Positions 1 through 64,000 of a stretch of 64,000 nucleotides of DNA are shown here, in pieces. The first letter of the stretch is position 1, and each line of letters begins with the position of its first letter. The notes beneath the pieces were generated by a model, which worked only from the letters and a program-made list of their open reading frames with translations, had not been told where the DNA came from and did not search any database. Location of the stretch: IMG/VR virus record IMGVR_UViG_3300028654_000001, positions 186,001 through 250,000 of that record; one strand, 5' to 3'. The position numbers were made by a program, and so were the translations under genes.

Positions 1-6
1 GTTCAG

Positions 7-327
7 GTGGGTAGTGTGGTGATCCATCAGGATAATCGGGGGGAGCATATCGCGATCCTACTCGACCTGGATGCTCAGTACGCGATGGCACTATTCTTCA
101 GCTCAGTGGCCTATGGGCTTTGCTCCCGTGAGGCCGCTCTTGAAGAATTAGCTTTAGCCGGATTCGTTTATACCAAGCAGACCTTCTTGTGCTTGGTTCA
201 CCGCCAGGCCAATGAGTTCTACCCTCACCAGGGGCTTGAGTTCCCAGCTCATAGAGTTCAAGCTCTCCGAAAGGAATTCGGGATTGACCGAGAGGCAATC
301 AGTGGGGTTAGGCCTCTTCAGCCTTGA
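7..327 (+). CDS. hypothetical protein (possibly 5'-truncated by the window edge)
   Basis: Frame is open from base 1; its stop overlaps the stop of the convergent gene. Confidence 0.5.
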   Translation: MGSVVIHQDNRGEHIAILLDLDAQYAMALFFSSVAYGLCSREAALEELALAGFVYTKQTFLCLVHRQANEFYPHQGLEFPAHRVQALRKEFGIDREAISGVRPLQP

Positions 328-913
328 TGCGTGCTAAGTAGGCCGCGGCATTCTCAGGGGGTTCAGCTTCGTGGCTCTCGGAGATTACCTTCTTAGCCAT
401 AATGAGGGCCTCATTTTGGGTATCATATGGGATATCATCCCATAATGAGGTTCCGTCAATCTCATCAACGGTCTGAATGTAGATCTTACCTTGGTCATCG
501 TGGACAAGCCGTACTTCAACGTCAATGGCCGCTGGGTGTCCCTGATCTATCTGTTCTTGGTTGCAAGCATAAACGTAAGACCCAACTGTCGACCATTCAC
601 TCTCGATGATGACGGGTTCAGAGCCCTCTTCCTCAATAGTCTCCTCTTGGTACTCTAGGCTGGACTCTGGGACGAACAGACCCCGTTGCGGGCCGTTGTC
701 GGTCTCTATGGTTTCCTCCAGTTCAACAACATAGAACCAGAGGGGTACCAGGAACTGGATACCGAGAACGGTTCCAGGAAATAGTTGCCCTCCGTTGATA
801 ACATTCACGGGCTCATCAATTTCAAACTTTGGGTCGGCCATTAAATCCATATTACGAATGAGGAGGAAGCATCTCAACCACTTTTTGATCTTTGATCGCG
901 TTTTCGTCTCCAA
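308..913 (-). CDS. hypothetical acidic protein
   Basis: 201-aa ORF; true start probably Met at 850 or 841, after the 874 stop of the upstream gene. Confidence 0.7.
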   Translation of the reverse strand: METKTRSKIKKWLRCFLLIRNMDLMADPKFEIDEPVNVINGGQLFPGTVLGIQFLVPLWFYVVELEETIETDNGPQRGLFVPESSLEYQEETIEEEGSEPVIIESEWSTVGSYVYACNQEQIDQGHPAAIDVEVRLVHDDQGKIYIQTVDEIDGTSLWDDIPYDTQNEALIMAKKVISESHEAEPPENAAAYLARIKAEEA

Positions 914-1077
914 GGACTAATGTCAATGAAGGGCCAAAGTGGTATGGCCCCCTCTTCAATACCAACCCTCTCCGCGAATATGCAAGCATTCTCAGAGTAT
1001 ACTTCGTTCACAACCCTTGAAAACTTAGTGTTATCACTGCGTTGGAAGTTAATCTTGAAGGTTCTTATCCTCAACAT
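874..1077 (-). CDS. hypothetical protein
   Basis: Start overlaps the stop of 1071..1292. Confidence 0.5.
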   Translation of the reverse strand: MLRIRTFKINFQRSDNTKFSRVVNEVYSENACIFAERVGIEEGAIPLWPFIDISPWRRKRDQRSKSG

Positions 1078-1292
1078 TTGACAATCCTAGAGAATACAAA
1101 TCCGTCGGTTGATTCTGACAGTAGGAGCTTTTGACCAACAACCAGCTCAGGGTACTTCCGAACATCATCCTCAGTTATGGTGAAACTATATACATTATCC
1201 TCTTGGTTATCGGCTAAGCCCTGAAGGGCTCTGTCCCAAAATTCTGGGACATACCCTGGCTCACCTTCGAACTTACCTGACTCGCTACTCAT
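1071..1292 (-). CDS. hypothetical protein
   Basis: 73-aa ORF in a coupled minus-strand run. Confidence 0.65.
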   Translation of the reverse strand: MSSESGKFEGEPGYVPEFWDRALQGLADNQEDNVYSFTITEDDVRKYPELVVGQKLLLSESTDGFVFSRIVKC

Positions 1293-1372
1293 TTCTAGCT
1301 CCTACCCAAGTATTACGTGTAGAAGATACTTTTCTCAACATTTTTCTCAACTTACCGGTGTTATGAGACACC

Positions 1373-1603
1373 ATGGCTGACCTAGACGATGACGAAGATG
1401 TGGTACTCAAGGTTGGTGATCGGGTAAACCTCAACACAGAGGAGGGTCCCGATATGGTGGTCTCCAAAATAGAGATTGTTAATGGAGTATCAGCAGTATC
1501 CTGTATTTGGTTTGAAGATCATAGACCTGGCGGGAATGAGAGCCCAATCTGGGTTCTAAAAAAAGAAGTCTTCCCTCTTGAGGTATTGAGTATCCTAGAT
1601 TAG
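1373..1603 (+). CDS. DUF2158/YodC-like small beta-barrel protein
   Basis: LKVGDRVxL..GPDMVV..CIWF..EVFP.EVL pattern; GGTGTT variant motif upstream. Confidence 0.7.
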   Translation: MADLDDDEDVVLKVGDRVNLNTEEGPDMVVSKIEIVNGVSAVSCIWFEDHRPGGNESPIWVLKKEVFPLEVLSILD

Positions 1604-1945
1604 TTAGGGTTTCCATCCTTTCGGCGGTTTCCACCCGGCGGCGAGCGCTGTCTTAGCTACAGCCTTGATCCTTGTGAGAGCTGTTCGAGCCCCTGATTGA
1701 CTCTCCCACCAGAAACCGGTAGAATCATGGCCTTGAGTGTCCTGATCTCCTTCTTTGATGACCTGGAAACCGGCCTTCTCATAGGCCCAGTATTCACGGG
1801 AGTCTTGATCCTTCGGGACCTTATTAGAGGGCTCCCTCTTTGATTGACCAAGAAAACCTCCTGTATCAAATATATCATCATCCAATTGCCATTGGATTCG
1901 GAACTCTGCCTGTCGGTCCTCAACAACAACTAACTTATCAGCCAT
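1604..1945 (-). CDS. hypothetical protein
   Basis: 113-aa ORF; CGTGTA variant motif upstream. Confidence 0.7.
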   Translation of the reverse strand: MADKLVVVEDRQAEFRIQWQLDDDIFDTGGFLGQSKREPSNKVPKDQDSREYWAYEKAGFQVIKEGDQDTQGHDSTGFWWESQSGARTALTRIKAVAKTALAAGWKPPKGWKP

Positions 1946-1985
1946 AACCAGTATTACACGCTAGAAGCACGATCCCCACCAAAGT

Positions 1986-2306
1986 TTGCCAATAAAGTGT
2001 ACTACTCATATAGTCAGTATGTCAAATCGGGAAAAGCTAGGCAAGGTTTGGTACAAGAGAGGGCGGGTTCTCAAGGAGAAGGACCTCAAGGACGGTCTCG
2101 TCATTTGGGCCAACCTTCACCTCTACAATCCGTACAACCCAGGCTTCAACTGTCCCATTGCCCTCCTATGGCACCAGAGACCCGGGGGCGGTTTCTGGAT
2201 TCTTGGCAACTTAGACTACGACTACGAGCCCATAGGGGACTCAGAAGAGGACTGTCACGTCGTGTTCCCCGAGGGGGAGCTGACCCTTTTCGAAGCGGTC
2301 AGATAG
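1986..2306 (+). CDS. hypothetical protein
   Basis: Protein-like ORF; likely start at Met 2019. Confidence 0.6.
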   Translation: MPIKCTTHIVSMSNREKLGKVWYKRGRVLKEKDLKDGLVIWANLHLYNPYNPGFNCPIALLWHQRPGGGFWILGNLDYDYEPIGDSEEDCHVVFPEGELTLFEAVR

Positions 2307-2793
2307 CCTTTTTAGAACCATCCAGGTTGAGGGGCAGGTTCTTCTGCTCTGGAGTGTAGCTCCCGAGAGAGCTGCAGAACCGTTCAGCCTTTCGAAGGTT
2401 GTCGTTCAGGTCAGCCAACTCACGTTCTGTTTGCTTAACCCAAGAGAGCCTTAGATTAGACTCCTCTCTCAAGTTATTGGATACTTTACTAAATAAGTCT
2501 GCCACCACACTCGAGTAAACCTTGCCTGTTGTGGCTACTATCATCAGGTCTTCTCTAGTGGGACTCCAGAACTTCAGAGTCAGTTCCCAACAGTTTTGCT
2601 CCCTATCCCGCTTGGTGGTGAGCTGTGGGTATCTCCACTTGCGGTCATCTGGATTAGAAAGCATGTCCACCTGCCGGCTGAGAACCTCCAAAATACGATA
2701 AATAGCCTCTACCGAGGACTCTGCCCCGGGTAGGGTGTCTCGAAATAAATCCCAATACTCTTCAATGCTTTGCTCTTCTTTCGCTTCGTGCAT
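2299..2793 (-). CDS. hypothetical protein with N-terminal IEEYWD motif and C-terminal coiled coil
   Basis: Start moved to 2793: GGTGTA (TACACC 2804-2809) lies 10 nt upstream. Confidence 0.7.
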   Translation of the reverse strand: MHEAKEEQSIEEYWDLFRDTLPGAESSVEAIYRILEVLSRQVDMLSNPDDRKWRYPQLTTKRDREQNCWELTLKFWSPTREDLMIVATTGKVYSSVVADLFSKVSNNLREESNLRLSWVKQTERELADLNDNLRKAERFCSSLGSYTPEQKNLPLNLDGSKKAI

Positions 2794-2859
2794 TTGAGTA
2801 TAATACACCAAAAGCCTATTGAAATTAGGTTGGATTGGTGTCTACTATTGATTATTACG

Positions 2860-3063
2860 ATGAAAGACCCTGGTAACCCTGACTTACTGCAGATGCATGT
2901 ACGGTACCAGTCAGCTTTGAGTGCCTATAAGGCGGCAAAAAGTGTGTTCAGATTAGCTAGGAAGGAGTTAAAATATTCTAGAATCTCTGAGTTGCGAGTT
3001 AAGAGAAAAGCGGCCAAGCGGAATCTTAGAAAAAGTACTGAGAACAGAGAACCTCATACGTAG
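2860..3063 (+). CDS. small basic hypothetical protein
   Basis: Lys/Arg-rich helical ORF from Met 2860. Confidence 0.45.
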   Translation: MKDPGNPDLLQMHVRYQSALSAYKAAKSVFRLARKELKYSRISELRVKRKAAKRNLRKSTENREPHT

Positions 3064-3074
3064 TAGTTAATGAC

Positions 3075-3566
3075 ATGGAAAACTCAAGCCTAAGACAAAC
3101 TAACCCCAATGCAGAACGCAACCCCTTGAACCATCAACCTGATGAATCGGGTATTGCCCAAGTTAGTATTGATGCAAGGGAAACAGTTCCTCCAACAACA
3201 ACCTCGAGGCTTCTAGCTCATGTTGAAGCTCTTCGATTACAGCAGAAGATGGTGGGGAACTTCATTGGAAGAACTCTTATGAAGAGTGTCCGGATTAATC
3301 CAGACTCTTGGAGCTTTGACCTTGTCCTCACACACCTTGATAAACCAGAAATCATCGAAGAGGTGGCTCAACTCATCGAAGCAGATCCTGGTAAGGTATC
3401 CATTCACATCTCACTGTGCTACGGAAGGTTCTTCCACGGCATCTTCGTTGACGGACATATCCAACGCAGTAAGGCTGCCAAGAAAACTCTCCAGACCATA
3501 CCCTGGTCCTACTTAGTCCAGACGATGATCGAAGAGCCGGAGGATACTACTTCGATCCTAGAGTAG
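3075..3566 (+). CDS. hypothetical protein
   Basis: 163-aa ORF. Confidence 0.7.
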   Translation: MENSSLRQTNPNAERNPLNHQPDESGIAQVSIDARETVPPTTTSRLLAHVEALRLQQKMVGNFIGRTLMKSVRINPDSWSFDLVLTHLDKPEIIEEVAQLIEADPGKVSIHISLCYGRFFHGIFVDGHIQRSKAAKKTLQTIPWSYLVQTMIEEPEDTTSILE

Positions 3567-3606
3567 ATCTGAGAGTGTATCTAAAGGGGCCTCTACAAGG
3601 TAACCT

Positions 3607-3948
3607 GTGAAAGACCGATTCGCGGCGGTAGCCGCAGTAACCAGGGCTCTGCTAAAAGGACTAGTAGTTCAAACGGAATACTTCTCCGTTGACCCTAATA
3701 AAGTAGTCCACTGGACTGAGATTGGAGGTGAGATCCTTATTCAGGGGTATGACTCATTTGACATGGCCAGCTTTTTCATAGAAATGCTAGGGTCTGATCG
3801 TCCAGAGTTGGCCCAGATAGCTGCAAGCGAAGCCCTAGAAGGAACAGCCCCCACGTATAAGCGTCCTGAGATTATCCACAACTCAGACCCCAATGAACTG
3901 TTTGAAGAGCCCTCAATCGAAAATATTCGGGTAAGAACTTTCCGATAG
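3607..3948 (+). CDS. hypothetical protein
   Basis: 113-aa ORF, GTG start. Confidence 0.65.
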   Translation: MKDRFAAVAAVTRALLKGLVVQTEYFSVDPNKVVHWTEIGGEILIQGYDSFDMASFFIEMLGSDRPELAQIAASEALEGTAPTYKRPEIIHNSDPNELFEEPSIENIRVRTFR

Positions 3949-3987
3949 TAGCCCTCCAACACTAAGAGTTCACATCAATCACTGAGT

Positions 3988-4560
3988 ATGAGAACCTATC
4001 TCTCAATTGACCTAGACTTCTGGAATGACCTGAATGCAGCTGAGATAACCCTCTCCAGGCTCTTACTTCGGCGCGGAGATATCCCCGCTATAGCTGTGAT
4101 GAATCACCAACAACTACTCCAGAGTATCAACAGGTCTGGTGCAGACTTCCTAGTGAATGTTGACGAACATTCAGATCTGACCAATACCGATGTCAATATC
4201 TTCACATGCGGAACTTGGGTCTCTTACGTGAAGTGGAGAACCCAGGGGCAGTACCTTTGGGTTCGGAATCAACAGGGTACCAACCATGGGAACTGCAACC
4301 ATGGGCAAAAGTCCTGGAACACAGGTTCTGATTGGTACAGTACCAATACAATCTTTGCAACTCAGGAAGTGGATCTCCGTCAATACCTCAAAGACTGTGT
4401 TGGGATCGGTCTGTGTTTGAGCCCGTCATTCTGCGTATTCGGTGCAGAAGACTTGTTCAAGATGCTTGTTAAAGCATTCCACATCCCCTATAGGAAAGGG
4501 CAGGCTAACGAATACAATAACCTCCAATACAGACGCCCTCCGGATATCACAGCAGCATAG
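3988..4560 (+). CDS. UPF0489-like (arginase/deacetylase-fold) protein
   Basis: LSIDLDFW, H, NVDEHSDL and SPxF motifs. Confidence 0.6.
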   Translation: MRTYLSIDLDFWNDLNAAEITLSRLLLRRGDIPAIAVMNHQQLLQSINRSGADFLVNVDEHSDLTNTDVNIFTCGTWVSYVKWRTQGQYLWVRNQQGTNHGNCNHGQKSWNTGSDWYSTNTIFATQEVDLRQYLKDCVGIGLCLSPSFCVFGAEDLFKMLVKAFHIPYRKGQANEYNNLQYRRPPDITAA

Positions 4561-4599
4561 GGCTTGATTTGTAACCCAGGTTCGGTGTAAAGGCTAGCC

Positions 4600-5298
4600 A
4601 TGCCTCAACCCCACGAGTATATCGCCTTTGCTCTTGATGTCCCTGATGCCAGTACGGCGGAGCGTTTCATTACGATCCTCGAGCCTTATGTGGGTGCCTT
4701 TAAGGTAGGTCTGGAATTATTCATAAATACCGGACGAACCTTCATGGAGTTGACCACCAACCCAATCATCCTGGACCTCAAGCTGAATGATATCCCAGAA
4801 ACAGTGGAGCGGGCGGTCAAGACCGGCGGAGACCGTGGTGTCAAGTTCATGACGATCCACGCCCAGCAGAGGAAGGCCCTGGAGAAGGCGGTTAAGGCGG
4901 CCGAACCCTTTGGGATCACACTCTTGATGGTCACCGTTCTTACTTCGATGTCCGAAGAGGACTACAAGGAGTTGGACTTCAACCCAAAGAACAACATCCA
5001 GAGCCGTGTCGGGAGCCTCGGTGCATTTGGGTATGATTGTGGCATACGAGGATTCGTTTGCTCTCCCCATGAAGTTAGGTCTCTGAGTCAGGTGATGCCT
5101 GGAGCCTTTTACCTCGTACCTGGGGTTCGCCCAGTAGGATCCTCAGTAGGTGATCAAAAGCGTGTCGGGACGCCCTCTCAAGCTGTCCTTGACGGAGCTA
5201 AGCTGATCGTTATCGGTCGACCCATTCGAGATGCCCAAGATCCGAAAGCTGCTGCTCAAGCTATTGCCGAAGAGATTCGAATCGGAACTGCTCACTAG
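4600..5298 (+). CDS. pyrF: orotidine 5'-phosphate decarboxylase
   Basis: ALD, KVGLEL, DLKLNDIPETV, VTVLTS, VPGVRP, DQKR, VIGRPI motifs. Confidence 0.96.
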   Translation: MPQPHEYIAFALDVPDASTAERFITILEPYVGAFKVGLELFINTGRTFMELTTNPIILDLKLNDIPETVERAVKTGGDRGVKFMTIHAQQRKALEKAVKAAEPFGITLLMVTVLTSMSEEDYKELDFNPKNNIQSRVGSLGAFGYDCGIRGFVCSPHEVRSLSQVMPGAFYLVPGVRPVGSSVGDQKRVGTPSQAVLDGAKLIVIGRPIRDAQDPKAAAQAIAEEIRIGTAH

Positions 5299-5606
5299 TT
5301 GTTGGTATTGTCCATAATCCTAATCAGAATTTGATTAATCCGAACAAGAATGTCATTGCTAAGCTCATTCTTAGGGAGTTTGCACATGACCTGCATTATA
5401 AGGCGAGGTAACCCAGTCTTCCCTCTCTTGTGGAGGGATACTGCGAAATGATTAGCTTCATCATTGACTACTGATCTACAGATCTCCTCTAGTTGGAAGT
5501 CTGCTATCATGTAATGGCCTCTCGTATCTGCTTGCGCATACATTCCTCCGGGGTAATCCCATCCCTCGGAGTATCCCAGAATTCTGGGAACCCTGTATGA
5601 TTCCAC
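5295..5606 (-). CDS. hypothetical protein
   Basis: 103-aa ORF convergent with pyrF. Confidence 0.5.
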   Translation of the reverse strand: MESYRVPRILGYSEGWDYPGGMYAQADTRGHYMIADFQLEEICRSVVNDEANHFAVSLHKRGKTGLPRLIMQVMCKLPKNELSNDILVRINQILIRIMDNTNN

Positions 5607-5657
5607 AATAGATACCCAGCACTAGCATCGTCTAGGTGTTTGCCAAGCTTGGCAGCT

Positions 5658-6329
5658 TCATCCTTGACCGCTTCGAGCCATGTCATGATCCATTTCTACA
5701 CCGGGTAGCTCCCACGGTGCATACCCGTCGGTGAACTCGAGGTAGGGATCTGGAACCTTGATGCCTGGGTCATGAATGCCTTCAGACTTAATGTAGTAAT
5801 CCATGAACTTCCAGAAGTGGATACTGACTTGCTTTTTATCTAGTTGGCAGATCAACTTCCCTGGCTCATGCCCAACAACATCAAGGAGGGTTCCTGGGGG
5901 TAGACTAATGTCCTCACGATAATCAAAGCCCTGTCCTCGGCGCTCTTCATCCTGGTTGATGATGAACTCCTCCAACTTTCTGATCATCTGAACCTGTTTA
6001 CCCACTGCCTTGGAGAAAGCTATGTCGAGCTCGATGTCTCGAGCCCACTTGGGGAGAACCTTCTCAACCTCAGCATAGGCGGCGGCAATAGCTTCAACCC
6101 TACTCGGTGCAGTCACCCGAATACAACAATCCGTCTCCTCGTGCTCACCCCCTGGGTAGTCTTCCAAAGGGTGCACGTTGATCTCGATGGTCGCTCGAAA
6201 CTCATCGTCATTCCAGTTGGCACCAATCCCATAACCCAGAGTCTCCTCGAGGTGGTACGAAGTAAGACCCCTTCTGACGGGATTTAACAGATCTCGAATA
6301 CGCTTTCTGGCTTCAATAATATCTTGCAT
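5658..6329 (-). CDS. hypothetical protein
   Basis: 223-aa ORF. Confidence 0.75.
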   Translation of the reverse strand: MQDIIEARKRIRDLLNPVRRGLTSYHLEETLGYGIGANWNDDEFRATIEINVHPLEDYPGGEHEETDCCIRVTAPSRVEAIAAAYAEVEKVLPKWARDIELDIAFSKAVGKQVQMIRKLEEFIINQDEERRGQGFDYREDISLPPGTLLDVVGHEPGKLICQLDKKQVSIHFWKFMDYYIKSEGIHDPGIKVPDPYLEFTDGYAPWELPGVEMDHDMARSGQG

Positions 6330-6356
6330 CGGTCTTTTGGTGTATCACTGACCTAT

Positions 6357-6569
6357 ATGGAACGTCAAGACCGGGTTACTATTGTTGAAAAGGCCAAGTC
6401 AGTAGTTCAAATCCGTGAATTGATTCGAACGGGTTCTGACGAGGAGGGTAATCGACCATCCCCTCAAGTTCCTGAGTTTCGATATTCTTTCATTGTGTCT
6501 AGGTTAGATACCCGGTATGCTTCCAAAACTGAGTTCCAGCGGTTCGTGGGAAATAACCTCTCATGGTAA
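6357..6569 (+). CDS. hypothetical protein
   Basis: Start set at 6357: GGTGTA 6339-6344 lies 12 nt upstream. Confidence 0.55.
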   Translation: MERQDRVTIVEKAKSVVQIRELIRTGSDEEGNRPSPQVPEFRYSFIVSRLDTRYASKTEFQRFVGNNLSW

Positions 6570-7029
6570 AACCCAGGGTAACCTTACCAAGGTCTCTAGC
6601 TTGGCTGTCCCGTCTGATCTCGTAGTGACTGTTCCCAAAGCCATCTGGGCTTATTGGGTAGGTGAAGGGGATGCCGCTGAGGAGCCAGAGAGTGGAGAGG
6701 AGTGGGCCTTCTTCGTCGGTGGGGCCAAGCCATCGATTGAATCTGGGGGACGTCTCTACATCGTTGCCTGGGGCAAGCTGAGGGGTTACTCACCGGTGAC
6801 TCGAGTCATCCGTCGAGAGGGAAGGGGTTGGGGAATCTGCCGCAAGGGCGGGGCCGTAGCCTGCACCATCGAAGAGGCTATCCCAGGGTTTCGGGGTTAT
6901 CGAAAGCGGTGGTGGTCAAAGAGTTCCGAGGTTCCCTTCCCCAAGTGGCGCACCGAAGGTGTGGACAAGAAACAGATTGAGATCTTGTTCAAGGCCGAGC
7001 GGGCCACTACTCGAAACTCAAGGTTCTAA
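6517..7029 (+). CDS. hypothetical protein, possibly ASCH/PUA-like
   Basis: Trp/Gly-rich DLVVTVPK..GGRLYIV..GFRGYR; real start likely near 6601. Confidence 0.6.
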   Translation: MLPKLSSSGSWEITSHGKTQGNLTKVSSLAVPSDLVVTVPKAIWAYWVGEGDAAEEPESGEEWAFFVGGAKPSIESGGRLYIVAWGKLRGYSPVTRVIRREGRGWGICRKGGAVACTIEEAIPGFRGYRKRWWSKSSEVPFPKWRTEGVDKKQIEILFKAERATTRNSRF

Positions 7030-7178
7030 TCAGCGGGTAGTTGATGTCGATTCTCAAGTACGTTCGCGACTTTTGATCGTACTTGAATCTGATGTAGTAC
7101 ATGTCCTTGTAGGGTAACAAGGTGGCCTTCGACGACTACGAGAGTGTTAAGGGTCGGTACTTGAACGCAAGCGGGCAT
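7026..7178 (-). CDS. small hypothetical protein (50 aa, below the ORF-track cutoff)
   Basis: MPACVQVPTLNTLVVVEGH...; strong AAGGAGGAGG Shine-Dalgarno upstream of the ATG. Confidence 0.5.
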   Translation of the reverse strand: MPACVQVPTLNTLVVVEGHLVTLQGHVLHQIQVRSKVANVLENRHQLPAD

Positions 7179-7346
7179 AGAATCCTCCTCCTTAGGTACA
7201 CTTAGGAAAGGACTAGTTATTTCTTAGCTCTTAAGAGTCTCAAGTTGAGGACCGGAGAGCCTAATCTCTTGATTTTAGCCGTAATCTACACTATATGCTA
7301 CCCAGCGAAGTCTCAACACAGAAAGTTCTTTTGGTGTAATAGTGGT

Positions 7347-7889
7347 ATGTCCTACAACCGAGTCTACCTAGCAGGCCCGGACGTATTCTTCCCAGATGCG
7401 GCCGAACGAGCAGCCAGGTTGAAAGAAATGTGCAGCAAACGAGGCTTGGTTGGTGTGTTCCCCTTGGATTCTGGGGTTAAGTTGCTCCAACCCGTTGAGC
7501 GAGAAGATAATGGTTACATCATTGCTTTTGAAAACATTAAGCTTATCGAAAGCTGCTGGGCTGTTCTCGCTAACATGTCCCCATTTCGTGGTCCCTCAAT
7601 GGATGTTGGGACAGCCTTTGAAATGGGTTACGGTCGAGCTCTTCGCATGAATGTGGTTGGTTACACTGATTCGAAAACTGAGTATAAAACTCGAGTCAAA
7701 GAAGACGGCCTACTCATTGAAAACTTTGGAATGATCGACAACTTGATGGTTCACTCGGCGGTCGCTGGGGACATCTTCGAGAATGTCGAGGACGCTATTG
7801 AGTATCTGGGTCATCTATTCAATGATGGTGAACCCACACAACCCATCGACAGACATAGCTATGCTTTCCTGCTAGAGACTGATACCTAA
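7347..7889 (+). CDS. nucleoside 2-deoxyribosyltransferase family protein
   Basis: VYLAGPDVF, PFRGPSMDVGTAFEMGY, DNLM motifs; GGTGTA 8 nt before ATG 7347. Confidence 0.9.
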   Translation: MSYNRVYLAGPDVFFPDAAERAARLKEMCSKRGLVGVFPLDSGVKLLQPVEREDNGYIIAFENIKLIESCWAVLANMSPFRGPSMDVGTAFEMGYGRALRMNVVGYTDSKTEYKTRVKEDGLLIENFGMIDNLMVHSAVAGDIFENVEDAIEYLGHLFNDGEPTQPIDRHSYAFLLETDT

Positions 7890-7910
7890 CTTATAGCCAG
7901 GTAAGAGGGT

Positions 7911-8645
7911 ATGTCTTCAGATCTCGAACTAGTAGAGCGAGTCAAGCGACGCTTCTTGGCTCATCAAGATCGCGCTAGTCGACGTCTAATTCCATTCGAT
8001 ATACTCAAAGTAAGCGAGTTAGCCAGAGAGATTACAGAAGAAGCTCTTGACTACTTGGAGCATCGTATCGACCCTGGTTCAACTCTAGGTTCAAGTGTAC
8101 GACCTAATGCCATTTGTGCATCTAAAATCATCAACCTGAAGACTGTCAAAGGGGATGACGTTGACTTCCTAGTTCAGGTTAGAGTTGGAAAGACCGCTCA
8201 TGGCGATAAAGCTACTCACGGGTACTATGATCATAGAGACAACACCATCGTAATTTACCTATCACCTTGGTTGAACTCAGACGATCTAAATGAGACTCGT
8301 AAGTACGATATTGTGAATGAGAACAAGAGTGTACTCATTCATGAAGTGACCCATGCCCTCGATGTCATTGACAACTACAAAAAGGAAGAGGGCACTGCTT
8401 ATTACAACAACCCTCATGAGATACGAGCATTCACCAGACAGATTGTTGATGAAGCTAGTAGGGTGTTGAAGGGTCTTCGCCTCACCTCACGAGCACTGAA
8501 GAGGCCTATGCCTCAAGGGTCTAAACTAGTAGAAGCGCTACTTGATGGATCAAAGACGTGGCGTGAGATTAAGAATAACTTGAACGACGCTAGCAACAAG
8601 TACATTCGTCAAGTGCTCGTCAATGAACTAGACCTCGTGGTGTAA
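7911..8645 (+). CDS. zincin-like metallopeptidase with N-terminal RVxxRF motif
   Basis: LIHEVTHALD (HExxH) and downstream YYNNPHEIRA. Confidence 0.7.
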   Translation: MSSDLELVERVKRRFLAHQDRASRRLIPFDILKVSELAREITEEALDYLEHRIDPGSTLGSSVRPNAICASKIINLKTVKGDDVDFLVQVRVGKTAHGDKATHGYYDHRDNTIVIYLSPWLNSDDLNETRKYDIVNENKSVLIHEVTHALDVIDNYKKEEGTAYYNNPHEIRAFTRQIVDEASRVLKGLRLTSRALKRPMPQGSKLVEALLDGSKTWREIKNNLNDASNKYIRQVLVNELDLVV

Positions 8646-8653
8646 CCATAAGG

Positions 8654-9286
8654 ATGACGAGATACGGTGACTGGTCTCAGACCCTGACGGGTCGTCGATT
8701 CTATGTGTTTGACCCTCACCCGGATGACATCTTCATTGAGGACATTGCAGGATCAAGCTCTAAGATATGTCGTTTTAACGGTCACTCAACAGTTTTCTAC
8801 TCTGTGGCTCAGCATTGCGTTGTTGGTAGTTATATTATCGAAGAACGAACCAAGAACTTGCTGCTAGCCTTTGGGTTCTTGCTCCATGACTCAGGGGAGC
8901 CTTACGTTGGAGACATGACCCGACCTCTGAAGCTGATGCCAGAGATGGAAGCTTACCGGAATGCCGAACACAATATCAACCAAGTCCTAGCAAAGAAGTT
9001 CAAGGTTGATCTAACAGATCCTATCATCAAAGAAGTAGATGATGAGATGCTTGCCACTGAGCGAAAATACTTCATGGTTCCACTTGAAGGGTGGCACCTA
9101 AGGCGAGAACCACTGGACATCAAACTCAAACCGTGGACTTGGCAGAAATCTCAACGAGAGTACCTCAATCGATACTACGAGCTGTGTCTCCGATTGGATG
9201 GGTTCCCCAAGGTGGCCACCACCATTCTCAAGCACACTAAGTTGCTTAAGCTGTCAAACATAGCCTTCTCGTCAAGGAGTGGTTGA
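8654..9286 (+). CDS. HD-domain 5'-deoxynucleotidase (YfbR/YfdR-like)
   Basis: CRFNGH, YSVAQH, LLHDSGEPYVGD, D..MLATE motifs. Confidence 0.88.
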   Translation: MTRYGDWSQTLTGRRFYVFDPHPDDIFIEDIAGSSSKICRFNGHSTVFYSVAQHCVVGSYIIEERTKNLLLAFGFLLHDSGEPYVGDMTRPLKLMPEMEAYRNAEHNINQVLAKKFKVDLTDPIIKEVDDEMLATERKYFMVPLEGWHLRREPLDIKLKPWTWQKSQREYLNRYYELCLRLDGFPKVATTILKHTKLLKLSNIAFSSRSG

Positions 9287-9516
9287 TGTCAAAAGCTTCT
9301 CGTAACAAGAAAGTTGCGTCTGTAAAGACGGTAGGCACTAACGATGTGGGGCTGAAGAAGATTAGTCAGATTGAGTTCCCACAGGCGTGGTTGGAAGCTC
9401 GAGACCGTGATCCTAGTCTACCAGAGACACCCCCGGATGGGATACCAGAGGAGGCCAAGCGGGTCATAACCATTCTTGTTCGCCAAGTGCTCAAACTGGA
9501 ATACGAATGGTCATAG
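9283..9516 (+). CDS. hypothetical protein
   Basis: Start overlaps the stop of the HD gene. Confidence 0.55.
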   Translation: MMSKASRNKKVASVKTVGTNDVGLKKISQIEFPQAWLEARDRDPSLPETPPDGIPEEAKRVITILVRQVLKLEYEWS

Positions 9517-9858
9517 GGGGCTCTTGAGAACTCTCATAATCAAGGATTCAAGGTCTTTGATATGGAACGGCTTTTCTAGTATGAATGGAAAACCCTTTTT
9601 CCCTGCCCAACCTGTTGTCAGAATAAATAGGTTCGTCAACTCAGGGTGATTCGTCTTGATCCAATCATAGAGGGAATCTGCATTCCCATCTGGCAGGCTG
9701 TAATCAGAGATAACTAAGTCGAAAGACTCCGTACTCAGCACTGTCTTAGTTTCAAGCAAGGAGCCAGTACTTCGCACTTCAAAACCATCCGCAGATAGGA
9801 TGGTTGTGAATAACCTCCGAACAACCGGCTCATCTTCGACTAAAAGTATGCGGGTCAC
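9511..9858 (-). CDS. single-domain response regulator (REC/CheY-like)
   Basis: ILLVEDE, DLVISD (phospho-Asp), LPDG, TG and KPF motifs. Confidence 0.9.
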   Translation of the reverse strand: MTRILLVEDEPVVRRLFTTILSADGFEVRSTGSLLETKTVLSTESFDLVISDYSLPDGNADSLYDWIKTNHPELTNLFILTTGWAGKKGFPFILEKPFHIKDLESLIMRVLKSPL

Positions 9859-9944
9859 TCTCTCATATTTTAGAAGTTGTTTAAGGTGGTTAATGTTACA
9901 CTAGGCCACCAATTCATCAGTGTATTCATAACGGTAGGTTAATC

Positions 9945-10064
9945 GTGGAAGTTCCTGAGAAAGTAGTTTCAATTTGCAGAAGACTCGTACGAGCTGGCCA
10001 TCAAGGTTGGCTTGTAGGGGGTGCAGTGCGTGACTCCATCATGGGGGGGCCAAATCTACGATAG
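9945..10064 (+). pseudogene. 5' remnant of a second CCA-adding enzyme gene
   Basis: Translates VEVPEKVVSICRRLVRAGHQGWLVGGAVRDSIMGG then stops; parallels MKVPEKVHLICSTLKQAGFEAWVVGGAVRDSLLG at 11441. Confidence 0.8.
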
Positions 10065-10399
10065 ATGACCCCTCATTGCCAACTTGATGATTTCAATGAG
10101 AGCGTCAATATGAAATGGCTTGGCCAAAAAGTAAGGAAATCCCTCGACCTCGGGCCACCCTGAGATTACAATGAACCTTTCCTTCATTGCCGGGTACTTA
10201 CCCAGAATCCACTTGTACAGGTCATCAGCAGATCCAGATCCAAGCCTCAAGTCTGAGACAACTAAGTCAATCAGCTCGTTATCTAGGAGTAGCTTGGCTT
10301 CGTCGAGGGTCGAAGCCGCCTCGACGATGTAGCCCGAAGAAAGGTGCAGAACATCTTTCTCAAAATGGGCTTGTCTTCCACCAATAGAACGTGTTTCAT
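10056..10399 (-). pseudogene. second REC-domain gene, frameshifted near 10336-10343
   Basis: MKHVLLVEDKPILRKMFCTFL continues in another frame as SGYIVEAASTLDEAK..DLVVSD..KPF; paralogous to 9511..9858. Confidence 0.8.
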
Positions 10400-10428
10400 A
10401 CTCTTTACTTCAGAGAAAATAGTTATGT

Positions 10429-11403
10429 CTAGGTAGTATCGGTTTGGTAAGACCACTGAAATCCCTTATATACCCTACCACTTTTACATAGTGACCTTAG
10501 GGTCATACCTGAGATACCGCATTTAGTGGTGGCTTCTTTGGAGCTTGAATACAACTCCATAGTATCAAGCCCAACTTTCTGAATCCTACGAACTCTGAAC
10601 TTGGCCATCGGGTAGTGAGCATGAGCATGTCTATTGTTTTCACTCTGAGTCGCCCACTCCAAGTTATCAGCCCTATTGTCTATTTTGTTGAGGTTCTGGT
10701 GGTTCACCGTTAGGTCAAGAGAGGTGAATCCTTCAGGAAGTGGTAAGAATGCTAATGCCACAAGACGATGGACTGAAACCTTGGACCCTGCTAGATCTAC
10801 AGTTAGATATGGGTCACCACTACCGTAGGTTACCCTACCGCCTTTCAATCGGACTCGACCTAGGGATGATACCTCAACAGTTTTGTCATTGAATTGTGTG
10901 TTAGCCCACCTCTCACCGGGTAGCTCTTTAGTAGCGTATGCCCACTTAACTCCATACGCTCCTCGAATCCTACCTTGACACGCTAGCCAGATACGGGAGT
11001 AATCATGCGGGATTGACCTTATTGAGGGCCACTCTTTGATAACCTGACCATTCTGATCAAGCTGTAGGACAGCCCTGGAACTAGTTTTTGATCCTGTTGA
11101 GCGGGCAAGCCTTCTGTGATCTCCAGTAGTTGCCCATTCAAGATTTCCTACTCGATTGTCCTTTGTATTCTGGTTCTTGTGGTGGACGATCATATCCTTT
11201 ATCGGAGAATTCCCTAGAAAAGTAAGTGCAACGAGCCTATGTACATGAATCGTGGTTTTCTTTCCGCCTACTGATAGTACAACACTATGGTACCTACCTG
11301 ATTTAGATCCTCTTAGCACATAACTGTCCGGGTTCCGTACTTGACCAGAATCCGATATCTCATACTTTTGAAAGGGTTCTGGTGCGCTTAGCCACTTTTC
11401 CAT
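10429..11403 (-). CDS. NUMOD4/HNH homing endonuclease with two HNH modules
   Basis: YEISDSGQVR, VHRLVALTF..HHKNQNTKDNRVGNLEW and a second VHRLVALAF..NHQNLNKIDNRADNLEW. Confidence 0.9.
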   Translation of the reverse strand: MEKWLSAPEPFQKYEISDSGQVRNPDSYVLRGSKSGRYHSVVLSVGGKKTTIHVHRLVALTFLGNSPIKDMIVHHKNQNTKDNRVGNLEWATTGDHRRLARSTGSKTSSRAVLQLDQNGQVIKEWPSIRSIPHDYSRIWLACQGRIRGAYGVKWAYATKELPGERWANTQFNDKTVEVSSLGRVRLKGGRVTYGSGDPYLTVDLAGSKVSVHRLVALAFLPLPEGFTSLDLTVNHQNLNKIDNRADNLEWATQSENNRHAHAHYPMAKFRVRRIQKVGLDTMELYSSSKEATTKCGISGMTLRSLCKSGRVYKGFQWSYQTDTT

Positions 11404-11440
11404 TGAATCCCTGCATTGAGTTGGGTACACTGGCCCTGCC

Positions 11441-12793
11441 ATGAAAGTCCCAGAGAAAGTTCATTTAATCTGCAGCACCCTAAAACAAGCAGGCTTTGAA
11501 GCTTGGGTTGTTGGTGGCGCAGTGAGAGACTCGCTCCTAGGTAAGGACGCCCATGACTTCGACTTAACTACTAACGCAAGACCTGAACTGATAAGTGGTT
11601 TATTCAGCCATGTCATTGAGACTGGCATTCAACATGGGACGGTTACTGTGATGTTGGAAGGTGAGGCCTACGAAGTCACCACCTTCCGTGGTGAGGGCGT
11701 CTATTCTGATGGTCGTCGACCTGATGAGATTCAATTCCTTGATCGAATAGACCAAGACTTAGCTAGGCGGGACTTCACTATGAATTCCATCGCCTATGAC
11801 CCAATTGGGAATGTATTTTGTGATCCATTCAACGGACGGTCTGACATTAGAACCAGAACCATCCGAGCTGTTGGGGATCCCGTGGAGAGATTCTCAGAGG
11901 ATGGCCTACGAAGTCTTCGAGCCCTGAGATTTATGGTTACCCTGGGTTTTGAGGTGGATTCTCAGACCTACAAGGCTATCCCCATAACCCTCGGGACCTA
12001 CTCAAAAGTAAGTGCTGAACGAGTTCGGGATGAGTGGTTCAAGATCATGACCGCCCATCTTCCTTCAGAAGCTTTTCGAGCTATGGCTTACACAGGGATG
12101 TTGAATATTACAGTCCCTGAGATGATCCCCATGATCAATTGTACCCAAAACCGGTATCATGGGTTCGATGTCTGGGAGCACAGCCTCGCCACCCTTGATG
12201 CCTGTCCAGAAGAGGACCTAGTCCTTCGGTGGGGTGCATTGTTCCATGATATCGGGAAACCAAGATCCAAAGGGGTCCACCCAGAGCACGGGGACGCTAC
12301 CTTCTACAATCATGAGAATATCGGAGCTGATATGGCTATCGATATTCTATCTAGACTGAAGTTGTCCAATGAAGATCAGGAGAGGATCACTCATCTAATC
12401 CGCCACCACTTCATTCGATACAATTCCGAGTGGTCACCGGCTACCATCCGCCGGTGGGTTCGCCGGGTTGGTCTCGATAATGTAACTAGCTTGTGCACCC
12501 TTGCACGCGCCGACATCTTCGGAAAAGGTCATGCCAAAGTTCAGTTGGAAGAAGATCTCATCAACGAACTGGAATCCAAGATTGCCAACATGAGAGTCAC
12601 CGAGGTGCTGCCCACCTCGACCAAAGTCCTTACGGTCAATGGACACGATGTTATGATCCACTTGGGCATTGGCCCAGGGCCAACTATCGGAAAGGTTCTA
12701 ACAGCCCTTCTCGAGCTCGTGACAGACAATCCAGAGGTCAATACTCGAGAGAACCTGTTGACACTGGCCGAGACAATAGTAGCATCTACTTAG
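11441..12793 (+). CDS. cca: CCA-adding tRNA nucleotidyltransferase (class II) with HD domain
   Basis: VGGAVRD, DFDLTT, RRDFTMN, EDGLRSLRALRF, SAERV, HDIGKP motifs. Confidence 0.92.
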   Translation: MKVPEKVHLICSTLKQAGFEAWVVGGAVRDSLLGKDAHDFDLTTNARPELISGLFSHVIETGIQHGTVTVMLEGEAYEVTTFRGEGVYSDGRRPDEIQFLDRIDQDLARRDFTMNSIAYDPIGNVFCDPFNGRSDIRTRTIRAVGDPVERFSEDGLRSLRALRFMVTLGFEVDSQTYKAIPITLGTYSKVSAERVRDEWFKIMTAHLPSEAFRAMAYTGMLNITVPEMIPMINCTQNRYHGFDVWEHSLATLDACPEEDLVLRWGALFHDIGKPRSKGVHPEHGDATFYNHENIGADMAIDILSRLKLSNEDQERITHLIRHHFIRYNSEWSPATIRRWVRRVGLDNVTSLCTLARADIFGKGHAKVQLEEDLINELESKIANMRVTEVLPTSTKVLTVNGHDVMIHLGIGPGPTIGKVLTALLELVTDNPEVNTRENLLTLAETIVAST

Positions 12794-12804
12794 GGCTAAA
12801 CTGA

Positions 12805-13557
12805 ATGCTAATTCTCGGAATAATGGCGATTATACTGGTACTAACCATCTGTGTATCCACCGTTGTTTATTTTCTTGGTAAATACCACAAGGCAAAGGAT
12901 GAGGCTGAGAAACAGAGGTTGAGAGCGGTATCCGCTGAGAATTCTGCTCGAGTGGCTGCTGGACAACGACCGATACCTGGGAGTGGGGTTGATGCTAGTG
13001 AATTAGCAGCTAGGTATAGAACACCTTCCCCACCTGAACCCCCTCCAAACAGAACTGAGTCAGGAAGAGTTTCAACCCGACCAAGGACACGGCCAAGATC
13101 TCGTCAAAGTATGGAGTCCTCTTTCACTGATCTATTCAGTAGCATGAGTGAGCAGATGACCCAAGTCTTTACTGGGGTGTCTCAAGCAGTGAGCGTGGTT
13201 AGTGAGCAAGCTACCCTCTCTGTAGCCATAGCTCGGGATGCTCAATCCCTATTGAATCTTGGGTTTGTTCAAGAAAATATTCAACTTGATCAAAGTCGGA
13301 GGTCTAACTTACAACACCTGAGTCTCATTCCTGGAGTATCCTCTCGAACGGTCACTGCACTACAGAGGCTTGAAACTTCGAATCGTATAGCTGAGCACCT
13401 TAACTGGGGGCGACTAGTAATCCAATTCATGCGTATGATTGACTCTGGTGGGATAACCTTCGAGAACGAGAACAAGGCTCCTGAACCAACTACTGCTAAG
13501 GAACCAGAGCCCGAGAAGCTACCTCCAACAAGGTTTGAGCGCGAGGATGTGATATGA
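12805..13557 (+). CDS. membrane-anchored hypothetical protein with C-terminal TRFER tag
   Basis: N-terminal TM helix; ends EKLPPTRFEREDVI; shares a domain (..NR..WG..MR..SG..) with the next gene. Confidence 0.8.
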   Translation: MLILGIMAIILVLTICVSTVVYFLGKYHKAKDEAEKQRLRAVSAENSARVAAGQRPIPGSGVDASELAARYRTPSPPEPPPNRTESGRVSTRPRTRPRSRQSMESSFTDLFSSMSEQMTQVFTGVSQAVSVVSEQATLSVAIARDAQSLLNLGFVQENIQLDQSRRSNLQHLSLIPGVSSRTVTALQRLETSNRIAEHLNWGRLVIQFMRMIDSGGITFENENKAPEPTTAKEPEPEKLPPTRFEREDVI

Positions 13558-14603
13558 GACCATTGTTTGATGGATGGGCCTTGCTCGCCTTCCTGTTCTG
13601 GATGGGTTTCTGCTGGCTCCTCTGCGTACGAAGATTGTTCTGGGGTTCCTTGGTAAGGAACTTCATCACAAGTGTCTTCTTTGCAATCTCTGGTATTGCA
13701 CTCCTCTTCCTAGCAACTAGGCCTTGGATTAACACGGCCCACATCCCTCATGGAGTCAACTTTCCGCCCCCGAAGTACAATAGTGAGATCCTAAATCTTG
13801 TAGGATCAATGTGCCTGACTCTATCCCTCGCCATCAGGGTAGTAATTCAACCGATCCCTACGCCATGCCCAAGAGTCTTGGTTTCGGATGAGAACATATC
13901 TCACCTTAGAGGTACTTGGCACATCATTGATGAGGTCAGGGTTCGAGTGGGGGACATCGTAATCCTTATAAATCAGAATCGAGCTGTAGATAACGGAGCT
14001 TGGGAAGTCAGAAAGCCACCCTGGCGCAGACCTCAATCAAATCAGAAGGGCTACCATTCCTTTGGTTCTTGGTTCATTGCTAATTGTGGTAACAAGTATG
14101 CTCATACTCTATGGGTGGGATCATTATGCCGCAATGACATCATCGGTGAGGGTGAACTCGAGTGGAAGCAACTCGATCTAAACAGCAGAATACGAACTTT
14201 CGTGAGCCTCGAGATACCCTGCAGTATTGGTGAGACCGCCAAGTTCCTTCTTCGAGTAGGAGTACTTCCATACCAGATTCGATGCAATCTCCAAGAAGAA
14301 GCAGTTAGGGACCTTTTGCAAGCAGGACACATATCACCAACCTCAGTAGGTATCCTACTGCACAAGCCTGACCCTAATCGGAACTCTACTGAGTGGGGTC
14401 CTCGAGTCAAAGCGGTGATGAGGTTGCTCATTCACTCGGGTGAGTTTGAATACCCCAAGGAAGCCTACGAGAGTGCAGTAACTAATGGGTTCGAGCACCG
14501 TATGACTGAGACTGAGGTGAGGGCTGACTTCGAGGTTCGAGTTAGGAACGAAACCCCAGAACCTCGAACCCCGACTAGGTTCGAAAGAGATGAAGTGATA
14601 TGA
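13554..14603 (+). CDS. multi-TM protein with tail-fibre-like domain and TRFER tag
   Basis: Three hydrophobic segments; VGDIVILINQNRAVDNGAW; ends PTRFERDEVI. Confidence 0.75.
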   Translation: MRPLFDGWALLAFLFWMGFCWLLCVRRLFWGSLVRNFITSVFFAISGIALLFLATRPWINTAHIPHGVNFPPPKYNSEILNLVGSMCLTLSLAIRVVIQPIPTPCPRVLVSDENISHLRGTWHIIDEVRVRVGDIVILINQNRAVDNGAWEVRKPPWRRPQSNQKGYHSFGSWFIANCGNKYAHTLWVGSLCRNDIIGEGELEWKQLDLNSRIRTFVSLEIPCSIGETAKFLLRVGVLPYQIRCNLQEEAVRDLLQAGHISPTSVGILLHKPDPNRNSTEWGPRVKAVMRLLIHSGEFEYPKEAYESAVTNGFEHRMTETEVRADFEVRVRNETPEPRTPTRFERDEVI

Positions 14604-14824
14604 GAGCCTCGAAGTCTGTACTTCAGGTTATGTTATTCCTGGTCATACTGCTATTGTTGTACTTGGAATTGCAACATGTTATTTTTAGGATCAACAAAAA
14701 GTCTGTAGCTACCACCACGGTACCGACTCCATCATCTGCCAAGGTAGTACCATGCGCTCCAAGTGCTACTGCTGATGTGAGAACCCAACATGAGGATAAA
14801 ACTAGCCTATCAGAAGATACCTGA
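14600..14824 (+). CDS. small single-pass membrane protein
   Basis: Hydrophobic VMLFLVILLLLYL; ATGA coupling. Confidence 0.6.
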   Translation: MRASKSVLQVMLFLVILLLLYLELQHVIFRINKKSVATTTVPTPSSAKVVPCAPSATADVRTQHEDKTSLSEDT

Positions 14825-15425
14825 TACCCACAACTGCCCGCTCAAGAAATGCATAGCCTTTGAGAAGTACGATGGTACCAACATCCATTGGGTTGCACAG
14901 CCCGAGTGGGGTTGGGTAGACTACGGTACTCGTCGCGATCGATTCCCCTTCAATAACGGTGGAGATCAGAAGTTTGAGGAGGCTCATCCAGAACTATCTG
15001 GGGTTTCTAGGTTGTGGGACCCAGATAGTAAGCTAGAGCATTATTTGAGGGGTAACTACAGCTCTGCCCAAGAGATTGTGGTGTTCACGGAGTACTTTGG
15101 CCCTAACTCGTTTGCTGGGATGCACAAGCCTGGTGACAAAATGCAGCTGGTCATCTTTGATGTCCAGATTGATGGCAACCTTCTCCAACCGGAAGAGTTT
15201 ATCACTGCCTTCAAGGGCTTCAACATCGCTCAGGTTGTCTTCAAGGGCAAGTACTCAGGACAGTTATTTGTTGATGTCCGTAAGGGCAAGTACGGCGTGA
15301 AAGAGGGTGTAGTCGTCAAAGGTGTAGCCGACGGTAATATCTATATGGCCAAAATCAAGACGAACGAGTATCTTGAACGTCTGAAGAGTAAGTTTGGAGA
15401 TTCCTGGCAAGAATATTGGGAGTAG
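14790..15425 (+). CDS. RNA ligase-like covalent nucleotidyltransferase
   Basis: Motif I EKYDGTN, EYFG, IFDV, motif IV EGVVVK, motif V AKIK. Confidence 0.8.
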   Translation: MRIKLAYQKIPDTHNCPLKKCIAFEKYDGTNIHWVAQPEWGWVDYGTRRDRFPFNNGGDQKFEEAHPELSGVSRLWDPDSKLEHYLRGNYSSAQEIVVFTEYFGPNSFAGMHKPGDKMQLVIFDVQIDGNLLQPEEFITAFKGFNIAQVVFKGKYSGQLFVDVRKGKYGVKEGVVVKGVADGNIYMAKIKTNEYLERLKSKFGDSWQEYWE

Positions 15426-15428
15426 GTT

Positions 15429-15779
15429 ATGCCAAAGAAAAGAGCAATTCTGGTTGGAACAGCAGAGCCGTTACCAAACCCACGCCCCCGGAAGAAGGTT
15501 AATCCAACTCCCCCAAGCCCCTTTGCCCCGGTACCTACCCTAGGCCCCTATGGCACCCGGGACAACCGGGAGAAGCTGATGTTATTCCTGCGAGGGTTCA
15601 AGGATGGGGCAGCAGCCACCGCCCACCGGCACCCAACAGAGTTGCCCTACCTAAAAGGGTACGAGGAAGGCTCAAGGGCACGGGCAGGGGCCGTACGAAT
15701 CTTCTGTGACGAGATTGGACACGACCCAATGCAAGACATCCTTCGGTGTAATACCGTGGATGCTACTGAGAATAGATGA
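15429..15779 (+). CDS. hypothetical protein
   Basis: 116-aa ORF directly after the ligase. Confidence 0.6.
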   Translation: MPKKRAILVGTAEPLPNPRPRKKVNPTPPSPFAPVPTLGPYGTRDNREKLMLFLRGFKDGAAATAHRHPTELPYLKGYEEGSRARAGAVRIFCDEIGHDPMQDILRCNTVDATENR

Positions 15780-16179
15780 TAACACCCTAGATCCGTCCGA
15801 GTTCAGAGATACTTTGGCCGTTCGGTTCGCACTTCCCCAGGAATGGGAGATGGAATCACGCGAGGGTATGGCTAGGTGTGGGGTTCTGTTGCGTGACGAA
15901 GTGAGCTTCCGAAGAAACACTTGGCTTCCGTTTGACATAACGGACATGTTTGAGGCCACTGTGTTCCTTCGTCAGGCTGCCCCAGAGGGGACTGATCGTA
16001 TCCAGTCCTGGGTTTACGAGGTCTACACTTGGTACCAGTCGCGGATGATGATCCCTTGGACGGTTACCTTGATCTACCACCCTGAAGGATGGCACTTCTG
16101 CTTTGGCCCTGCAGGACTCATCCAGGGCTTGAGGGTAATTCTTCCAGACTACATTCCACTATCGGGTCCTCAGACATAA
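15760..16179 (+). CDS. hypothetical protein
   Basis: Start set at 15760: GGTGTA 15745-15750 lies 9 nt upstream. Confidence 0.65.
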   Translation: MLLRIDDNTLDPSEFRDTLAVRFALPQEWEMESREGMARCGVLLRDEVSFRRNTWLPFDITDMFEATVFLRQAAPEGTDRIQSWVYEVYTWYQSRMMIPWTVTLIYHPEGWHFCFGPAGLIQGLRVILPDYIPLSGPQT

Positions 16180-16519
16180 CTCTCTGGAACCTGGTTTGGA
16201 CCCCACGTCGGCAATAAGCTGAGATTATCATGCTAGACATCTCATCTACGTGAGTTGCTCCGTGAACTTGCTCCATATGCTGAGCAAGTGGGGACCCAAG
16301 CCGGAGTCCCCACTTGTTGCGCAGGTACCTGCCCAAGGTATGGTGAAGCTCGGTCATTGCTGTCTTCTCGTTAGCCACACTGAGAAACAACCGAGTCTCC
16401 TCATTCAGCATACCATCAATTGCTTCAATTGCTTCATCAAGAGTAGTAGGATTAGGGTGCTCAATCCGAGTTGATGCGTGTAATGGGTAATCCTTGAGAG
16501 CCTTGTACTGAGGGATCAT
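16118..16519 (-). CDS. DUF6794-like protein with TRFQR tag variant
   Basis: HHTLGRYLRNKWGL..H.DEMS..II pattern; QTRFQRVM near the C-terminus. Confidence 0.65.
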   Translation of the reverse strand: MIPQYKALKDYPLHASTRIEHPNPTTLDEAIEAIDGMLNEETRLFLSVANEKTAMTELHHTLGRYLRNKWGLRLGSPLAQHMEQVHGATHVDEMSSMIISAYCRRGVQTRFQRVMSEDPIVECSLEELPSSPG

Positions 16520-17060
16520 CTAGCACCTCAAAAGGTGGATGACTAATGGTGGTAGTTTTTAATGGTTCTTCAATAAGAGGTTCAAACGCCACTCCTGGTG
16601 GATCACAGATGCAAGCCTGAAGTCTCTCTTTACAGGTCGCACAGTAACCACTGTCGCCGATTACCCTTCGAACAGGAGGTGGCGGGGTTATCTTACTCCG
16701 AACCATCTTAGGTAGGGGTTCTCCACAGTACGGACAGAACCTCGCCGGGGGCCGATCGAGGTAGTATCTCTGAGTACCATCCATGAACCACTTGAGTAGC
16801 TCACTGGAAGCATGAACCCTCCAATCACCATCCGCCGTATTGGAGTCGTAGTCCTTTGGAACGTAGAACTTCGTGTCGAGCCCTGAGTCGACTTCGAAGG
16901 TAATGACCGGGTACTTCTGAGCCGCCTCGCAACAGGTTGGTCTGATAGTCTTGCTGATGGCTTCCCAGACTCGCTGATCCACTAAGTGTTCCAGCTCCTG
17001 CTCTTCTTCCGTACTTAGCTCTCTTCGACCACGAAGTTCTTGAATTCTTTCGAAAGACAT
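16461..17060 (-). CDS. Cys-rich hypothetical protein
   Basis: CC, FCPYCG, CATC..CIC; start 17060 supported by a GGTGTA motif 12 nt upstream. Confidence 0.7.
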   Translation of the reverse strand: MSFERIQELRGRRELSTEEEQELEHLVDQRVWEAISKTIRPTCCEAAQKYPVITFEVDSGLDTKFYVPKDYDSNTADGDWRVHASSELLKWFMDGTQRYYLDRPPARFCPYCGEPLPKMVRSKITPPPPVRRVIGDSGYCATCKERLQACICDPPGVAFEPLIEEPLKTTTISHPPFEVLDDPSVQGSQGLPITRINSD

Positions 17061-17078
17061 GGTGTAACAAGGTACACC

Positions 17079-17537
17079 ATGATCCACGAGAAGTCGCCTG
17101 TAGTTTGGGAAAAACGATGGTTTGTTGTCGAGGTTGACGGGGATCTAGTCAAGAAGCAGTTCGAGTCTCACTTTATACAGGATCAGAACGGGTACTCAGT
17201 CAAACTGGGGTGTGTGAGGGACTTCGTGCCCGCCAGCAAGTGTTACGAAACTGAGCAAGCGGCCGACTCTAAGATTGCTGAATTAAAGAGCCTGATGGGT
17301 GTCCGCGAGGAGTTGGCCGAGTATGCTCACAACTGCTGGTCTCGCTGGATGAGGCACCTGTTCGGAAAGGGTGCCAAGAACCAGGATGGGTCACTCACGC
17401 TGCCCAGAGAGGTTGTGGAGCGGTGGCTACGCCAGATGAACACTCCTTACCAAGAGCTCACCGCTGAAGACAGAGTCTCTGATCAGAACGAAGCCCACAA
17501 GATTCTGGACCTAGTGGCAAAGAATGCCTCAATCTAG
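17079..17537 (+). CDS. hypothetical protein with RyR-like domain
   Basis: LAEYAH..W..WM...TPY.EL...D..SD pattern; GGTGTA 12 nt upstream. Confidence 0.65.
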   Translation: MIHEKSPVVWEKRWFVVEVDGDLVKKQFESHFIQDQNGYSVKLGCVRDFVPASKCYETEQAADSKIAELKSLMGVREELAEYAHNCWSRWMRHLFGKGAKNQDGSLTLPREVVERWLRQMNTPYQELTAEDRVSDQNEAHKILDLVAKNASI

Positions 17538-17539
17538 GG

Positions 17540-18058
17540 TCATCTGTGTTGAGACTTCATTAGCTTGACGGTAGCATTGAAGGCTACCAACCAAAACTTG
17601 CTTTTACCAGCCCTCTTGGACTTCACAAGTTGAGATTTGTTGAGCTCTACTGGACTCAAGTCAAGAGCTTCTCGTATGCCATCCACTGTAGCATCAAATT
17701 CGGCTAAGCTTTCCGGAGTAGCTTCGTCGCTGACGGTATACTGTTGAAGGGTTGCCGTTGTCTCCAGGTCACCAATAGTTATGAATGTCTTTAGCTTACC
17801 CCCAATTCGATCTGTGGTGATATTAGCCTGACCTCGATAGTCCCCTGTTGCCTTCTTCTCGTCATCTGTACTATGGAGTTGATACTTCAGAGGCGGTACG
17901 TCGAAGTTCAGCTTTGAGAGATCGTACGCAGAGGATAGGTAATCAAAGTCCTCAGACAGCTTAAACTTCATCAACAGCCCATTCTCAATCACAATTCTTT
18001 GAAGTGAAGAGGCGGCGGTAAACCTACGAACGACGCGGGCTATGATTTCGAGATCCAT
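17540..18058 (-). CDS. hypothetical protein with N-terminal RVxxRF motif
   Basis: MDLEIIARVVRRFTAA. Confidence 0.7.
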   Translation of the reverse strand: MDLEIIARVVRRFTAASSLQRIVIENGLLMKFKLSEDFDYLSSAYDLSKLNFDVPPLKYQLHSTDDEKKATGDYRGQANITTDRIGGKLKTFITIGDLETTATLQQYTVSDEATPESLAEFDATVDGIREALDLSPVELNKSQLVKSKRAGKSKFWLVAFNATVKLMKSQHR

Positions 18059-18109
18059 GGTTTGACCTAGTGGCTCAGGTAGTCCCGAACCACTAGGATC
18101 ATCAAAGGA

Positions 18110-18505
18110 TCATCGAGGGCATGGAATGCCGCTAGCGGCTCGACTCCTCTCGAACTCAAGCTTGGCCTCAGCTTCCTCCTCAGGAGAGAGCTTCCCTCCA
18201 AAACAACCACCGTCCATGAGGTCTTTTACTGTCATGCCATCAGGAAGCATGTCCTCAAGCAAGAACAAGCCCTTGGTCTTGGTACCGTCATCATCTTCGA
18301 GTGTTGACTCAACGTAAAGGTGCGGGTACCCATTCTTGTCGAGGACTAATTGCCATCGACCATCCTCGGGCTTGATGCAGCCCTGAGCTTCAGGATCATT
18401 ATTGTAACGGCCTATTATGACGTTTTGCATCTGAATGACTCTATTCTCGGAAGGTTTGAACCAACCGGAAGTCATCCACTTCACGGTGCCGGTACCATAA
18501 TTCAT
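18110..18505 (-). CDS. hypothetical protein
   Basis: 131-aa ORF; start uncertain. Confidence 0.6.
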   Translation of the reverse strand: MNYGTGTVKWMTSGWFKPSENRVIQMQNVIIGRYNNDPEAQGCIKPEDGRWQLVLDKNGYPHLYVESTLEDDDGTKTKGLFLLEDMLPDGMTVKDLMDGGCFGGKLSPEEEAEAKLEFERSRAASGIPCPR

Positions 18506-18547
18506 TGGGCAGGCCCCGTCAAGAACTTTTTGGTGTACTTAGGACGT

Positions 18548-18925
18548 ATGAAGCCGGGTGAGGTAATCGCAGAAGGTCTACTCGGCTTCTATGCCTGTGC
18601 TGTCCTCAACGATCTCGAGAAGATGGTGGTCTTACCCTCTGTTGTACTCGAGTCCGTCAAGGACAACTCAGGGGTAACCCCCGAATGGCCCCTTGGGGTC
18701 TATGTCCTGTTCACTGAGGATGGGGTCCTTCTTGGAATACACGGTAAGAACAAAGAGGGGGAGATACTCGACAGGTATAGTTTCTTTGACCTCGACGAGG
18801 ACACAATCCCGGATCTTGGTGAAGATATCTGGAACCTGTGGAAGGTCCTTCGTGAGGCCTCTGATGAGTTGGTCGAGGCCAACTATCAGGCTTTACTGAA
18901 GCAGACTCTGGAGTCTGAAAATTGA
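18548..18925 (+). CDS. hypothetical acidic protein
   Basis: Start set at 18548: GGTGTA 18532-18537 lies 10 nt upstream. Confidence 0.7.
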   Translation: MKPGEVIAEGLLGFYACAVLNDLEKMVVLPSVVLESVKDNSGVTPEWPLGVYVLFTEDGVLLGIHGKNKEGEILDRYSFFDLDEDTIPDLGEDIWNLWKVLREASDELVEANYQALLKQTLESEN

Positions 18926-19392
18926 TGCTTACAGTAGCTGACGTCATACCGACTGCAGAGGTTGGACAGTATTGGGTACATACCTTTCCCCTGTACATGT
19001 TTCGAGTTATAGCCGTTGATGTACAACAGTGGCAGTTCACCCTTGTCACTTGGATTGTCGGAGGGGTCCCTGAAGAGGATAGTTACTATATCGGGTATGA
19101 TACTTTTAAGGGATGCCGTAGACTTCACAACTCTGTAGTAATTGATCCCCATGCACTTAGCCTCAAGGAGATCCCTCGAACTGGAGACATTTTAGTTTTC
19201 CCAAGTGGGGAGTTGGTTTTCGTGGTTACCGATGGATCCCTAGTAACCCTGTACCATGATGGGGTTGTACCCAAAGACCCAGCTGTACTTTCCAAGCTTA
19301 AGCTATTTCAACGTGGCCCAGTCGACCCGAACCTAAAACCCACAACCAGATTCGAACGAGTGTTAGGTGATCATGCCCTTGACCCAGACTGA
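18922..19392 (+). CDS. hypothetical protein with TRFER tag
   Basis: Ends KPTTRFERVLGDHALDPD; paralogous to the next gene. Confidence 0.75.
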   Translation: MMLTVADVIPTAEVGQYWVHTFPLYMFRVIAVDVQQWQFTLVTWIVGGVPEEDSYYIGYDTFKGCRRLHNSVVIDPHALSLKEIPRTGDILVFPSGELVFVVTDGSLVTLYHDGVVPKDPAVLSKLKLFQRGPVDPNLKPTTRFERVLGDHALDPD

Positions 19393-19840
19393 TATATTCC
19401 CGGTGATGCAACCCGATCAGTGGTGGGCTCAAACCAGAACCCTTGGATTAGTACATATCTTGGCCATAGATCAACAGGTTGGCCCAGAGAGATGCTTTGA
19501 AATGGAGGTTTGGGCACCTGATGAACTACCTGGGAATAAGTGGCATTGGAATCGGGGACTTGGGCCTCCAAATGAATCACTCCTCTGGTTCAGGTCCAAG
19601 GTGGATGTCAAGCATCCAATTGAAAAGTATAGGATTGGAACGGTCTACATTTCAGCGGTGAACCACCAGCTATTCTTCTTAGCTATCATCCACGGAGAGG
19701 TTTGGATACTCGCCGATTGGGAGGTTACGGACACAGATCTTCAGAAGTCCTATGTGTTTCAACCAGCCCAGAAGGATCCAACTGAGTTGCATGACACTAG
19801 GTTGGAAAGGGTTCTGAACGAGGAGCACTCACCGACTTGA
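19367..19840 (+). CDS. hypothetical protein with TRLER tag
   Basis: LTQTDIFP..DQWW..LAID resembles the previous gene; ends DTRLERVLNEEHSPT. Confidence 0.75.
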   Translation: MIMPLTQTDIFPVMQPDQWWAQTRTLGLVHILAIDQQVGPERCFEMEVWAPDELPGNKWHWNRGLGPPNESLLWFRSKVDVKHPIEKYRIGTVYISAVNHQLFFLAIIHGEVWILADWEVTDTDLQKSYVFQPAQKDPTELHDTRLERVLNEEHSPT

Positions 19841-20082
19841 CACCTGTAGTTATAAGTGGTACTGCCACCTACATGGATATACCCCAAAGAGGCGTTCACC
19901 ACCTTCTCCACACGCTGTGGACAAAAGCCGTAGGTACTGAGAATTACAACAAGAATGAGTGGAAGCAGCTGGCTGCTTACCTGTATGCTCTTATGGCCGA
20001 CCCTATGGCTTCCCAGAATATCATTGAAGTCGACAGGATACTTCAACCACCGACGCGGTTCGAGCGGGAGCCGGTGATCTAA
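19837..20082 (+). CDS. small protein with TRFER tag
   Basis: LHTLWTKAVG..Y.K.EW core; ends PPTRFEREPVI. Confidence 0.7.
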   Translation: MTPVVISGTATYMDIPQRGVHHLLHTLWTKAVGTENYNKNEWKQLAAYLYALMADPMASQNIIEVDRILQPPTRFEREPVI

Positions 20083-20621
20083 GTTAGCTCCACCTGATCA
20101 TATAGCTTGAATCTCGGGTCAGTATAGGACGTAATCGAAGCCATTTCTTCAGGGAAAGGCTTCCTCGATACTGTCAAGAAGTCTGTGTAGCAGATGAGAG
20201 TGTTGCGGCGATCTGGAAGATACTCTGCTTTTCTTTTGAGTAGGTATTGGAACATCTCCGGTGTCCCGCACGCGGTACCATCAGTGTTTTTTCCTAAGTA
20301 GATAACCACTCGCGACCGCTTCAGGATCGGAACAAGACCTGTGTCATGATTAGGGGGCCAGCTGATGAAGGCAACATCAATAGGGTCGTCCTGGACATCT
20401 CGGAAGAGAACCTGACGAAACTCTATCCCCTCTGGGATACTCATGAATCTTACTGGATCCTTGTCAATAGCTATAACCTTCGAGGCTCCAAGACGTAGAA
20501 GCTCGCAAGATACATATAGGTTAGCGGCTCCGAAATCGTGAACTACCTGTCCACGTACGAAGTGTTCAACGAGTTGTGCTTGGGCTTGATTCAGGACACC
20601 GTACGGCATGGAGCTGTCCAA
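20079..20621 (-). CDS. class I SAM-dependent methyltransferase-like protein
   Basis: VHDFGA, VIAID, DVAFISWP motifs. Confidence 0.65.
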   Translation of the reverse strand: MDSSMPYGVLNQAQAQLVEHFVRGQVVHDFGAANLYVSCELLRLGASKVIAIDKDPVRFMSIPEGIEFRQVLFRDVQDDPIDVAFISWPPNHDTGLVPILKRSRVVIYLGKNTDGTACGTPEMFQYLLKRKAEYLPDRRNTLICYTDFLTVSRKPFPEEMASITSYTDPRFKLYDQVELT

Positions 20622-20679
20622 TTAGACAGGAAGATGTCTCCCAAATCAAGATATTTTAGGTTCCAAATCTGCTCTAGGA

Positions 20680-21039
20680 CTACTTTTGTTGATGATCTGC
20701 AGTCCCCATAGGCGGAAGATCATCTAAGTCACAGTCATCGCAATCTTTCTGACCGGACTCTATACAGTGGAGGGCAAGAAACTTACGCTCTATTCTGACT
20801 ATCCTTGAACTCTGTTGACCTATTGCAGTGATTATCTGAACCTGACTATCCAATACATTAGTGACCAATGCTCGCATGTCCCCTAACGCTGAAAGGTCTG
20901 CTCGAATCCCCTTAAGTTCGGCTATTATTGTTCGAAGGAGTGTATTCCCAGCAAGTGAGCTGAGCTCTGAATCATTGAAGGTAGCAGAGTCTGGTGCCTC
21001 CAACTCAGACGGATCTGTTTTTTTGTCGTTTTCCGGCAT
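20680..21039 (-). CDS. hypothetical coiled-coil protein
   Basis: 119-aa ORF with heptad pattern and Cys cluster. Confidence 0.6.
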   Translation of the reverse strand: MPENDKKTDPSELEAPDSATFNDSELSSLAGNTLLRTIIAELKGIRADLSALGDMRALVTNVLDSQVQIITAIGQQSSRIVRIERKFLALHCIESGQKDCDDCDLDDLPPMGTADHQQK

Positions 21040-21160
21040 AATGTGTCGGCGAACCCAATCCTAGGGGATGGTTAGAAAAGCCGTCTCCTACCCTATAAAA
21101 ACCCATCGGGAATTTATCAAGTCCTACGGTAGTTTAGAGGTGGTTGGTGTAGCTGTAGGT

Positions 21161-21538
21161 ATGGCTGAATGGATCGATTTAGTGGCTATGATCATCGACA
21201 TCCAAGTTCATGTTCAAGAGACCGGAGACAAGATCCTAGCTTGGGATCACTTTGAGACCATGGAAAACCCTACCAACCCCCTAATCCCAGGGTATCCAGT
21301 CATGGGATTCATCGCCAGTAAGTCCTATCAAAAAGTGGAGACCGACTTCAATGGGGACTGGATGATATCTAACCATAACGTGAAAAGAAGTCTAGACTCA
21401 CTTGATGACGATGGAAAGGAGTTATTAGATCAGATCCGCTCCCAATGCACTGGACGATTTAACACGCGCAATATATGCAAGTTTCTGAATGGTGAGCCTT
21501 TAGCTGAAACTGTGAGTAGAATGAACGCAGAGTACTAA
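21161..21538 (+). CDS. hypothetical protein
   Basis: Start set at 21161: GGTGTA 21146-21151 lies 9 nt upstream. Confidence 0.7.
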   Translation: MAEWIDLVAMIIDIQVHVQETGDKILAWDHFETMENPTNPLIPGYPVMGFIASKSYQKVETDFNGDWMISNHNVKRSLDSLDDDGKELLDQIRSQCTGRFNTRNICKFLNGEPLAETVSRMNAEY

Positions 21539-21705
21539 GATATTAGCTGGTGCTTGTAATAACAGTATATCTAACTTAATAACTAATTGAGCTTCTTTAA
21601 GGTAGTCTAGTATCGCTCCTTGGGGTATATAGCCATTGAATCAGGTTACTGCCTACCGCTGTAGCCATGGCTTGATTCAAACTTCCGACGCTTCGGAAGT
21701 CTGCT

Positions 21706-22710
21706 GTGAAGTGCTGTGAAGGAGCTAATTACATGACTAAAGATCCCTCTGATAAGGATCCATCGTTTGGCAGTGAGGCCGCCAGGGTTGCTTCAAGCTA
21801 TCTAGTTCAAAGGGTAGCCCCTGAAATCTGTAAAGGATTTGTAGACCACCTGCTTAAACACGGTGAGTTGGATGTTACGACTCACAATAATAAGGCGGCC
21901 AGGAGTAGGGCCAGGAACAACTACATTCGCTGGGCTCATTGGATGGAGCTAGCAATGTTCTCTCAAGTGGTACCCAATGAGACCGCTTCAGATAAAAGCT
22001 CTGAGCTTGTGAAGAATTCGGTTCCGACTGACCCTATTGAAGCTGAGATCCACAGGGAGAAACATTCTAGATCCGATACTAAGCTCAAAGTAGTAAGCTC
22101 CACTCCCCCACCACCTAAAGAAACCGAGCAAAGTTACGATAATGACCCCTCTTTAGGTTTAGAGATTGATAAGTCGAACCAAGCTCTAATCAATCAGCGT
22201 AACTTCTTGACGGAACTCTGCAAAGAAGCTTCCTCTCTTTTGGATTCCCTTATCGAGGATAGTGGTAAGTTGGGGATCTCTGAACTCAGATACCCCCCAA
22301 TAATCATCACACACAGCGGTCTACGAGCTGTCTTGGTCCGATCCATCACTGTGGTAAAAAATGGAACGGTATACAAGTGTGACTACAAAACAGGGGGTAA
22401 TGCAATCACCCGTCACAACTCTGATATGATCGTACTGAGAGACAACAAGAAACTCATTAGGTCTAATCAAAAACAGCCAGGGTATATCGAAGGTAGAAAC
22501 GAACAATTTGTCAAGGGGATGGAGTACAAGAATGGGGCTGTCTACAGTGGCTACTTGATGGCTGATGGAAAGGAACAGTTCAAGTATGCTGTTCACTATC
22601 AGCTTCAAGACGGTGAAGTTGTACAGGTAGATGCCAAGCGGTGTCGAGAGGTGGAAGACCTTCTTTCCACTGGACAAGACCCAGCTCTGTCATTTAAGAA
22701 GGCCAGTTAG
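21706..22710 (+). CDS. hypothetical protein
   Basis: 334-aa ORF; AAGGAG precedes the likely start at 21733. Confidence 0.8.
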   Translation: MKCCEGANYMTKDPSDKDPSFGSEAARVASSYLVQRVAPEICKGFVDHLLKHGELDVTTHNNKAARSRARNNYIRWAHWMELAMFSQVVPNETASDKSSELVKNSVPTDPIEAEIHREKHSRSDTKLKVVSSTPPPPKETEQSYDNDPSLGLEIDKSNQALINQRNFLTELCKEASSLLDSLIEDSGKLGISELRYPPIIITHSGLRAVLVRSITVVKNGTVYKCDYKTGGNAITRHNSDMIVLRDNKKLIRSNQKQPGYIEGRNEQFVKGMEYKNGAVYSGYLMADGKEQFKYAVHYQLQDGEVVQVDAKRCREVEDLLSTGQDPALSFKKAS

Positions 22711-22735
22711 TTAGTAAAAGGTGTAGGATACCCGC

Positions 22736-23020
22736 ATGGGTATCCCTGTAAAGAAAAGCAGAAGTCTCGAGGTCGATAAGGTTCGGTTCCGTTTCATGAT
22801 CAAAGATGGACCGATCACCCCAAACCCATCCGACCGAGAGATCTTCCTTACCGTGCAGGAGGACGCAGACTCCCCAGGACGCGTCCTCCGTGTTACCCTG
22901 CCTCATGGACATGAAGTGACCCCTGAGACCGTCCGTAGGCTCGTACGTCAAGCACTAACCTCCGGTTGGAAACCCTCCGACCGTGGCGGTCCCTTCACCC
23001 TTGAGAAGTACGTTCTGTGA
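22736..23020 (+). CDS. hypothetical protein
   Basis: VTP..VR.LV..AL..GWKP C-terminal pattern; GGTGTA 10 nt upstream. Confidence 0.75.
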   Translation: MGIPVKKSRSLEVDKVRFRFMIKDGPITPNPSDREIFLTVQEDADSPGRVLRVTLPHGHEVTPETVRRLVRQALTSGWKPSDRGGPFTLEKYVL

Positions 23021-23676
23021 GTACTAAAGTATACATAGCCTACAAGGTACATAAAAGTGCCAACATGTGGGATATAGTACATGACATTCGAATACAGGGC
23101 ACCGAGAATGTAAAAGCAGCCCTCATCAAGTTTGGCAATATCCATCTACCGGAGGTTCAAGAAGACACAGATCTGTTCAAGGCAGCACTTGAGCGTTGCT
23201 CTCATTACGGCCGCTCTAAAGAGGTAACCTGGTGGATAGCCAGGACTCAGGTCGCAACTGAGATCATCAAGCGTTGCTACAGAATTAACTCGACCAGCTC
23301 TCTTAGGGGTCCCTACAACTTTGATGTCTCAGTAGGTTTTCGTCAGTATAAAGGCCGAATATACGTCATCCCTTATTGCGATTGGACTATGGGGAAGGTA
23401 CTAGACTTTCTGAAACATGACCCAAGACTTACAGATTTCCACTATCAAAATCAGACGGACAAACCAAAGTCCATATCTGAGAAGTCTTGGGATCGAAGAG
23501 CAGAAGTTTGGGATGGAATGGACAAAGAAGGAAGGTTTCAAGACGTTCTTTGCCTGGATATCTGCAGGTTCGATATGTACTGGCAGTTTGACCCCTATCA
23601 TAGTCTAGTCGAAGAAATATTGAGAAGGGACACAGCCAAAGGTGTAGATCCAGAGCCTACCGGGAGTAACCAATGA
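23017..23676 (+). CDS. hypothetical phage protein
   Basis: MSTKVY start and DFHYQNQTDKP..W..R..VWD pattern. Confidence 0.75.
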   Translation: MSTKVYIAYKVHKSANMWDIVHDIRIQGTENVKAALIKFGNIHLPEVQEDTDLFKAALERCSHYGRSKEVTWWIARTQVATEIIKRCYRINSTSSLRGPYNFDVSVGFRQYKGRIYVIPYCDWTMGKVLDFLKHDPRLTDFHYQNQTDKPKSISEKSWDRRAEVWDGMDKEGRFQDVLCLDICRFDMYWQFDPYHSLVEEILRRDTAKGVDPEPTGSNQ

Positions 23677-24206
23677 GAGTCGGACGTCTGCGTGTACTAA
23701 CTGGCCCAATGTTCTCAAATAAGACAGAGAACCTGATTGCCATGGCAAGATCCATGAACGAGGATGAGCGAGGAATCTACAAGCCCATCACCGATACTCG
23801 ACATGGGGACGGAATAATCGAGTCTCATAAAGGCACCACTATCCCAGCTCTCTGGACTGACTTGGATTTATTAGACGTCGAAACTGATGGGGTTTCACAG
23901 ATATTTGTTGATGAAGCTCAGTTCCTGAATGAGTCAGCTGTAAAGCAGATTCAGACCTTTCTAAGAGCTGGAATCAACATCACCCTCTCAGGTTTAGATC
24001 TGGATTACAGGGGGCTCCCATTTGGGATAATGCCGGTGCTTCTAGCCTATGCTGATGTTGTTCTGAAACTAACAGCTACCTGTTCAATCTGTGGTGGCGT
24101 TTCTAATAGAACCCATCGTAAAGTTCAATCAGACGAGCTAATACTGATCGGTGGAGATGAGTCCTACGATACTCGTTGCCTGATCTGCTATCCGATTGAA
24201 TCTTGA
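23673..24206 (+). CDS. tdk: thymidine kinase
   Basis: GPMFSNKT, DTR, VDEAQF, GLDLDYRGLPF, CxxC..IGGDESY..RC..C. Confidence 0.95.
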   Translation: MRVGRLRVLTGPMFSNKTENLIAMARSMNEDERGIYKPITDTRHGDGIIESHKGTTIPALWTDLDLLDVETDGVSQIFVDEAQFLNESAVKQIQTFLRAGINITLSGLDLDYRGLPFGIMPVLLAYADVVLKLTATCSICGGVSNRTHRKVQSDELILIGGDESYDTRCLICYPIES

Positions 24207-24424
24207 CTTGGAGGGAACCTAGTCACACACGGGCCAGGTAGGCTACTGTCGTTAGTGATTCGTTCGACCCTCACTTTTAACTTGCTCACCTCGCTTGATT
24301 CTGGCATCTCAGCATACACAGATTCAAGATGAGGCAGGCAGAATACTACCTCAATGCGGTGATCTCCTAGGTCATAGATCAATAAGTAATCCGCTGGCTG
24401 ACCGCAGAGAATACACGTTGGCAT
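24188..24424 (-). CDS. small Zn-finger protein
   Basis: CILCG..FCLPH. Confidence 0.55.
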   Translation of the reverse strand: MPTCILCGQPADYLLIYDLGDHRIEVVFCLPHLESVYAEMPESSEVSKLKVRVERITNDSSLPGPCVTRFPPSQDSIG

Positions 24425-24443
24425 TTGTTAACTGACAGGCTAA

Positions 24444-24767
24444 TTAGGAGTTATTGATCCGATCAAACCGAGTAGGTGGCTTATCCGTATACATAGTGGA
24501 CTGCGTGGTCCTTGCCACGTCTACGGAGGGTGGCTCTTCCTCCTCAACCTCTTCCTCCTCCACCTCAGGTTCCACTTGGTTGATGATCATAGGTTGTTGC
24601 GCAAAATTTGCGAGTAAGGCTTTCCACCCAAGAAGAATGTGGTTGGAGATAGTAGCTAGCAGATTGTAGGTAGATCCAATAACAACAATCACTATAAATG
24701 TAGCTAATCCTGGGTTGGCATGAACCCATATCCAGACCTGACTCATCACGGGGACAGTATACCCCAA
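24444..24767 (-). CDS. small membrane protein with TRFDR tag
   Basis: TM segment, acidic linker, ends KPPTRFDRINNS. Confidence 0.7.
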   Translation of the reverse strand: MGYTVPVMSQVWIWVHANPGLATFIVIVVIGSTYNLLATISNHILLGWKALLANFAQQPMIINQVEPEVEEEEVEEEEPPSVDVARTTQSTMYTDKPPTRFDRINNS

Positions 24768-24806
24768 TTTGGGTATCGGTGTAACTAGATTGCTGGACCA
24801 ACTAGC

Positions 24807-26780
24807 ATGGATAAGATTGAACTTAGAAAAGTAGGGGACTTAGTTCCGCACCCATTCAATTTGAAGTACTTCTTGGAACCATCAGCTGATCCAAGCTTCT
24901 TGGCAATTCGAGAGTCCATTGCAAGGGAAGGAATTCAAGAGCCGCTTATAATCAAGGCTGATGGGACCATCCTCTCAGGTAACCTACGGTATGCAGGGTT
25001 AGTTTGGTCTCTCGCTGAAAAGTTTAAGAATGCTCCTAATATCAAGAAGCTCGTTAATGAGTCTCTGGTTCCAATTAGGATACACGCTGAATTTGCCAGT
25101 GAAGCTGATGAGGTTCTCTATCTTATCAGGTCAAACTTGGATCGACGCCAATTCACTCAGGAGCGAAAAGCAGCCATCTGGGACTTGTGGAGAAGCGAGT
25201 ATGAATCCCTAACTAAGAGGAAGCCTGGGCGACCAAAGGCTGATGCTCCAAAGGTTGAGAGCCCAAAGGATGTAGCTGCAAAGCTAGGGATCACAGTAAA
25301 GTCTGCTGATGCTCTAGTCGTTGTCAAGAACAGTCCGCTTGTTCCTCAATCGATCCGAATGAGGGTGTTCAATGAAAAGATTTCAGCAAACATCGTAGCT
25401 AAAGCTGTTGCATTCGCCGAAGAGGAAGCCGCTAGAGAACAGAGGGATCCTGTTCAAGTTGATGTGCTTAGGTATCTAGAGAACCCGCCTCCCAAGAAAT
25501 TCTCAGATACCCTTCAAGAGACCATCTCCAAACCTACTCCTGAAAAGCCTACTGTAGTCAAACCCGTCATTGAGAAACCTACTGAAAAGCCTACTGTAGT
25601 CAAGAAAGCTATCCCTGTAGAACCCGCTCCTATCCCTGACCCTGAACCTTCCTTCGAAGACGTTCTGGTTCAAGTAGAGGAACCCCAGGTATCTACTGTA
25701 GAGGTTGTTGAAACCTCCCCTGACGAGTCAGAGATTGCTGCCTCTGTACCTCCTGCCGTCGAGACTGACGAGCCCTCAGTTAGCGAGCCTGAATTACCTG
25801 AGTACTACCCAGCAACAGATGAGATTGACGAATCCGAGCTATTGTTCGACGCTGGGTTAGACCCCACTGATCCTTCTGGAAGCGGAACCCCAGATCCGCT
25901 TCAGTTACCAGAGACCCCCGGGTTTATAGATCTCCACACTGAGTACCCCATCAGTGAGATCAAAATCGATAACAACCCGGAGAAGCTGGAATCTTGGAAA
26001 GAAGCCTTCCTCAGAGACCAGCTAGCTCCAGCGAATACCCCGGAGCCCTCCAACTACGACAAGGCTATCGAAGTTCTAACCGAGCAGGCCGTTGAGAATC
26101 GTGTGGCCAGCGCTAGGAAGATCATCGAAGCCTTGCTTGGGGAAGTCATTCTCAATGAGAACATTACTGGCAATCTTGTAGGGCTCCACAAGAGCCTGGA
26201 TACCTTCCTTAAAGATATTGGAGCCATCTCCAACGTAGCACCAGCCGAGCAGAACCCCTACCTCTCTGGCTTGCCAACGGACATCAAAGGGCAACTCCTT
26301 CTAAGCCAGTCCTTCGTCAGTGGCATCACCGAGGTGGATGATCCAGAGGAGACTCGAGACTTACTATTGAACATTATTCAAGATGCCAAAGTCTCCGTCA
26401 ACAACCTGACCAACTCCAAACGCTCCCTTGAGCCCAATGGGTTGTTCTGTGTGGATTGTCTAGCACCTCAATTCAAGACAATTCACGGAGATGTCTGTGA
26501 GAACGGTCATGGTGGAGCCCCTGGGATCACAGATGCCCAGATGCAGCAGGAGAAAGCTAAGAGACAAGCTAAGAGTGAGCCTCCTAAAGTGACCCCTGTC
26601 GAAGATATTGACTTCGACAATATTGACTTGAGCGATGACCCCGTACCCACCTCCTCAGATCTGAAAGAATCAGATCTGGACGATCTTGCAACAAGCATCC
26701 TGTCATCACACCCACCGAAGGGGGACCCTGTGGTAGATATCCTTGAAGAATTCTCGGATGTACTTGGCGGATTGGTGTAG
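24807..26780 (+). CDS. ParB/Srx-like N-terminal domain protein with long acidic/Pro-rich region
   Basis: LVPHPFN..ESI..GIQEPLII..ILSGNLRY..SNLDRRQ; late CxxC..CxxGH. Confidence 0.75.
   Translation: MDKIELRKVGDLVPHPFNLKYFLEPSADPSFLAIRESIAREGIQEPLIIKADGTILSGNLRYAGLVWSLAEKFKNAPNIKKLVNESLVPIRIHAEFASEADEVLYLIRSNLDRRQFTQERKAAIWDLWRSEYESLTKRKPGRPKADAPKVESPKDVAAKLGITVKSADALVVVKNSPLVPQSIRMRVFNEKISANIVAKAVAFAEEEAAREQRDPVQVDVLRYLENPPPKKFSDTLQETISKPTPEKPTVVKPVIEKPTEKPTVVKKAIPVEPAPIPDPEPSFEDVLVQVEEPQVSTVEVVETSPDESEIAASVPPAVETDEPSVSEPELPEYYPATDEIDESELLFDAGLDPTDPSGSGTPDPLQLPETPGFIDLHTEYPISEIKIDNNPEKLESWKEAFLRDQLAPANTPEPSNYDKAIEVLTEQAVENRVASARKIIEALLGEVILNENITGNLVGLHKSLDTFLKDIGAISNVAPAEQNPYLSGLPTDIKGQLLLSQSFVSGITEVDDPEETRDLLLNIIQDAKVSVNNLTNSKRSLEPNGLFCVDCLAPQFKTIHGDVCENGHGGAPGITDAQMQQEKAKRQAKSEPPKVTPVEDIDFDNIDLSDDPVPTSSDLKESDLDDLATSILSSHPPKGDPVVDILEEFSDVLGGLV
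25540..25603 (+). repeat. intragenic 22-bp direct repeat (EKPTVVK x2)
   Basis: ctgaaaagcctactgtagtcaa occurs twice. Confidence 0.8.
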
Positions 26781-26803
26781 TCATCTAGGCACAGAAGCCT
26801 AAA

Positions 26804-28042
26804 ATGACTACAGCTCTTGCACGACCTAAGTTTTCGTGGAGGAAAGTTCTCGCTTTCGCGACTGATATCCTCCAAAAGCTTCCGAATCGAAGTGATGGGG
26901 TTCTGGCTATCATTGTCAAGTCTCTTTCCATTGTTGACTCATTCAACGTCCAAATGAACAAGGGTAAGTCAACTGCCCTGTTCGACTTCTTCGGCGATCT
27001 AGACTTGATTGAGGTAACCAATGCCCAGTTTGTCAGCTTGTTCTACTCAACAGGACTGAGGGACAGCTTCAAGATCATCAAATTCGAGATGGGGGATTAT
27101 GTAGAGATCGTGAGAGCCGAACACACTGGGATCGGTACTCTCTACTTCGTTGAGTGGCACTGGGGAAGTAAACCAGAACCTTCTGCTGACTTCTGGCATA
27201 CCAAGGGGTTCAACTTTGAGAAAGCTCTCGAGGTACTTTGGGACAAGTTCCACGGACGCCTCCATCTAGGGATCACCCAAGACCGAAGTGGGGAGCTCAA
27301 GTCAACCTATTCGGAGATTCCCGAGCCAAAAGATCCACTCTTAGGGAAGACCGCGGCCGTCCTTGACGAGTTCAAGGAGCAACACCTACTCTACATGAAG
27401 GATAAGATCCCGAGAACCTATCTGTTCTGCGGAAAGCAGGGGATCGGTAAGACATGCTTCTGTCTTCGACTCTCTCAACTCACCGGCGGTCGAACTCTGC
27501 GCATTGATGCCTGTGGGATCACCTCGGTTGGAGTCAAGGACCTAGACTTCATCATCAATGGTCTGTGCCCTAACTTCCTAATCGTGGATGACATCGACCG
27601 AGCTCCGGAATTGGAGAAGTCCCTCCCAACCCTGTTCTCAATCCTCTCAGACTTCAAGTGCAAGCACCCCAATGTCACCGTGGCCTTGACCATCAATGAC
27701 ATCACTAAACTTGACCCAGCCCTTCTGAGGCCAGGTCGTATTGATGAGATCATCGAGTTTGAACCACCCGATGAAGAAGAGCGTAGTCAAATTCTTGAGG
27801 GGTATCTGAAAGAGTTCGAGGTAGCCACTGAGGTAGACCTGAAGAGGATCGCTGAGTCTACTGAGGGGTTAACCGCCGCCTACCTTCGAGAAGTAGCCCT
27901 TCAACTCCGGTATCGCCCCCAAGAGAGAGTATTGAAGGTCATCAACCGGATGAACGATCTTGCCAGCGCCAAAGAGGAAAAGAAGAAAGAAACTAAGTGT
28001 AGCGAACCCGTTGGAAACTCGGCCCGCGCGACTCCGGTGTAA
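26804..28042 (+). CDS. AAA+ ATPase
   Basis: Walker A GKQGIGKT, Walker B IVDDID, SRH LDPALLRPGRID. Confidence 0.9.
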   Translation: MTTALARPKFSWRKVLAFATDILQKLPNRSDGVLAIIVKSLSIVDSFNVQMNKGKSTALFDFFGDLDLIEVTNAQFVSLFYSTGLRDSFKIIKFEMGDYVEIVRAEHTGIGTLYFVEWHWGSKPEPSADFWHTKGFNFEKALEVLWDKFHGRLHLGITQDRSGELKSTYSEIPEPKDPLLGKTAAVLDEFKEQHLLYMKDKIPRTYLFCGKQGIGKTCFCLRLSQLTGGRTLRIDACGITSVGVKDLDFIINGLCPNFLIVDDIDRAPELEKSLPTLFSILSDFKCKHPNVTVALTINDITKLDPALLRPGRIDEIIEFEPPDEEERSQILEGYLKEFEVATEVDLKRIAESTEGLTAAYLREVALQLRYRPQERVLKVINRMNDLASAKEEKKKETKCSEPVGNSARATPV

Positions 28043-28050
28043 TTAGGGCC

Positions 28051-28344
28051 ATGACTCCCGATAAGATTATGACGGCTTGTCATAAGTACAAGGAACTCCT
28101 CTTTGGATACCAGCCCATTAGCTTCCCAACAGCAGAGATGATCCCAGCCCTTGAAAGGGATTGCCGAGACTACAACAGGGAAAGTAGTCTTCAACACGCC
28201 ATGTGGATGTGCACTGCCATAGAGGAGCAGGTGAAAAATGGTAAGTGCTCCAAAGCCGAACGCTGGCTATGCTTCATTCAAGGGGTTCTCTGGATGAACG
28301 GGATCTGCAGCATCGATGAGATGAGAGACGATAATCGGGATTAG
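28051..28344 (+). CDS. hypothetical phage protein
   Basis: HAMWM..KAERWLCFIQGVL pattern; GGTGTA 9 nt upstream. Confidence 0.75.
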   Translation: MTPDKIMTACHKYKELLFGYQPISFPTAEMIPALERDCRDYNRESSLQHAMWMCTAIEEQVKNGKCSKAERWLCFIQGVLWMNGICSIDEMRDDNRD

Positions 28345-29567
28345 GTAGCAGCTGCTATAGCTGATTTCCTGCTTTTACCCCTACGAATTAGGGAGATATT
28401 AGAGTGATGAGTCTTGTATATCTTTGCAAGGTGAGTTCCCGGTAAGGAACTGGCTAGTATCTCCTGAACCTCATTATCTGTAAGTTTGGTGGCATAGTGG
28501 GTTTCACCACGAGGTCGACTCTCAGGGTGCAAACGAGACCCAGAGCGATCCCCACGTGGGACTCGCTCTGGGTTGGTAATAGAACTATGTCTCCCTTTCC
28601 TAGACATATCTATCATATTGTCTAGTTGAGTCCCCTCAAATAAGTGGTCTGGGTTGGCACAGCTCCTATTATCACACTTGTGGAGCGCAAACATTCCTGG
28701 GAGCAACTTACGCCCAAGCTTGGCTTCTAGTACTATACTGGTGACCCTACGTGTCTTTCTATTCACCCCTATCAAACCATACCTGTCATTACTTGAACCA
28801 GTACAAGTCCAACAACGGCCTAATTCCTCACGTAGTGTAGGCCCATTAATGTTCAGGTGCTGGATCAAAACTTCCGCAATTCGCATTCCGTGGAAGTATG
28901 CTGATTGTTCTTTCAAAACTTGAAGCTCCGCTGACACAACTACTTGCGGATTCAGAAGGTGCTTCCAAGTTAAACCCTTACAGATCTTTTGAATACAACT
29001 CTTGTTTACTCCAAACTTAGTGGCAAGCCACTGATAGCTCTCATGACTAATACGAATTTCCTGAATCATGTCTGCAGTGAGCTTAGAGTTCGAATTACCA
29101 GACCCACCCCTACTTTGAAGCACTTGCCTACAACACCTGCCCTTGGTGACCTTATCCACCATATTGTCTCTTGTTGTGCCTTCGAACAAGTGACTCGGTT
29201 CAAAACATGAGGGGTTGTCGCACCTGTGACATGAGAGCATACCAGAAGTAAGAGGGCGTTTTAGCTTGGCTTCCAATACCAAACGACTAGCCTGGTAGTG
29301 ATTTCTACCGATCATTACCCGGTAACGCTCACCGATCCGACTACTAGACTTTTCTAAGCACGGGCCTAAATCCTGTCGTACAACTACCTCAATCAGATTG
29401 TAAGTGATCCGATCCGCCAGAGCACGACCATGATAGATCATGGTCATATTGTAAATGTTTTGGATACTCATTGGCTCTAATAGATAGACATTAAATGAAG
29501 TATATGGTTTAGGGGTACCTAAACCATATACCACACTGCCGATTTTACTACAATGCTTCGGTAACAA
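28341..29567 (-). CDS. HNH endonuclease with tandem HNH modules and HTH-like tails
   Basis: CHRCDNPSCFEPSHL..N..D and LHKCDNRSCANPDHL..N..D; true start probably downstream (~29471-29447). Confidence 0.88.
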   Translation of the reverse strand: MLPKHCSKIGSVVYGLGTPKPYTSFNVYLLEPMSIQNIYNMTMIYHGRALADRITYNLIEVVVRQDLGPCLEKSSSRIGERYRVMIGRNHYQASRLVLEAKLKRPLTSGMLSCHRCDNPSCFEPSHLFEGTTRDNMVDKVTKGRCCRQVLQSRGGSGNSNSKLTADMIQEIRISHESYQWLATKFGVNKSCIQKICKGLTWKHLLNPQVVVSAELQVLKEQSAYFHGMRIAEVLIQHLNINGPTLREELGRCWTCTGSSNDRYGLIGVNRKTRRVTSIVLEAKLGRKLLPGMFALHKCDNRSCANPDHLFEGTQLDNMIDMSRKGRHSSITNPERVPRGDRSGSRLHPESRPRGETHYATKLTDNEVQEILASSLPGTHLAKIYKTHHSNISLIRRGKSRKSAIAAAT

Positions 29568-30561
29568 TCACCCAGAAGTCTGAACACAGGTTTGTGTTCT
29601 TGATGTAGTCATAACTGGCCCAATAATAGCCATTTAGCCCCCAATCAACTCCCCATGAATTGCGTACCAAGAAGGCACCCTTGGAGTTCGCTCTAAAGGG
29701 GTTGATCATGTTATCATTATATCCGACAAGGCATTGCGCGTGTCCGCCTTGGAGTTGCTCAGACGAACTTGGGAGATCCAAGAAGCCCTTAGTAGCCATG
29801 TCCTGGGACATGAAGTAGTCATAAACCTGAAACCCATAACCCACGAGCAAACCAGAGGCAATAGAGGCCTTCATTGTCGCTAGATCACCATCCGTAATAG
29901 AGTGGTAACTAGTGATCTTCTTGGCTGAGGCTGCTGTCCAGATTGCTTGAGGGGGCTTGACCGTAAACTTGGTAATATCATACGGCCAGGATGCCTCATC
30001 TGCGCAACCGTACTGGGCACCAGCTTTGATAGTGTCACGAATTGTCGCCCCTGAGTCCTCATTGACTGTGTTTTCTATAGTCCTAGTAACGTAGTACTCA
30101 AACAACCTGCTGACCTGGATCAGCTTCGTGGGAGTCGGCGTTGGGGTTGGTGTAGGAGTCGGCGTTGGAGCTGGTGTAGGAGTCGGCGTTGGAGCTGGTG
30201 GGGGTGTAACCGTTGTTAGGTAAGAGATCACCCCAGATGCAGATACTGTAATACCAGATACTGTAACCGTTGCCCCTGCTGCCATAGCGGAGCCAACAAT
30301 GGACTTTTTAGCACCCTTGCTGATCTCATCCGCTTCAACCATTCCGGCGAACATATTGGCGGTACAAGATCCAAGTTGCCCTTGATCCTCAATCGTGCTG
30401 CAGCCTGACCTGAGGTCAACAGAAGTAGGGGCTGCTGTTAGCAACCCTTGAGGTAATTTAACTCGGAATGCTTCATCCCGAGCGTCAAAGGTTTGTTTTC
30501 TCCATCCACCAAGGTGAACTTGGCGAACAGAACCGTCATGAGTGTGGTGTGCTCTGAGCAT
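29548..30561 (-). CDS. papain-like C1 cysteine peptidase
   Basis: DQGQLGSCTAN, GGHA, VRNSWG..WG..GY; Pro/Thr insert. Confidence 0.92.
   Translation of the reverse strand: MLRAHHTHDGSVRQVHLGGWRKQTFDARDEAFRVKLPQGLLTAAPTSVDLRSGCSTIEDQGQLGSCTANMFAGMVEADEISKGAKKSIVGSAMAAGATVTVSGITVSASGVISYLTTVTPPPAPTPTPTPAPTPTPTPTPTPTPTKLIQVSRLFEYYVTRTIENTVNEDSGATIRDTIKAGAQYGCADEASWPYDITKFTVKPPQAIWTAASAKKITSYHSITDGDLATMKASIASGLLVGYGFQVYDYFMSQDMATKGFLDLPSSSEQLQGGHAQCLVGYNDNMINPFRANSKGAFLVRNSWGVDWGLNGYYWASYDYIKNTNLCSDFWVIVTEAL
30130..30200 (-). repeat. tandem repeats encoding a PTPTP linker
   Basis: ggagtcggcgttgg unit repeated three times. Confidence 0.8.
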
Positions 30562-30595
30562 ACCCCAGAGGGGTAATAAGTGGATTAGTATCTGA

Positions 30596-31156
30596 CTATT
30601 TTTTCACGTTTGAGCTAACCTCAAAGGCTGCCCACGCCTCACTCAGCCCCATGAGTTCCGGATGGAACCCGAGCTCCAACATCTCATCATAAGCATCGTC
30701 TTTTGGCATATCCCCAGAGAGAACTCGATGTCGACCAATCAAGTACCCAGTTCGGTCATGGCCATGGGTGCAATGAACTAGAACCCCATCCCTCTTCAGG
30801 ATGATGAAATCGGCTTGAGCCACCTTCTCTGGATCAGGCTTTAGAAATGTATTCGTGAAGTCATTGATGATATCCTTGTCCCCATCAGGTTGAATACTCA
30901 GGACGTAGACCCACAACCCAACAGAAGTAGCGCCAGAGTCACTACCCTCGGATTCGAAGTTCAGTTTGACAACTACGTTGATCCCTAGCCCCTTTAGATA
31001 CCTCCAATCATCGATACTCTGAGGCTGCCCTGATCTCCAAACCCCTGGCTTCACCTGAATTAGGTTCGGAATGTTGTGCGAGTAAACTGTCTTTTTCCCG
31101 ATGACAGCTAAGATCCAAATCCAGATAGTGTGAAAGAACTTCTTGATGCTTGCCAT
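30596..31156 (-). CDS. dual-specificity/tyrosine phosphatase
   Basis: VWRSGQP and CX5R loop VHCTHGHDRTG. Confidence 0.9.
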   Translation of the reverse strand: MASIKKFFHTIWIWILAVIGKKTVYSHNIPNLIQVKPGVWRSGQPQSIDDWRYLKGLGINVVVKLNFESEGSDSGATSVGLWVYVLSIQPDGDKDIINDFTNTFLKPDPEKVAQADFIILKRDGVLVHCTHGHDRTGYLIGRHRVLSGDMPKDDAYDEMLELGFHPELMGLSEAWAAFEVSSNVKK

Positions 31157-31185
31157 TCCATGGCATTTTGATAAGAATATTAGTA

Positions 31186-31434
31186 ATGAACCGGTTTACC
31201 CGAATCCTGAGTGAGAGTCACCTGCCCTATGATATGAGGCAAACAAGGATTGTCTACCTCAAGCTATACGATGATTGTAGGGTAGGGGACCCCGGAGTTA
31301 GAGATACACTCAACCCATGTGACTACTTCAAATATGGTACCGCCAGCGGTGATTGTGAATCCGATGGCCACTACATGTGCAAGGAATGTAAGTGTCTGAC
31401 ACCACTCAAGGCAGGGCGAGCACTTTCAGAGTAG
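31186..31434 (+). CDS. small Cys-rich protein with degenerate N-terminal tag (NRFTRIL)
   Basis: C..CESDGHYMCKEC; start taken at the internal Met. Confidence 0.55.
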   Translation: MNRFTRILSESHLPYDMRQTRIVYLKLYDDCRVGDPGVRDTLNPCDYFKYGTASGDCESDGHYMCKECKCLTPLKAGRALSE

Positions 31435-31951
31435 GCTCAATGTGGGTTGAGGATAAACCCCTTGCATAGTCGGTCTTGATCAGATGATCCTTCAAGTAAT
31501 CCATATCATCATCATCGTCAAGAATGACAAAATGATCGACTGGATTCCGGTCCATCCACTCTTGGATCTCGTGCCCTCGACAGGTATGGTCCCACCGATC
31601 TAGGTTGGTGGCCGTCATATCAACGATATCGCCTTGAAACCCCTTGAACTTCAGTATCCTTTCAAGGGCTTCCAAAGGATGACTGTATCTCCACGAAGAT
31701 GAGATCACTACTTTAGCCCCAGACTTAGCTAGGATCTCATTAAGAACAACGACTGCCTTTGTGTCGATGCTGAGGATACTATTTAGGATTGTCGACCGAG
31801 GACAAGGTGGATCAAAGAGATATCCAAGGTCACACGCTAATTCGAACTCAACTGGATTCGGAGTGGTGTCCGCTTTGATAGTCTTTAGGTGCTTTGATGA
31901 GTTGAGTACCCCGTCCAGATCAAGAAATAGTATACTAGTGTACTGTGCCAT
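31406..31951 (-). CDS. HAD-superfamily phosphatase (Swiss-Army-knife RNA-repair HAD type)
   Basis: FLDLDGVLN, ISSSWR, RGHEI..W, FVILDD. Confidence 0.88.
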   Translation of the reverse strand: MAQYTSILFLDLDGVLNSSKHLKTIKADTTPNPVEFELACDLGYLFDPPCPRSTILNSILSIDTKAVVVLNEILAKSGAKVVISSSWRYSHPLEALERILKFKGFQGDIVDMTATNLDRWDHTCRGHEIQEWMDRNPVDHFVILDDDDDMDYLKDHLIKTDYARGLSSTHIEPTLKVLALP

Positions 31952-32003
31952 CTAGTAATCAAGTACACCTCACATCAGAAAGTTTTTATGACAAACACTT
32001 GGC

Positions 32004-32141
32004 ATGAAGACTATAATTGTTACAGTGCTACTTTCCTGCTCTTTACTTAGTTGCTCAAAAACCAAAGCACCTGAAAGCCCAGTAACCGCTCAAACACAAA
32101 GGTCTGATGCTGATGCTGGTGCTGACGCTGACGTTGAGTAA
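32004..32141 (+). CDS. small lipoprotein (45 aa, below the ORF-track cutoff)
   Basis: MKTIIVTVLLSCSLLS-C signal peptide and lipobox. Confidence 0.6.
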   Translation: MKTIIVTVLLSCSLLSCSKTKAPESPVTAQTQRSDADAGADADVE

Positions 32142-32147
32142 TAAACA

Positions 32148-32184
32148 ATCGGGTCAGGGGAGCCACAACATCCCCCCTGACCCG
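32148..32184. terminator. GC-rich hairpin between convergent genes
   Basis: tcgggtcagggg...cccctgacccga inverted repeat. Confidence 0.6.
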
Positions 32185-32195
32185 ACCGAGAGCTT

Positions 32196-32564
32196 CTAGC
32201 GTCGACGAGAAGATCTACTACGAGCCTTCGGCTCTGCCTTTGCTCTTGGGGCCACAGGAAGTTTTACGGCTCTCTTCTGATGAGACCGTCTTGGGGAAAC
32301 TTCAGCCTCTGGTTCAGTTGTTGGAGCAAATGGAATCTTTGGAGTTCGTCGAGCTATAGAAACTGGATCAGTACCAATATTGACTCGAGATCCAGCTTTA
32401 CTACCTCTACGTTCCTCCCCTATGAGCCTAGCTATCTGAATGGTTAGAGCAACCGGATCCAAGACATTTGGAGAACTTACGGGACTAATCTTTCGCTCCC
32501 GATATACGTCCACAGCTTCGGCTAAATCTTGGGAAACTTGTTGCGCTTCTCGACTCAACGGCAT
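32196..32564 (-). CDS. hypothetical protein with basic C-terminus
   Basis: AGGAGG SD before Met 32564; ends RSRSSRRR. Confidence 0.65.
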   Translation of the reverse strand: MPLSREAQQVSQDLAEAVDVYRERKISPVSSPNVLDPVALTIQIARLIGEERRGSKAGSRVNIGTDPVSIARRTPKIPFAPTTEPEAEVSPRRSHQKRAVKLPVAPRAKAEPKARSRSSRRR

Positions 32565-32668
32565 GATTCCTCCTACTATACTCTTTAGAATCCGGTGGAA
32601 ACTACACCAGAAGCACCGAGTTTGCATCAAGTTTTTGCAAGACCACCAAAAAGGTGTAAGCTTAGCTC

Positions 32669-33076
32669 GTGGCTTCCCCTCTTTTCAACTCTCAGAATCG
32701 CCCTCGGGCGGCTTCCCACTTAGCCGAGATTGACTTCGGCCGACTGGAAAAGTCTCGTAAAGAGAGCGGGAACGTCATCATAACCTACGAGACTTGCCCG
32801 GGTATTTTCCTACTGGCCTATGAGCAGGTTCATAATAGGAGCATCACATTTGCTCCGTTCCCAGTACCGAAGTACTGGGAACGACATGTGACCAGGGTTC
32901 ACTTACTGGTACCCGCTCCAGGCTCAATCAATCTCAAGAATGGGTCCCAAGTTACAACTATACCGGAGGATAGTGTAGCCCATGTTCTAGGGGCCATCCA
33001 GTATGTGCTAGAACAAGGTGGGTTCCAGGTAGTACTAGGTGCTCCAACTCGATTTGAACGAGCCGACGTGATTTAG
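32669..33076 (+). CDS. hypothetical protein with TRFER tag
   Basis: Ends APTRFERADVI; GGTGTA 10 nt upstream. Confidence 0.75.
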   Translation: MASPLFNSQNRPRAASHLAEIDFGRLEKSRKESGNVIITYETCPGIFLLAYEQVHNRSITFAPFPVPKYWERHVTRVHLLVPAPGSINLKNGSQVTTIPEDSVAHVLGAIQYVLEQGGFQVVLGAPTRFERADVI

Positions 33077-33598
33077 ACGAATAATCTTACGGACTGCCAT
33101 GAGAATCTTCCCCAACCGATTGACTCCAGTCTTTGAGCTTCCCCATCCCCAATAGGGATCGTGGACAGTACTCTCGATAATTGGACTTTCTCCGGTGCTC
33201 AAAAGAACCAACTGGCAGCTCTCATTCTGATCGAACTTGGATAGAACTACCCCGAACATTGCCCAATCTTTGACAAGGTTAATGACCTTGCTCGGACCAC
33301 GTCCATCATCTACAAGGTTATCGAAGTCCGGGTGCTCGTTTGTCCTGATAAATGGAGAATCCCAATCTTCCCGTAAGGGAAGGGTCCTATCTCGTCCGAT
33401 GGTGGCTGCAGCCATAGGATTGGCAGCGTTATGAATCCGATCAACTAAGTCCATCCGATGTGGGAAGAACTTCATTGCCTGAAAAGAAGCTTCTGAGGTC
33501 TTCCACTTACGACCCATAAACATAAGGCCATGCCTTGAAAAGTTTGAGAAACATCCGTAGGGTATCTCCTTTGGTGAATAAAATAGTACTAGTTCCAT
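33035..33598 (-). CDS. NADAR (YbiA-like) family protein
   Basis: YGCFSNF, TSEASFQAMKF, LREDW, KF.Q, LLSTG, DPYWG..G.NRLGKILM.VR. Confidence 0.9.
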   Translation of the reverse strand: MELVLFYSPKEIPYGCFSNFSRHGLMFMGRKWKTSEASFQAMKFFPHRMDLVDRIHNAANPMAAATIGRDRTLPLREDWDSPFIRTNEHPDFDNLVDDGRGPSKVINLVKDWAMFGVVLSKFDQNESCQLVLLSTGESPIIESTVHDPYWGWGSSKTGVNRLGKILMAVRKIIRLNHVGSFKSSWST

Positions 33599-33790
33599 AT
33601 TTTTGAGTACACCGAGTAGAAAGTTGTTTACTTCAGCCTACCGTTGATGTACACCTAGACCTTAGGCGGCTCTAGAGAGGACCTTCTGCTCCGCCCCCCT
33701 CAAGACAGAGGGTCTCCTAGGGCCGTCAATTATTTTGGTATTTAGAGGGATACATTTGTCCAGAAATGAGTGTACCCTGATTTAGGTAAA

Positions 33791-34276
33791 ATGCTCTGCG
33801 TCGGATTATTCGGAACTTGTGACAAGCATAAATGGAGAGATCCATTTATGGAGAAGTACGATGAGCTGGGAATCCCCTACTTCAATCCGATGGTCGACAA
33901 TTGGCACGCGGGGCTTGTACCACTTGAAGCTCAGCACTTGGCCGAAGATGAGATCATCATGTTCCCGATCCTCGGGTGGTCCTATGCTGAGGGCAGCCTT
34001 TCAGAGATGGGTTTTGGACCATTGAAGGCTATGCGCCAGAACAGTAATCGAAGCTTTGTGTACTTCATCGAGACAGTTCTCCACGAGAGGTTAACTGATC
34101 CAGAGCGATGTGAGGCATCACTCCGAGCTAGGGAGCTCCTCATTGGTCACCTAAAAGAGTTGGGTGCACCCAACATCTACCTTGTGCAGAGTCTCGAGCA
34201 AGCTCTCGAGACCACCATTGATCTCTATGGTGTACACAAGAAGATGAGTGAGTTGCACAATGCCTCAGCTGGATAG
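33791..34276 (+). CDS. nucleoside deoxyribosyltransferase-like protein
   Basis: GLFGTC..WR..YFNP.V..W..E..SLSEMG Rossmannoid pattern. Confidence 0.55.
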   Translation: MLCVGLFGTCDKHKWRDPFMEKYDELGIPYFNPMVDNWHAGLVPLEAQHLAEDEIIMFPILGWSYAEGSLSEMGFGPLKAMRQNSNRSFVYFIETVLHERLTDPERCEASLRARELLIGHLKELGAPNIYLVQSLEQALETTIDLYGVHKKMSELHNASAG

Positions 34277-34377
34277 ACTAGGTCAAGACCTAGAAGATCA
34301 GCGCCAACTCTGTAAACGCCCGATGACTTAAGAGACAGCGCGGACGAAACGGATAAGGCCTCGGTGTACTTGGGGGA

Positions 34378-34845
34378 GTGGCAACCCCTAGCATCGACGA
34401 TCCTTACCGTATACTAGCTTCATACGCTCTCCGTAAGCCACCTGAGGTTCTACCTAGCTCTGTTATTTTCGAGGCTAGGAAGAGGGCAAAGCAAGTATGT
34501 GGTTATGACCCACCACTATTGGATAGATTTCTCAGCTTCTATACAGACGTTGAACCTCACATAAGTGTCACAGCTGAGGATGCCGTACGGGCTGAGAAAC
34601 TACTTCGGTGTATCTGGAGGGGTGATGTCGATGAGGCCTATGATCCAACCCCTGGTACCTACCAGCATTTCAAGGGAAACTTCTACACAGTACAATCGAT
34701 AGCCAAGCTCCTACAAGGGCCAAAAGAAGAGCTGGCTGTTGTGTACGGAAATGATGATGGAACGTTTGTTAGACCCCTACGAGAGTGGGTTGAGTTAGTA
34801 CTTTGGCCTGATGGTGAATACCATCCTAGATTCAAGAGACAGTAG
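34378..34845 (+). CDS. DUF1653-domain protein
   Basis: GTYQHFKGNFYTV..VVY..FVRPL..PRF. Confidence 0.8.
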   Translation: MATPSIDDPYRILASYALRKPPEVLPSSVIFEARKRAKQVCGYDPPLLDRFLSFYTDVEPHISVTAEDAVRAEKLLRCIWRGDVDEAYDPTPGTYQHFKGNFYTVQSIAKLLQGPKEELAVVYGNDDGTFVRPLREWVELVLWPDGEYHPRFKRQ

Positions 34846-34847
34846 TT

Positions 34848-35597
34848 ATGCCAGCTGGAGCCTTTTGGCGCCTTCAGTACAGAGATGGCCTAGATCACAG
34901 AATTCAAGCTCGGGCTGATAGGCAAAGGTTTGCCCAAGACAGGAACGTCCTCACAGCCATTACTCGCTACCACGAGGGCGCTTTCGTTCTGGAGGTTCAG
35001 CTTGTCGATGATGCGGAGTCTACCTTCGATGGGAGTCTTCACGAGCTCTACAATCGACAGCAGTCCATTCGAAACCCACCGCCAGTGACTAGGACCATCT
35101 CCTCCTTAGCTAGATGGGGAAACACACCTGATTCAAATGGGATGGTCATAGATCCCCAAGTCAGGGAGAACATCATCAGTCAGTACATCCAAAGCTCAGG
35201 GGGTCGTCAACGATTGGCCCAGGCGATGGTAGCCCCTCTCCGAACACGACTAGACTACTCGGGGATGGCAAGACGGGTATTCATGGTTGAACCTCTCCAA
35301 GGAGGGGCCTTGCCCACCTACGACAAGGACATGGTCAGTGACTTCAACCCGCCCGACTGGGTCGACGCTGGCACGTGGGTCAAGAGTGACGATAAATACG
35401 CGATTATTGTGGCCACCGAGCCGAAGAATACCGAAAGCCTACCCTTCAACTCGGCTATAGTTGAATACCAGGTCTGGAGGGATTACGGGCCTCCAAAGAG
35501 GCTTGACGCGGAAACCTTCTGTAAGTACTGGTTACCATCCGAGACTCCAGCAGAGCCTAGAACCCGATTCGAACGAATTCTGATGGACGATGATTGA
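34848..35597 (+). CDS. mosaic protein: capsid-like segment + PxW domain + TRFER tag
   Basis: IISQYI..GRQRLAQAMVAPLR.RLDY...RRVFMVEPL..GALPTYDKD; ends PRTRFERILMDDD. Confidence 0.75.
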   Translation: MPAGAFWRLQYRDGLDHRIQARADRQRFAQDRNVLTAITRYHEGAFVLEVQLVDDAESTFDGSLHELYNRQQSIRNPPPVTRTISSLARWGNTPDSNGMVIDPQVRENIISQYIQSSGGRQRLAQAMVAPLRTRLDYSGMARRVFMVEPLQGGALPTYDKDMVSDFNPPDWVDAGTWVKSDDKYAIIVATEPKNTESLPFNSAIVEYQVWRDYGPPKRLDAETFCKYWLPSETPAEPRTRFERILMDDD

Positions 35598-35931
35598 AAC
35601 CCCACTTATCGATCTACCTACCGTGAGTAAGGGAAGACGGTTGGTTCAGGTCATCCTGGCCATACTAAAAACCCATCCCGAGGGGATCACAGAGGTTGGT
35701 CTCCACAAGGATGACTTCTGGATCTTGCTGGACATGCTCGGGTATTCATGTTCAACTGCAGTCGTGACCCTGCACAAGGTCAAGGTGTTTACTGATAATA
35801 CCAAGCAGGATATGCTTAGTATCCGAGCAAGTGGTGGTAGTTCCAAGGTCTTTATCGAGGATATCTGGGTGATCCTACATCCAGAAGAGGAAACCCGACT
35901 TCACCGCGTACTGAGGGAGGGAGTAATTTGA
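35590..35931 (+). CDS. hypothetical protein with TRLHR tag variant
   Basis: Ends ETRLHRVLREGVI. Confidence 0.7.
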   Translation: MIETPLIDLPTVSKGRRLVQVILAILKTHPEGITEVGLHKDDFWILLDMLGYSCSTAVVTLHKVKVFTDNTKQDMLSIRASGGSSKVFIEDIWVILHPEEETRLHRVLREGVI

Positions 35932-36297
35932 ATGATGAGGGTTCTGATCATTGATTCATACGCCAAGGAAGAAGCAGACAAGGTAGTCAAGTTTGCGTTC
36001 CGCCCAGAGAATCTTTACCGTCCAGGGACTACCGCCAGGATCCCAGGAAATGTGAGGAAGCATATCCTTGTACTCGGGGACTACAAGATAGTCTTCTCGT
36101 TGACACGAGATCCTCAAACTGGTGAGGTTTTCAGACACCTCTCAATGTCGGTTCCAACTCTAGGGGCCTTCCCACACCCTGCAGCGATAACCGAGGTCAT
36201 CGACCTATTTGGATTCAAGGGGGGTTTGTGTAACTGTCAACTCGATGCAAATAGAGTTGATAATTGCATCACAGTAGCTCAGAACCTCGAATCTTAG
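35932..36297 (+). CDS. hypothetical protein
   Basis: VFS..RHLSMSVP..PHP pattern. Confidence 0.75.
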   Translation: MMRVLIIDSYAKEEADKVVKFAFRPENLYRPGTTARIPGNVRKHILVLGDYKIVFSLTRDPQTGEVFRHLSMSVPTLGAFPHPAAITEVIDLFGFKGGLCNCQLDANRVDNCITVAQNLES

Positions 36298-36680
36298 ATC
36301 ACATCCTCCCTCTCAAATCGAGTTGGAGGGAGTTTTTCTTCTACCACCTTCTCTCTTTTGCGACTTAGGACCTGTGGCTTTGGGGCTGGACGCCACTTAT
36401 CTAGGACATCTTTTAACCAACGAGAGATGGCTGACTTCGGGTTACCTTCACGTTCGAAGTGGATGTAGTTGTTCCCACCTGAAACTACCCGTATACCTGT
36501 TATTACGAACACAGGCATATCATAGGGTGTAGGGTTTTCGGGCAGGTTACGACAAACCCAATCAGGTCCTTCAGGGAATAGTGAGGTAATCTTGGATGGT
36601 GGAAGTGGGATTATCTTACTCCCCACTGCAACCCAACTATCATCCTTTGGAGCTTTCCAGGGGTCTTTGATCCGAGGCAT
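36294..36680 (-). CDS. PxW-domain protein with TRFER tag
   Basis: Ends EKLPPTRFEREDVI. Confidence 0.75.
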   Translation of the reverse strand: MPRIKDPWKAPKDDSWVAVGSKIIPLPPSKITSLFPEGPDWVCRNLPENPTPYDMPVFVITGIRVVSGGNNYIHFEREGNPKSAISRWLKDVLDKWRPAPKPQVLSRKREKVVEEKLPPTRFEREDVI

Positions 36681-36718
36681 TAGTTACCACTACACCGGTG
36701 TAAGTGGTAACTAATGCC
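36676..36718. promoter_or_regulatory. palindromic divergent promoter region (two back-to-back GGTGTA motifs)
   Basis: ggcattagttaccactacacc|ggtgtaagtggtaactaatgcc; perfect inverted repeat except one extra A. Confidence 0.7.
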
Positions 36719-37754
36719 AACGTGGAGGATTGAGTACCCTAGCCTACTTGCAAACGATAGAACACAGCTATACGCCGAGTGGGCTCTCATCCGAAACGAT
36801 CCTATGCTGACAAACTGTGAGACTACAGAAAGTCAGGACAACCCAATAACGATACTTACAGCCTCTTTCCTTGGGTTTGGCCCTGAGAACCCCGCGGTCT
36901 CAGAGATTATCCGAAGGCGAGGGATCCTACAACTTCCTGTCAACATCCAGATGCCGCTTATAGTATCCCGTCTGGCATCCAACAGTGAAGGTAGGTATGA
37001 GGTCGTTAGGGATGACCAACCCAGGTTCGGTGATGGCAGGCATTCGAGACCAGACAGGTTGCGAGGACACACCATTAACGCGATCATGTTTGATGTTGAG
37101 GCTTCGTTCAATAGTGGGATCCCACTACATCCTGGGGATCTTGTCGGAGTGGATCCCGCTACTGGATTAGTTATCCGTGAGGGTTTGTCCTTACTCTCGA
37201 CTCCTCCCGTTGGGATTGTAGCTGGGGTTGATATCGCAGTTGGTAGTGATCGATCTGAGATTACCCTGGCTCGGAGAAGGTTCCCAGAAGATGCTGATAG
37301 AGCTTTCAGGCAAGAGTTCATGGGGGAATTCCCAGAAGAAGGCTCCCCGGTTAGAACTGAGCTGACAGTCCTCGCTGCGGATCCCCCAAGAGCCCCCATT
37401 GGGTTCACGGTGCATGAGCGGATTGGAATGGCAGTCATCAACCCACGTACAATCGAACGGATTCAGGCAACTAGGGTTAACGTACCCCTATTCGAACTTG
37501 AGAATAACCCACAAATCAACCTGAGTGACATACGAGAACGAAGACTTGACCTGATCGAGCGTTCGGTGCACTCGATCCAAGAACAAGAGGATCGGGAGAT
37601 CTTGGCCGCACTCGAGGGTACCTTCACGAACCAGCCGAGGCCTCCAGTGACCCCGACCCCAGTGGTGGCACCTGAACCTGTGGAGGAGAACTTCATCCGT
37701 AGAACCCGCTTCGAGCGTATCCTTGATGATACAGATGAACTGTACCCACTCTAA
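36714..37754 (+). CDS. mosaic protein with terminase-like and capsid-like fragments + TRFER tag
   Basis: LRGHTINAIMFD, GVDIAVGSDRS, FRQEFMGEF, RTELTVL, PLFELENNPQI..I.ERR.DLIER; ends RTRFERILDDTDELYPL. Confidence 0.75.
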   Translation: MPTWRIEYPSLLANDRTQLYAEWALIRNDPMLTNCETTESQDNPITILTASFLGFGPENPAVSEIIRRRGILQLPVNIQMPLIVSRLASNSEGRYEVVRDDQPRFGDGRHSRPDRLRGHTINAIMFDVEASFNSGIPLHPGDLVGVDPATGLVIREGLSLLSTPPVGIVAGVDIAVGSDRSEITLARRRFPEDADRAFRQEFMGEFPEEGSPVRTELTVLAADPPRAPIGFTVHERIGMAVINPRTIERIQATRVNVPLFELENNPQINLSDIRERRLDLIERSVHSIQEQEDREILAALEGTFTNQPRPPVTPTPVVAPEPVEENFIRRTRFERILDDTDELYPL

Positions 37755-38290
37755 GTAGGATTTAGGATCGATCCTTCTGCAACAGCTTCAGTAGCCTCCA
37801 GAGCTTCCTTGGCTACCCCTCTAGATTTGATGGTAATTAAACCGGTGGCTGTACGGGTACCCGTTCTATGAACTCGATGCATCACCCCCTTGTGCACGTA
37901 AGTTCGTTCGGGTAGCATTCGAGTCCAAACCGCGATAAGTCTCTCTCCGAGCCCCCTGACGGTCAGGGTTGACCCTTTGAGGAGTTCTTGGTCAAGAGGT
38001 TCAATCCCAGGGCACTCGCCTTCTATGTCCTCCAGAGGTTCACCATTGAGTGCTTCCCCCAATGAGATTAACCCAACCTCAATGGTTGGATACTTACCAG
38101 ACGGTCCAGTTGGAGTTAGAACTAGAGCGATTCTTTTTCCTTCTGCTCGTACTTCCAGTGTAGATCCTTGTAGAATGGCCCTGTCAACGAGATCAACCTC
38201 TCGGTCAAGACGATCGAACCTAGAAGTTACCTGGCCTGTAGCAGGCTCGGTAACCTCAATGTCGTGGTCAAAACGGGTCATTTCAGGCAT
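37751..38290 (-). CDS. hypothetical protein with two N-terminal tag copies and an internal duplication
   Basis: TRFDH..SRFDR; LQGSTLEVR..RIAL / LKGSTLTVR..RLIA repeat. Confidence 0.7.
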   Translation of the reverse strand: MPEMTRFDHDIEVTEPATGQVTSRFDRLDREVDLVDRAILQGSTLEVRAEGKRIALVLTPTGPSGKYPTIEVGLISLGEALNGEPLEDIEGECPGIEPLDQELLKGSTLTVRGLGERLIAVWTRMLPERTYVHKGVMHRVHRTGTRTATGLITIKSRGVAKEALEATEAVAEGSILNPT

Positions 38291-38302
38291 TTTGGCTCAC
38301 TA

Positions 38303-38734
38303 ATGGCAACACCCTACTGCCCACAGCCGACGGATCAACCGGTGGACCCTAGCACACTACCGTGGATTCTGAACTTGAATGACATGAGATTCTCGCATGT
38401 TGAGGAGTTAGTATTTGTATGCTGGGCTAATACTATAGAAGAATTGAAGGAATTCGTCAATCGGGAAACCGTTGAGTACTACAAGGATGATAAGTGGGGG
38501 AAAACATTCAGAAAATACGGACCCATTGAGTGGTTTAATCGACCCTGGGACTATGATGAGAGCAAGCACTTTCTGCAAGTACCACCAACCTTAATTGCAT
38601 ACGGAGTCATGGAGTACCGAAACCCGATAGTTGTGAACCTCCCGAGTATCCAAGACCTGGTTTCTAGAGCTCAGTATGAAAACCCACAACCGGCTACGCG
38701 GCTCGAACGAATAGCCTTCAATATGGTGGAATAA
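38303..38734 (+). CDS. hypothetical protein with TRLER tag
   Basis: LNLNDMR..W.KTFRK.GP.EWFN.P; ends PATRLERIAFNMVE. Confidence 0.75.
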   Translation: MATPYCPQPTDQPVDPSTLPWILNLNDMRFSHVEELVFVCWANTIEELKEFVNRETVEYYKDDKWGKTFRKYGPIEWFNRPWDYDESKHFLQVPPTLIAYGVMEYRNPIVVNLPSIQDLVSRAQYENPQPATRLERIAFNMVE

Positions 38735-38735
38735 T

Positions 38736-39611
38736 ATGCCACTTCCAGATTGGGCTATCCTTGGATCCGTTATCTACCCACGGCCGCGTGATTCATATAT
38801 TAGAATCATAAGGGAATCTGGGGCTATCATAGTATATGCACTTCGAGAAGAGGTGCAGTTGAATCAGAACCATGTGGTATTCAGCGTAGACTCTGAAACT
38901 CTAGAGCATAACTGGATGCCACTTTCAGAAGCTGCACCCTTGTTTTCTGACTCAACTTATGGGCCAATGCCCTCCTGGTTTACAATTGGCTCGCGAATTA
39001 TTCAAAACCACAACAATCTGACTTACATAATCCTCTCTTTTGACCCTATCCGCTGGTCAATGACTGCAACATTAGAAGACGAAGTGAGTCCAACCAACTT
39101 CACGGTGACAAACTTCATTAGACATTGGAGACCCGCTAGCTCAATCACAGAGCAGAAACCCACTACGAATGTCACTAATATCGTTCAAGGTAGGGTTCAA
39201 GTTGCCCCAGATTGGTTGTATCCGGGGAAGTTCCTTAGAAGGAAAGTGAATCCAAATCACGTGTTTGTGGTCTCAAGCCTAGACCCAAGACGTTTCGTTG
39301 CAGTACTGACTAGACTGGATAGCCTAAGGCCGATGGTTCTTGGATCGATCTTTGAAGAAGCTGATTATTGCCGTATCGATGAACAGTTCACTCAAGTCGA
39401 CAGTACAGGGAGCCCAGCAGCTGAGTATACGTGCAAGAAGTGCGGTGAAACCGGCGAGAGAGACTACGACGCTGAGGAGAGACGAGCCAGCATCGACACT
39501 GTTAGGGCTTATACCTGCAAGAGGGGTCACACCTGGTACTTCGTGGCGGGTACCGATCAAGATGGTAAGCCAGCCAATCCAAGTAGATTTGAGCGTGATA
39601 TCGGCATTTAG
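38736..39611 (+). CDS. triple PxW-domain protein with Zn ribbon and SRFER tag
   Basis: LPDW/MPSW/APDW repeats, CKKC..CKRGH, ends PSRFERDIGI. Confidence 0.8.
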   Translation: MPLPDWAILGSVIYPRPRDSYIRIIRESGAIIVYALREEVQLNQNHVVFSVDSETLEHNWMPLSEAAPLFSDSTYGPMPSWFTIGSRIIQNHNNLTYIILSFDPIRWSMTATLEDEVSPTNFTVTNFIRHWRPASSITEQKPTTNVTNIVQGRVQVAPDWLYPGKFLRRKVNPNHVFVVSSLDPRRFVAVLTRLDSLRPMVLGSIFEEADYCRIDEQFTQVDSTGSPAAEYTCKKCGETGERDYDAEERRASIDTVRAYTCKRGHTWYFVAGTDQDGKPANPSRFERDIGI

Positions 39612-39653
39612 TAGTATTCTTTTTATAGTTTTGGTGTAGTGTTCACTGCCATT

Positions 39654-40838
39654 ATGCAAAAGAAGCCGATTGTGAAGTCCACACCGAACAAGAAACCTAG
39701 CTGGTGGAACGCCCTTAACCTAGAATCACTAGATAGGTACAGTGATATGGCCCGGATGGTCATAGATCACGCTGTAACATCCGGAAAAACGGTATTCTCT
39801 GGGAATTGTAAGGGCAACCTGGAAGATGCTGATCAGGAAGACGCTTTCGAAGCTTTCGTTCAGGCATTGGTAGACGGCATTCAGGGTTACGTCAGCTTCA
39901 CCCATGCTCCTCCATTCGGCCGTGGGGCACTTGAAACTTGGGTGCTATGGGAAGGTGGATCGATTACCATCAAAATGGGTCTTGACAAAAAGGTCATGGT
40001 CAGTGTTGTAGCCCTTGGTTCCGAGGATTATGCAAATATTGCAGGGATTCTTGGTGGGTACCTGATTCCAGATAATGTCCGTCAACCGGTATACTCCCTG
40101 GCTAACGGAAATAATGGGATCGAAATCATGGAAGTCGGTCTAGCAGGAGAGTATCTAGAACGAGAGAACTACGTGCAGGAAGTTCTCGACGGTTTCGAGT
40201 ACATCATTGAGGAGATCAGAAGAGAGAGTCCAATCGGTCGTCTATCCATTATCTATGGGGATCCTGGTAGCGGGAAAACATACTTGATTCGTGGAATTAT
40301 CAACGAAATTCCAGATGCTATCTTCGTCCTAGTACCCTGCCACCTCGTTGAAGACTTGGCTGGCCCTCAACTGGTACCTATGTTGATTAGGGCGAGAAGC
40401 TTAGCAGGTACCAATAACCCCATTGTCCTGATTATCGAAGACGCGGACAGGGCCCTAGTACCTAGAGAAGAAGGTTCCCTGGCGGCTATCTCCTCTTTGT
40501 TGAATGTATCGGATGGTATCCTTGGCCGTACCCTAAATCTCAGGGTAATCTGTACAACCAATGCAAAGTTGGAGGATATCGATCCAGCCTTAAAACGGGC
40601 AGGTCGTCTATCTGTACAACTCAACATCGGACTTCTACCACTTGAAAAGTGTCAGGAGATCTACAGTAGACTCATGGACGGAGCTGAAGCATTATTCAGC
40701 GAACCCTTACCACTAGCTGAGATCTACCGATTTGTGAGTACCGAAAAGTTCGCCGACTCCGACGAGGACACTGACGAGAGTGAGGACGATGATGACGAGG
40801 ACGATGATGACGAGGACGATGATGATGACGAGGAATAA
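39654..40838 (+). CDS. AAA+ ATPase with poly-Asp/Glu tail
   Basis: GDPGSGKT, IIEDAD, LLN.SDG, TTN, DPALKRAGR; GGTGTA upstream. Confidence 0.9.
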   Translation: MQKKPIVKSTPNKKPSWWNALNLESLDRYSDMARMVIDHAVTSGKTVFSGNCKGNLEDADQEDAFEAFVQALVDGIQGYVSFTHAPPFGRGALETWVLWEGGSITIKMGLDKKVMVSVVALGSEDYANIAGILGGYLIPDNVRQPVYSLANGNNGIEIMEVGLAGEYLERENYVQEVLDGFEYIIEEIRRESPIGRLSIIYGDPGSGKTYLIRGIINEIPDAIFVLVPCHLVEDLAGPQLVPMLIRARSLAGTNNPIVLIIEDADRALVPREEGSLAAISSLLNVSDGILGRTLNLRVICTTNAKLEDIDPALKRAGRLSVQLNIGLLPLEKCQEIYSRLMDGAEALFSEPLPLAEIYRFVSTEKFADSDEDTDESEDDDDEDDDDEDDDDDEE

Positions 40839-41138
40839 GTGGCCCCAAGGAAGATCACTGACCTAACCCTTCTGAACTCACTCCTTGATGCCGGAAAGTC
40901 TAGGCTAACCCAAGGCGAACTCAAGGCCTTCTCATCCATGTTGGAAGGCCTTGAAGGAGGCCAGTTCGTTAACCTATCCAAGGGCCAGCGCGAGTGGGTT
41001 GAGAAAAAGTATTACGAACTCGGAATGGATCGGGCGTACCTCAGCCAGGCCCCACCTATCCGTAAACCAGTCATTAGGTTCAAGACCACCACACCTATTT
41101 GGGAACAACCTAAACAATTGAGACCGCCTGGTAGGTAA
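40839..41138 (+). CDS. hypothetical protein
   Basis: LT..E..AF..M...LS..QR.W pattern. Confidence 0.7.
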   Translation: MAPRKITDLTLLNSLLDAGKSRLTQGELKAFSSMLEGLEGGQFVNLSKGQREWVEKKYYELGMDRAYLSQAPPIRKPVIRFKTTTPIWEQPKQLRPPGR

Positions 41139-41142
41139 GCCC

Positions 41143-41718
41143 GTGGGTTGTTCACTCCTCTTTAGAAGAGCAATACTAGTTGAGGTAGCCCCTTGGTTAC
41201 ACAGTAGTTGCCAGCTTGTGGTTGCTTATGGCGGTGGTCAAATCACTGTCCATAGGTATGACCCCTACAGCATGATTGAAGAGGATTCCAGGATAGTAGG
41301 GAGATCTATCAACCTCCCTATTCGTCACTACTACTACGTTGACACTACAGAACAGGGGTACTACTTCTATGTTGACATTCAGGGTAACATACTCGAGTTC
41401 GATAACTCAACGTTTTTTGACTTAGCTCGAATGAGCAATGACCCAAGTCTAGGGTATGGTCACGAACCGATAATAGGAGTCCTTAGATCAAACCCTGTTA
41501 GGCCAACGAGGTTCGAGCGAATCCTTAGAGAGAATGAAATCTGGGAAGATTACCGCCCCACCCCAAAGCCAATCCAAGAAACCAGGAAAACTGAAGTCAC
41601 TGAAGCTGATCTAGCAGCTATCTTCAACAAGCCCCAAAAGTTGATTGCAGATGCTCCTAAACCCATGGACATTGATATCCTCAAGTGCATGGAAGAGGTA
41701 TTAGGTAAGACCTCTTAG
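41143..41718 (+). CDS. hypothetical protein with internal TRFER tag
   Basis: PVRPTRFERILRE. Confidence 0.7.
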   Translation: MGCSLLFRRAILVEVAPWLHSSCQLVVAYGGGQITVHRYDPYSMIEEDSRIVGRSINLPIRHYYYVDTTEQGYYFYVDIQGNILEFDNSTFFDLARMSNDPSLGYGHEPIIGVLRSNPVRPTRFERILRENEIWEDYRPTPKPIQETRKTEVTEADLAAIFNKPQKLIADAPKPMDIDILKCMEEVLGKTS

Positions 41719-41734
41719 GTGTAATGAGGGTGCT

Positions 41735-42670
41735 ATGTTGTTCAGATTAGATAACCCACGCTTCATTATGAATGCGCAGGAATTTCCTGCGAATGTGGTT
41801 TTCTATTGCCTGGCTTACCAGGATTGCACAGGAGATCTGATTGTAAACTACACTGAACCGTCTACCTCCAGACGAGTAACTGACTCTATTACTCCAACTA
41901 GGAGTCTTCCTATATTCCCTGGGATGACCGTTCACGAGTATGTAGCCCCCTTCACTGACTTACATGACAATCTAGGAAGGCGCGGATCCACTATCGGATT
42001 CAACTTCGTGGCTCGGAGTTCATTCAGGGCCGCGGGGGCTAATTACGGTGTCAGAACCCTGGACATCATAATGATCTTCCCTGTCATTGGCGGGGGGATC
42101 ATCAGAATTCAAGCTGGTGGACAGGATTGGGATGTAGCCAACCCAACGTTTGACCCTCATGCTCCAGTACCGGGTCTTAGCACCCGATATGACGGCTCTG
42201 GAAGAATGGACGAATATGTCAGTGGGCCAGCTGGTATCGACAATCGAAGAGTCCCAGACGATGTCATGATTAATGCATACCAGAGGTCCCACCGCGGGTA
42301 TGTAGGGAACACAGATGAGATTGAACGTCGAAGGACTGCACGGTTGGCCAACTTTGACCTACAAGAGGTCACCGAAGAGCAACGGATACAAGAGGCTCAG
42401 ACTCCTCCACAAGAAGCTGGACCGCGGATAGCCTTGTCAGCTACCGAGATTCGAAGACAGGAACGGCTAGCTCAGATTCAGGCCGCTGAAGCTCGACAAT
42501 TAGGTCAGTTAGCAAACCCACTGACACCGGCGGTATCCGGACTGATACTCGGGAATGAACCACGCCCACAACGTGAAGTTAATCTAGTCATGCCGGTAGA
42601 ACGAGCTCCTAAGGCTCCCCCAAAGACTAGGCTCGAGAGAGCTGCAGCCGATGATGAAGATGAAGATTGA
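41735..42670 (+). CDS. hypothetical protein with TRLER tag
   Basis: Ends PPKTRLERAAADDEDED; GGTGTA 11 nt upstream. Confidence 0.8.
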   Translation: MLFRLDNPRFIMNAQEFPANVVFYCLAYQDCTGDLIVNYTEPSTSRRVTDSITPTRSLPIFPGMTVHEYVAPFTDLHDNLGRRGSTIGFNFVARSSFRAAGANYGVRTLDIIMIFPVIGGGIIRIQAGGQDWDVANPTFDPHAPVPGLSTRYDGSGRMDEYVSGPAGIDNRRVPDDVMINAYQRSHRGYVGNTDEIERRRTARLANFDLQEVTEEQRIQEAQTPPQEAGPRIALSATEIRRQERLAQIQAAEARQLGQLANPLTPAVSGLILGNEPRPQREVNLVMPVERAPKAPPKTRLERAAADDEDED

Positions 42671-42721
42671 TTGAATTCCATATTCGTGTTATCTGATTCA
42701 GTCTTTCCGGTGGAGTGAAAA

Positions 42722-43240
42722 ATGAGACTTCCAAGAGGGTTGTACCCACTACTAGCTGAAATCAGGATCACCATCCGACACATCATCGGGGTCAGCTTAC
42801 GTAAGATCTCAGACCTTCTCTTGTACGACTTAGAAACACCTTCTAAAGTCAATACCCAGCCTGAGGTTACCGTAGACACCGCTCCTGCTGAGGCTGGACC
42901 ACCCCCGACAAGGGTCAGGGATAGGAGCGGGTATGATCCCATGAATCATGGGGCAGTACCCTCAGCTCTCTACGGTGCACTGACCATCCTACGCCGACAT
43001 GGTCATGAAACATGCCTAACCGTCAATCAAATCCTTGAGGAAATAGAGGCTACTGATTCAACTCTTCGCAAGGGTTTGAAGGTAATGGAGGAAAAAGGCG
43101 TTATGGGGCATCGAGGTGCCCCAGCAGAGTTCTATATTCTAGATGAAGAGAAGGCTACTGCCTACCTCCAAGAGTTCGAAGAGCGTGGTGTACCTCTTTT
43201 CTTAAAGGATCCCAGGGAAGAGAACCTGGGCCTGCACTAA
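42722..43240 (+). CDS. putative winged-HTH protein
   Basis: LTVNQILEEI..TDSTLRKGLK.MEEKG.M..G. Confidence 0.6.
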   Translation: MRLPRGLYPLLAEIRITIRHIIGVSLRKISDLLLYDLETPSKVNTQPEVTVDTAPAEAGPPPTRVRDRSGYDPMNHGAVPSALYGALTILRRHGHETCLTVNQILEEIEATDSTLRKGLKVMEEKGVMGHRGAPAEFYILDEEKATAYLQEFEERGVPLFLKDPREENLGLH

Positions 43241-43245
43241 CTCTC

Positions 43246-43773
43246 TCAAGTCTGGTGAGGGTTTTCATCTTGGGTAACCCTCTCAAATATTGTAAAATGA
43301 ATCCTAGGGGCCTGTGGTCCCCTTAGGGTCAAAAGTTGATTAAGGCTTTCAGTTAGGTGGTTAATTCCATCTACTAGCCCTCTGCGCTCCTCATTATTAA
43401 CTATCAAACCCCTACGGATAACATCTTCAGCTTCTCTGAAAATGTTGACCGCCCTTAGGTTACTCTGCACTTCGATCACATTTCCGAGTAGGGCACTGTA
43501 GCTAGACCCAACATAAGCAGGAAGACACTCGATGTCACCTACACATTCTTTACACTCTTCATCACCCCTATTCTCAAAGTAATCAATGATTACTTGAGGG
43601 GTTGGAGCTTTCAAAGTCGAGTGGAAGTAGAGCTTCAAAAACTCGAATATTCTATAATCAGCCGGCCGATCCCACTCAATGTTTGAACTCAAAAGTTCCA
43701 GGATGTTCGCTATCAGGTCCTCTTGAGAGGGGCTCCCAAAGTCGATAACTGAACGGAGCGCTCTTCTTGGCAT
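43246..43773 (-). CDS. hypothetical helical protein with degenerate tag (TIFERV)
   Basis: GGTGTA 10 nt upstream; tentative resemblance to a phage helicase N-terminal region. Confidence 0.7.
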   Translation of the reverse strand: MPRRALRSVIDFGSPSQEDLIANILELLSSNIEWDRPADYRIFEFLKLYFHSTLKAPTPQVIIDYFENRGDEECKECVGDIECLPAYVGSSYSALLGNVIEVQSNLRAVNIFREAEDVIRRGLIVNNEERRGLVDGINHLTESLNQLLTLRGPQAPRIHFTIFERVTQDENPHQT

Positions 43774-43782
43774 AGAAAAGTA

Positions 43783-44343
43783 CTACACCAAAAATGGAAA
43801 GCGTACTCTAGCTTGCACTAACTTACGATATAGAGCTTCTTTACCAGGCATTGAGAACGGTAGCGTGGTGAATATCTTGTCGTCACCAGAGTCACCACCC
43901 CACAGTACCATCTCGTATGCGGCCCATTCAAATGGTCCAACAGCCACTGACTCTATGGGCTCTTCTGCGTAAGCTAGACACACATGAGGCTTGTAAGTTG
44001 GGTACTTCTTAGAGTACCCAACTTTTGCTTTATCCAAAGAACTGCATAGATCCTCTTGAAAACTCATTAACTCTGAGCTAACAACAGATCCAATGATTGG
44101 AACACCCTCATCGCCTTTCGGAAAGCAGATAACCTCTTCAATGAGTAGTTGAATAGGTTTGGTGCGAGCTGCCACTTCATAGGCCACTACAATAGCTTTT
44201 GAGATGTGATCAATAGGAACTTTACTGCCCAAGTGTACGCAGGTTATGTGTTTTTCGTCCCGAGGTACGGGCTCTCCAGGAACCTGAATCTGGCTCAGGA
44301 GACGCGATACTTCGTGAGGAACTTTAATCCCGATGAAGGCCAT
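43783..44343 (-). CDS. 2H phosphoesterase (LigT/Acb1-like)
   Basis: KHITC and YKPHVCLAY histidine motifs. Confidence 0.85.
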   Translation of the reverse strand: MAFIGIKVPHEVSRLLSQIQVPGEPVPRDEKHITCVHLGSKVPIDHISKAIVVAYEVAARTKPIQLLIEEVICFPKGDEGVPIIGSVVSSELMSFQEDLCSSLDKAKVGYSKKYPTYKPHVCLAYAEEPIESVAVGPFEWAAYEMVLWGGDSGDDKIFTTLPFSMPGKEALYRKLVQARVRFPFLV

Positions 44344-44402
44344 TCACTACCTCAACTTGATAAGAGGAATTTCTCACTCTAACTTCAGGTGTAATAAACG
44401 AC

Positions 44403-44951
44403 ATGTCAGAATCACAAGTAACTAAGATCCTTCAAAAACATTCAGTCTTACGAACAACCCCTGACAAGCCCTTCATACTAAAGTCTGGGAAGCAATCTCT
44501 TGTCTACGTCGACGTTAGAATCACTGCCCTCAGTCATGAAGGGATCTGGGTACTAGCCCCCTTCATCTATGAGTACGTAGTCCGGTTCCCAAACGTTGGT
44601 TTGGTAGCTGGTGTTGCCATTGGCGGATGCCCCTTGGCCACCGGAGTCTCAATGTACTCCTCCACTCGAGGACAGAACTTGAACGCGCTCTACGTGAGGC
44701 CTGAGGCCAAGGACCATGGAACCGGCAAGCTTGTCGAGGGATCCTTCAAACCCGGCGACGAGGTTATCCTTGTCGAGGATGTGGTCACCTCTGGAGGGTC
44801 CTCCGTGAAAGCTATCAAAGCACTTCAGGAAGCCGGACTTCAGGTCAAAGCGGTGGTGGCCGTTCTTGACAGAGAAGAGGGGGGCAGAGCTCTCATCGAA
44901 CCACTCTGTGAGTTTCACTCTCTTACAACTCTAATTCAATTAACGTCCTAA
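44403..44951 (+). CDS. pyrE: orotate phosphoribosyltransferase
   Basis: FILKSGKQS.VYVD, R..KDHG, VILVEDVVTSGGS, VLDR. Confidence 0.95.
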   Translation: MSESQVTKILQKHSVLRTTPDKPFILKSGKQSLVYVDVRITALSHEGIWVLAPFIYEYVVRFPNVGLVAGVAIGGCPLATGVSMYSSTRGQNLNALYVRPEAKDHGTGKLVEGSFKPGDEVILVEDVVTSGGSSVKAIKALQEAGLQVKAVVAVLDREEGGRALIEPLCEFHSLTTLIQLTS

Positions 44952-45002
44952 TGGATAACCTACCCTAGTGCACCAAGTAGCTAAACCTAGGGGGTCGCAC
45001 AC

Positions 45003-45050
45003 ATTTTTTTAGGGCCGATACATGGAAAGTTAGGTACCGGCCCTAAAAAT
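45003..45050. terminator. hairpin flanked by T and A tracts
   Basis: tttttagggccg...cggccctaaaaa. Confidence 0.6.
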
Positions 45051-45084
45051 AGCTGAGAATCAGGGTCCTCAAACGTAGTACTTT

Positions 45085-45306
45085 TTGAGGCACATGAGCT
45101 CAGAAAGTATCATAAGTTTCCGCGCAGTTAGACGAATAGCTAAGCTTTGGGGAGTCCCCCCTTACCGCGTGGATGTCAGAGTTGACCTGGCCAACTGTAG
45201 ATTGATGGCCACTCTCGATGGAAACCCTCCAGATCAAGAAAAGATATCTATATTAGAAAATGACGTCCTTGAATCCACTAGACAAATGAGAAAGTCGATG
45301 AACTAA
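45085..45306 (+). CDS. hypothetical protein
   Basis: Coupled to the next gene (TAATG). Confidence 0.6.
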   Translation: MRHMSSESIISFRAVRRIAKLWGVPPYRVDVRVDLANCRLMATLDGNPPDQEKISILENDVLESTRQMRKSMN

Positions 45307-45566
45307 TGCCCACGAAACCCTCTAAGGCTTTTCGAGTAGAAACCCGAGTTGACACGTTCGATGCCTCTTACCAGACATTTCGAGTCAAGTTAGGTATCCG
45401 TAATGCAGCAATAGAAGCCCTCCGAGAAGCCGTAGGCCCTACTACGATAACACCAGTGCTCGGTGGGTTCGAGATAGTTTGCAGAGGGGTATTAGAGATG
45501 TCGGACGATAATGAAAACTCTTTCCTGGAAGCTGCGCGTAGAGTAGCCTCCAAGTTTAGAAGGTGA
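45306..45566 (+). CDS. hypothetical protein
   Basis: Coupled to coaD; ends RRVASKFRR. Confidence 0.6.
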   Translation: MPTKPSKAFRVETRVDTFDASYQTFRVKLGIRNAAIEALREAVGPTTITPVLGGFEIVCRGVLEMSDDNENSFLEAARRVASKFRR

Positions 45567-46087
45567 GCACTATGCCAGAAAAGTCTGCTGAACTGTTGGA
45601 ATTTGATCCACATATCGCGGTTTACGCTGGCAGTTTTGATCCACCTACCAATGGGCACCAAGATCTCATCCTTAGGGCTAGTCGTCAATTCAGTACAGTT
45701 TACGTAGGTATTGGCATAAATTCGGCGAAGAAACCCTTCTTCATACCAGGAGACCGCAAACGGCTCCTCGAGATACTTTGCTCAGGACTAAGCAATGTGA
45801 AGGTAGACCTCTTCAATGGACTCCTAGTCAAGTACTGCGAGCAAGTTCGAGCTGGCGTTATTATCCGCGGGTTCAGGTCAGTCTCAGACTTTGAGGCTGA
45901 GTTAGCCATTGCACATGTAAATGCCCAACAACAACCTAGAATCGAAACCTTCTTCTTAGCTGCTAAGCCTGAGCATACCTTCATCTCTTCCTCCGTAGTC
46001 CGTGAGCTGGATAGACATGACGGGAATCTCGAGTACTATGTTCACCCTGAAGTGGCTCAAGCCATGAGGAAGAAGGCTAGTGGGTAA
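45563..46087 (+). CDS. coaD: phosphopantetheine adenylyltransferase
   Basis: AVYAGSFDPPTNGH, NSAKKP, IIRGFR..DF..E, ET.FL, FISSS.VRE. Confidence 0.93.
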   Translation: MSTMPEKSAELLEFDPHIAVYAGSFDPPTNGHQDLILRASRQFSTVYVGIGINSAKKPFFIPGDRKRLLEILCSGLSNVKVDLFNGLLVKYCEQVRAGVIIRGFRSVSDFEAELAIAHVNAQQQPRIETFFLAAKPEHTFISSSVVRELDRHDGNLEYYVHPEVAQAMRKKASG

Positions 46088-46382
46088 TAAGCCTCTGACT
46101 GAACGTGACTATGAGGTCCTTGGTGAACTCGTGCATCAGTCCAAGGACGGTGAGTGGTTGCGCCCAATGGATGTAGGTGGTTTTGACGGATCTCACCACT
46201 CAGCTACCCTGAACAATCTTGTCAGCCACGGTATGGCTGAACTAACGTGGTTCGGAAAACCTTGGCAGCCTCGCTTACACAAAAGGTACAGGGTAACCAA
46301 AAATGGAGAAGCTCTGTACCAAGAGTACAAGTTGAAGAAGCAAGCGGCTAGATCAGATCCTCTTCATCTAGTAAAGCGTTGA
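46080..46382 (+). CDS. putative winged-helix protein
   Basis: RPMDVGG...SHHS.TL..LV..G..YRVT..G. Confidence 0.65.
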   Translation: MGNKPLTERDYEVLGELVHQSKDGEWLRPMDVGGFDGSHHSATLNNLVSHGMAELTWFGKPWQPRLHKRYRVTKNGEALYQEYKLKKQAARSDPLHLVKR

Positions 46383-46842
46383 TTCTATCAAAGCGAGTGG
46401 GTTGAACACTTGGGTTAACCCCATTAAATAGTGGGGTTTGGGTTCCTAGATTAGAGAAAACCCATCGAACTGGAGTACTCGGGTTTACCAGGATAGAGGT
46501 GCCAAATACGATGAAAGTAACCTCAAAGTTTACCCTCAGGATCTCTAGAACGAGATTGTCCCAACCTTTACCCTCTTTAATTATGGTAAAGTCAAAGGCA
46601 AAGGCGGTCCCTCTTTTTGAGTCTAGATATGAACGAGCCTCATACTCACCTGGTGCATAGATTCTAATCGGTTTTGATTCCTTGATACCACTTACGCGCC
46701 ACTTGCGGGTGGGGTTGCGATCAACCCTGACGATAGATGGAGTCCAGGTCGGTTCAGGCCCTCTCCCTAATATGATCTGTGGAGTGTTCCACTTGATCTT
46801 ATCAACCCAGACATCTGGACGGGATAGGTCAATTTGAATCAA
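46348..46842 (-). CDS. hypothetical protein with TRFDR tag
   Basis: Ends QPTRFDRINALLDEEDLI. Confidence 0.75.
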   Translation of the reverse strand: MIQIDLSRPDVWVDKIKWNTPQIILGRGPEPTWTPSIVRVDRNPTRKWRVSGIKESKPIRIYAPGEYEARSYLDSKRGTAFAFDFTIIKEGKGWDNLVLEILRVNFEVTFIVFGTSILVNPSTPVRWVFSNLGTQTPLFNGVNPSVQPTRFDRINALLDEEDLI

Positions 46843-47756
46843 GTGTGTCCCTTACCGGAGGGTTTGCTCCAGGCTGCACCCTTCTTGAATCGAACTAGCA
46901 ATCTTGGATGAACCTCCTTTAGCTGAGCTTTATCCTCATCCGAGCCACGCCAACCAAGGAGTAGATTCAGAGGGCATCCAATAGAAACCCAACGATCCAA
47001 AGCTAGGATTATTTCGTTGATCCCTTCTGCCTTATCTAGAGTCAGTTTTCCGATCTCACCGAGGAATAGGATGAATTCTTCTATGAGTTGGTTGTCCTTG
47101 GCTAGACTGAGAATGAACAACAGTAGATCCATCCGCTCGTTACTCTGGACGTCCCCCTTCACACCTGTCTTCAACTTAAAGCTAGTCGGGTCACTCAAAG
47201 TACCCTCAACCCATCGACCGAGTGCCTCAATATTCTCTTCTATTGAGGGTATTGACTGTCGCTCCTGAGCCTCAAATCTAATCTCCACGAGGGCCGTGTA
47301 AAATTCAGTCAGACGCGAGGATTTCCTTCCAACAAGGTCTTTGAGGTATGAGGTCAGTACTAGCTCTCTATGAGCCACTAGGCACCAAAGGAGGTCCCAT
47401 CCAAATGGGTTCATACTAGGATGCGGAGGTCGGAAAGACAAGGTGTTTCTCACACGAAACTTTGATGGAACTCGCATCTGACGGATACTGTTCAGCAGAT
47501 GTCCGACCGGATCTCCAGAACCCTGTAATCCAGGATCCCTTAGTAAGGTCTCACTCGGCAAACCTAGTTCTAAAGCCTCTACAGTTAGACTCGCGTTAGC
47601 ACCAGGGATCACCCTAAAGGTTTCCCTTGAGGTAGACTGAAGGTTGGTACCCCATTCAATCAAGCGATCTATTGTGTAAGATGGGTTTTTCAAGTACTTA
47701 GCCCGTTCCGGCTTTATCCGGATATCATCCCAGTACTCTTCGACTGAATGGGTCAT
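46839..47756 (-). CDS. hypothetical protein with N-terminal VEEYWD motif
   Basis: 305-aa ORF in a coupled operon. Confidence 0.75.
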   Translation of the reverse strand: MTHSVEEYWDDIRIKPERAKYLKNPSYTIDRLIEWGTNLQSTSRETFRVIPGANASLTVEALELGLPSETLLRDPGLQGSGDPVGHLLNSIRQMRVPSKFRVRNTLSFRPPHPSMNPFGWDLLWCLVAHRELVLTSYLKDLVGRKSSRLTEFYTALVEIRFEAQERQSIPSIEENIEALGRWVEGTLSDPTSFKLKTGVKGDVQSNERMDLLLFILSLAKDNQLIEEFILFLGEIGKLTLDKAEGINEIILALDRWVSIGCPLNLLLGWRGSDEDKAQLKEVHPRLLVRFKKGAAWSKPSGKGHT

Positions 47757-48361
47757 ATCGTGAATAACTCTCTCAATCGAAAACTAATGGGGCCGTCGTT
47801 CCTGTGTCTATCAAGCTGGAATGAGATGATTAACTTTCCATCTGAGTCTCTCTCTAAAACATAATCATGGTCTAGGTCGCTGTCTCGATACAGAGCCTCA
47901 AGAGTCAACAACGCTTGCAGACCTGTCCCTCTACTTCCGTTACTTTCGATCAGCCGTGCAAGGATCCTATCAATAATTGACCTAGGTAGAGCTCGAAGGA
48001 ACTCCTTCACCTCAACAGCTGGCATCGAAGGAACCTCAAGAAATAGCTGAATCAGTACACTCGAGTCCTTCTTCCGTTGTTCCACCATCAAAGTCTTCAG
48101 TAACTCGCGGGAGAACTCGGTCAGGATCTGCGTGAGATAGTAGACGAAGTTACCCCTTGAGTTGGGGTCTGGGGCTAGGTGATCAAGTGCCTGGTTGCAC
48201 TTGGTGTACATAGTACTCGGAAACTTAACCACCATCTCTGCGATGGCATCACTGATCACTGACTCTGGTCCGCTATCCTCCTCTATGGGTTTGACTTGGA
48301 TTCGTTCAAGTCGAATAGCATCCCAAAACTCTTCTATCTCCTCTATGTTTTGAACCGGCAT
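47753..48361 (-). CDS. hypothetical protein with N-terminal IEEFWD motif
   Basis: 202-aa ORF in a coupled operon. Confidence 0.75.
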   Translation of the reverse strand: MPVQNIEEIEEFWDAIRLERIQVKPIEEDSGPESVISDAIAEMVVKFPSTMYTKCNQALDHLAPDPNSRGNFVYYLTQILTEFSRELLKTLMVEQRKKDSSVLIQLFLEVPSMPAVEVKEFLRALPRSIIDRILARLIESNGSRGTGLQALLTLEALYRDSDLDHDYVLERDSDGKLIISFQLDRHRNDGPISFRLRELFTI

Positions 48362-48362
48362 C

Positions 48363-48818
48363 TCAAGTTAGCCCCTTACTCAACCATTCAGGGAGTGGGT
48401 CTTGAGATGAGTAACCGATCGCCACCCACCTATTCGGTTCTGGTATGGAAAATATATGGTTCACTCGAGTTTCTGGCAAGTGAAGTGACTCAAGTAACTT
48501 TCTGGCAATGATACTGGACTTCTTTCGGCTATCCAGATTAGGTAGCTTCTTCACACATCCTGTGAAGTTCTTAGCCATCAGATGAACTCTCTCAATTACT
48601 GCTTTACGTAGATCTTTAGGTACGATCACATGTACTCGATTACAAGAACCGTTATCAGCTACACGTGAGATAGCTAGGATGAGGGTTGCATCAATACTCT
48701 CTGGATCATTCTCCTTCGAGGATACACCATGGGTTTTTGGATTCTGATACAGAGACGTCTGTAACTCTGTTACAACAGGGCCTACAAACAGCTGGTGCAA
48801 CTTCAGTGGTGTCATCAT
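48363..48818 (-). CDS. hypothetical protein
   Basis: First gene of the operon; GGTGTA 14 nt upstream. Confidence 0.7.
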   Translation of the reverse strand: MMTPLKLHQLFVGPVVTELQTSLYQNPKTHGVSSKENDPESIDATLILAISRVADNGSCNRVHVIVPKDLRKAVIERVHLMAKNFTGCVKKLPNLDSRKKSSIIARKLLESLHLPETRVNHIFSIPEPNRWVAIGYSSQDPLPEWLSKGLT

Positions 48819-48865
48819 GCTCCCAAAGGGGATACACCAGAGACCGTCTAAGGCATCGACTTGTG

Positions 48866-49114
48866 CTAATTTTTTGGCAAACTTCTAACTGGGAAGACCG
48901 TTAGTGCCGGCAAGTCTTTTGATTCAACCCATTCTTCAAAGGCTCGATATAATGCAGTAAACGCGATTGGAGAGGCTCGTTCTAGGGTCAACCGAATCCT
49001 GAGAACTTGAAGATCTTCAGTTGGTATCCAATTGCGACGAACTACTTGCTCAGCAAAGTCCCCAATTAGGTCAGTTCGATATCGTTGAACCGATAGCCAA
49101 GAGAGGAAGTTCAA
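48866..49114 (-). CDS. YozE SAM-like protein
   Basis: FLSWL..RTDLIGDFA..P...AF.EW. Confidence 0.65.
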   Translation of the reverse strand: MNFLSWLSVQRYRTDLIGDFAEQVVRRNWIPTEDLQVLRIRLTLERASPIAFTALYRAFEEWVESKDLPALTVFPVRSLPKN

Positions 49115-49821
49115 GCCTCGCCCCTTTTCGGCTCGGTTAGAGAAAAGATTCGTTCTCTATGAAGTTGGAAGATAGGCTTCACAGGGTCCTTCTTCGCCCC
49201 TTCATGATCTATCCAACGTAACCACTTTGCCTCATCTGATCTGAAACTAGTAGCACACCACTTAGCTAGAAGCTCAGCTGACCCGAAAGTTGTGGAAACT
49301 GGACGACCCTCAGGGGGTTCGAACTCCCAAAGCTGCCAAGCATCTCCAGACGGAGGTTCAATTGGTTGCCATTCTTCGTATAGGTTGATCCCTCTGTAGA
49401 GGCGCTGAACAGCTGGGTTCTGATTGGGGATTGTTTGAGTTCCTGCGCAGAGATCACACAAACCCCATACACCTCTTCGTCGAGCTCGGATCTCAATGAG
49501 GTAGGACCTAATCAATGGGGAGTCAGCTGACCAATTTCTATTCTGAAGTTTGGTAACTTCAGTCAAGTCCATTCCACTTTGCTTAGCTGCTACGAGTTCT
49601 AGTTTTGTAAGTCGACTAGCCCATTTCTTGAATGTGAAGTACAGTTTAGTACACTCTTCGTTCAGCCCAGTACCGTGACAGAGGGGACATGGAATTGGAC
49701 CAGGCCACGGGTTGATGTACCCGTTCCAAACCTGACCTATAGGCCAATCGAATTCAAATGGAACTCGTTTTATGAACCATCGCTGACTCACAACTGGCTT
49801 CAAATATAAGGGCTTTTTCAA
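49111..49821 (-). CDS. hypothetical protein with DnaJ-type CxxCxG zinc motifs
   Basis: CPLCHGTG, CDLCAGT; EPPSG..WQLWE..EG.P.S. Confidence 0.75.
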   Translation of the reverse strand: MKKPLYLKPVVSQRWFIKRVPFEFDWPIGQVWNGYINPWPGPIPCPLCHGTGLNEECTKLYFTFKKWASRLTKLELVAAKQSGMDLTEVTKLQNRNWSADSPLIRSYLIEIRARRRGVWGLCDLCAGTQTIPNQNPAVQRLYRGINLYEEWQPIEPPSGDAWQLWEFEPPEGRPVSTTFGSAELLAKWCATSFRSDEAKWLRWIDHEGAKKDPVKPIFQLHRERIFSLTEPKRGEA

Positions 49822-49852
49822 TGAATACTGATCTCGGTGTAGTTAGCAGTAC

Positions 49853-50032
49853 GTGAGAACCTTCTCAAATTATACCAACCCTATAATTGTAGCCAAGTGT
49901 AACCTTAGGTACTACCTAATCTGTCGCTTAGGGTTCCGGCCTGTGTCTATGAGAATACAGGGTGTAAGTTTTGTTAGCAGCCTAATTGAGCAAGAGGCTG
50001 AATCGGTGATCTTTAATAAGTTCTATCAGTAG
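49853..50032 (+). CDS. small hypothetical protein (59 aa, below cutoff)
   Basis: GTG 11 nt after GGTGTA 49836-49841; frame is open to TAG 50030-50032. Confidence 0.4.
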   Translation: MRTFSNYTNPIIVAKCNLRYYLICRLGFRPVSMRIQGVSFVSSLIEQEAESVIFNKFYQ

Positions 50033-50302
50033 CAATTACTAACTGAATATGATGACTTCCCACTGGTGGCTTGTTAGATCTATCTATAATTAGGCTTGGT
50101 GCTCTAGTGAGTTAGGTTGACCAAAGGTCAGGGGGCCTAATTACTTTTTGATTGACTGCAGCTATTATGTGACTATCGTGCAGGACTATTTCAAGGAGGG
50201 CTGAACATATCCAGATAACTGCTCCGAATCCCTTTATTCTATGGAACTAACCAGTGTGGCTCTCACCGAGATGGGGGGCTACCTGAAAAAGGAGTCAATG
50301 CC

Positions 50303-51100
50303 TTGGAACAGGTAATTGCTTGGATCGTATCACTCATCACCTCTGTGGCCCCAGTGGGTCGAAAACAATTCATCCCTGAAGCTACAGAAAGCACCGAAGA
50401 AACCGAAGCCCGCTACTATTCGATTGCCTCCGATGCAATGAGTGTGGCTTATGATCCACAAGAAAAACCGCTGTTTTCAGGCAGTCACGGTAGGGCCCGT
50501 ACAATTACGGTTCTGCTAGCGACAGACCTGTATGAGAGCTCATTCAGGAAAGATGTAGACTTCGGTCTCGGAAAGCTTTCCAAGGGCGACGGTGGTAAGT
50601 CATGGTGCTTGAATCAAATTAACCTTGGCAAAGCTGATGCAGAAGGGAACACTCCGTACAGAATCATCGTCACTGTTGGGGGTGGGTACAAGTTCACAAC
50701 AAAACCTGACGAAGGTTGGAGTGGAACTGACTTAGTACAAGATCGTAAAAAGTGTTTCTACGCAGCTCTAGCTATCATCAGGTCCTCGTTTGCTGCTACC
50801 TCCAGTTTACCACTTGAGGATAGATTGAAGGTTTACGCAAGTGGCAGTCTTGACAAGGGTGAGGAAGCTAGCCGTCGTAGAATGGGTTTAGCTATGAGGT
50901 GGATGACGGTAAAAGCACCAAACTTCCGTGATGCTGATGTGCTTCAGTGGGTTGAGTCACAGCAAGATCAAGATAACCAGCCAAGTGGTATCGACATGAA
51001 CTTGCCAGTAGCGGAGATCACAAGGCACCCTATGCTCGTAGCCACTGGCGTGTACATGGCAGTCCCTCGGTTACCATCATTTGGCGGTACGGCTCTGTAG
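50303..51100 (+). CDS. lysozyme/lytic transglycosylase-like protein
   Basis: YESSFR.DV..GDGGKSWCL.QI (catalytic Glu, GxxQ-like); AAGGAG SD. Confidence 0.55.
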   Translation: MEQVIAWIVSLITSVAPVGRKQFIPEATESTEETEARYYSIASDAMSVAYDPQEKPLFSGSHGRARTITVLLATDLYESSFRKDVDFGLGKLSKGDGGKSWCLNQINLGKADAEGNTPYRIIVTVGGGYKFTTKPDEGWSGTDLVQDRKKCFYAALAIIRSSFAATSSLPLEDRLKVYASGSLDKGEEASRRRMGLAMRWMTVKAPNFRDADVLQWVESQQDQDNQPSGIDMNLPVAEITRHPMLVATGVYMAVPRLPSFGGTAL

Positions 51101-51102
51101 TA

Positions 51103-51654
51103 GTGATTCCTTTTATCTGCAAGTCCGATAGGAGAACTTCAATGGCTATGCCGAGTCAGGAACTGTCAGAACTAAAGTCTAGAGTACTCGTTGCAGTACG
51201 AACTGGAACCAACATTGCTCGAGTATCGGACTACCTCATCAGTCTCATTCGAGAAGCTGGATCCTCCTTACCAGAGCGGCCAAAGAGCGATACTGACACT
51301 GAGTACTTGTACTCAGTAATCATTGCAATCGAGTCGAAGAGGAAGAATCAAGAGTTATCACAGGTTCAGGTGACAGAAGATCCTGAGCCAACCATTGTAG
51401 AAGATGTAGCTCCTGTCATCCCAGAACCTATCAAGGCGACAGAATCTGAAGATGTTACTGTCACTCCAGAACCTATCGAACTGGAAGAGACTCCTGTTGC
51501 CTCAGAGATCACAACAGTAGAAGAACTGGACTCAGCAGAAGTTAATCCAACTGACAACAAAGAAGCGGTGGAGTTAGCTCCAGAACACTCCGAAAGTACC
51601 CACAAGACCAAGGGTGGGAAACAACCTAAGAAGAATAAGAAGCAACTCTCTTAG
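51103..51654 (+). CDS. hypothetical protein with acidic low-complexity region and basic tail
   Basis: AGGAG precedes the likely start near 51142. Confidence 0.7.
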   Translation: MIPFICKSDRRTSMAMPSQELSELKSRVLVAVRTGTNIARVSDYLISLIREAGSSLPERPKSDTDTEYLYSVIIAIESKRKNQELSQVQVTEDPEPTIVEDVAPVIPEPIKATESEDVTVTPEPIELEETPVASEITTVEELDSAEVNPTDNKEAVELAPEHSESTHKTKGGKQPKKNKKQLS

Positions 51655-52373
51655 GCTACTGTCTCAGCCCCATTCGAATCATCTTCAATGTTGAATGGGG
51701 CTTGGATCACATCATCAAGACTCTGATCCATTGTGAGTGCTACCAAGTTTGAGATCCGAGTCTTCTGATCATCGGTTAGTTCTGGAGGAGTCGTATAGTC
51801 CACATTCAATTGCGAAATGGTGTGGAACACCGATGTTAGGGTCTTAGTATAGGCCAACTCATCGGCCGTATAGTATCCTTGGGAACGCAGTAGGTGAGAG
51901 AACTGAGCTGGATCACCAGTAAGCACCGCTGGCCATGACCTAGCAAACCGCTTGTTGAGTAACCCTATGTAGTCGACAGCCCCATCAACTAGAGTGTTGA
52001 AGGCCCTAAATCGACATCCTGGGTGCTTTGGGTAGAACCAGATGATGGACGTCCCATCACCACGATCCTGAGTCACCCTGGCAGTAGCAGGGGCCGCAGT
52101 GGCCATTGCATGAGCTGTGGCTGTCTTCAGAATCTCGTTGCAGGCAAAGTAGCAATAGTCGTGGCCATCCCCCTCGACCGACTTCACATTTCCGAAATTA
52201 AAATTCCACATTGCCTTACACCAGCCAGTTTCCAAAGCAACCTGGCTAGCTAACACCCAAACGGACTCTTTTTTTGGGACTTCTCCAAACAAGTGAATCC
52301 AAGCCTCGTACAGAGCTCGAATAAACAGTTCTTTGCTGACAGGAGTCTTCTCGGCAATGAGTTCGGAGGGCAT
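51651..52373 (-). CDS. glucosaminidase/FlgJ-like (GH73) peptidoglycan hydrolase
   Basis: QVALETGW, N.NFG.VK, FRAF, GYYTA..Y. Confidence 0.75.
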   Translation of the reverse strand: MPSELIAEKTPVSKELFIRALYEAWIHLFGEVPKKESVWVLASQVALETGWCKAMWNFNFGNVKSVEGDGHDYCYFACNEILKTATAHAMATAAPATARVTQDRGDGTSIIWFYPKHPGCRFRAFNTLVDGAVDYIGLLNKRFARSWPAVLTGDPAQFSHLLRSQGYYTADELAYTKTLTSVFHTISQLNVDYTTPPELTDDQKTRISNLVALTMDQSLDDVIQAPFNIEDDSNGAETVA

Positions 52374-52430
52374 ACCCAAGAGCGGGTATAGATAGACTAC
52401 CTATCGGTTTGACATAAGAGAGGCCCTCTT

Positions 52431-52934
52431 ATGTCAAATTCAAGTGACACCTTCGTTACACTAGTCAAAAAGTACGTTGGCTGCTCGCTTCACGTACGGA
52501 AGGACGACCTTGCAACTTTAGTATGTCGAGGGGTGGATGACCCGGATTAATCGGTTCTCATCAAGACGAACTGTGGTATGTTCGCCTTAGGAGTCATGCA
52601 TGAAGCTGGGGTTGTTCATGACTTACTAGGCCAAAAGTACAAGTCAGGAATGGCCATCTCCTGGGTACGAACCATCGGCAAAGACTTGAAGGCTCTCAAC
52701 AAGTATGTCAGTGGTACAGCCCTCAAGGCTGGGTGTCTGATGCACTACTACACACCCGGGAAAAATGACAACCACGTTGAGTGGCTCCTCTCGGACATGG
52801 ATGACCAGGGTTGTGCTGAGCATGGAGGTGGTGGTAGGACCGACAACGCTATCACCACCGGAGAAGGTGACGTACTCGTCAACTACGGGAGGGCTCTTCA
52901 GGAGTGGTTAGATCCGGACATGCTACTCCCGTAG
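52431..52934 (+). pseudogene. NlpC/P60/CHAP-like amidase gene with an in-frame TAA at 52548-52550
   Basis: ATG 52431 is in frame with 52578..52934; ..KYVG..D*SVLIKTNCGMF..NHVEW..GGG. Confidence 0.55.
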
Positions 52935-53121
52935 CCTCAACTCTAGCTCGGGCCTCCCTCATCCTTGGTAGCAGGTAGTCTTCAACATAAGTTGCTACGA
53001 AGTTCACAAGCAACAGCCCGGAGACCCAAAGCTCTTGCCCTTTACTGTTGACGATCTGGACCTCTCCAGACAAGTCAGAGTTGTAGTTGATGTGACCATC
53101 TGGATGCTCGAAGTGATGCAC
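52879..53121 (-). CDS. hypothetical protein
   Basis: INYNSDLSGEVQI pattern; last gene of the minus-strand NAD operon. Confidence 0.65.
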   Translation of the reverse strand: MHHFEHPDGHINYNSDLSGEVQIVNSKGQELWVSGLLLVNFVATYVEDYLLPRMREARARVEATGVACPDLTTPEEPSRS

Positions 53122-53138
53122 TTTTAGAACCCCTCAAG

Positions 53139-54278
53139 TTAGGAAGCGGTCTTGTACCGCTTCCCCTCTCGGATATCGGTTGAGCTGATATCAAAGTCAC
53201 ATTGAAGTCTATGACACCTGAGGTTTGGTGGACAGGGAAAGTCCATCAAGGTCTTCATAACCCCGTCCAATCGACGGTCAGCTATAGTCAGACCTGTACA
53301 AGTTTCTGTGAAGATCTTGGCCTGCTCCTCGATAGTGATCCCCCATCGTTTAGCATCAAAAAGAGTTTCTAAGCTATCGGCACCCAAGAGGATCTCTATT
53401 CCAGGGAGATGTTTTGCCTTGTCCACATAGTAAGGGGCGCCCCAAGTTATGTAGACATTCCTACCCTGCAGCATCTTGGCTCGCTTGAGGATGTCCCAAG
53501 GCTTGAGAGGATTCTTGTGCGGGGGCTCGGCTTCCAGGGTGAAGGCAACAGGGCCTCCTACCTGGTCAATGTACCCGTCAGCCAGACCAAAGTGCCCAAA
53601 GTGTGGTGGGTTGAAAGATCCCGGAAGCAAGGCCCCGCGCCTCCGATACTCATCCTTGGGAAACTCCAGGAGTCTCTTGCCTGTACTCGAGAAGTAAGGT
53701 CGGCGACGAAGTCGTTCTTCAGACAGGACTTCAGCCCTACCATTGCGGAACTCTTCGATGCACCCCTCAGGTAGGTCTAGGCCAGTGATGAAAGTATTGG
53801 TGGCATCCTTGATGGAACTGATCAGGAGAGCGTTACAGATCTGACCGTCCAGGTGCCTTCTTTCGGCTCCAACTCCCTTAACCAGCTTGACATAGGTCAA
53901 GGTAGCTTTGTACTCTTGGAAGGTTGCCACGAAGATTCGGTGGTCTCCCTTATGGGCTGTAGTGCTCGCTGTGACCGCACAGACTCCGATCCCAATAGCT
54001 GGGGCCCCTTCATATTGGTACGCTCTGTAGAAGGCATCCATAGCGAAGTCCATGGCCGTCCCTTCGTTGGCATAACCGTCTGGAGAGAACCCAAGAAAGT
54101 TGTCAATGTCCTCCTTGGCATACGGCATATGACAACCAACTAGTACATCTGAGACCCCCGGTACATCCCAAATGTGACCAAAAGTCCCGGCACCCGCCAT
54201 ACCGGCAATGCAGAGCCGTACTTTCTTGGTTGGAAGGAAGTCTACTGAATCAAGTGATTGTAGTTGGGGTAGTGGCAT
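53139..54278 (-). CDS. CinA-like N-domain fused to a nucleotidyl (NMN adenylyl)transferase
   Basis: PGSFNPPHFGH (HxGH), LGAD, DISSTDIR; N-terminal GAG..VPG.S..PY. Confidence 0.75.
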   Translation of the reverse strand: MPLPQLQSLDSVDFLPTKKVRLCIAGMAGAGTFGHIWDVPGVSDVLVGCHMPYAKEDIDNFLGFSPDGYANEGTAMDFAMDAFYRAYQYEGAPAIGIGVCAVTASTTAHKGDHRIFVATFQEYKATLTYVKLVKGVGAERRHLDGQICNALLISSIKDATNTFITGLDLPEGCIEEFRNGRAEVLSEERLRRRPYFSSTGKRLLEFPKDEYRRRGALLPGSFNPPHFGHFGLADGYIDQVGGPVAFTLEAEPPHKNPLKPWDILKRAKMLQGRNVYITWGAPYYVDKAKHLPGIEILLGADSLETLFDAKRWGITIEEQAKIFTETCTGLTIADRRLDGVMKTLMDFPCPPNLRCHRLQCDFDISSTDIREGKRYKTAS

Positions 54279-54282
54279 ACTT

Positions 54283-55326
54283 TCAGCTTCCTGCTGCTAC
54301 GAGTTTAGGTTCAGCATTCTTCCTCAAAAGACTGCAAAAAGAACCTGGTACCTCAAATGGCCTGAAGGTAGGCTTCCCGACGAGGCTCTTGAGCAGGTTG
54401 TCAAAAGCCTCGTGAACATCATCTGCCTTGGAGGGCCTCATTCTTCTCTCTGGGTTCAGACAGATCTTGAGTAGGTTTTGGATCTCTCGGGGTACCGCAT
54501 CAGGCATCTCGTTGGTTTTAACGTCTCCGCCGAGAATAGCAACCATACACTTGACGGCCATATAGATGTCGGTCGCTTCCGAAGCTTCCTTTTTTTCTGG
54601 TACCTCAGGCGGGTAGTAGTCAGCATACCTAGTGATGAGTACGCGAATTCTGGTCATACCAGAGTAGATTGAATCAGCGGGATCAGGCTCGCCAACGGGT
54701 CTACTCCCATGAGGAGTGTCCTCTAGTGCCCGCTCTCTAGTAGAGGCCGAGTAGCACCAATCGATGAGCTTGGCGCCGTGGTTCTGACCAAACAACAGGA
54801 TGTGAGGGGGGAGAACTGCCCCATGCAGGAAACCATTCTTGTGCGCCCACCATAGGCCAACCAGGGTTCTCTTGAACATCCAAGCCATGTCCCGATAGTC
54901 AATCCCTTTTGGGTAGGCTCTAAGAACATCATCAATGGTGAAGTAGTCGGGTATCAATGAAAGGATGTTCCCCCTCTGTCCCCGAGAGTCAAACCCTCCG
55001 TAGCTAGTTGGATAGTAGAGGTTGAACTTGGACCAATCCGGATCCGTTGATGTTAGTCCATTCAGGACTTGGCTCTCCCTGATCAATAAATCGTTGTTAC
55101 TTGGATCCGAGCAGATCCTAACGATGACCGGAACCTCAACCACATCATCATCGTCATCCTCTAGAATGTGATCAAAGCGAGTCCGAGGCCCTGCGTGCTT
55201 GACAGGAGTTTTTGGAGCTGGGTTCTCATCCTTGTAAGTCCCCTGGTAAAGGTTGCAGAGATCACCCTCCATCAACCGAGCCCCAAACGTCACGCTCTTC
55301 TTGTCACCAAGAGCTAGCGTCGGCAT
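54283..55326 (-). CDS. atypical Ser/Thr kinase-like protein with an inserted TRFDH tag
   Basis: N.DL..RE, AWMFKR.L..L..AH..G.LHGAVLPPHIL, LIDWCYS, YPPE, DIYM. Confidence 0.8.
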   Translation of the reverse strand: MPTLALGDKKSVTFGARLMEGDLCNLYQGTYKDENPAPKTPVKHAGPRTRFDHILEDDDDDVVEVPVIVRICSDPSNNDLLIRESQVLNGLTSTDPDWSKFNLYYPTSYGGFDSRGQRGNILSLIPDYFTIDDVLRAYPKGIDYRDMAWMFKRTLVGLWWAHKNGFLHGAVLPPHILLFGQNHGAKLIDWCYSASTRERALEDTPHGSRPVGEPDPADSIYSGMTRIRVLITRYADYYPPEVPEKKEASEATDIYMAVKCMVAILGGDVKTNEMPDAVPREIQNLLKICLNPERRMRPSKADDVHEAFDNLLKSLVGKPTFRPFEVPGSFCSLLRKNAEPKLVAAGS

Positions 55327-56693
55327 GTTAGTTCTTTGTCATCAGCGGTTGACCCATACGAGAAAATAGTGACAGGAGCTCTCATAGTTTTAGTTATTCC
55401 AGATATTAGACGATCTGTATTCTTAAGGGTAGTGAAAACTGGCTCAGCATAGATATCTAAGAAGTGAGAGTAGGGGATCCCATCCTTATCGAAGTACTTT
55501 TTGAGGTATTGGTAGGCTTCCCAAGTATTTGCGTCGAGGAGTATCTTGTAGAAAGGCTTGGTCGAACAGTCGTACCGTAAGCAGACTTTTTGTGGGCCGT
55601 GGATGTGGTCGAGGTGATTGAGGGCTATCTCATCCAACCCACCAAGAACTTCGCGGGCGTATCTGGCCATAACGAAGTCGTAGTAACCTACCCGGAAGGC
55701 ACCTTGCCACTCTCCTTGAGTGTTATGCTCTACTAATCTGGCATCTGGGTCCTCCGATGGGAAGGGTCCAGTCCCGTGCCGCGTAAGATAGGTTCGAGTA
55801 ACCCACATCCTGGTCACCTTTCCAGAGAACCCCTTGAGTAGTTCTAGGGCGTTGTGGAAAGTGCAGTTGCTCCAAGTAGAGTGAGGGTGGAACCCGTACT
55901 CCTCGTCCAGAAGTACTCCTTGAGCCCCCTCGAATAGGGTGACCCCTGATTCGAGAGCCTTGGTTAGGTAGTCTTGGTTGACTACCCTGACCCCTGCCTT
56001 GTCGATTAGGTGGTAGTAGTTCTCCATGAAGTACTCGACCAAAGTTCTGTCCCTGAGCATGTCATATTCGAACATGAGCCTTCGAGTCATATCCACGGAT
56101 AACTCAACGGGTAGGTCGTCCAAAAGGGGGGTCGTCTCCTCCAACTTTCTCTGACGAATAACTTCAAGTTTGTCCTTGATGACTGATGGCTTTCGGAAGT
56201 CCCTCATCCGAATAGCACCCTCCGGATCTTGTATTGAGTCTGAGACAGTTTCCCCAATACCCATGCCACATGACCCGTGGCGCCCAAACCCAACACTCTT
56301 ACAGGTAAAGAGAGCCTCTCGGTGCAGCTCTCGAAGGCGGTTAGTCGCCATGTGGAAAGGAGTGGTGACTAGGGCCATCTCATCAATGGCCAACCTTTGG
56401 TAGGCGTCGGTCACCCCAAGAGTTTCAAGGTGCTCCTCTTCGTATTGGAGAAGAAGCGGGTTCACCACCATGTAACGGCTAAGGTAAGTCTCCGCGCCGG
56501 CAAGAGTACCCGAACTAAACTGGGAAAAACAATGAGTTTTACCGTCTCTTAGGACTACATGATGGGCAGCTTGAGCACCACCATTAAAACGAACTACAGT
56601 GTGAGACCCCTCCCTACGAGTAAGGTAGTCTACTACACTACCCTTCCCTTCGTCCCCAAACCCCAATCCAACAACGATCCATACCTTAGCCAT
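55314..56693 (-). CDS. purA: adenylosuccinate synthetase-like protein
   Basis: GLGFGDEGKG, RFNGGAQAAH, HGSCGMGIG, FEGAQG.LLD, TRHGTGPFP, FRVG. Confidence 0.85.
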   Translation of the reverse strand: MAKVWIVVGLGFGDEGKGSVVDYLTRREGSHTVVRFNGGAQAAHHVVLRDGKTHCFSQFSSGTLAGAETYLSRYMVVNPLLLQYEEEHLETLGVTDAYQRLAIDEMALVTTPFHMATNRLRELHREALFTCKSVGFGRHGSCGMGIGETVSDSIQDPEGAIRMRDFRKPSVIKDKLEVIRQRKLEETTPLLDDLPVELSVDMTRRLMFEYDMLRDRTLVEYFMENYYHLIDKAGVRVVNQDYLTKALESGVTLFEGAQGVLLDEEYGFHPHSTWSNCTFHNALELLKGFSGKVTRMWVTRTYLTRHGTGPFPSEDPDARLVEHNTQGEWQGAFRVGYYDFVMARYAREVLGGLDEIALNHLDHIHGPQKVCLRYDCSTKPFYKILLDANTWEAYQYLKKYFDKDGIPYSHFLDIYAEPVFTTLKNTDRLISGITKTMRAPVTIFSYGSTADDKELTCRR

Positions 56694-56726
56694 GGAATTT
56701 CACCGAAGTGCTTCAAATAAATGAGC

Positions 56727-56761
56727 AGTAGTTCGATATAAAGAGAAATACCGAACTACTG
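56727..56761. terminator. intergenic hairpin between the vWA and purA-like genes
   Basis: cagtagttcg...cgaactactg inverted repeat. Confidence 0.5.
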
Positions 56762-56775
56762 TTATGTTATGCAAA

Positions 56776-57744
56776 TTACAGTCTTTGGATCTTCGGGGGT
56801 TTTCCTGGGTCCACTCCCTTGGCCTTGGCCAAGTCCACCAATGAGGATGCTATCTTGTTCGAGACCAATTGAGAGGTTCCGGTAGCCTCGAGAGCTGCCT
56901 TGGCCCCATCAACGGTTACGACCTTCTCACAGACACCCATCGTGGTTGCAATGAGCTCACAGATGTCCTCCTCATCTTGAAGGAGCAGGACATTCTCTGG
57001 CCCAAGTAACTTCTTCCAAGCATCCTGGATCTTGGTATCACGACCATGGTTGGTGTGCTGGGGTATGATGTAGAAGACGTTGTACCGTTGCTGACACTCC
57101 TTGATGATGTCAGCAGTTGGTATCTCAGCTACTTCCATTGTCTCTCCGAAGAGAGTTTTGACCGACTCACGTCTTACCGCCGGATGCGCGTACTCATCAC
57201 CAATGATGAATAAGTAGCCCTTTTTCTGTCGTTTCTCCCAACAGTCGATCTTGGTATGTCGAGCGAAGAAGTAGATGGCATTCTGGTAGGACTCACCGTT
57301 GTTACCCCCACCGTTACCCTCGAGCCAGAAGGACTCGAGGTCTTCATCCATCCGGTTGTCACTCTCGAATTGACCAAACTGAGCTGAGCCTCGGTCTGAG
57401 AACTCATCCCCGACAGCCCCAAACAAGATCTGAGTATCTGGAATACCAACTTTGCCAATTAGGCCGTGTAGCTTAGGGAGTTTCCCGTGAGCTACACGAG
57501 GTACCGACTCCATTGACCCAGTGACATCCAGGATAATCCCAACTGCAATTGAGTTTGGGTGCTCCAATGAGTCACAAGACTCGCGTATTGCCACCCCAAG
57601 TGGATTCAGACGTGGGTGAACATTCTGCTGGTCCCGTGGTTTTGACGCCTGTGCAGCGTGGTGTGCAAAGGTTGGCTGACCAGTCTGTTGACGAGTCGTG
57701 CTCCTTTGTTGATAGAAATCATGACTCCAACTTCCGCCTCCCAT
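56776..57744 (-). CDS. vWA-domain protein
   Basis: MIDAS ILDVTGSM, AVGD, QFESD, EGNGGG..ESY, LFIIGDE. Confidence 0.85.
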   Translation of the reverse strand: MGGGSWSHDFYQQRSTTRQQTGQPTFAHHAAQASKPRDQQNVHPRLNPLGVAIRESCDSLEHPNSIAVGIILDVTGSMESVPRVAHGKLPKLHGLIGKVGIPDTQILFGAVGDEFSDRGSAQFGQFESDNRMDEDLESFWLEGNGGGNNGESYQNAIYFFARHTKIDCWEKRQKKGYLFIIGDEYAHPAVRRESVKTLFGETMEVAEIPTADIIKECQQRYNVFYIIPQHTNHGRDTKIQDAWKKLLGPENVLLLQDEEDICELIATTMGVCEKVVTVDGAKAALEATGTSQLVSNKIASSLVDLAKAKGVDPGKPPKIQRL

Positions 57745-57800
57745 GAGAGACCTCTACTTTCCTTCATGTTTACTGTTAGAACAACTCGTTGTGGTCTGAT

Positions 57801-58046
57801 CTAATCTTCATCGTCTCTAAGAATCCGATCGAACCGAGTACTCCCAAGAAGCGTTGTACTCGGTTTACTAGACACCGATGGCACTTCATCGGTGTCTAGA
57901 ATTCGATCGAATCGAGTTGGTCGAGAAGTACTTTGGGTATCTGGTACTTGACTCCGAATAGGCTCTACACCCGCTTGACTTTTAGGCTCTTGTTTTCTAC
58001 GAGACATAAGAGTGTAGAAGTCATCTGTCCAAAAACCGCCGCCCAT
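57801..58046 (-). CDS. mini-protein: copy of the vWA N-terminus + two TRFDR tags
   Basis: MGGGFWTDDFY vs MGGGSWSHDFY; PTRFDRIL and STRFDRIL. Confidence 0.8.
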   Translation of the reverse strand: MGGGFWTDDFYTLMSRRKQEPKSQAGVEPIRSQVPDTQSTSRPTRFDRILDTDEVPSVSSKPSTTLLGSTRFDRILRDDED

Positions 58047-58053
58047 AAGCCTC

Positions 58054-59442
58054 TTAGACCCGTGAAAGATTCTTCTCTGAATTCTTTCGAACTTCTGAGA
58101 ACTTCATGTCACGTATGAGCTTGCCGTTTTCGAAGACAACCTGAAGCACGTCTGACTTGGTTGACCCAGCTGGAACCGACTTGAACTCCCCACCTTCCAT
58201 AATGAGGCTCAGTCGCCCCGACTTTGAAACCTTGCCTGGATCAGTAACAGGATCTTTGAACACGGGCACGGTTGCCCCTGTATCAGTTGTGATCTCCGAG
58301 CACTTCAGAGCCCACTTCTGGGTATCGCGATCCAACTGCTGAAGTAAGCCGCCGCCCATACCGAAGGCAATGTTCGAGGTTGAGTACTTGTGAGCCGTTA
58401 TTGTGGCAAGGATCTCACGAAGTGAGTCAATGTTGATGCCGTCACCTTGAATGAGCTTGAAGTAGGGGGGAAGAACCTTGAACCCACGCATGTTCCTGGT
58501 CATCCCAAGCTTGTTCTCAAGTGTCTGTAGGCACCGAAGAACCATTGCGGGTGGATCCCCTGAATCAGGTCGGATCACCAAGCAACCACCAGAATTCTTT
58601 ACCTGATCAAGGAGCTCTCCGCACCACATGTTCTCGATAACATTGAAGATATCGTAACTATCCGACACACAGGCAACGACCTTGTCCTTTTTCAGGAACT
58701 GAGTGATCATGTTGCGGTAGGCGAGGAGCTCTCGTTCACGGCCCCACGAAGTAATGCTCGAATGCTCAGCCGCTGGGATTGAGAATCCGGCCATGGGCTC
58801 ACCATAGAAAGCCCTAGCAAACATGATCCCTTCGAGGGTATCGGTACCCCTGAAGTTCACGAGATGGCTCATACCTCCGATGCCAGCCGATTCATGTGAG
58901 CTGACCCCTCGGGCTCCGAAGTCGTGCAGCTTGAAGTAGATCTCGGCCCAAGGATCGTTGGCTGTCTCCAATAGGTGCTCGAGAATGACTCGCTTGCAGT
59001 AGTAGGACTGGGTGGCCACCGTACTCGGGTACCATGTGCGAACAATCTGAGCTTCTAACCAACTGGCTGCCCAGAAGGTATCAGCGCCGCCGGTGCTCTC
59101 CAATGATAGGACAATGTTCCGGGTTGGAACCTCCAGACCCTCAGGCACCGCCTTGATCCTCACAGGCCAGTACCCACCGTTGGCCACTATTTTCCCAAAA
59201 CCTTCTGCATTGAATGGCTCCCCATGAGCCTCCAGAACCTCCTTGGCTTCGACAACATCCGCGTCCGTGATGGGTGTCGTAAGGTATTCCTTGATCAGGT
59301 ACTGCAGTCCAAAGAAAATTGTAGATCCGAACTTACCACCCCGTGACTCCATGTAATCGTACATCCCAGTGGTGCTCGGTGGGTAAGTCAGCCAATGGGC
59401 TGACTTATAACTGTCTGTATTTAATATTGGATTGAATCTCAT
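58054..59442 (-). CDS. nadV: nicotinamide phosphoribosyltransferase (NAMPT)
   Basis: TDSYK, FFGLQY, WYP.TVAT, LHDFGARG, PAAEHS, VSDSYD, IRPDSGDP, QGDG, FGMGG.LLQ, KDP.TD.GK.SK.GR. Confidence 0.95.
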   Translation of the reverse strand: MRFNPILNTDSYKSAHWLTYPPSTTGMYDYMESRGGKFGSTIFFGLQYLIKEYLTTPITDADVVEAKEVLEAHGEPFNAEGFGKIVANGGYWPVRIKAVPEGLEVPTRNIVLSLESTGGADTFWAASWLEAQIVRTWYPSTVATQSYYCKRVILEHLLETANDPWAEIYFKLHDFGARGVSSHESAGIGGMSHLVNFRGTDTLEGIMFARAFYGEPMAGFSIPAAEHSSITSWGRERELLAYRNMITQFLKKDKVVACVSDSYDIFNVIENMWCGELLDQVKNSGGCLVIRPDSGDPPAMVLRCLQTLENKLGMTRNMRGFKVLPPYFKLIQGDGINIDSLREILATITAHKYSTSNIAFGMGGGLLQQLDRDTQKWALKCSEITTDTGATVPVFKDPVTDPGKVSKSGRLSLIMEGGEFKSVPAGSTKSDVLQVVFENGKLIRDMKFSEVRKNSEKNLSRV

Positions 59443-59451
59443 CTTGTCCTC

Positions 59452-60183
59452 TCATAACTCGAAGTTAAAACCGCTTTGAACTGCTTTATCGTACTTCTTC
59501 TGGTCAAATCTGTAAAGTTGGGCAGGCCTGCCTAGTTTAGGATGGATTGCACCACCGACCCCAACTAGGATGCCCATGAGGATAATTCGGCGTCTGAAGT
59601 TACCCTTATCAAGCTTCTTCTGAAGGATCGCTTCGTATAACTGTTGCAACTGCCCGAGAGTGAACGTCGTCGGTAGCAGGTTGAAACCTATTGGAGCGTA
59701 TCTGATCTTCCCTTGAAGTCGGTTAAGGGCTAACTCTAGGATCTTCTTGTGATCAAAAGCCAACTTCATTCGACTCAGCTTATTAACTGAAGTCCAGACA
59801 GCCAGGTCTGCATCGTCCCCGCCGACGATATCTTCGTAGTCGGTTTTTCTAACCAAGGCGAAGTAAGCAACTGAGATGACTCTCCCGCGTGGATCACGAA
59901 ATGGATCTCCAAAGGTATAGAGTTGTTCCAGATACTCGAAACGGGCTCCGGTCTCCTCTTCTACCTCGCGTACAACAGCTGCTTCTAAGCTCTCATTACC
60001 CCCAATGTTGACGTAACCCCCTGGAAGTGCCCAGTGATGTTTGAAAGGGTCCCTAGCCCGTCGAATTAGAAGAACCTTGAGTGGGTTGTCCTCGTCACTT
60101 GGATCAAAGCCGAATACAATTCCATCTACGGTAAGGGCTGACATCGGCCAATCGTAAACGAACCTCTTCTTTTCTTTGGTCAC
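59452..60183 (-). CDS. nrtR: NrtR-type Nudix-wHTH transcriptional regulator
   Basis: WALPGG..RE..EETG Nudix box, LEQLYTF..RDPRGR, LAFDH, FTL..LQ..YE.IL..NFRR..GRPA.LY. Confidence 0.9.
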   Translation of the reverse strand: MTKEKKRFVYDWPMSALTVDGIVFGFDPSDEDNPLKVLLIRRARDPFKHHWALPGGYVNIGGNESLEAAVVREVEEETGARFEYLEQLYTFGDPFRDPRGRVISVAYFALVRKTDYEDIVGGDDADLAVWTSVNKLSRMKLAFDHKKILELALNRLQGKIRYAPIGFNLLPTTFTLGQLQQLYEAILQKKLDKGNFRRRIILMGILVGVGGAIHPKLGRPAQLYRFDQKKYDKAVQSGFNFEL

Positions 60184-60524
60184 TTGTCAATCCCCAGAAA
60201 CTTCTTAGTAATTGATGCAGCCTCAACCATTGGAATCTTTCTGTGTGAAACGGTTCTGTTGAGCTTTGGCCTGAAGTACACGATGCAGGCCATCTCTAGC
60301 AGGTCTAAGTCAGCCTCTGGGTCAACTCTTCGTATGAAGATCTGATCGAATTCCTTTGACTTATGCCTGACTATAGCTGAATGAACGCTAATTGATTGAC
60401 CTATATACATCAACTCCCCTAATAGGAATAGAAAATAAATCACAGAGGTTCTATACACCTCGACTTCTTCAAGGAGTTTTGCCTCAACCTCCTCGGTTAC
60501 TACCTTCCGTATGATCTTGGCCAT
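60180..60524 (-). CDS. GIY-YIG-like small protein
   Basis: VIYFL..MYIGQS..H..E..I..P.LN. Confidence 0.6.
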   Translation of the reverse strand: MAKIIRKVVTEEVEAKLLEEVEVYRTSVIYFLFLLGELMYIGQSISVHSAIVRHKSKEFDQIFIRRVDPEADLDLLEMACIVYFRPKLNRTVSHRKIPMVEAASITKKFLGIDK

Positions 60525-60538
60525 CCGTGGTCGGATAC

Positions 60539-60559
60539 TTATAGTAGAAGTGACAATAA
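60539..60559. promoter_or_regulatory. candidate NrtR operator
   Basis: TTATAGT-N7-ACAATAA imperfect palindrome (GT-N7-AC core) just upstream of the nrtR-nadV operon. Confidence 0.65.
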
Positions 60560-60656
60560 GTCAAGGTAGAAAAGAATATTTCTGTAACCAGTTGTAATCA
60601 TTACGGTTAACCAAATGACTCTCACATTTTTGACATACTTGGTGTAAAGGTGCCAA

Positions 60657-61118
60657 ATGCCAGTGCAAAGGCGAGGGCGTGCGGTTGACTTTGTAAAGGA
60701 AATCCTGAACCACGAGCACAGAGACTGGGTTCGATCCGATGACCCAAGCACTTCCAGTTGGGGCTTCGAGTGTCGGATTTGCAAATCCCGCTACCTAATA
60801 GCCATCGAAGCCTTCCGATACCAAGGGGGCGACCGCTACTCGAATGCTCTCCGAGATTGTGCAATGGATCCGAGAAAGGATCCATTGGAGACAGTTCTTG
60901 GGTTCGATTGTATCGCCTGTCATACGACTGAGGGCGTCAAACTGGAACCTTCAAGAACTCAATATGGTACAACGTATCCTCGAACGAGGTTCGAACGAAT
61001 ACTTGACCCTGAGCCAGAAGATCCTAACATCGACATCCCTCTCTGCCGAAGTTGCGCAGAGGATCATCATTCGTACTGGGATGAAATGTGGCAGATGGTT
61101 CGATATGATCAGATGTGA
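60657..61118 (+). CDS. Zn-finger protein with internal TRFER tag
   Basis: CRIC, CIAC, CRSC..H; YPRTRFERIL; GGTGTA 10 nt upstream. Confidence 0.75.
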   Translation: MPVQRRGRAVDFVKEILNHEHRDWVRSDDPSTSSWGFECRICKSRYLIAIEAFRYQGGDRYSNALRDCAMDPRKDPLETVLGFDCIACHTTEGVKLEPSRTQYGTTYPRTRFERILDPEPEDPNIDIPLCRSCAEDHHSYWDEMWQMVRYDQM

Positions 61119-61468
61119 GGAAGCAAATGAAAGAAGTTAGGTATTTCACCTGCGAAACTGTCAGTGAGGCTAAGTGGTCCCTAATCGCAGAGGATCACCG
61201 ACCTCGCCTTGATGTCCGCTTCTTCGGACTGAGACGGGACATCGAGGGTCGCCCCGAGGAAGAGGTCTACCAGGTCAAAGACCCAAACTATGCAAAACTT
61301 TACCAGGAGATCAACAACCAAACTCCTGGCAGCTACGTCTTCAGGAAGTTCAAACTTACCCAAGCCGAGTGGTGCTGGATTCGCGGCGTCATCCACAGCC
61401 TGATGTGTGACAACGCTACCTCGGTACCAATCGAGGCTATCTTAGTGGGGGACTCAAAGGCTCTTTAG
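61115..61468 (+). CDS. hypothetical protein
   Basis: Coupled to the previous gene. Confidence 0.65.
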   Translation: MRKQMKEVRYFTCETVSEAKWSLIAEDHRPRLDVRFFGLRRDIEGRPEEEVYQVKDPNYAKLYQEINNQTPGSYVFRKFKLTQAEWCWIRGVIHSLMCDNATSVPIEAILVGDSKAL

Positions 61469-62236
61469 TCCTTCAACCATCTTGTCGACCCGAGCCCAAA
61501 GATCGGTGAGGGTCGAGTTGTTGTCCAATACCCAATCGAAGTCATCGTCATGTAGGGAAAGTAAATCATTCTCACTCTTGTGATCTGGGGATACTTTGAT
61601 CTCTTTGACCTTCCGCTTCACACGGACAAGCTTTCCACCAGCTTTGCGAACGGCCTCAGCTTCATTCTGATATCGTAGGTCGGTGAGTACCACGTCTGTA
61701 CGAGGTACTCCAATGAGGACCGGGCCTCCCTTGATCCCAGAGCAATGAAAGTTTGGGTTACTTGAGTGACGGGCTTCAGCAAGTTGGTAGAGTCCCAGCT
61801 TCTGGTCGTACCCAAACTTGCCGGTAGCCAGCCTGTTGGTCATACGGATAGCGTACTCCGCCCAGATAGGCTCGTAGCACTCATTGCGCCCCCACCCGTC
61901 ACCCAAGGTTTGGAGAGCGTGCCTGACCGTCAAGCAAACTTGAGTATGGTCCTCAGCGGAATGAACTAAGGGACTTCCTCCGAAGATAGTTCTGGGGTAC
62001 CTCGGATCTTCCTTGTTCCGATTCTCACTCGGACCCCACAACTGGTCATCAGTGAAATCAAACACATCTTTCAGGATACGCTTAAGGGGATCAGCAAAAG
62101 CAATCGGAACATAGTTGTGGGCTTGAACTAGCTGTCTAGCAGCTTCGTCCTTACCCGCACCGGCGCTACCTCTCTTACGGGAGAGCCCATTGAACCAACC
62201 AGCCTCAGTGGTGAGACCCGAGATAGCTATCAACAT
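61454..62236 (-). CDS. deoxynucleoside monophosphate kinase
   Basis: GAGKD, FADPLK, R..LQ.LG..WGR, DLRY.NE, H.SE. Confidence 0.88.
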   Translation of the reverse strand: MLIAISGLTTEAGWFNGLSRKRGSAGAGKDEAARQLVQAHNYVPIAFADPLKRILKDVFDFTDDQLWGPSENRNKEDPRYPRTIFGGSPLVHSAEDHTQVCLTVRHALQTLGDGWGRNECYEPIWAEYAIRMTNRLATGKFGYDQKLGLYQLAEARHSSNPNFHCSGIKGGPVLIGVPRTDVVLTDLRYQNEAEAVRKAGGKLVRVKRKVKEIKVSPDHKSENDLLSLHDDDFDWVLDNNSTLTDLWARVDKMVEGLKSL

Positions 62237-62245
62237 GTACTCGGA

Positions 62246-63493
62246 CTACACCGAGTAAGGGACGAGGCCTTCGTCTGAGTTCAATATAGACCAAAGGATC
62301 ATTCCTAGTGTAGACCAATCTACACTAGTCTTATCTATAGACGAGGAATCATTGACCAAGTCCCTAAGCTTGATTACCTCAACGTAGGTTTTCTCTGTGT
62401 CAACCTCTATACCGAAAGTCTCTCCGGATTGAGCTATTCCCATAAGGTGGTCTCGCTCAGCCTTAGTGATCCTCCCGTAGAACAACGTGCTTGTGTGAGC
62501 TGATAGAGTACCTGCCAGCTGCAAGGTACCCAGCTCCTTGAGTCGAGCTGGGTCTATGGTGAAAGAGGTTTCCTCGTGGAGCTCTTCGAGGGCCACTTTC
62601 TTGGTCTCCCCTTTATCTTCCTTGGCGCTCCCACCTGGTAGCTCAATAATATACCCTGTATTAGTCCTAGCCGGGCTTCTAAACTCTTTTACCAAGAGAA
62701 CCTCAGTATCCCACAGATGCTTGAGACCCTCTTCCTCAGGACGGTAGAGAAGCGCTACAGATGAGACGTCTGAACGTCCGAACACGAACTCATTTTTCTT
62801 GGCCCTTTGTTCGGCTGCAATCCAAACATTGACATGAAGGCACCAGCAAAAGACTTTGTCCATCTGCTGTCCCACCCGGAATGTCCAAAGGACTCGAGCA
62901 CTGTCCAGGCGGTTGCCAGCGGCCGTCTGGGACTTATACCACCTCTGGAAGGTGGTGTCCTTCCAGACGAGCAAGGGTACCTGAGCTTCGCCGCCGACTC
63001 GTAGGGAACCCTCTCCCAGGCTCTTGACGGCATCCTCGAGGGTGGTGTCCAGTGTCGAGTAGTTGGCCACCTTCAACTTGGTAGCCATGTGCTGAATGTA
63101 TTGAACCTTCTGAGCATCAGGTGGGGTACCAAGAATCACCTTCCCTGTGTCTGCCCAGACTCCGAATTCGACATTGGTTGTAAGACCTGGGAGAGTATTC
63201 AGATCTCGAGGAATCCAGAAAACAATCACATCAGCCATATTCAGTGCGGAGGTTTCCCACTCAACCTGGTCGACGTAATCTCCGAACACTTTTCCATCAC
63301 GAGGTTCCGGAACAAATACGTGACCATCGAACCCAAGCTTCTCAAGTAGTTCGAGGGCTTCGGGTCTCCAACTCTTGGTTTCCTTATCCCTAGGTGTAGG
63401 CCCCGCCAAAAACAGACTCTTCACAACCTCTGTGGGAAGATCCTCTTTAGCATAGACCACCTTCATGCCCGACTTCCATGTCTCTGGATTCAT
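62246..63493 (-). CDS. nucleoside deoxyribosyltransferase-like domain fused to a Nudix hydrolase
   Basis: LFLAGPTPR..SWR..WE..ADVIVFW..TTNVEFG; EFRSP..ELPGGS..ALEELHEET. Confidence 0.8.
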   Translation of the reverse strand: MNPETWKSGMKVVYAKEDLPTEVVKSLFLAGPTPRDKETKSWRPEALELLEKLGFDGHVFVPEPRDGKVFGDYVDQVEWETSALNMADVIVFWIPRDLNTLPGLTTNVEFGVWADTGKVILGTPPDAQKVQYIQHMATKLKVANYSTLDTTLEDAVKSLGEGSLRVGGEAQVPLLVWKDTTFQRWYKSQTAAGNRLDSARVLWTFRVGQQMDKVFCWCLHVNVWIAAEQRAKKNEFVFGRSDVSSVALLYRPEEEGLKHLWDTEVLLVKEFRSPARTNTGYIIELPGGSAKEDKGETKKVALEELHEETSFTIDPARLKELGTLQLAGTLSAHTSTLFYGRITKAERDHLMGIAQSGETFGIEVDTEKTYVEVIKLRDLVNDSSSIDKTSVDWSTLGMILWSILNSDEGLVPYSV

Positions 63494-63557
63494 GGTCCAG
63501 AATTACACCGGAAGTTGGGTACCTAGTTTACTAAACCCCTTATCGGAGTGTTCAAGC

Positions 63558-64000
63558 ATGGCATCGGACCTCCACCTAATCCAACGGGTAGCATCAAAGT
63601 GGTCGAGTAAGGATTTTGAGTCAAGGTATGCCCGCCTTCTGCTTTCGATGTCAAGGGATCAAGCCAAAAAGGTCCTTGGTTTCCCTCCAAATGCTAACCC
63701 ATCAGAAAGTGAAATTACCAAGAACTATAGGGAGTTGGCTCTTAGGAACCACCCTGATCGTGGTGGTGATCTTGACACAATGGTGGAGATCAATGTTGCC
63801 AAGGATGTGCTGACCGGAAAGGCTCAGGAACGTTGGCAACCAGAGCCGAGCCCAGAGCGTACTAAATACAAGCCACCCCCACGTCCAGAGGCAGCCTACA
63901 CAGTGAAAGGGGTTCCATTTGCCGCCGCTTGGTCTGGAGCAGGGGTCCCAAGTGGCACTGATTGGAAGTTCGTCAGTGAGCAAGTTAGCTTGTACAGTAA
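63558..64000 (+). CDS. J-domain protein (3'-truncated by the window edge; absent from the ORF track)
   Basis: MASDLHLIQRVASKW..AKKVLGF..EITKNYRELALRNHPDRGGD..M.EIN.A.D.L; frame open to the end. Confidence 0.85.
   Translation, partial: MASDLHLIQRVASKWSSKDFESRYARLLLSMSRDQAKKVLGFPPNANPSESEITKNYRELALRNHPDRGGDLDTMVEINVAKDVLTGKAQERWQPEPSPERTKYKPPPRPEAAYTVKGVPFAAAWSGAGVPSGTDWKFVSEQVSLYS

Follow-up and report, generated by a model that had tools for sequence, protein, structure and literature searches.

A predicted helical peptide shared by many proteins of a huge phage lies in a surface loop of an atypical kinase-shaped protein whose bacterial relatives carry a J domain

Why would a kinase-shaped protein of a 512-kb phage carry, in the middle of its N-lobe, a short peptide that also ends about 58 other proteins of the same phage? 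The question arose in a 64,000-nucleotide window (positions 186,001 to 250,000 of IMG/VR record IMGVR_UViG_3300028654_000001). A preliminary description, made from the sequence alone, noted a kinase-like ORF with altered catalytic residues and an inserted tag, and proposed that the tag Thr, in a pThr-x-x-Asp context preferred by some FHA domains, forms a phospho-switch together with a CX5R phosphatase encoded in the window. Our analysis confirms what was observed at this locus. The reading placed on it is only partly supported: the kinase fold, the N-lobe insert, the altered residues and the absence of the insert from cellular homologues all held, whereas the phospho-Thr/FHA switch is not supported.

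The ORF is open, ATG-started and 347 aa long, and its start overlaps the stop of the upstream PurA-like gene. The features of the protein and its immediate neighborhood are as follows (coordinates are those of the window).

54283..55326 (-), kinase-fold protein, 347 aa (homologue P0001 in our set), with 113 homologues
55141..55227 (-), b2-b3 loop insert (residues 34-62) that carries the tag
55162..55188 (-), tag core PRTRFDHIL (P47-L55), in which T49 precedes a predicted helix at residues 50-57
55144..55161 (-), acidic tail EDDDDD of the tag
55117..55119 (-), R70 at the VAIK-lysine position
54802..54825 (-), catalytic-loop equivalent HGAVLPPH (residues 168-175) in place of HRDxKxxN
54754..54762 (-), DWC (residues 189-191) in place of DFG, resembling the CK2 DWG
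55314..56693 (-), PurA-like (adenylosuccinate-synthetase-like) gene
56776..57744 (-), vWA-like protein with MIDAS motif DVTGS and invariant N-terminus MG..W....Y
57801..58046 (-), 81-aa protein with a vWA-like N-terminus (MGGGFW..DFY) and two tags (57897-57917 and 57819-57839), with counterparts at loci L003 (two tags) and L004 (one tag)

The AF2 model of the protein (pLDDT 91.6, pTM 0.88) has a bilobal kinase fold, with Foldseek matches at probability 1.00 to Aurora A, FGFR2, KIT and MST kinases (TM 0.52-0.75), and the PHROG family "kinase" was matched at 1.6e-21. The Pfam Pkinase profile (PF00069), by contrast, scored below its gathering cut-off for this copy (22.4 bits against 31.7; E 8.9e-5), although many homologues carry a precomputed PF00069 hit. 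In the model, strand b2 spans residues 24-33, a helix spans 50-57 and b3 spans 63-72, so that the segment between EGDLCNLY (residues 20-27) and VIVRIC (residues 67-72) interrupts the N-lobe. The spacing from the b1/b2 turn to helix aC has a median of 52 residues in loop-tagged family members and 28 in J-domain members, indicating a true insert of about 24 residues. Within this insert, residues 46-58 are 95% identical across 13 close relatives, against 53% and 48% for the flanking linkers, consistent with purifying selection on the tag.

The altered catalytic motifs are a conserved family signature and not decay of this copy. When aligned with CK2, HGAVLPPH falls on HRDVKPGN and DWC on the DWG of IDWG. 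Among 105 aligned family members, H168 was found in 104, G169 in 105, P173 in 105 and H175 in 104, position 170 (Ala here) was never Asp, and L172 takes the place of the catalytic-loop Lys and H175 that of Asn in 104 of 105; D189 was found in 102 and W190 in 105, and position 191 was Ser in 53 and Cys in 37. Only the substitution at the VAIK position is rare: this column is Lys in 102 members and Arg in 3, including this copy. The aC glutamate is conserved (E84: 91 Glu and 13 Asp; the assignment to aC follows from a helix at residues 75-91 in the model), as are the APE glutamate (E241, 103/105) and its arginine partner (R297, 104/105). There is no GxGxxG loop, the sequence being EGDLCNLYQG, of which only G21-D22 are conserved in the family. 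The protein also has the remainder of the signature by which we define this family, H-G-A-x-L-P-x-H ... H-G ... D-W-[SC] followed by a C-terminal VGKPxFRPF motif.

The tag itself is a proteome-wide peptide. TRF[DE]R occurs 59 times in open frames of the 512,571-bp genome against 0.45 expected from composition, and synonymous codons vary freely between copies, which led us to reject a DNA-level repeat: selection acts on the peptide and not on the DNA. We distinguished 45 class-A and 15 class-B copies: 39 of the 45 class-A copies lie 9-16 residues from the stop, while all 15 class-B copies lie exactly 9 from it and end at the carboxy terminus (..V-I-stop). Acidic residues dominate positions 9-10 of class-A tags. 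The 62 motif-bearing ORFs comprise 36 singletons and 8 small paralogue groups, so the bearers are mostly unrelated. The other tags in the window are listed here.

13528..13554 (+), class-B TRFEREDVI at the C-terminus of a protein with an N-terminal TM-like segment (12805-13557)
14574..14600 (+), class-B TRFERDEVI at the C-terminus of a protein with three TM-like segments (13554-14603)
19345..19365 (+), class-A TRFERVL (ORF 18922-19392)
20053..20079 (+), class-B TRFEREPVI (ORF 19837-20082)
24453..24473 (-), TRFDRIN (ORF 24444-24767, with a TM-like segment)
33047..33073 (+), class-B TRFERADVI (ORF 32669-33076)
35562..35582 (+), class-A TRFERIL (ORF 34848-35597)
36297..36323 (-), class-B TRFEREDVI (ORF 36294-36680)
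37704..37724 (+), class-A TRFERIL (ORF 36714-37754)
39582..39608 (+), class-B SRFERDIGI (ORF 38736-39611)
41506..41526 (+), class-A TRFERIL, internal, 70 aa from the end (ORF 41143-41718)
46378..46398 (-), TRFDRIN (ORF 46348-46842)
60984..61004 (+), class-A TRFERIL, 44 aa from the end of a Cys-rich protein (60657-61118) whose orthologue in a 40%-distant phage is tagged too

Pfam searches of ten tagged window proteins returned no family, and PHROG searches returned only short, weak, partial matches of three tagged proteins to head-related families. A megablast of 8 kb against GenBank phages returned nothing.

Within the kinase family, the position of the tag is mobile: it sits in the b2-b3 loop in 36 members, in the activation segment in 5 and at the N-terminus in 4. 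It also co-varies with the C-terminal tags of other proteins in the same phage, as seen in phage genomes G001 to G004: TRFDRIL in G003 and G004 (14 against 0 and 34 against 1 control hits), TNAWEA in G001 and TxWDxLL in G002. The tag is nearly exclusive with an N-terminal J domain, which is absent from this protein (no HPD motif or J domain was detected): we counted 44 strict tags among non-J members but 1 among 38 J members, the exception being homologue P0055, which has both, so the two are not strictly interchangeable. The preliminary description had made the presence of the insert in cellular homologues a test of its reading, and of the 73 bacterial loci where the gene could be resolved, 64 have an HPD motif at the expected place upstream of the core and none has a tag in the N-terminal or loop regions. 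The "serine/threonine kinase" of mycobacteriophages (Bixzunavirus, cluster C), such as Dietrick gp249, belongs to the same family (27% identity over residues 70-338, with HGA and DWC) and is likewise J-type, with an N-terminal J-like domain with HPD and no tag; as far as we could find, its function rests on annotation only.

The kinase-like gene belongs to a conserved triad with the vWA-like and PurA-like genes. The PurA-like gene was linked to the kinase in 17 of 18 phage loci and 76 of 80 bacterial loci, and all three genes were present in 17 of 18 and 75 of 80, respectively. The PurA-like product matches PF00709 (8e-58), but it reaches only 161 bits against the 402-bit cut-off for true PurA and 39 against 300 for PurZ. 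The vWA-like protein is 46% identical to the Oscillochloris gene next to the J-kinase and 37% identical to Dietrick gp250, which together with a PurA-like gene lies in the neighborhood of gp249, and its AF2 model (pLDDT 89) has an integrin beta-I/vWA fold. NCBIfam and PADLOC have no model for the vWA-like protein and gave only generic kinase similarities for the kinase (MAD6, MkoA, PD-T4-6).

We therefore consider it somewhat more likely than not that PRTRFDHIL-EDDDDD is not part of the kinase core but a portable docking peptide on a flexible loop of about 29 residues. In this view, it forms a two-turn amphipathic helix with Thr as N-cap, Phe3/Ile6/Leu7 as the hydrophobic face, two Arg and an acidic tail, occupies whichever exposed site is available in the kinase family, and replaces the J domain of the cellular and some phage homologues. 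It would tether the kinase-like subunit, and through it the triad, to the same receptor or hub that recognizes all tagged phage proteins, analogous to the way the J domain tethers the cellular homologues to Hsp70. Since the family keeps its nucleotide-binding residues (Lys70, replaced by Arg in this copy, Glu84 and Asp189) and the structural core, but has HGAxLPxH where kinases have HRDxKxxN, it is not a canonical phosphotransferase but either a non-canonical enzyme or a nucleotide-binding scaffold. The fold (as modelled), the insert, the family signature, the proteome-wide motif, its positional mobility and co-variation, the near exclusivity of tag and J domain, and the triad all come directly from the analysis, while the docking function, the N-cap role of Thr, the J-domain analogy, and any phosphotransfer activity or phosphorylation of the tag are matters of inference. 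The searches identified no receptor. A complex prediction combining the vWA-like protein, the kinase core (62-337) and residues 30-81 of the double-tag protein gave an ipSAE of 0.00, which is not evidence either way. The pLDDT of the tag helix (73-82) is higher than expected for a free loop, and the helix may be free or may pack on the kinase.

The phospho-switch appears unlikely. Position 1 is Thr in 56, Ser in 1, Asn in 1 and Glu in 2 of 60 copies in this phage, which is tighter than an N-cap alone requires, position 4 is always acidic, this copy has the Thr and Asp of the FHA-ligand motif (T49, D52), and a PTP/DSP-like CX5R phosphatase-like ORF is encoded 24 kb away (30596-31156, minus strand). 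However, no FHA domain (PF00498) was found in the complete phage genome, though a host FHA domain cannot be excluded; position 4 is Glu in 38 and Asp in only 7 of 45 class-A tags; and Asn replaces Thr in several related lineages (NRYER, NRFDH and NAWE; homologues P0014, P0018, P0025, P0026 and P0044). Furthermore, no family member among the 105 has the catalytic Asp, R2, F3 and R5 are as invariant as T1, and the modelled helix begins right after T49, so that T-x-x-D/E reads as a helix N-cap or capping box, although phosphorylation of the Thr cannot be excluded. It is also unlikely, if marginally less so, that the kinase-like protein is itself the reader or writer of the tags, with its own copy serving as an autoinhibitory pseudosubstrate or autophosphorylation site. 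S/T-x-x-D/E followed by acidic residues is the acidophilic CK2 consensus, CK2 alpha chains dominate the PDB sequence matches (second-best and most later hits, the best being an unnamed CMGC-family Ser/Thr kinase) and share the DWG-type motif, and every tag-type kinase carries one copy close to the catalytic cleft region. The co-variation of the kinase tag with the other tags, the moderately high pLDDT of its helix and the Asn at position 1 of some kinase copies would also suit this reading, and conservation of Lys, Glu and the DFG-Asp leaves some phosphotransfer-like chemistry possible. Yet the catalytic Asp, Lys and Asn equivalents are missing family-wide, Lys70 is Arg here, and J-type relatives share the same core without a tag.

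A degron or timing signal read by a host or phage unfoldase or protease, which would subject the kinase to the same turnover, is the least likely alternative: it would fit the strong C-terminal preference, the exact terminal position of class B and the many small, unrelated, probably early bearers, but copies in internal loops of a folded kinase domain and at N-termini are unusual for terminal degrons, and the motif is conserved in the kinase over 35-45% sequence divergence. Delivery to a phage-built compartment, membrane site or the virion is a special case of docking with a structural shell as the receptor, and is likewise doubtful. A short amphipathic helix on a flexible Pro/Arg-rich linker at the ends of tens of unrelated proteins, portable and position-independent, recalls microcompartment encapsulation peptides, encapsulin cargo-loading peptides and LxxLL/FxxLF-type helical motifs, and the weak head-related PHROG matches point the same way. 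However, the sequence is different and far more strictly conserved (T-R-F-E-R invariant), there are two length classes, one ending exactly at the carboxy terminus, no shell protein was identified, and the TM-like segments of three tagged proteins fit packaging poorly.

Comparison with J-domain co-chaperones (DnaJ/Hsp40) rests on the placement of two small appendages that connect a protein to a partner, since the tag is a 7-9-residue helix plus an acidic tail, not a four-helix J domain, and nothing shows that it binds Hsp70. No Hsp70 was found in the phage genome by family search, nor Hsp70 signature strings within 6 kb of 80 bacterial homologues. A phage J-protein is a candidate receptor: its full length is conserved only in the TRFER-tag phages G003 and G004, and only its N-terminal part in G002 and in a further genome, G005, but this pattern is confounded by relatedness, the protein has no Pfam domain beyond the J domain, and an Atlas search gave no lead. 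A more speculative and improbable possibility, though one of considerable interest if true, is that the T-R-F-E-R-I-L peptide is a viral address label that does in trans what a J domain does in cis, coupling about 60 phage proteins, including the kinase-fold subunit of the triad, to one hub, which could be the host Hsp70 machinery through a phage J-protein or a phage-built assembly. The triad would then be an undescribed nucleotide-dependent system, in which a PurA-like ligase and a non-canonical kinase-fold enzyme act with a MIDAS-bearing vWA protein whose N-terminal Met-Gly is invariant, and which huge phages would have captured from bacteria and rewired by swapping the J domain for their own tag.

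The triad of a vWA protein, a divergent adenylosuccinate-synthetase paralogue and an Asp-less kinase fold occurs in at least 413 bacterial genomes, yet full-text searches for this combination, for the motif, for jumbo-phage C-terminal motifs and for J-domain pseudokinases found nothing relevant in the literature we could search. A single short peptide on about 60 unrelated proteins of one virus implies one receptor that organizes a tenth of its proteome, and finding it would open a new piece of huge-phage cell biology, whether localization, chaperoning or timed turnover. The kinase-like protein is the oldest and most widely conserved bearer of the peptide and the only bearer found with a recognizable fold or family match. 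The J domain that its bacterial relatives carry in place of the tag gives the only functional hint so far, and a tractable entry point, because the J-type homologue exists in culturable Actinomadura, Streptomyces and mycobacteriophages.

The open reading frame encoding this kinase-like protein is intact, and the observation made in the preliminary description, that a tag peptide interrupts the N-lobe of a kinase-like protein with altered canonical residues, holds. The features of the protein that matter here are as follows.

54283-55326, minus strand: kinase-like ORF (protein P0001), 347 residues, with an ATG that overlaps the stop codon of the upstream gene
55162-55188, within this ORF: residues P47-L55, PRTRFDHIL, followed by EDDDDD
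54637-54747, within this ORF: residues 194-230, a second, clade-specific insert after DWC in the activation segment
54346-54414, within this ORF: residues 305-327, a conserved C-terminal motif of the family

The strings EGDLCNLY (residues 20-27) and VIVRIC (67-72) flank the tag, as the preliminary description stated. An AlphaFold2 model built on 105 homologues is confident (mean pLDDT 91.6, pTM 0.88) and places strand b2 at residues 24-33, a short helix at 50-57, and strand b3 at 63-72. Foldseek comparison of the predicted structure finds protein kinases throughout, with Aurora A, FGFR2, KIT, and MST at probability 1.00, and a PHROGs search calls the protein "kinase" at 1.6e-21, although the Pfam Pkinase match stays below its cut-off (22.4 against 31.7 bits). 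The distance from the b1/b2 turn to helix aC has a median of 52 residues in members with the tag in this loop and 28 in members without; the segment is therefore a real insert in the N-lobe.

The altered catalytic motifs are a signature of the family. A word-indexed search returned 113 homologues, many on contigs of 430-660 kb, and in the 105-sequence alignment H168, G169, P173, H175, H183, D189, and W190 are invariant or nearly so. Position 170, corresponding to the HRD aspartate, is Ala in 95 sequences, Ser in 7, Gly in 2, and Asn in 1, and is never Asp. Alignment with CK2 alpha sets HGAVLPPH opposite HRDVKPGN and IDWC opposite IDWG; the catalytic Asp, the catalytic-loop Lys, and the Asn are therefore all replaced in every member, while the nucleotide-binding Lys70 (102/105), Glu84, and the DFG-type Asp189 are kept, as are the APE Glu and its Arg partner. 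This pattern suggests a conserved, non-canonical active site or nucleotide-binding site rather than a decayed gene, and only the Lys70-to-Arg change is peculiar to this copy and two others. The C-terminal motif of the family, F-D-x-L-L-x-x-x-V-G-K-P-x-F-R-P-F-x-x-P, contains an F-D-x-L-L helix that resembles the tag core.

The tag itself is proteome-wide. The window lies in a complete 512,571-bp virus record with direct terminal repeats (genome G000), in whose open frames TRF[DE]R occurs 59 times against 0.45 expected from composition, and since synonymous codons differ freely between copies, selection is on the peptide. We counted 45 class-A copies, (P)-T-R-F-E-R-I-L followed by acidic residues, of which 39 lie 9-16 residues from the stop, and 15 class-B copies, P-T-R-F-E-R-[ED]-[DP]-V-I, which always end exactly at the stop. 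Many copies are preceded by Y-x-G-P-R-P. Other than the kinase copy, those in the window are at 13528, 14574, 19345, 20053, 24473, 33047, 35562, 36323, 37704, 39582, 41506, 46398, 57839, 57917, and 60984. The bearers are mostly unrelated small proteins clustered at genome positions 10-290 kb: among the 62 ORFs that carry the motif, 36 are singletons and the rest fall into 8 small paralogue groups, and none of ten tested has a Pfam family. Three have TM-like segments, and two adjacent proteins with such segments (12805-13557 and 13554-14603, plus strand) end in class-B tags, so that the tag would also sit on cytoplasmic tails of membrane proteins. The kinase copy is the extreme outlier in position, 299 residues from the C-terminus. 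T1, R2, F3, [ED]4, and R5 are all nearly invariant, so Thr is not singled out.

Nearly all kinase-family homologues without a J domain carry a tag-like peptide, [TSN]-x-[FYW]-[DE]-x-[ILV]-[LMI] followed by acidic residues, but its site varies: the b2-b3 loop in 36, an insert after DW[SC] in the activation segment in 5, and the N-terminus before b1 in 4. The second insert of P0001, at the activation-segment site where other members carry their real tag, begins S-T-R-E-R-A-L-E-D and is tag-like but lacks the aromatic residue. Within the 13 closest relatives the tag (residues 46-58) is 95% identical, while its linkers are about 50% identical and the kinase core 68-81%. Furthermore, the variant in the kinase matches the C-terminal tags of other proteins in the same phage: TRFDRIL in the related phage genomes G003 (whose kinase is 40% identical; 14 DNA-pattern hits against 0 in the control) and G004 (34 against 1), TNAWEA in G001, and T-x-W-D-x-L-L in G002. 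Copy number ranges from a handful to about 60, and the bearers conserved between G000 and G003 are the kinase and one Cys-rich protein (60657-61118). Position-independence, strong purifying selection, and co-variation are what one expects of a docking peptide read by a common, co-evolving partner.

Occurrence of the tag is nearly exclusive with that of an N-terminal J domain. Among the metagenomic homologues, 44 of 67 non-J members have a strict tag and a further 12 a relaxed one, whereas only 1 of 38 members with an N-terminal J domain (HPD motif) has one. The only family member found with both, the metagenomic homologue P0055, carries its strict tag (TVFDHLL) in the activation-segment insert and is a possible evolutionary intermediate. 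A scan of one genome per prokaryotic species found relatives in 413 genomes, including Actinomadura, Spirillospora, Streptomyces, Chloroflexota, and Labilithrix. In the best 80 loci the gene could be resolved in 73: in 64 of these HPD lies 157-205 residues upstream of the HGA core, 2 have HPD only at other distances, and 7 show none (some of these are cut by contig ends), while none has a tag in the N-terminal or loop regions. The closest annotated relative, the "serine/threonine kinase" of Bixzunavirus mycobacteriophages, also has the J-like HPD domain. Comparison with bacterial homologues, which had been set beforehand as a check on the insert, therefore comes out in favor of the preliminary description: the insert is specific to phages. 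It also gives a new clue, because the tag stands where relatives have an Hsp70-recruiting domain. Searches of the phage genome found no Hsp70 and two J-domain proteins. One is a 466-aa protein (63465-64000, plus strand, continuing to G000 position 250697; 1297-2697 of locus L001) with HPD at about residue 96 and a C-terminal 330 residues of unknown fold. Its full length is conserved in the TRFER-tag phages G003 and G004, but only the N-terminal ~200 residues in the phage genomes G002 and G005. The other is a weak J-like ORF at genome position ~507 kb.

The kinase-like gene belongs to a conserved triad of unknown function, which in the window has the following surroundings.

55314-57744, minus strand: stretch of the triad, with the vWA-like ORF at 56776-57744
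57801-58046, minus strand: small ORF just upstream of the vWA-like gene
58054-59442 and 53139-54278, minus strand: NAMPT (Pfam NAPRTase 9e-51 plus NAMPT_N) and an NMNAT-like cytidylyltransferase with a CinA-like N-terminal half, flanking the triad

In bacteria from three phyla the J-kinase gene is followed by two conserved genes. The product of the first is 46% identical to that of window ORF 56776-57744 and 37% identical to gp250 of the mycobacteriophage Dietrick; it is predicted to fold as an integrin-beta-I/vWA domain with a DxTGS MIDAS motif and has an invariant N-terminus, M-G-x-x-x-W-x-x-x-x-Y. The second is a divergent adenylosuccinate-synthetase paralogue, which hits Pfam PF00709 but scores 161 bits against the 402-bit cut-off for PurA and 39 against 300 for PurZ. 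All three genes are present in 17 of 18 phage loci and 75 of 80 bacterial loci, in the order vWA, PurA-like, kinase in most tag-type phages and kinase, vWA, PurA-like in J-type phages and cells. This combination of a vWA-like protein, a PurA-like ligase, and an Asp-less kinase fold occurs in at least 413 bacterial genomes (Actinomycetota, Chloroflexota, Myxococcota, and others), as well as in Bixzunavirus mycobacteriophages and huge phages (loci L033-L112 and L032, in addition to the window). Neither PADLOC nor NCBIfam has models for the vWA-like partner, the triad is not in either, and a literature search found no paper on the combination.

The small ORF at 57801-58046 starts with the same M-G-x-x-x-[WY] motif as the vWA-like protein, with counterparts in four other loci (L003:7277-7558, L004:5322-5522, L008:7039-7173, and L014:1283-1528). 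In the TRFER-tag phages it consists of that N-terminus plus one or two tags, as if it were an adaptor or competitor. The Met-Gly of the vWA-like protein is invariant in 46 sequences. One could speculate that the N-terminal glycine amine is a substrate of the PurA-like ligase. NAMPT lies next to the triad in seven of the related phage loci (L003, L004, and L008-L012), which suggests an NAD-salvage link.

The preliminary description read the tag as fitting the phospho-Thr docking pattern of some FHA domains and, with a CX5R phosphatase also in the window, as a possible phospho-switch, and this interpretation is only partly supported: kinase fold, insert, altered residues, and phage-specificity hold, but the FHA phospho-switch does not. 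No FHA domain was found in the phage genome, Asn replaces Thr in several lineages and once in this phage, Glu rather than Asp is usual at +3, and the family lacks the catalytic Asp. In addition, the modeled helix starts directly after T49, and S/T/N-x-x-D/E is the classical helix capping box, so that a capping role for Thr may be inferred. On the other hand, Thr is nearly invariant here, the motif also fits the CK2 consensus, and a 186-aa PTP/DSP-like phosphatase is encoded at 30596-31156 (minus strand; VHCTHGHDRTG, Pfam Y_phosphatase3 6e-8, with weaker matches to DSPc and polymorphic-toxin DSP-PTPase families), although no link between it and the tag was shown. Phosphorylation cannot be excluded, but nothing requires it.

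Alternatively, and in the reading we prefer, the tag is a portable amphipathic docking helix, with Phe3, Ile6, and Leu7 on one face, two Arg, and an acidic tail. In this view it would tether the kinase-like subunit of the triad, in place of the J domain, to the same, as yet unidentified, receptor as the other tagged proteins. While the insert, the family signature, the distribution of the tag, and its near-exclusivity with the J domain rest on sequence comparison and the fold on a confident prediction, the docking function and the tethering are inferred. One complex prediction, combining the vWA-like protein, the kinase core, and the double-tag protein, gave no answer; the phage J-protein remains a candidate receptor, and a cis-docked pseudosubstrate remains a live rival. 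What is present in this phage is an atypical kinase-fold protein of an undescribed conserved triad, carrying the proteome-wide address peptide of the phage where its bacterial relatives carry a J domain.

What the first reader, a model, noticed from the sequence alone, without database searches (positions are those of the whole stretch)
57801..58046. Mini-gene equals the N-terminal peptide of the adjacent vWA protein plus two tags
The 81-aa ORF starts MGGGFWTDDFY..SRRKQ, closely matching the start of the vWA gene just downstream (MGGGSWSHDFY..STTRQQ). The rest is only linker and two TRFDRIL tags with acidic tails. This is the simplest, internally verifiable case of 'borrowed peptide + tag' and supports an adaptor/decoy design: it could link whatever binds the vWA N-terminus to the tag receptor.
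Basis: partly seen in the sequence, partly recalled or inferred. Interest (0 to 1): 0.75.

Follow-up and report, generated by a model that had tools for sequence, protein, structure and literature searches.

The report
Tagged mini-protein copying neighbour's N-terminal arm
A huge soil phage encodes a conserved 81-residue protein made of a copy of its neighbour's first ~20 residues plus two copies of a short peptide tag that about 45 other phage proteins carry. It most likely acts as a tether or competitor within an uncharacterised enzyme module.

Summary
ORF 57801-58046 (-) encodes 81 aa. Its first 11-19 residues match the start of the adjacent vWA-fold protein far better than any other ORF start in the 512-kb phage genome (score 51; next best 20 of 1,432). 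It carries two TRFDRIL motifs.

The gene is real. At least 12 orthologues lie between NAMPT and the vWA-like gene, with a conserved RBS and maintained frame. pN/pS is 0.40 (N-block), 0.80 (linker) and 0.16 (tag block).

The copied peptide is the signature N-terminal arm (M-G-[GS]-[GST]-x-[WYF]...Y..R, Gly2 invariant) of a large phage vWA-like family. That family is always paired with a PurA-like enzyme whose aspartate loop is replaced.

A complex prediction gave weak support (0.39; best control 0.00). It put the mini-protein's N-block on the PurA-like enzyme, partly on loops aligned to PurA's catalytic and IMP-binding loops.

The tag is a clade-specific peptide motif: 47 copies, mostly C-terminal. 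Its receptor is unknown.

Best reading: a bivalent tether or competitor. The binding partner and tag receptor remain inferred.

The parts
57801..58046 (-). Mini-gene CDS, 81 aa plus stop.
   Evidence: ORF list. There are 11 database orthologues at 54-66% identity, plus L009, L010 and L011. Position is syntenic in L019, L020, L022/23 and L055-57.
57981..58046 (-). N-block, residues 1-22. It copies the Gly-rich tip and first helix of the vWA-like arm.
   Evidence: Score 51 against a next best of 20. Conserved pattern is MGGGxWxDTFYxRRExARRE. pN/pS 0.40 with pS 0.62. Residues 3-7, 9-10, 14-15 and 17-18 form the confident predicted interface with the PurA-like enzyme.
57921..57980 (-). Variable linker, residues 23-42.
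   Evidence: Orthologues carry in-frame indels (81-94 aa). pN/pS is 0.80.
57897..57920 (-). Tag 1, PTRFDRIL (residues 43-50).
   Evidence: Motif scans. Invariant in two-tag orthologues.
57819..57842 (-). Tag 2, STRFDRIL (residues 69-76), followed by the tail RDDED and the stop.
57815..57916 (-). Conserved RNA structure inside the CDS. P1 pairs tag-1 codons with tag-2 codons. P2 is a 15-bp hairpin. P3 is a 12-bp hairpin.
   Evidence: MFE -51.8 kcal/mol, z -5.37, 0 of 200 shuffles as good. In 8 orthologues 96% of cells are paired, against 26-40% in the slid controls. Two pairs show compensatory changes. Covariation exceeded all 500 shuffles. It is unique in the genome and has no Rfam match.
58050..58055 (-). 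Shine-Dalgarno-like AAGAGG, overlapping the NAMPT stop codon, 3 nt before the ATG.
   Evidence: Sequence. GGAGG, GGGGG or GAAGG sits at the same place in orthologues.
56776..57744 (-). vWA-fold protein (phrog_2971 family) whose N-terminal arm is copied.
   Evidence: AF2 model pLDDT 95.7. Foldseek matches integrin beta I-like/vWA domains at E 1e-6. No Pfam hit. The family has 1,716 representative clusters, and 132 of the 150 best start with MG.
55314..56693 (-). PurA-like enzyme. The P-loop and catalytic His are kept; the L-aspartate loop is replaced.
   Evidence: PF00709 at E 8e-58. Alignment to solved PurA. Loop comparison. It is the predicted docking partner of the N-block.
54283..55326 (-). 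Pseudokinase with a TRFDHIL+DDDDD tag inserted before the beta3-like strand.
   Evidence: Weak Pkinase hit below the cut-off. The HRD Asp is replaced (HGAV/I) in all members. The tag is conserved in orthologues.
58054..59442 (-). NAMPT, the upstream gene. Its stop lies 7 nt before the mini-gene start.
   Evidence: Pfam NAPRTase and NAMPT_N. Same arrangement in relatives.

Best explanation
The mini-gene encodes a real, mostly disordered micro-protein with three parts.
1. An N-block that copies the Gly-rich tip and first helix of the neighbouring vWA-fold protein's N-terminal arm.
2. A fast-evolving spacer.
3. Two copies of the clade-specific TRF[DE]RIL peptide motif.

Most likely it works as a bivalent tether. 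The N-block docks on the PurA-like enzyme, which is the invariable genomic partner of the vWA-like family. The predicted site partly covers the loops aligned to PurA's catalytic-His loop and its IMP-binding loop, and is presumably the site the vWA-like arm itself uses. The two tags would then connect that enzyme to whatever factor recognises the same tag on about 45 other phage proteins, including the module's own pseudokinase.

In the two-tag lineage, the tag-coding block has in addition become a stable RNA structure. It probably tunes mRNA fate or the translation of the downstream vWA-like gene.

Shown: gene conservation and selection, arm mimicry, tag distribution and the RNA structure.
Inferred: binding to the PurA-like enzyme (weak in-silico support only), a common tag receptor, and the role of the RNA structure.
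For: - Reality of the gene. At least 12 orthologues sit in conserved synteny with a conserved RBS, and the reading frame is kept across indel-rich linkers. pN/pS is 0.40 / 0.80 / 0.16 by block.
- Arm mimicry. The N-terminal match is unique in the genome. The same signature, M-G-[GS]-[GST]-x-[WYF]-[SD]...Y..R with Gly2 invariant, is present in 132 of the 150 best family representatives. It also occurs in mycobacteriophage Bxz1, Vibrio and Rhizobium phages.
- Partner. The vWA-like and PurA-like genes lie close together in every locus read.
- Complex prediction. Chains were the PurA-like enzyme, the arm-less vWA-like protein and the mini-protein. ipSAE was 0.39, 0.37 and 0.46; the best control was 0.00; verdict 'weak support'. 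The mark was reached by 58 of 80 solved complexes and 2 of 110 mismatched pairs. At a score of 0.60 or under it was reached by only 7 of those 80 and by both mismatches. The confident interface is mini residues 3-18 against PurA-like residues 39-42, 54-56, 79-84, 111-114, 141-143 and 207-220.
- Tag as a peptide motif. The genome holds 39 strict and 8 variant copies, against 1 in shuffles. Forty of the 47 lie within 9 residues of a stop. Arg codons are mixed AGR/CGN and third positions are free. The tag is conserved at orthologous sites. It is confined to this clade.
Against: - The complex score falls in the band where passes are more often wrong than right. Agreement between runs was only 30-33%. 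The predicted contact residues are not significantly more conserved than average (p 0.14).
- In the vWA-like monomer model the arm is ordered (pLDDT 93-98). The native arm may therefore be a structural element rather than a partner-binding peptide.
- No tag receptor was found.
- The low pS (0.29) of the tag block is explained in part by the RNA structure. Two tags therefore need not mean bivalent binding.
- L058 carries the tag in its pseudokinase, but there is no mini-gene directly upstream of its vWA-like gene in the 8.3 kb read.
- There is no expression data.
Confidence: 0.42

Rival explanations
1. Dominant-negative decoy (micro-protein). The N-block competes with the vWA-like arm for its docking site and switches the module off or delays it. 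The tags serve turnover or timing rather than recruitment.
For: The architecture is the same as in the tether reading. The N-block keeps all family-conserved arm residues (G2-G4, W6, Y11, R14, R18). The predicted site on the PurA-like enzyme is likely the arm's own site. The gene is translationally coupled upstream of the vWA-like gene.
Against: Nothing shows that the arm and the N-block compete. The tags are shared with many unrelated proteins and with the pseudokinase of the same module, which suggests recruitment to a common factor. No protease or degron link was found.
Confidence: 0.2
2. Second substrate. The PurA-like enzyme joins a nucleotide to the free N-terminal glycine amine (after Met removal) of the vWA-like protein and of the mini-protein. 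The mini-protein would be a diffusible, tagged carrier of that modification.
For: Gly2 is invariant across the family. The canonical L-aspartate loop TTGR.RR is replaced by G.WQ..FR.G.FD in all 14 locus-derived vWA-linked PurA-likes, and TTGR.RR is absent from the 120 best homologues, while the P-loop, His43 and Gln257 are kept. The N-terminal tip (residues 3-7) is predicted to lie against the H43 and C141 loops. PurA chemistry, in which an amine attacks 6-phospho-IMP, is established knowledge.
Against: There is no chemical evidence at all. The docking is weak. The arm tip is ordered on the vWA domain in the monomer model.
Confidence: 0.12
3. Mainly a cis-regulatory element. The ORF is a leader or upstream ORF, and its translation opens the 41-bp RNA structure to control expression or stability of the vWA-like/PurA-like message. 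The peptide itself would be secondary.
For: The structure is very stable and conserved, lies 55 nt upstream of the vWA-like start, and shows compensatory pairs. The block has 92% nucleotide identity although pS elsewhere is 0.62.
Against: The gene, with its N-block and a tag, exists in L010 without the structure (z 0.08) and in L011 with only a weak one (z -2.0). The N-block is conserved at peptide level while its synonymous sites are free. The tags match a genome-wide peptide motif.
Confidence: 0.1
4. Non-functional remnant of a 5' duplication of the vWA-like gene.
For: The first 33 coding bases are 26/33 identical to the neighbour's. Homing endonucleases are polymorphic in this operon.
Against: The gene is retained in at least 12 genomes whose vWA-like proteins have diverged to 56% identity. 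The frame, RBS and N-block are conserved, pN/pS is below 1, and there is no upstream DNA similarity.
Confidence: 0.03

Closest known systems
MicroProteins (e.g. plant LITTLE ZIPPER, animal Id proteins)
   Same: A small protein that consists essentially of the interaction segment of a larger related protein. It can engage that protein's partners. Here it is encoded right next to its parent gene.
   Different: Known cases are eukaryotic transcription-factor regulators that act by titration. Here the copied part is a roughly 20-residue N-terminal arm of a phage vWA-fold protein, and it is fused to two copies of a separate recruitment motif. Titration was not tested.
Tethering adaptors such as SspB (substrate-binding part, flexible linker, C-terminal ClpX-binding peptide)
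   Same: The layout is the same: a binding element, a disordered linker, and a short terminal peptide that docks on a hub.
   Different: There is no sequence or fold relation. The binding element is a peptide, not a domain. The hub is unknown and no link to a protease was shown.
Shared terminal targeting peptides (encapsulin cargo-loading peptides, T4 capsid-targeting sequence, ssrA-like degrons, T4 clamp-binding C-termini)
   Same: One short motif, mostly at the extreme C-terminus, is shared by dozens of otherwise unrelated proteins of one genome.
   Different: The sequence [RY]PTRF[ED]RIL plus a short, often acidic tail matches none of these consensus motifs as I recall them. The tag also works from internal loops. 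Its destination is unknown. No paper in the library holds the motif.
Adenylosuccinate synthetase PurA and phage PurZ
   Same: The partner enzyme has the PurA fold signature (PF00709), the GDEGKG P-loop, the catalytic His and the FEGAQG motif.
   Different: The L-aspartate loop is replaced. The Thr of the IMP loop is an invariant Cys. The enzyme keeps Asp13, whereas PurZ has Ser (bioRxiv 10.1101/2025.10.22.683976). It is always linked to a vWA-fold gene.
Leader-peptide or upstream-ORF attenuators
   Same: A short ORF directly upstream of a regulated gene overlaps a stable RNA structure.
   Different: No alternative pairing, terminator U-tract or RBS sequestration was seen. The peptide is itself conserved.

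Membership tests
vWA (von Willebrand A / integrin I-like) domain, for the neighbour protein | Alpha/beta Rossmann-like vWA fold. | tested here: met
   AF2 model pLDDT 95.7. Foldseek matches integrin beta I-like, SpaC and NorD vWA domains at E about 1e-6 with TMq about 0.45.
vWA domain | MIDAS motif D-x-S/T-x-S after strand beta1. | tested here: met
   D72-V-T74-G-S76. D72 is invariant and T74/G75/S76 are nearly invariant in 85 sequences.
vWA domain | Match to the Pfam VWA models. | tested here: not met
   No Pfam family at E 0.01 or better. No PDB sequence match. Only phrog_2971, of unknown function, matched.
Adenylosuccinate synthetase (PurA) | PF00709 match, GDEGKG P-loop, catalytic His41 equivalent and Gln224 equivalent. 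| tested here: met
   E 8e-58. D13, K16, H43 and Q257 are invariant in 80 sequences.
Adenylosuccinate synthetase (PurA) | L-aspartate loop T-T-G-R-x-R-R. Residue roles are from my recollection of E. coli PurA studies. | tested here: not met
   The loop is replaced by G.WQ..FR.G.FD. None of the 120 best homologues has TTGR.RR.
PurZ (2-aminoadenine pathway) | Ser in place of PurA Asp13. | tested here: not met
   GDEGKG is kept. The criterion comes from bioRxiv 10.1101/2025.10.22.683976.
Active protein kinase, for the 'kinase-like' gene | Catalytic Asp of the HRD motif, and a Pfam score above the cut-off. | tested here: not met
   H-G-A-V/I replaces H-R-D in all 8 aligned members. Pkinase scored 22.4 bits against a cut-off of 31.7.
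MicroProtein | A small protein homologous only to an interaction segment of a larger protein. | tested here: met
   81 aa. Residues 1-20 match the vWA-like arm and there is no other domain.
MicroProtein | Acts by titrating the parent protein's partner. | not testable with these tools
   There is only a weak in-silico docking on the PurA-like enzyme.
Short linear motif / targeting tag | Recurrence on unrelated proteins, selection at peptide level and an exposed position. | tested here: met
   47 copies against 1 in shuffles. Codons are free at synonymous sites. Forty of 47 lie within 9 residues of the C-terminus.
Short linear motif / targeting tag | An identified receptor. | tested here: inconclusive
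   The candidates are the neighbouring 466-aa J-protein and the Cdc48-like AAA proteins. They were examined only by sequence and context. None is established.

The most novel reading that the evidence does not exclude
The PurA-like enzyme has swapped aspartate for a protein amine. It would attach a purine nucleotide to the N-terminal glycine of the vWA-fold protein, which would be a new protein modification. The mini-protein would be a tagged, diffusible second substrate that carries this mark to the hub recognised by the TRFERIL tag. If so, a module present in more than 1,700 phage protein clusters would be a protein-nucleotidylating system with a lineage-specific delivery adaptor.
Probability: 0.1. 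Interest if true: 0.9.

Novelty: new variant of a known kind. Interest (0 to 1): 0.62.

Why it matters
- It is a clean natural example in a phage of a micro-protein assembled from two short peptide modules, and its parts can be tested one by one.
- It points to two larger unknowns. One is a genome-wide, clade-specific C-terminal tag system on about 45 proteins of half-megabase soil phages. The other is a widespread phage module of a vWA-fold protein with an invariant N-terminal glycine, a PurA-like enzyme with a rebuilt amine-binding loop, and a pseudokinase. This module sits among NAD-salvage genes.
- The mini-protein is a ready-made handle for both. Its N-block is a candidate ligand for the enzyme, and its tags are bait for the receptor.
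- It also shows one stretch of sequence under two constraints at once: a peptide motif and an RNA structure.

Tried and rejected
- Tag as a DNA repeat: rejected. Synonymous positions and Arg codon families vary freely.
- Tag as a relic of J-domain helix III. A MAFFT alignment suggested this. Profile-profile comparison of the N-termini shows no homology, probability 0.1%. The tag sits in an insertion just before the beta3-like strand (by eye from the aligned sequences).
- In-trans docking of the N-block on the arm-less vWA domain: no support. The control with the PurA-like chain replaced scored 0.00. This is not evidence against binding.
- PurZ identity: rejected, because Asp13 is kept.
- Cdc48-like AAA protein (39639-40838) as a dedicated tag receptor. 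A 380-kb relative has the AAA protein at 51% identity but no tag enrichment. This weakens the idea without excluding it.
- The J-protein C-domain as receptor: untested. The Atlas gave no hit.
- Literature searches for the motif and for the vWA/PurA/kinase module found nothing relevant.
- RNA evidence: no RNA run was listed. Read laying was not used because only DNA runs hold the locus.
- Rfam: no match.
- The contact residues on the PurA-like enzyme are not significantly more conserved than average.

Full report
**Context.** The window is bases 186001-250000 of a 512,571-bp virus record with direct terminal repeats. Its DNA is held by rhizosphere metagenomes. The finding lies in a minus-strand operon. 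In order of transcription it reads:
- NrtR-like Nudix (59452-60183)
- NAMPT (58054-59442)
- the mini-ORF (57801-58046)
- a 322-aa protein with no Pfam match (56776-57744)
- a PurA-like protein (55314-56693)
- a kinase-like protein (54283-55326)
- an NMNAT-like protein (53139-54278)

**Observation.** The 81-aa ORF is there. Its first 11 residues score 51 (BLOSUM62) against the start of the next gene. The best of the other N-termini among 1,432 ATG-ORFs in the genome scores 20, and the pattern occurs nowhere else in six frames. Two TRFDRIL motifs follow, at residues 44-50 and 70-76. At DNA level only the first 33 coding bases are alike (26/33), and the upstream sequence is not. This is therefore not a recent duplication.

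**Is it a gene?** Eleven database proteins of 83-94 aa are 54-66% identical over the full length. More distant versions occur in L010 (67 aa, one tag) and L011 (63 aa, with a tag-like end).
- In every locus read the gene lies directly upstream of the vWA-like gene. In all but L011, whose contig lacks NAMPT, it also lies directly after NAMPT.
- A Shine-Dalgarno-like sequence follows the NAMPT stop in the closer orthologues and L010; none is evident in L011.
- The alignment shows a conserved N-block (MGGGxWxDTFYxRRExARRE), a linker full of in-frame indels, and a nearly invariant C-block.
- Summed over pairs of five orthologues, pN/pS is 0.40, 0.80 and 0.16 for the three blocks. pS is 0.62, 0.62 and 0.29.
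Translation itself could not be checked, because no RNA run was listed.

**What the copied peptide is.** The neighbour protein models with pLDDT 95.7 and pTM 0.93. Its closest solved folds are integrin beta I-like and other vWA domains, and it has a D-x-T-x-S MIDAS motif.
- The family is large: 1,716 representative clusters.
- Of the 150 best representatives, 132 begin M-G-[GSY]-[GST]-x-[WYF]-[SD]-x-x-x-Y-x-x-R, and Gly2 is invariant. Most of the rest are truncated or have a miscalled start.
- The same start is seen in mycobacteriophage Bxz1 gp248 (12 codons inside its annotated start) and in Vibrio and Rhizobium phages.
- In the model, residues 1-50 are ordered (pLDDT 93-98), with a helix at 7-20.
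- The mini-protein therefore copies a signature N-terminal arm, not a loose peptide. It keeps every family-conserved arm residue: G2-G4, W6, Y11, R14 and R18.

**The module.** In every locus read, the vWA-like gene has a PurA-like gene close by, adjacent or within 2-3 kb. In the actinophage-type loci and Bxz1 a kinase-like gene precedes it. In the window's relatives the kinase-like gene follows the PurA-like gene.
- PurA-like enzyme. It keeps the P-loop, His43 and Gln257. The loop that aligns with the canonical T-T-G-R-x-R-R aspartate loop reads G.WQ..FR.G.FD in all 14 vWA-linked members, and none of the 120 best homologues has the canonical form. The Thr of the IMP loop is an invariant Cys. 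It keeps Asp13, so it is not PurZ.
- Kinase-like protein. It has H-G-A-V/I in place of H-R-D in all members and is therefore a pseudokinase. The actinophage and Bxz1 versions carry an HPD-containing, J-domain-like N-terminus; the three metagenomic actinophage-type versions scanned give PF00226 hits at E 3.6e-6 to 1e-3.
- None of these tag-less phages has the mini-gene.

**Who binds the N-block?** One complex job was run with the PurA-like enzyme, the vWA-like protein without residues 1-21, and the mini-protein as partner.
- The verdict was weak support: ipSAE 0.39, 0.37 and 0.46, best control 0.00.
- The mark was reached by 58 of 80 solved complexes and 2 of 110 mismatched pairs. At 0.60 or under it was reached by only 7 of the 80 and by both mismatches.
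- The confident interface joins mini residues 3-7, 9-10, 14-15 and 17-18 to PurA-like residues 39-40, 42, 54, 56, 79-80, 83-84, 111, 114, 141-143 and 207-220. This takes in the loops around His43 and Cys141.
- With the PurA-like chain replaced, the score was 0.00.
- Agreement between runs was low (30-33%), and the contact residues are not significantly more conserved than average (p 0.14).
- I treat this as a lead that fits the gene linkage, not as proof.

**The tag.** A six-frame scan finds 39 strict TRF[DE]x[ILVM]L sites in 38 ORFs. A PSSM adds 8 variants, against 1 hit in shuffled sequence.
- Forty of the 47 lie within 9 residues of a stop.
- Codon usage shows selection on the peptide.
- The tag is conserved at orthologous positions, including the pseudokinase loop.
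- It is abundant in related huge-phage fragments: 11 in 228 kb and 10 in 145 kb, with controls at 0. It is absent from an actinophage-type record and not enriched in a 380-kb relative. IMG/VR as a whole gave only 14 matching stretches.
- Carriers are mostly small Cys-rich proteins. They also include a Tad2-like protein and two proteins with partial major-head-protein likeness.
- No paper in the library holds the motif.
- The receptor is unknown. The neighbouring 466-aa J-protein and the Cdc48-like AAA proteins are candidates only.

**An overlooked layer.** The sense strand of 57815-57916 folds into a 41-bp Y-shaped structure.
- The codons of tag 1 pair with those of tag 2. Both use the self-complementary UUCGAUCG, which explains Asp in place of the usual Glu. 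Two hairpins lie between them.
- MFE is -51.8 kcal/mol, z -5.37, with 0 of 200 shuffles as good.
- In eight orthologues the block is 92% identical. Of all cells, 96% pair, against 26-40% in the slid controls. Two pairs show compensatory changes, and covariation exceeded all 500 shuffles.
- The element is unique in the genome and has no Rfam match.
- It is absent from one-tag L010 (z 0.08), weak in L011 (z -2.0) and absent from the 5' half of the gene (z -0.12).
- The gene therefore predates the structure. Part of the C-block's conservation is at nucleotide level.

**Verdict.** The adaptor/decoy idea is the best available reading and gains weak support for the PurA-like enzyme as the N-block's partner. 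Binding, the tag receptor and expression remain untested. Overall this is a new variant of a known kind: a micro-protein or tether built from short motifs.

Noticed in passing
window 57815-57916 (-): A conserved, very stable RNA structure (41 bp, z -5.4, compensatory pairs) lies inside the mini-gene. It is formed partly by pairing of the two tag-coding repeats. It has no Rfam match and is unique in the genome.
   Followed up: yes
window 55314-56693 (-) and homologues P0164-P0283: The PurA-like subfamily linked to vWA-like genes has its aspartate-binding loop replaced and an invariant Cys in the IMP loop. It keeps Asp13, so it is neither canonical PurA nor PurZ.
   Followed up: partly
window 54283-55326 (-); L012, L013, L015, L024: The kinase-like protein lacks the catalytic Asp in all members, so it is a pseudokinase. 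The actinophage and Bxz1 versions have a weak J-domain at the N-terminus. The window clade has a tag-bearing loop insertion instead.
   Followed up: partly
genome 10-134 kb (loci L027-L032); window 19348, 24482, 35565, 37707, 41509, 60987: About 45 proteins carry the [RY]PTRF[ED]RIL tag, mostly at the extreme C-terminus. Many are small Cys-rich paralogues clustered on the minus strand. One (genome 10105-10578) has a Tad2-like (Thoeris anti-defence) domain.
   Followed up: partly
window 34848-35594 (+) and 36714-37751 (+): Two tagged proteins each match a different part of phrog_2522 ('major head protein'). Neither is long enough to be a complete capsid protein.
   Followed up: no
window 38736-40838 (+): A 291-aa Zn-ribbon protein ends in a degenerate tag (PSRFERDIGI). 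The next gene is a Cdc48-like single-ring AAA protein with a poly-acidic tail of about 27 residues. A second similar AAA gene lies at 26804-28042.
   Followed up: partly
window 63465-64000 (+), continuing to genome 250865 (L049:166-1566): A 466-aa J-domain protein with an uncharacterised C-terminal domain of about 330 aa lies next to the operon. The genome has no Hsp70 gene.
   Followed up: partly
window 56726-56761 (-) and 57768-57779 (-): A 14-bp-stem hairpin lies between the vWA-like stop and the PurA-like start. A small inverted repeat (ACAAC-GA-GTTGT), conserved in L009, L019 and L020, lies between the mini-gene and the vWA-like gene.
   Followed up: no
L020 8289-8918, L022 8326-8973, L023 2246-2893: Endonuclease VII-type genes are inserted between the vWA-like and PurA-like genes in some relatives but not in the window. 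In L022 the vWA-like gene appears split (57 + 245 aa).
   Followed up: no
L024 (Bxz1) 3965-5020: The annotated start of Bxz1 gp248 lies 12 codons upstream of the family's conserved MGSGAW start and is probably miscalled.
   Followed up: no
L058 (407-kb contig): This relative carries the tag in its pseudokinase loop, but its vWA-like gene directly follows the NrtR gene. There is no NAMPT or mini-gene in the 8.3 kb read.
   Followed up: partly
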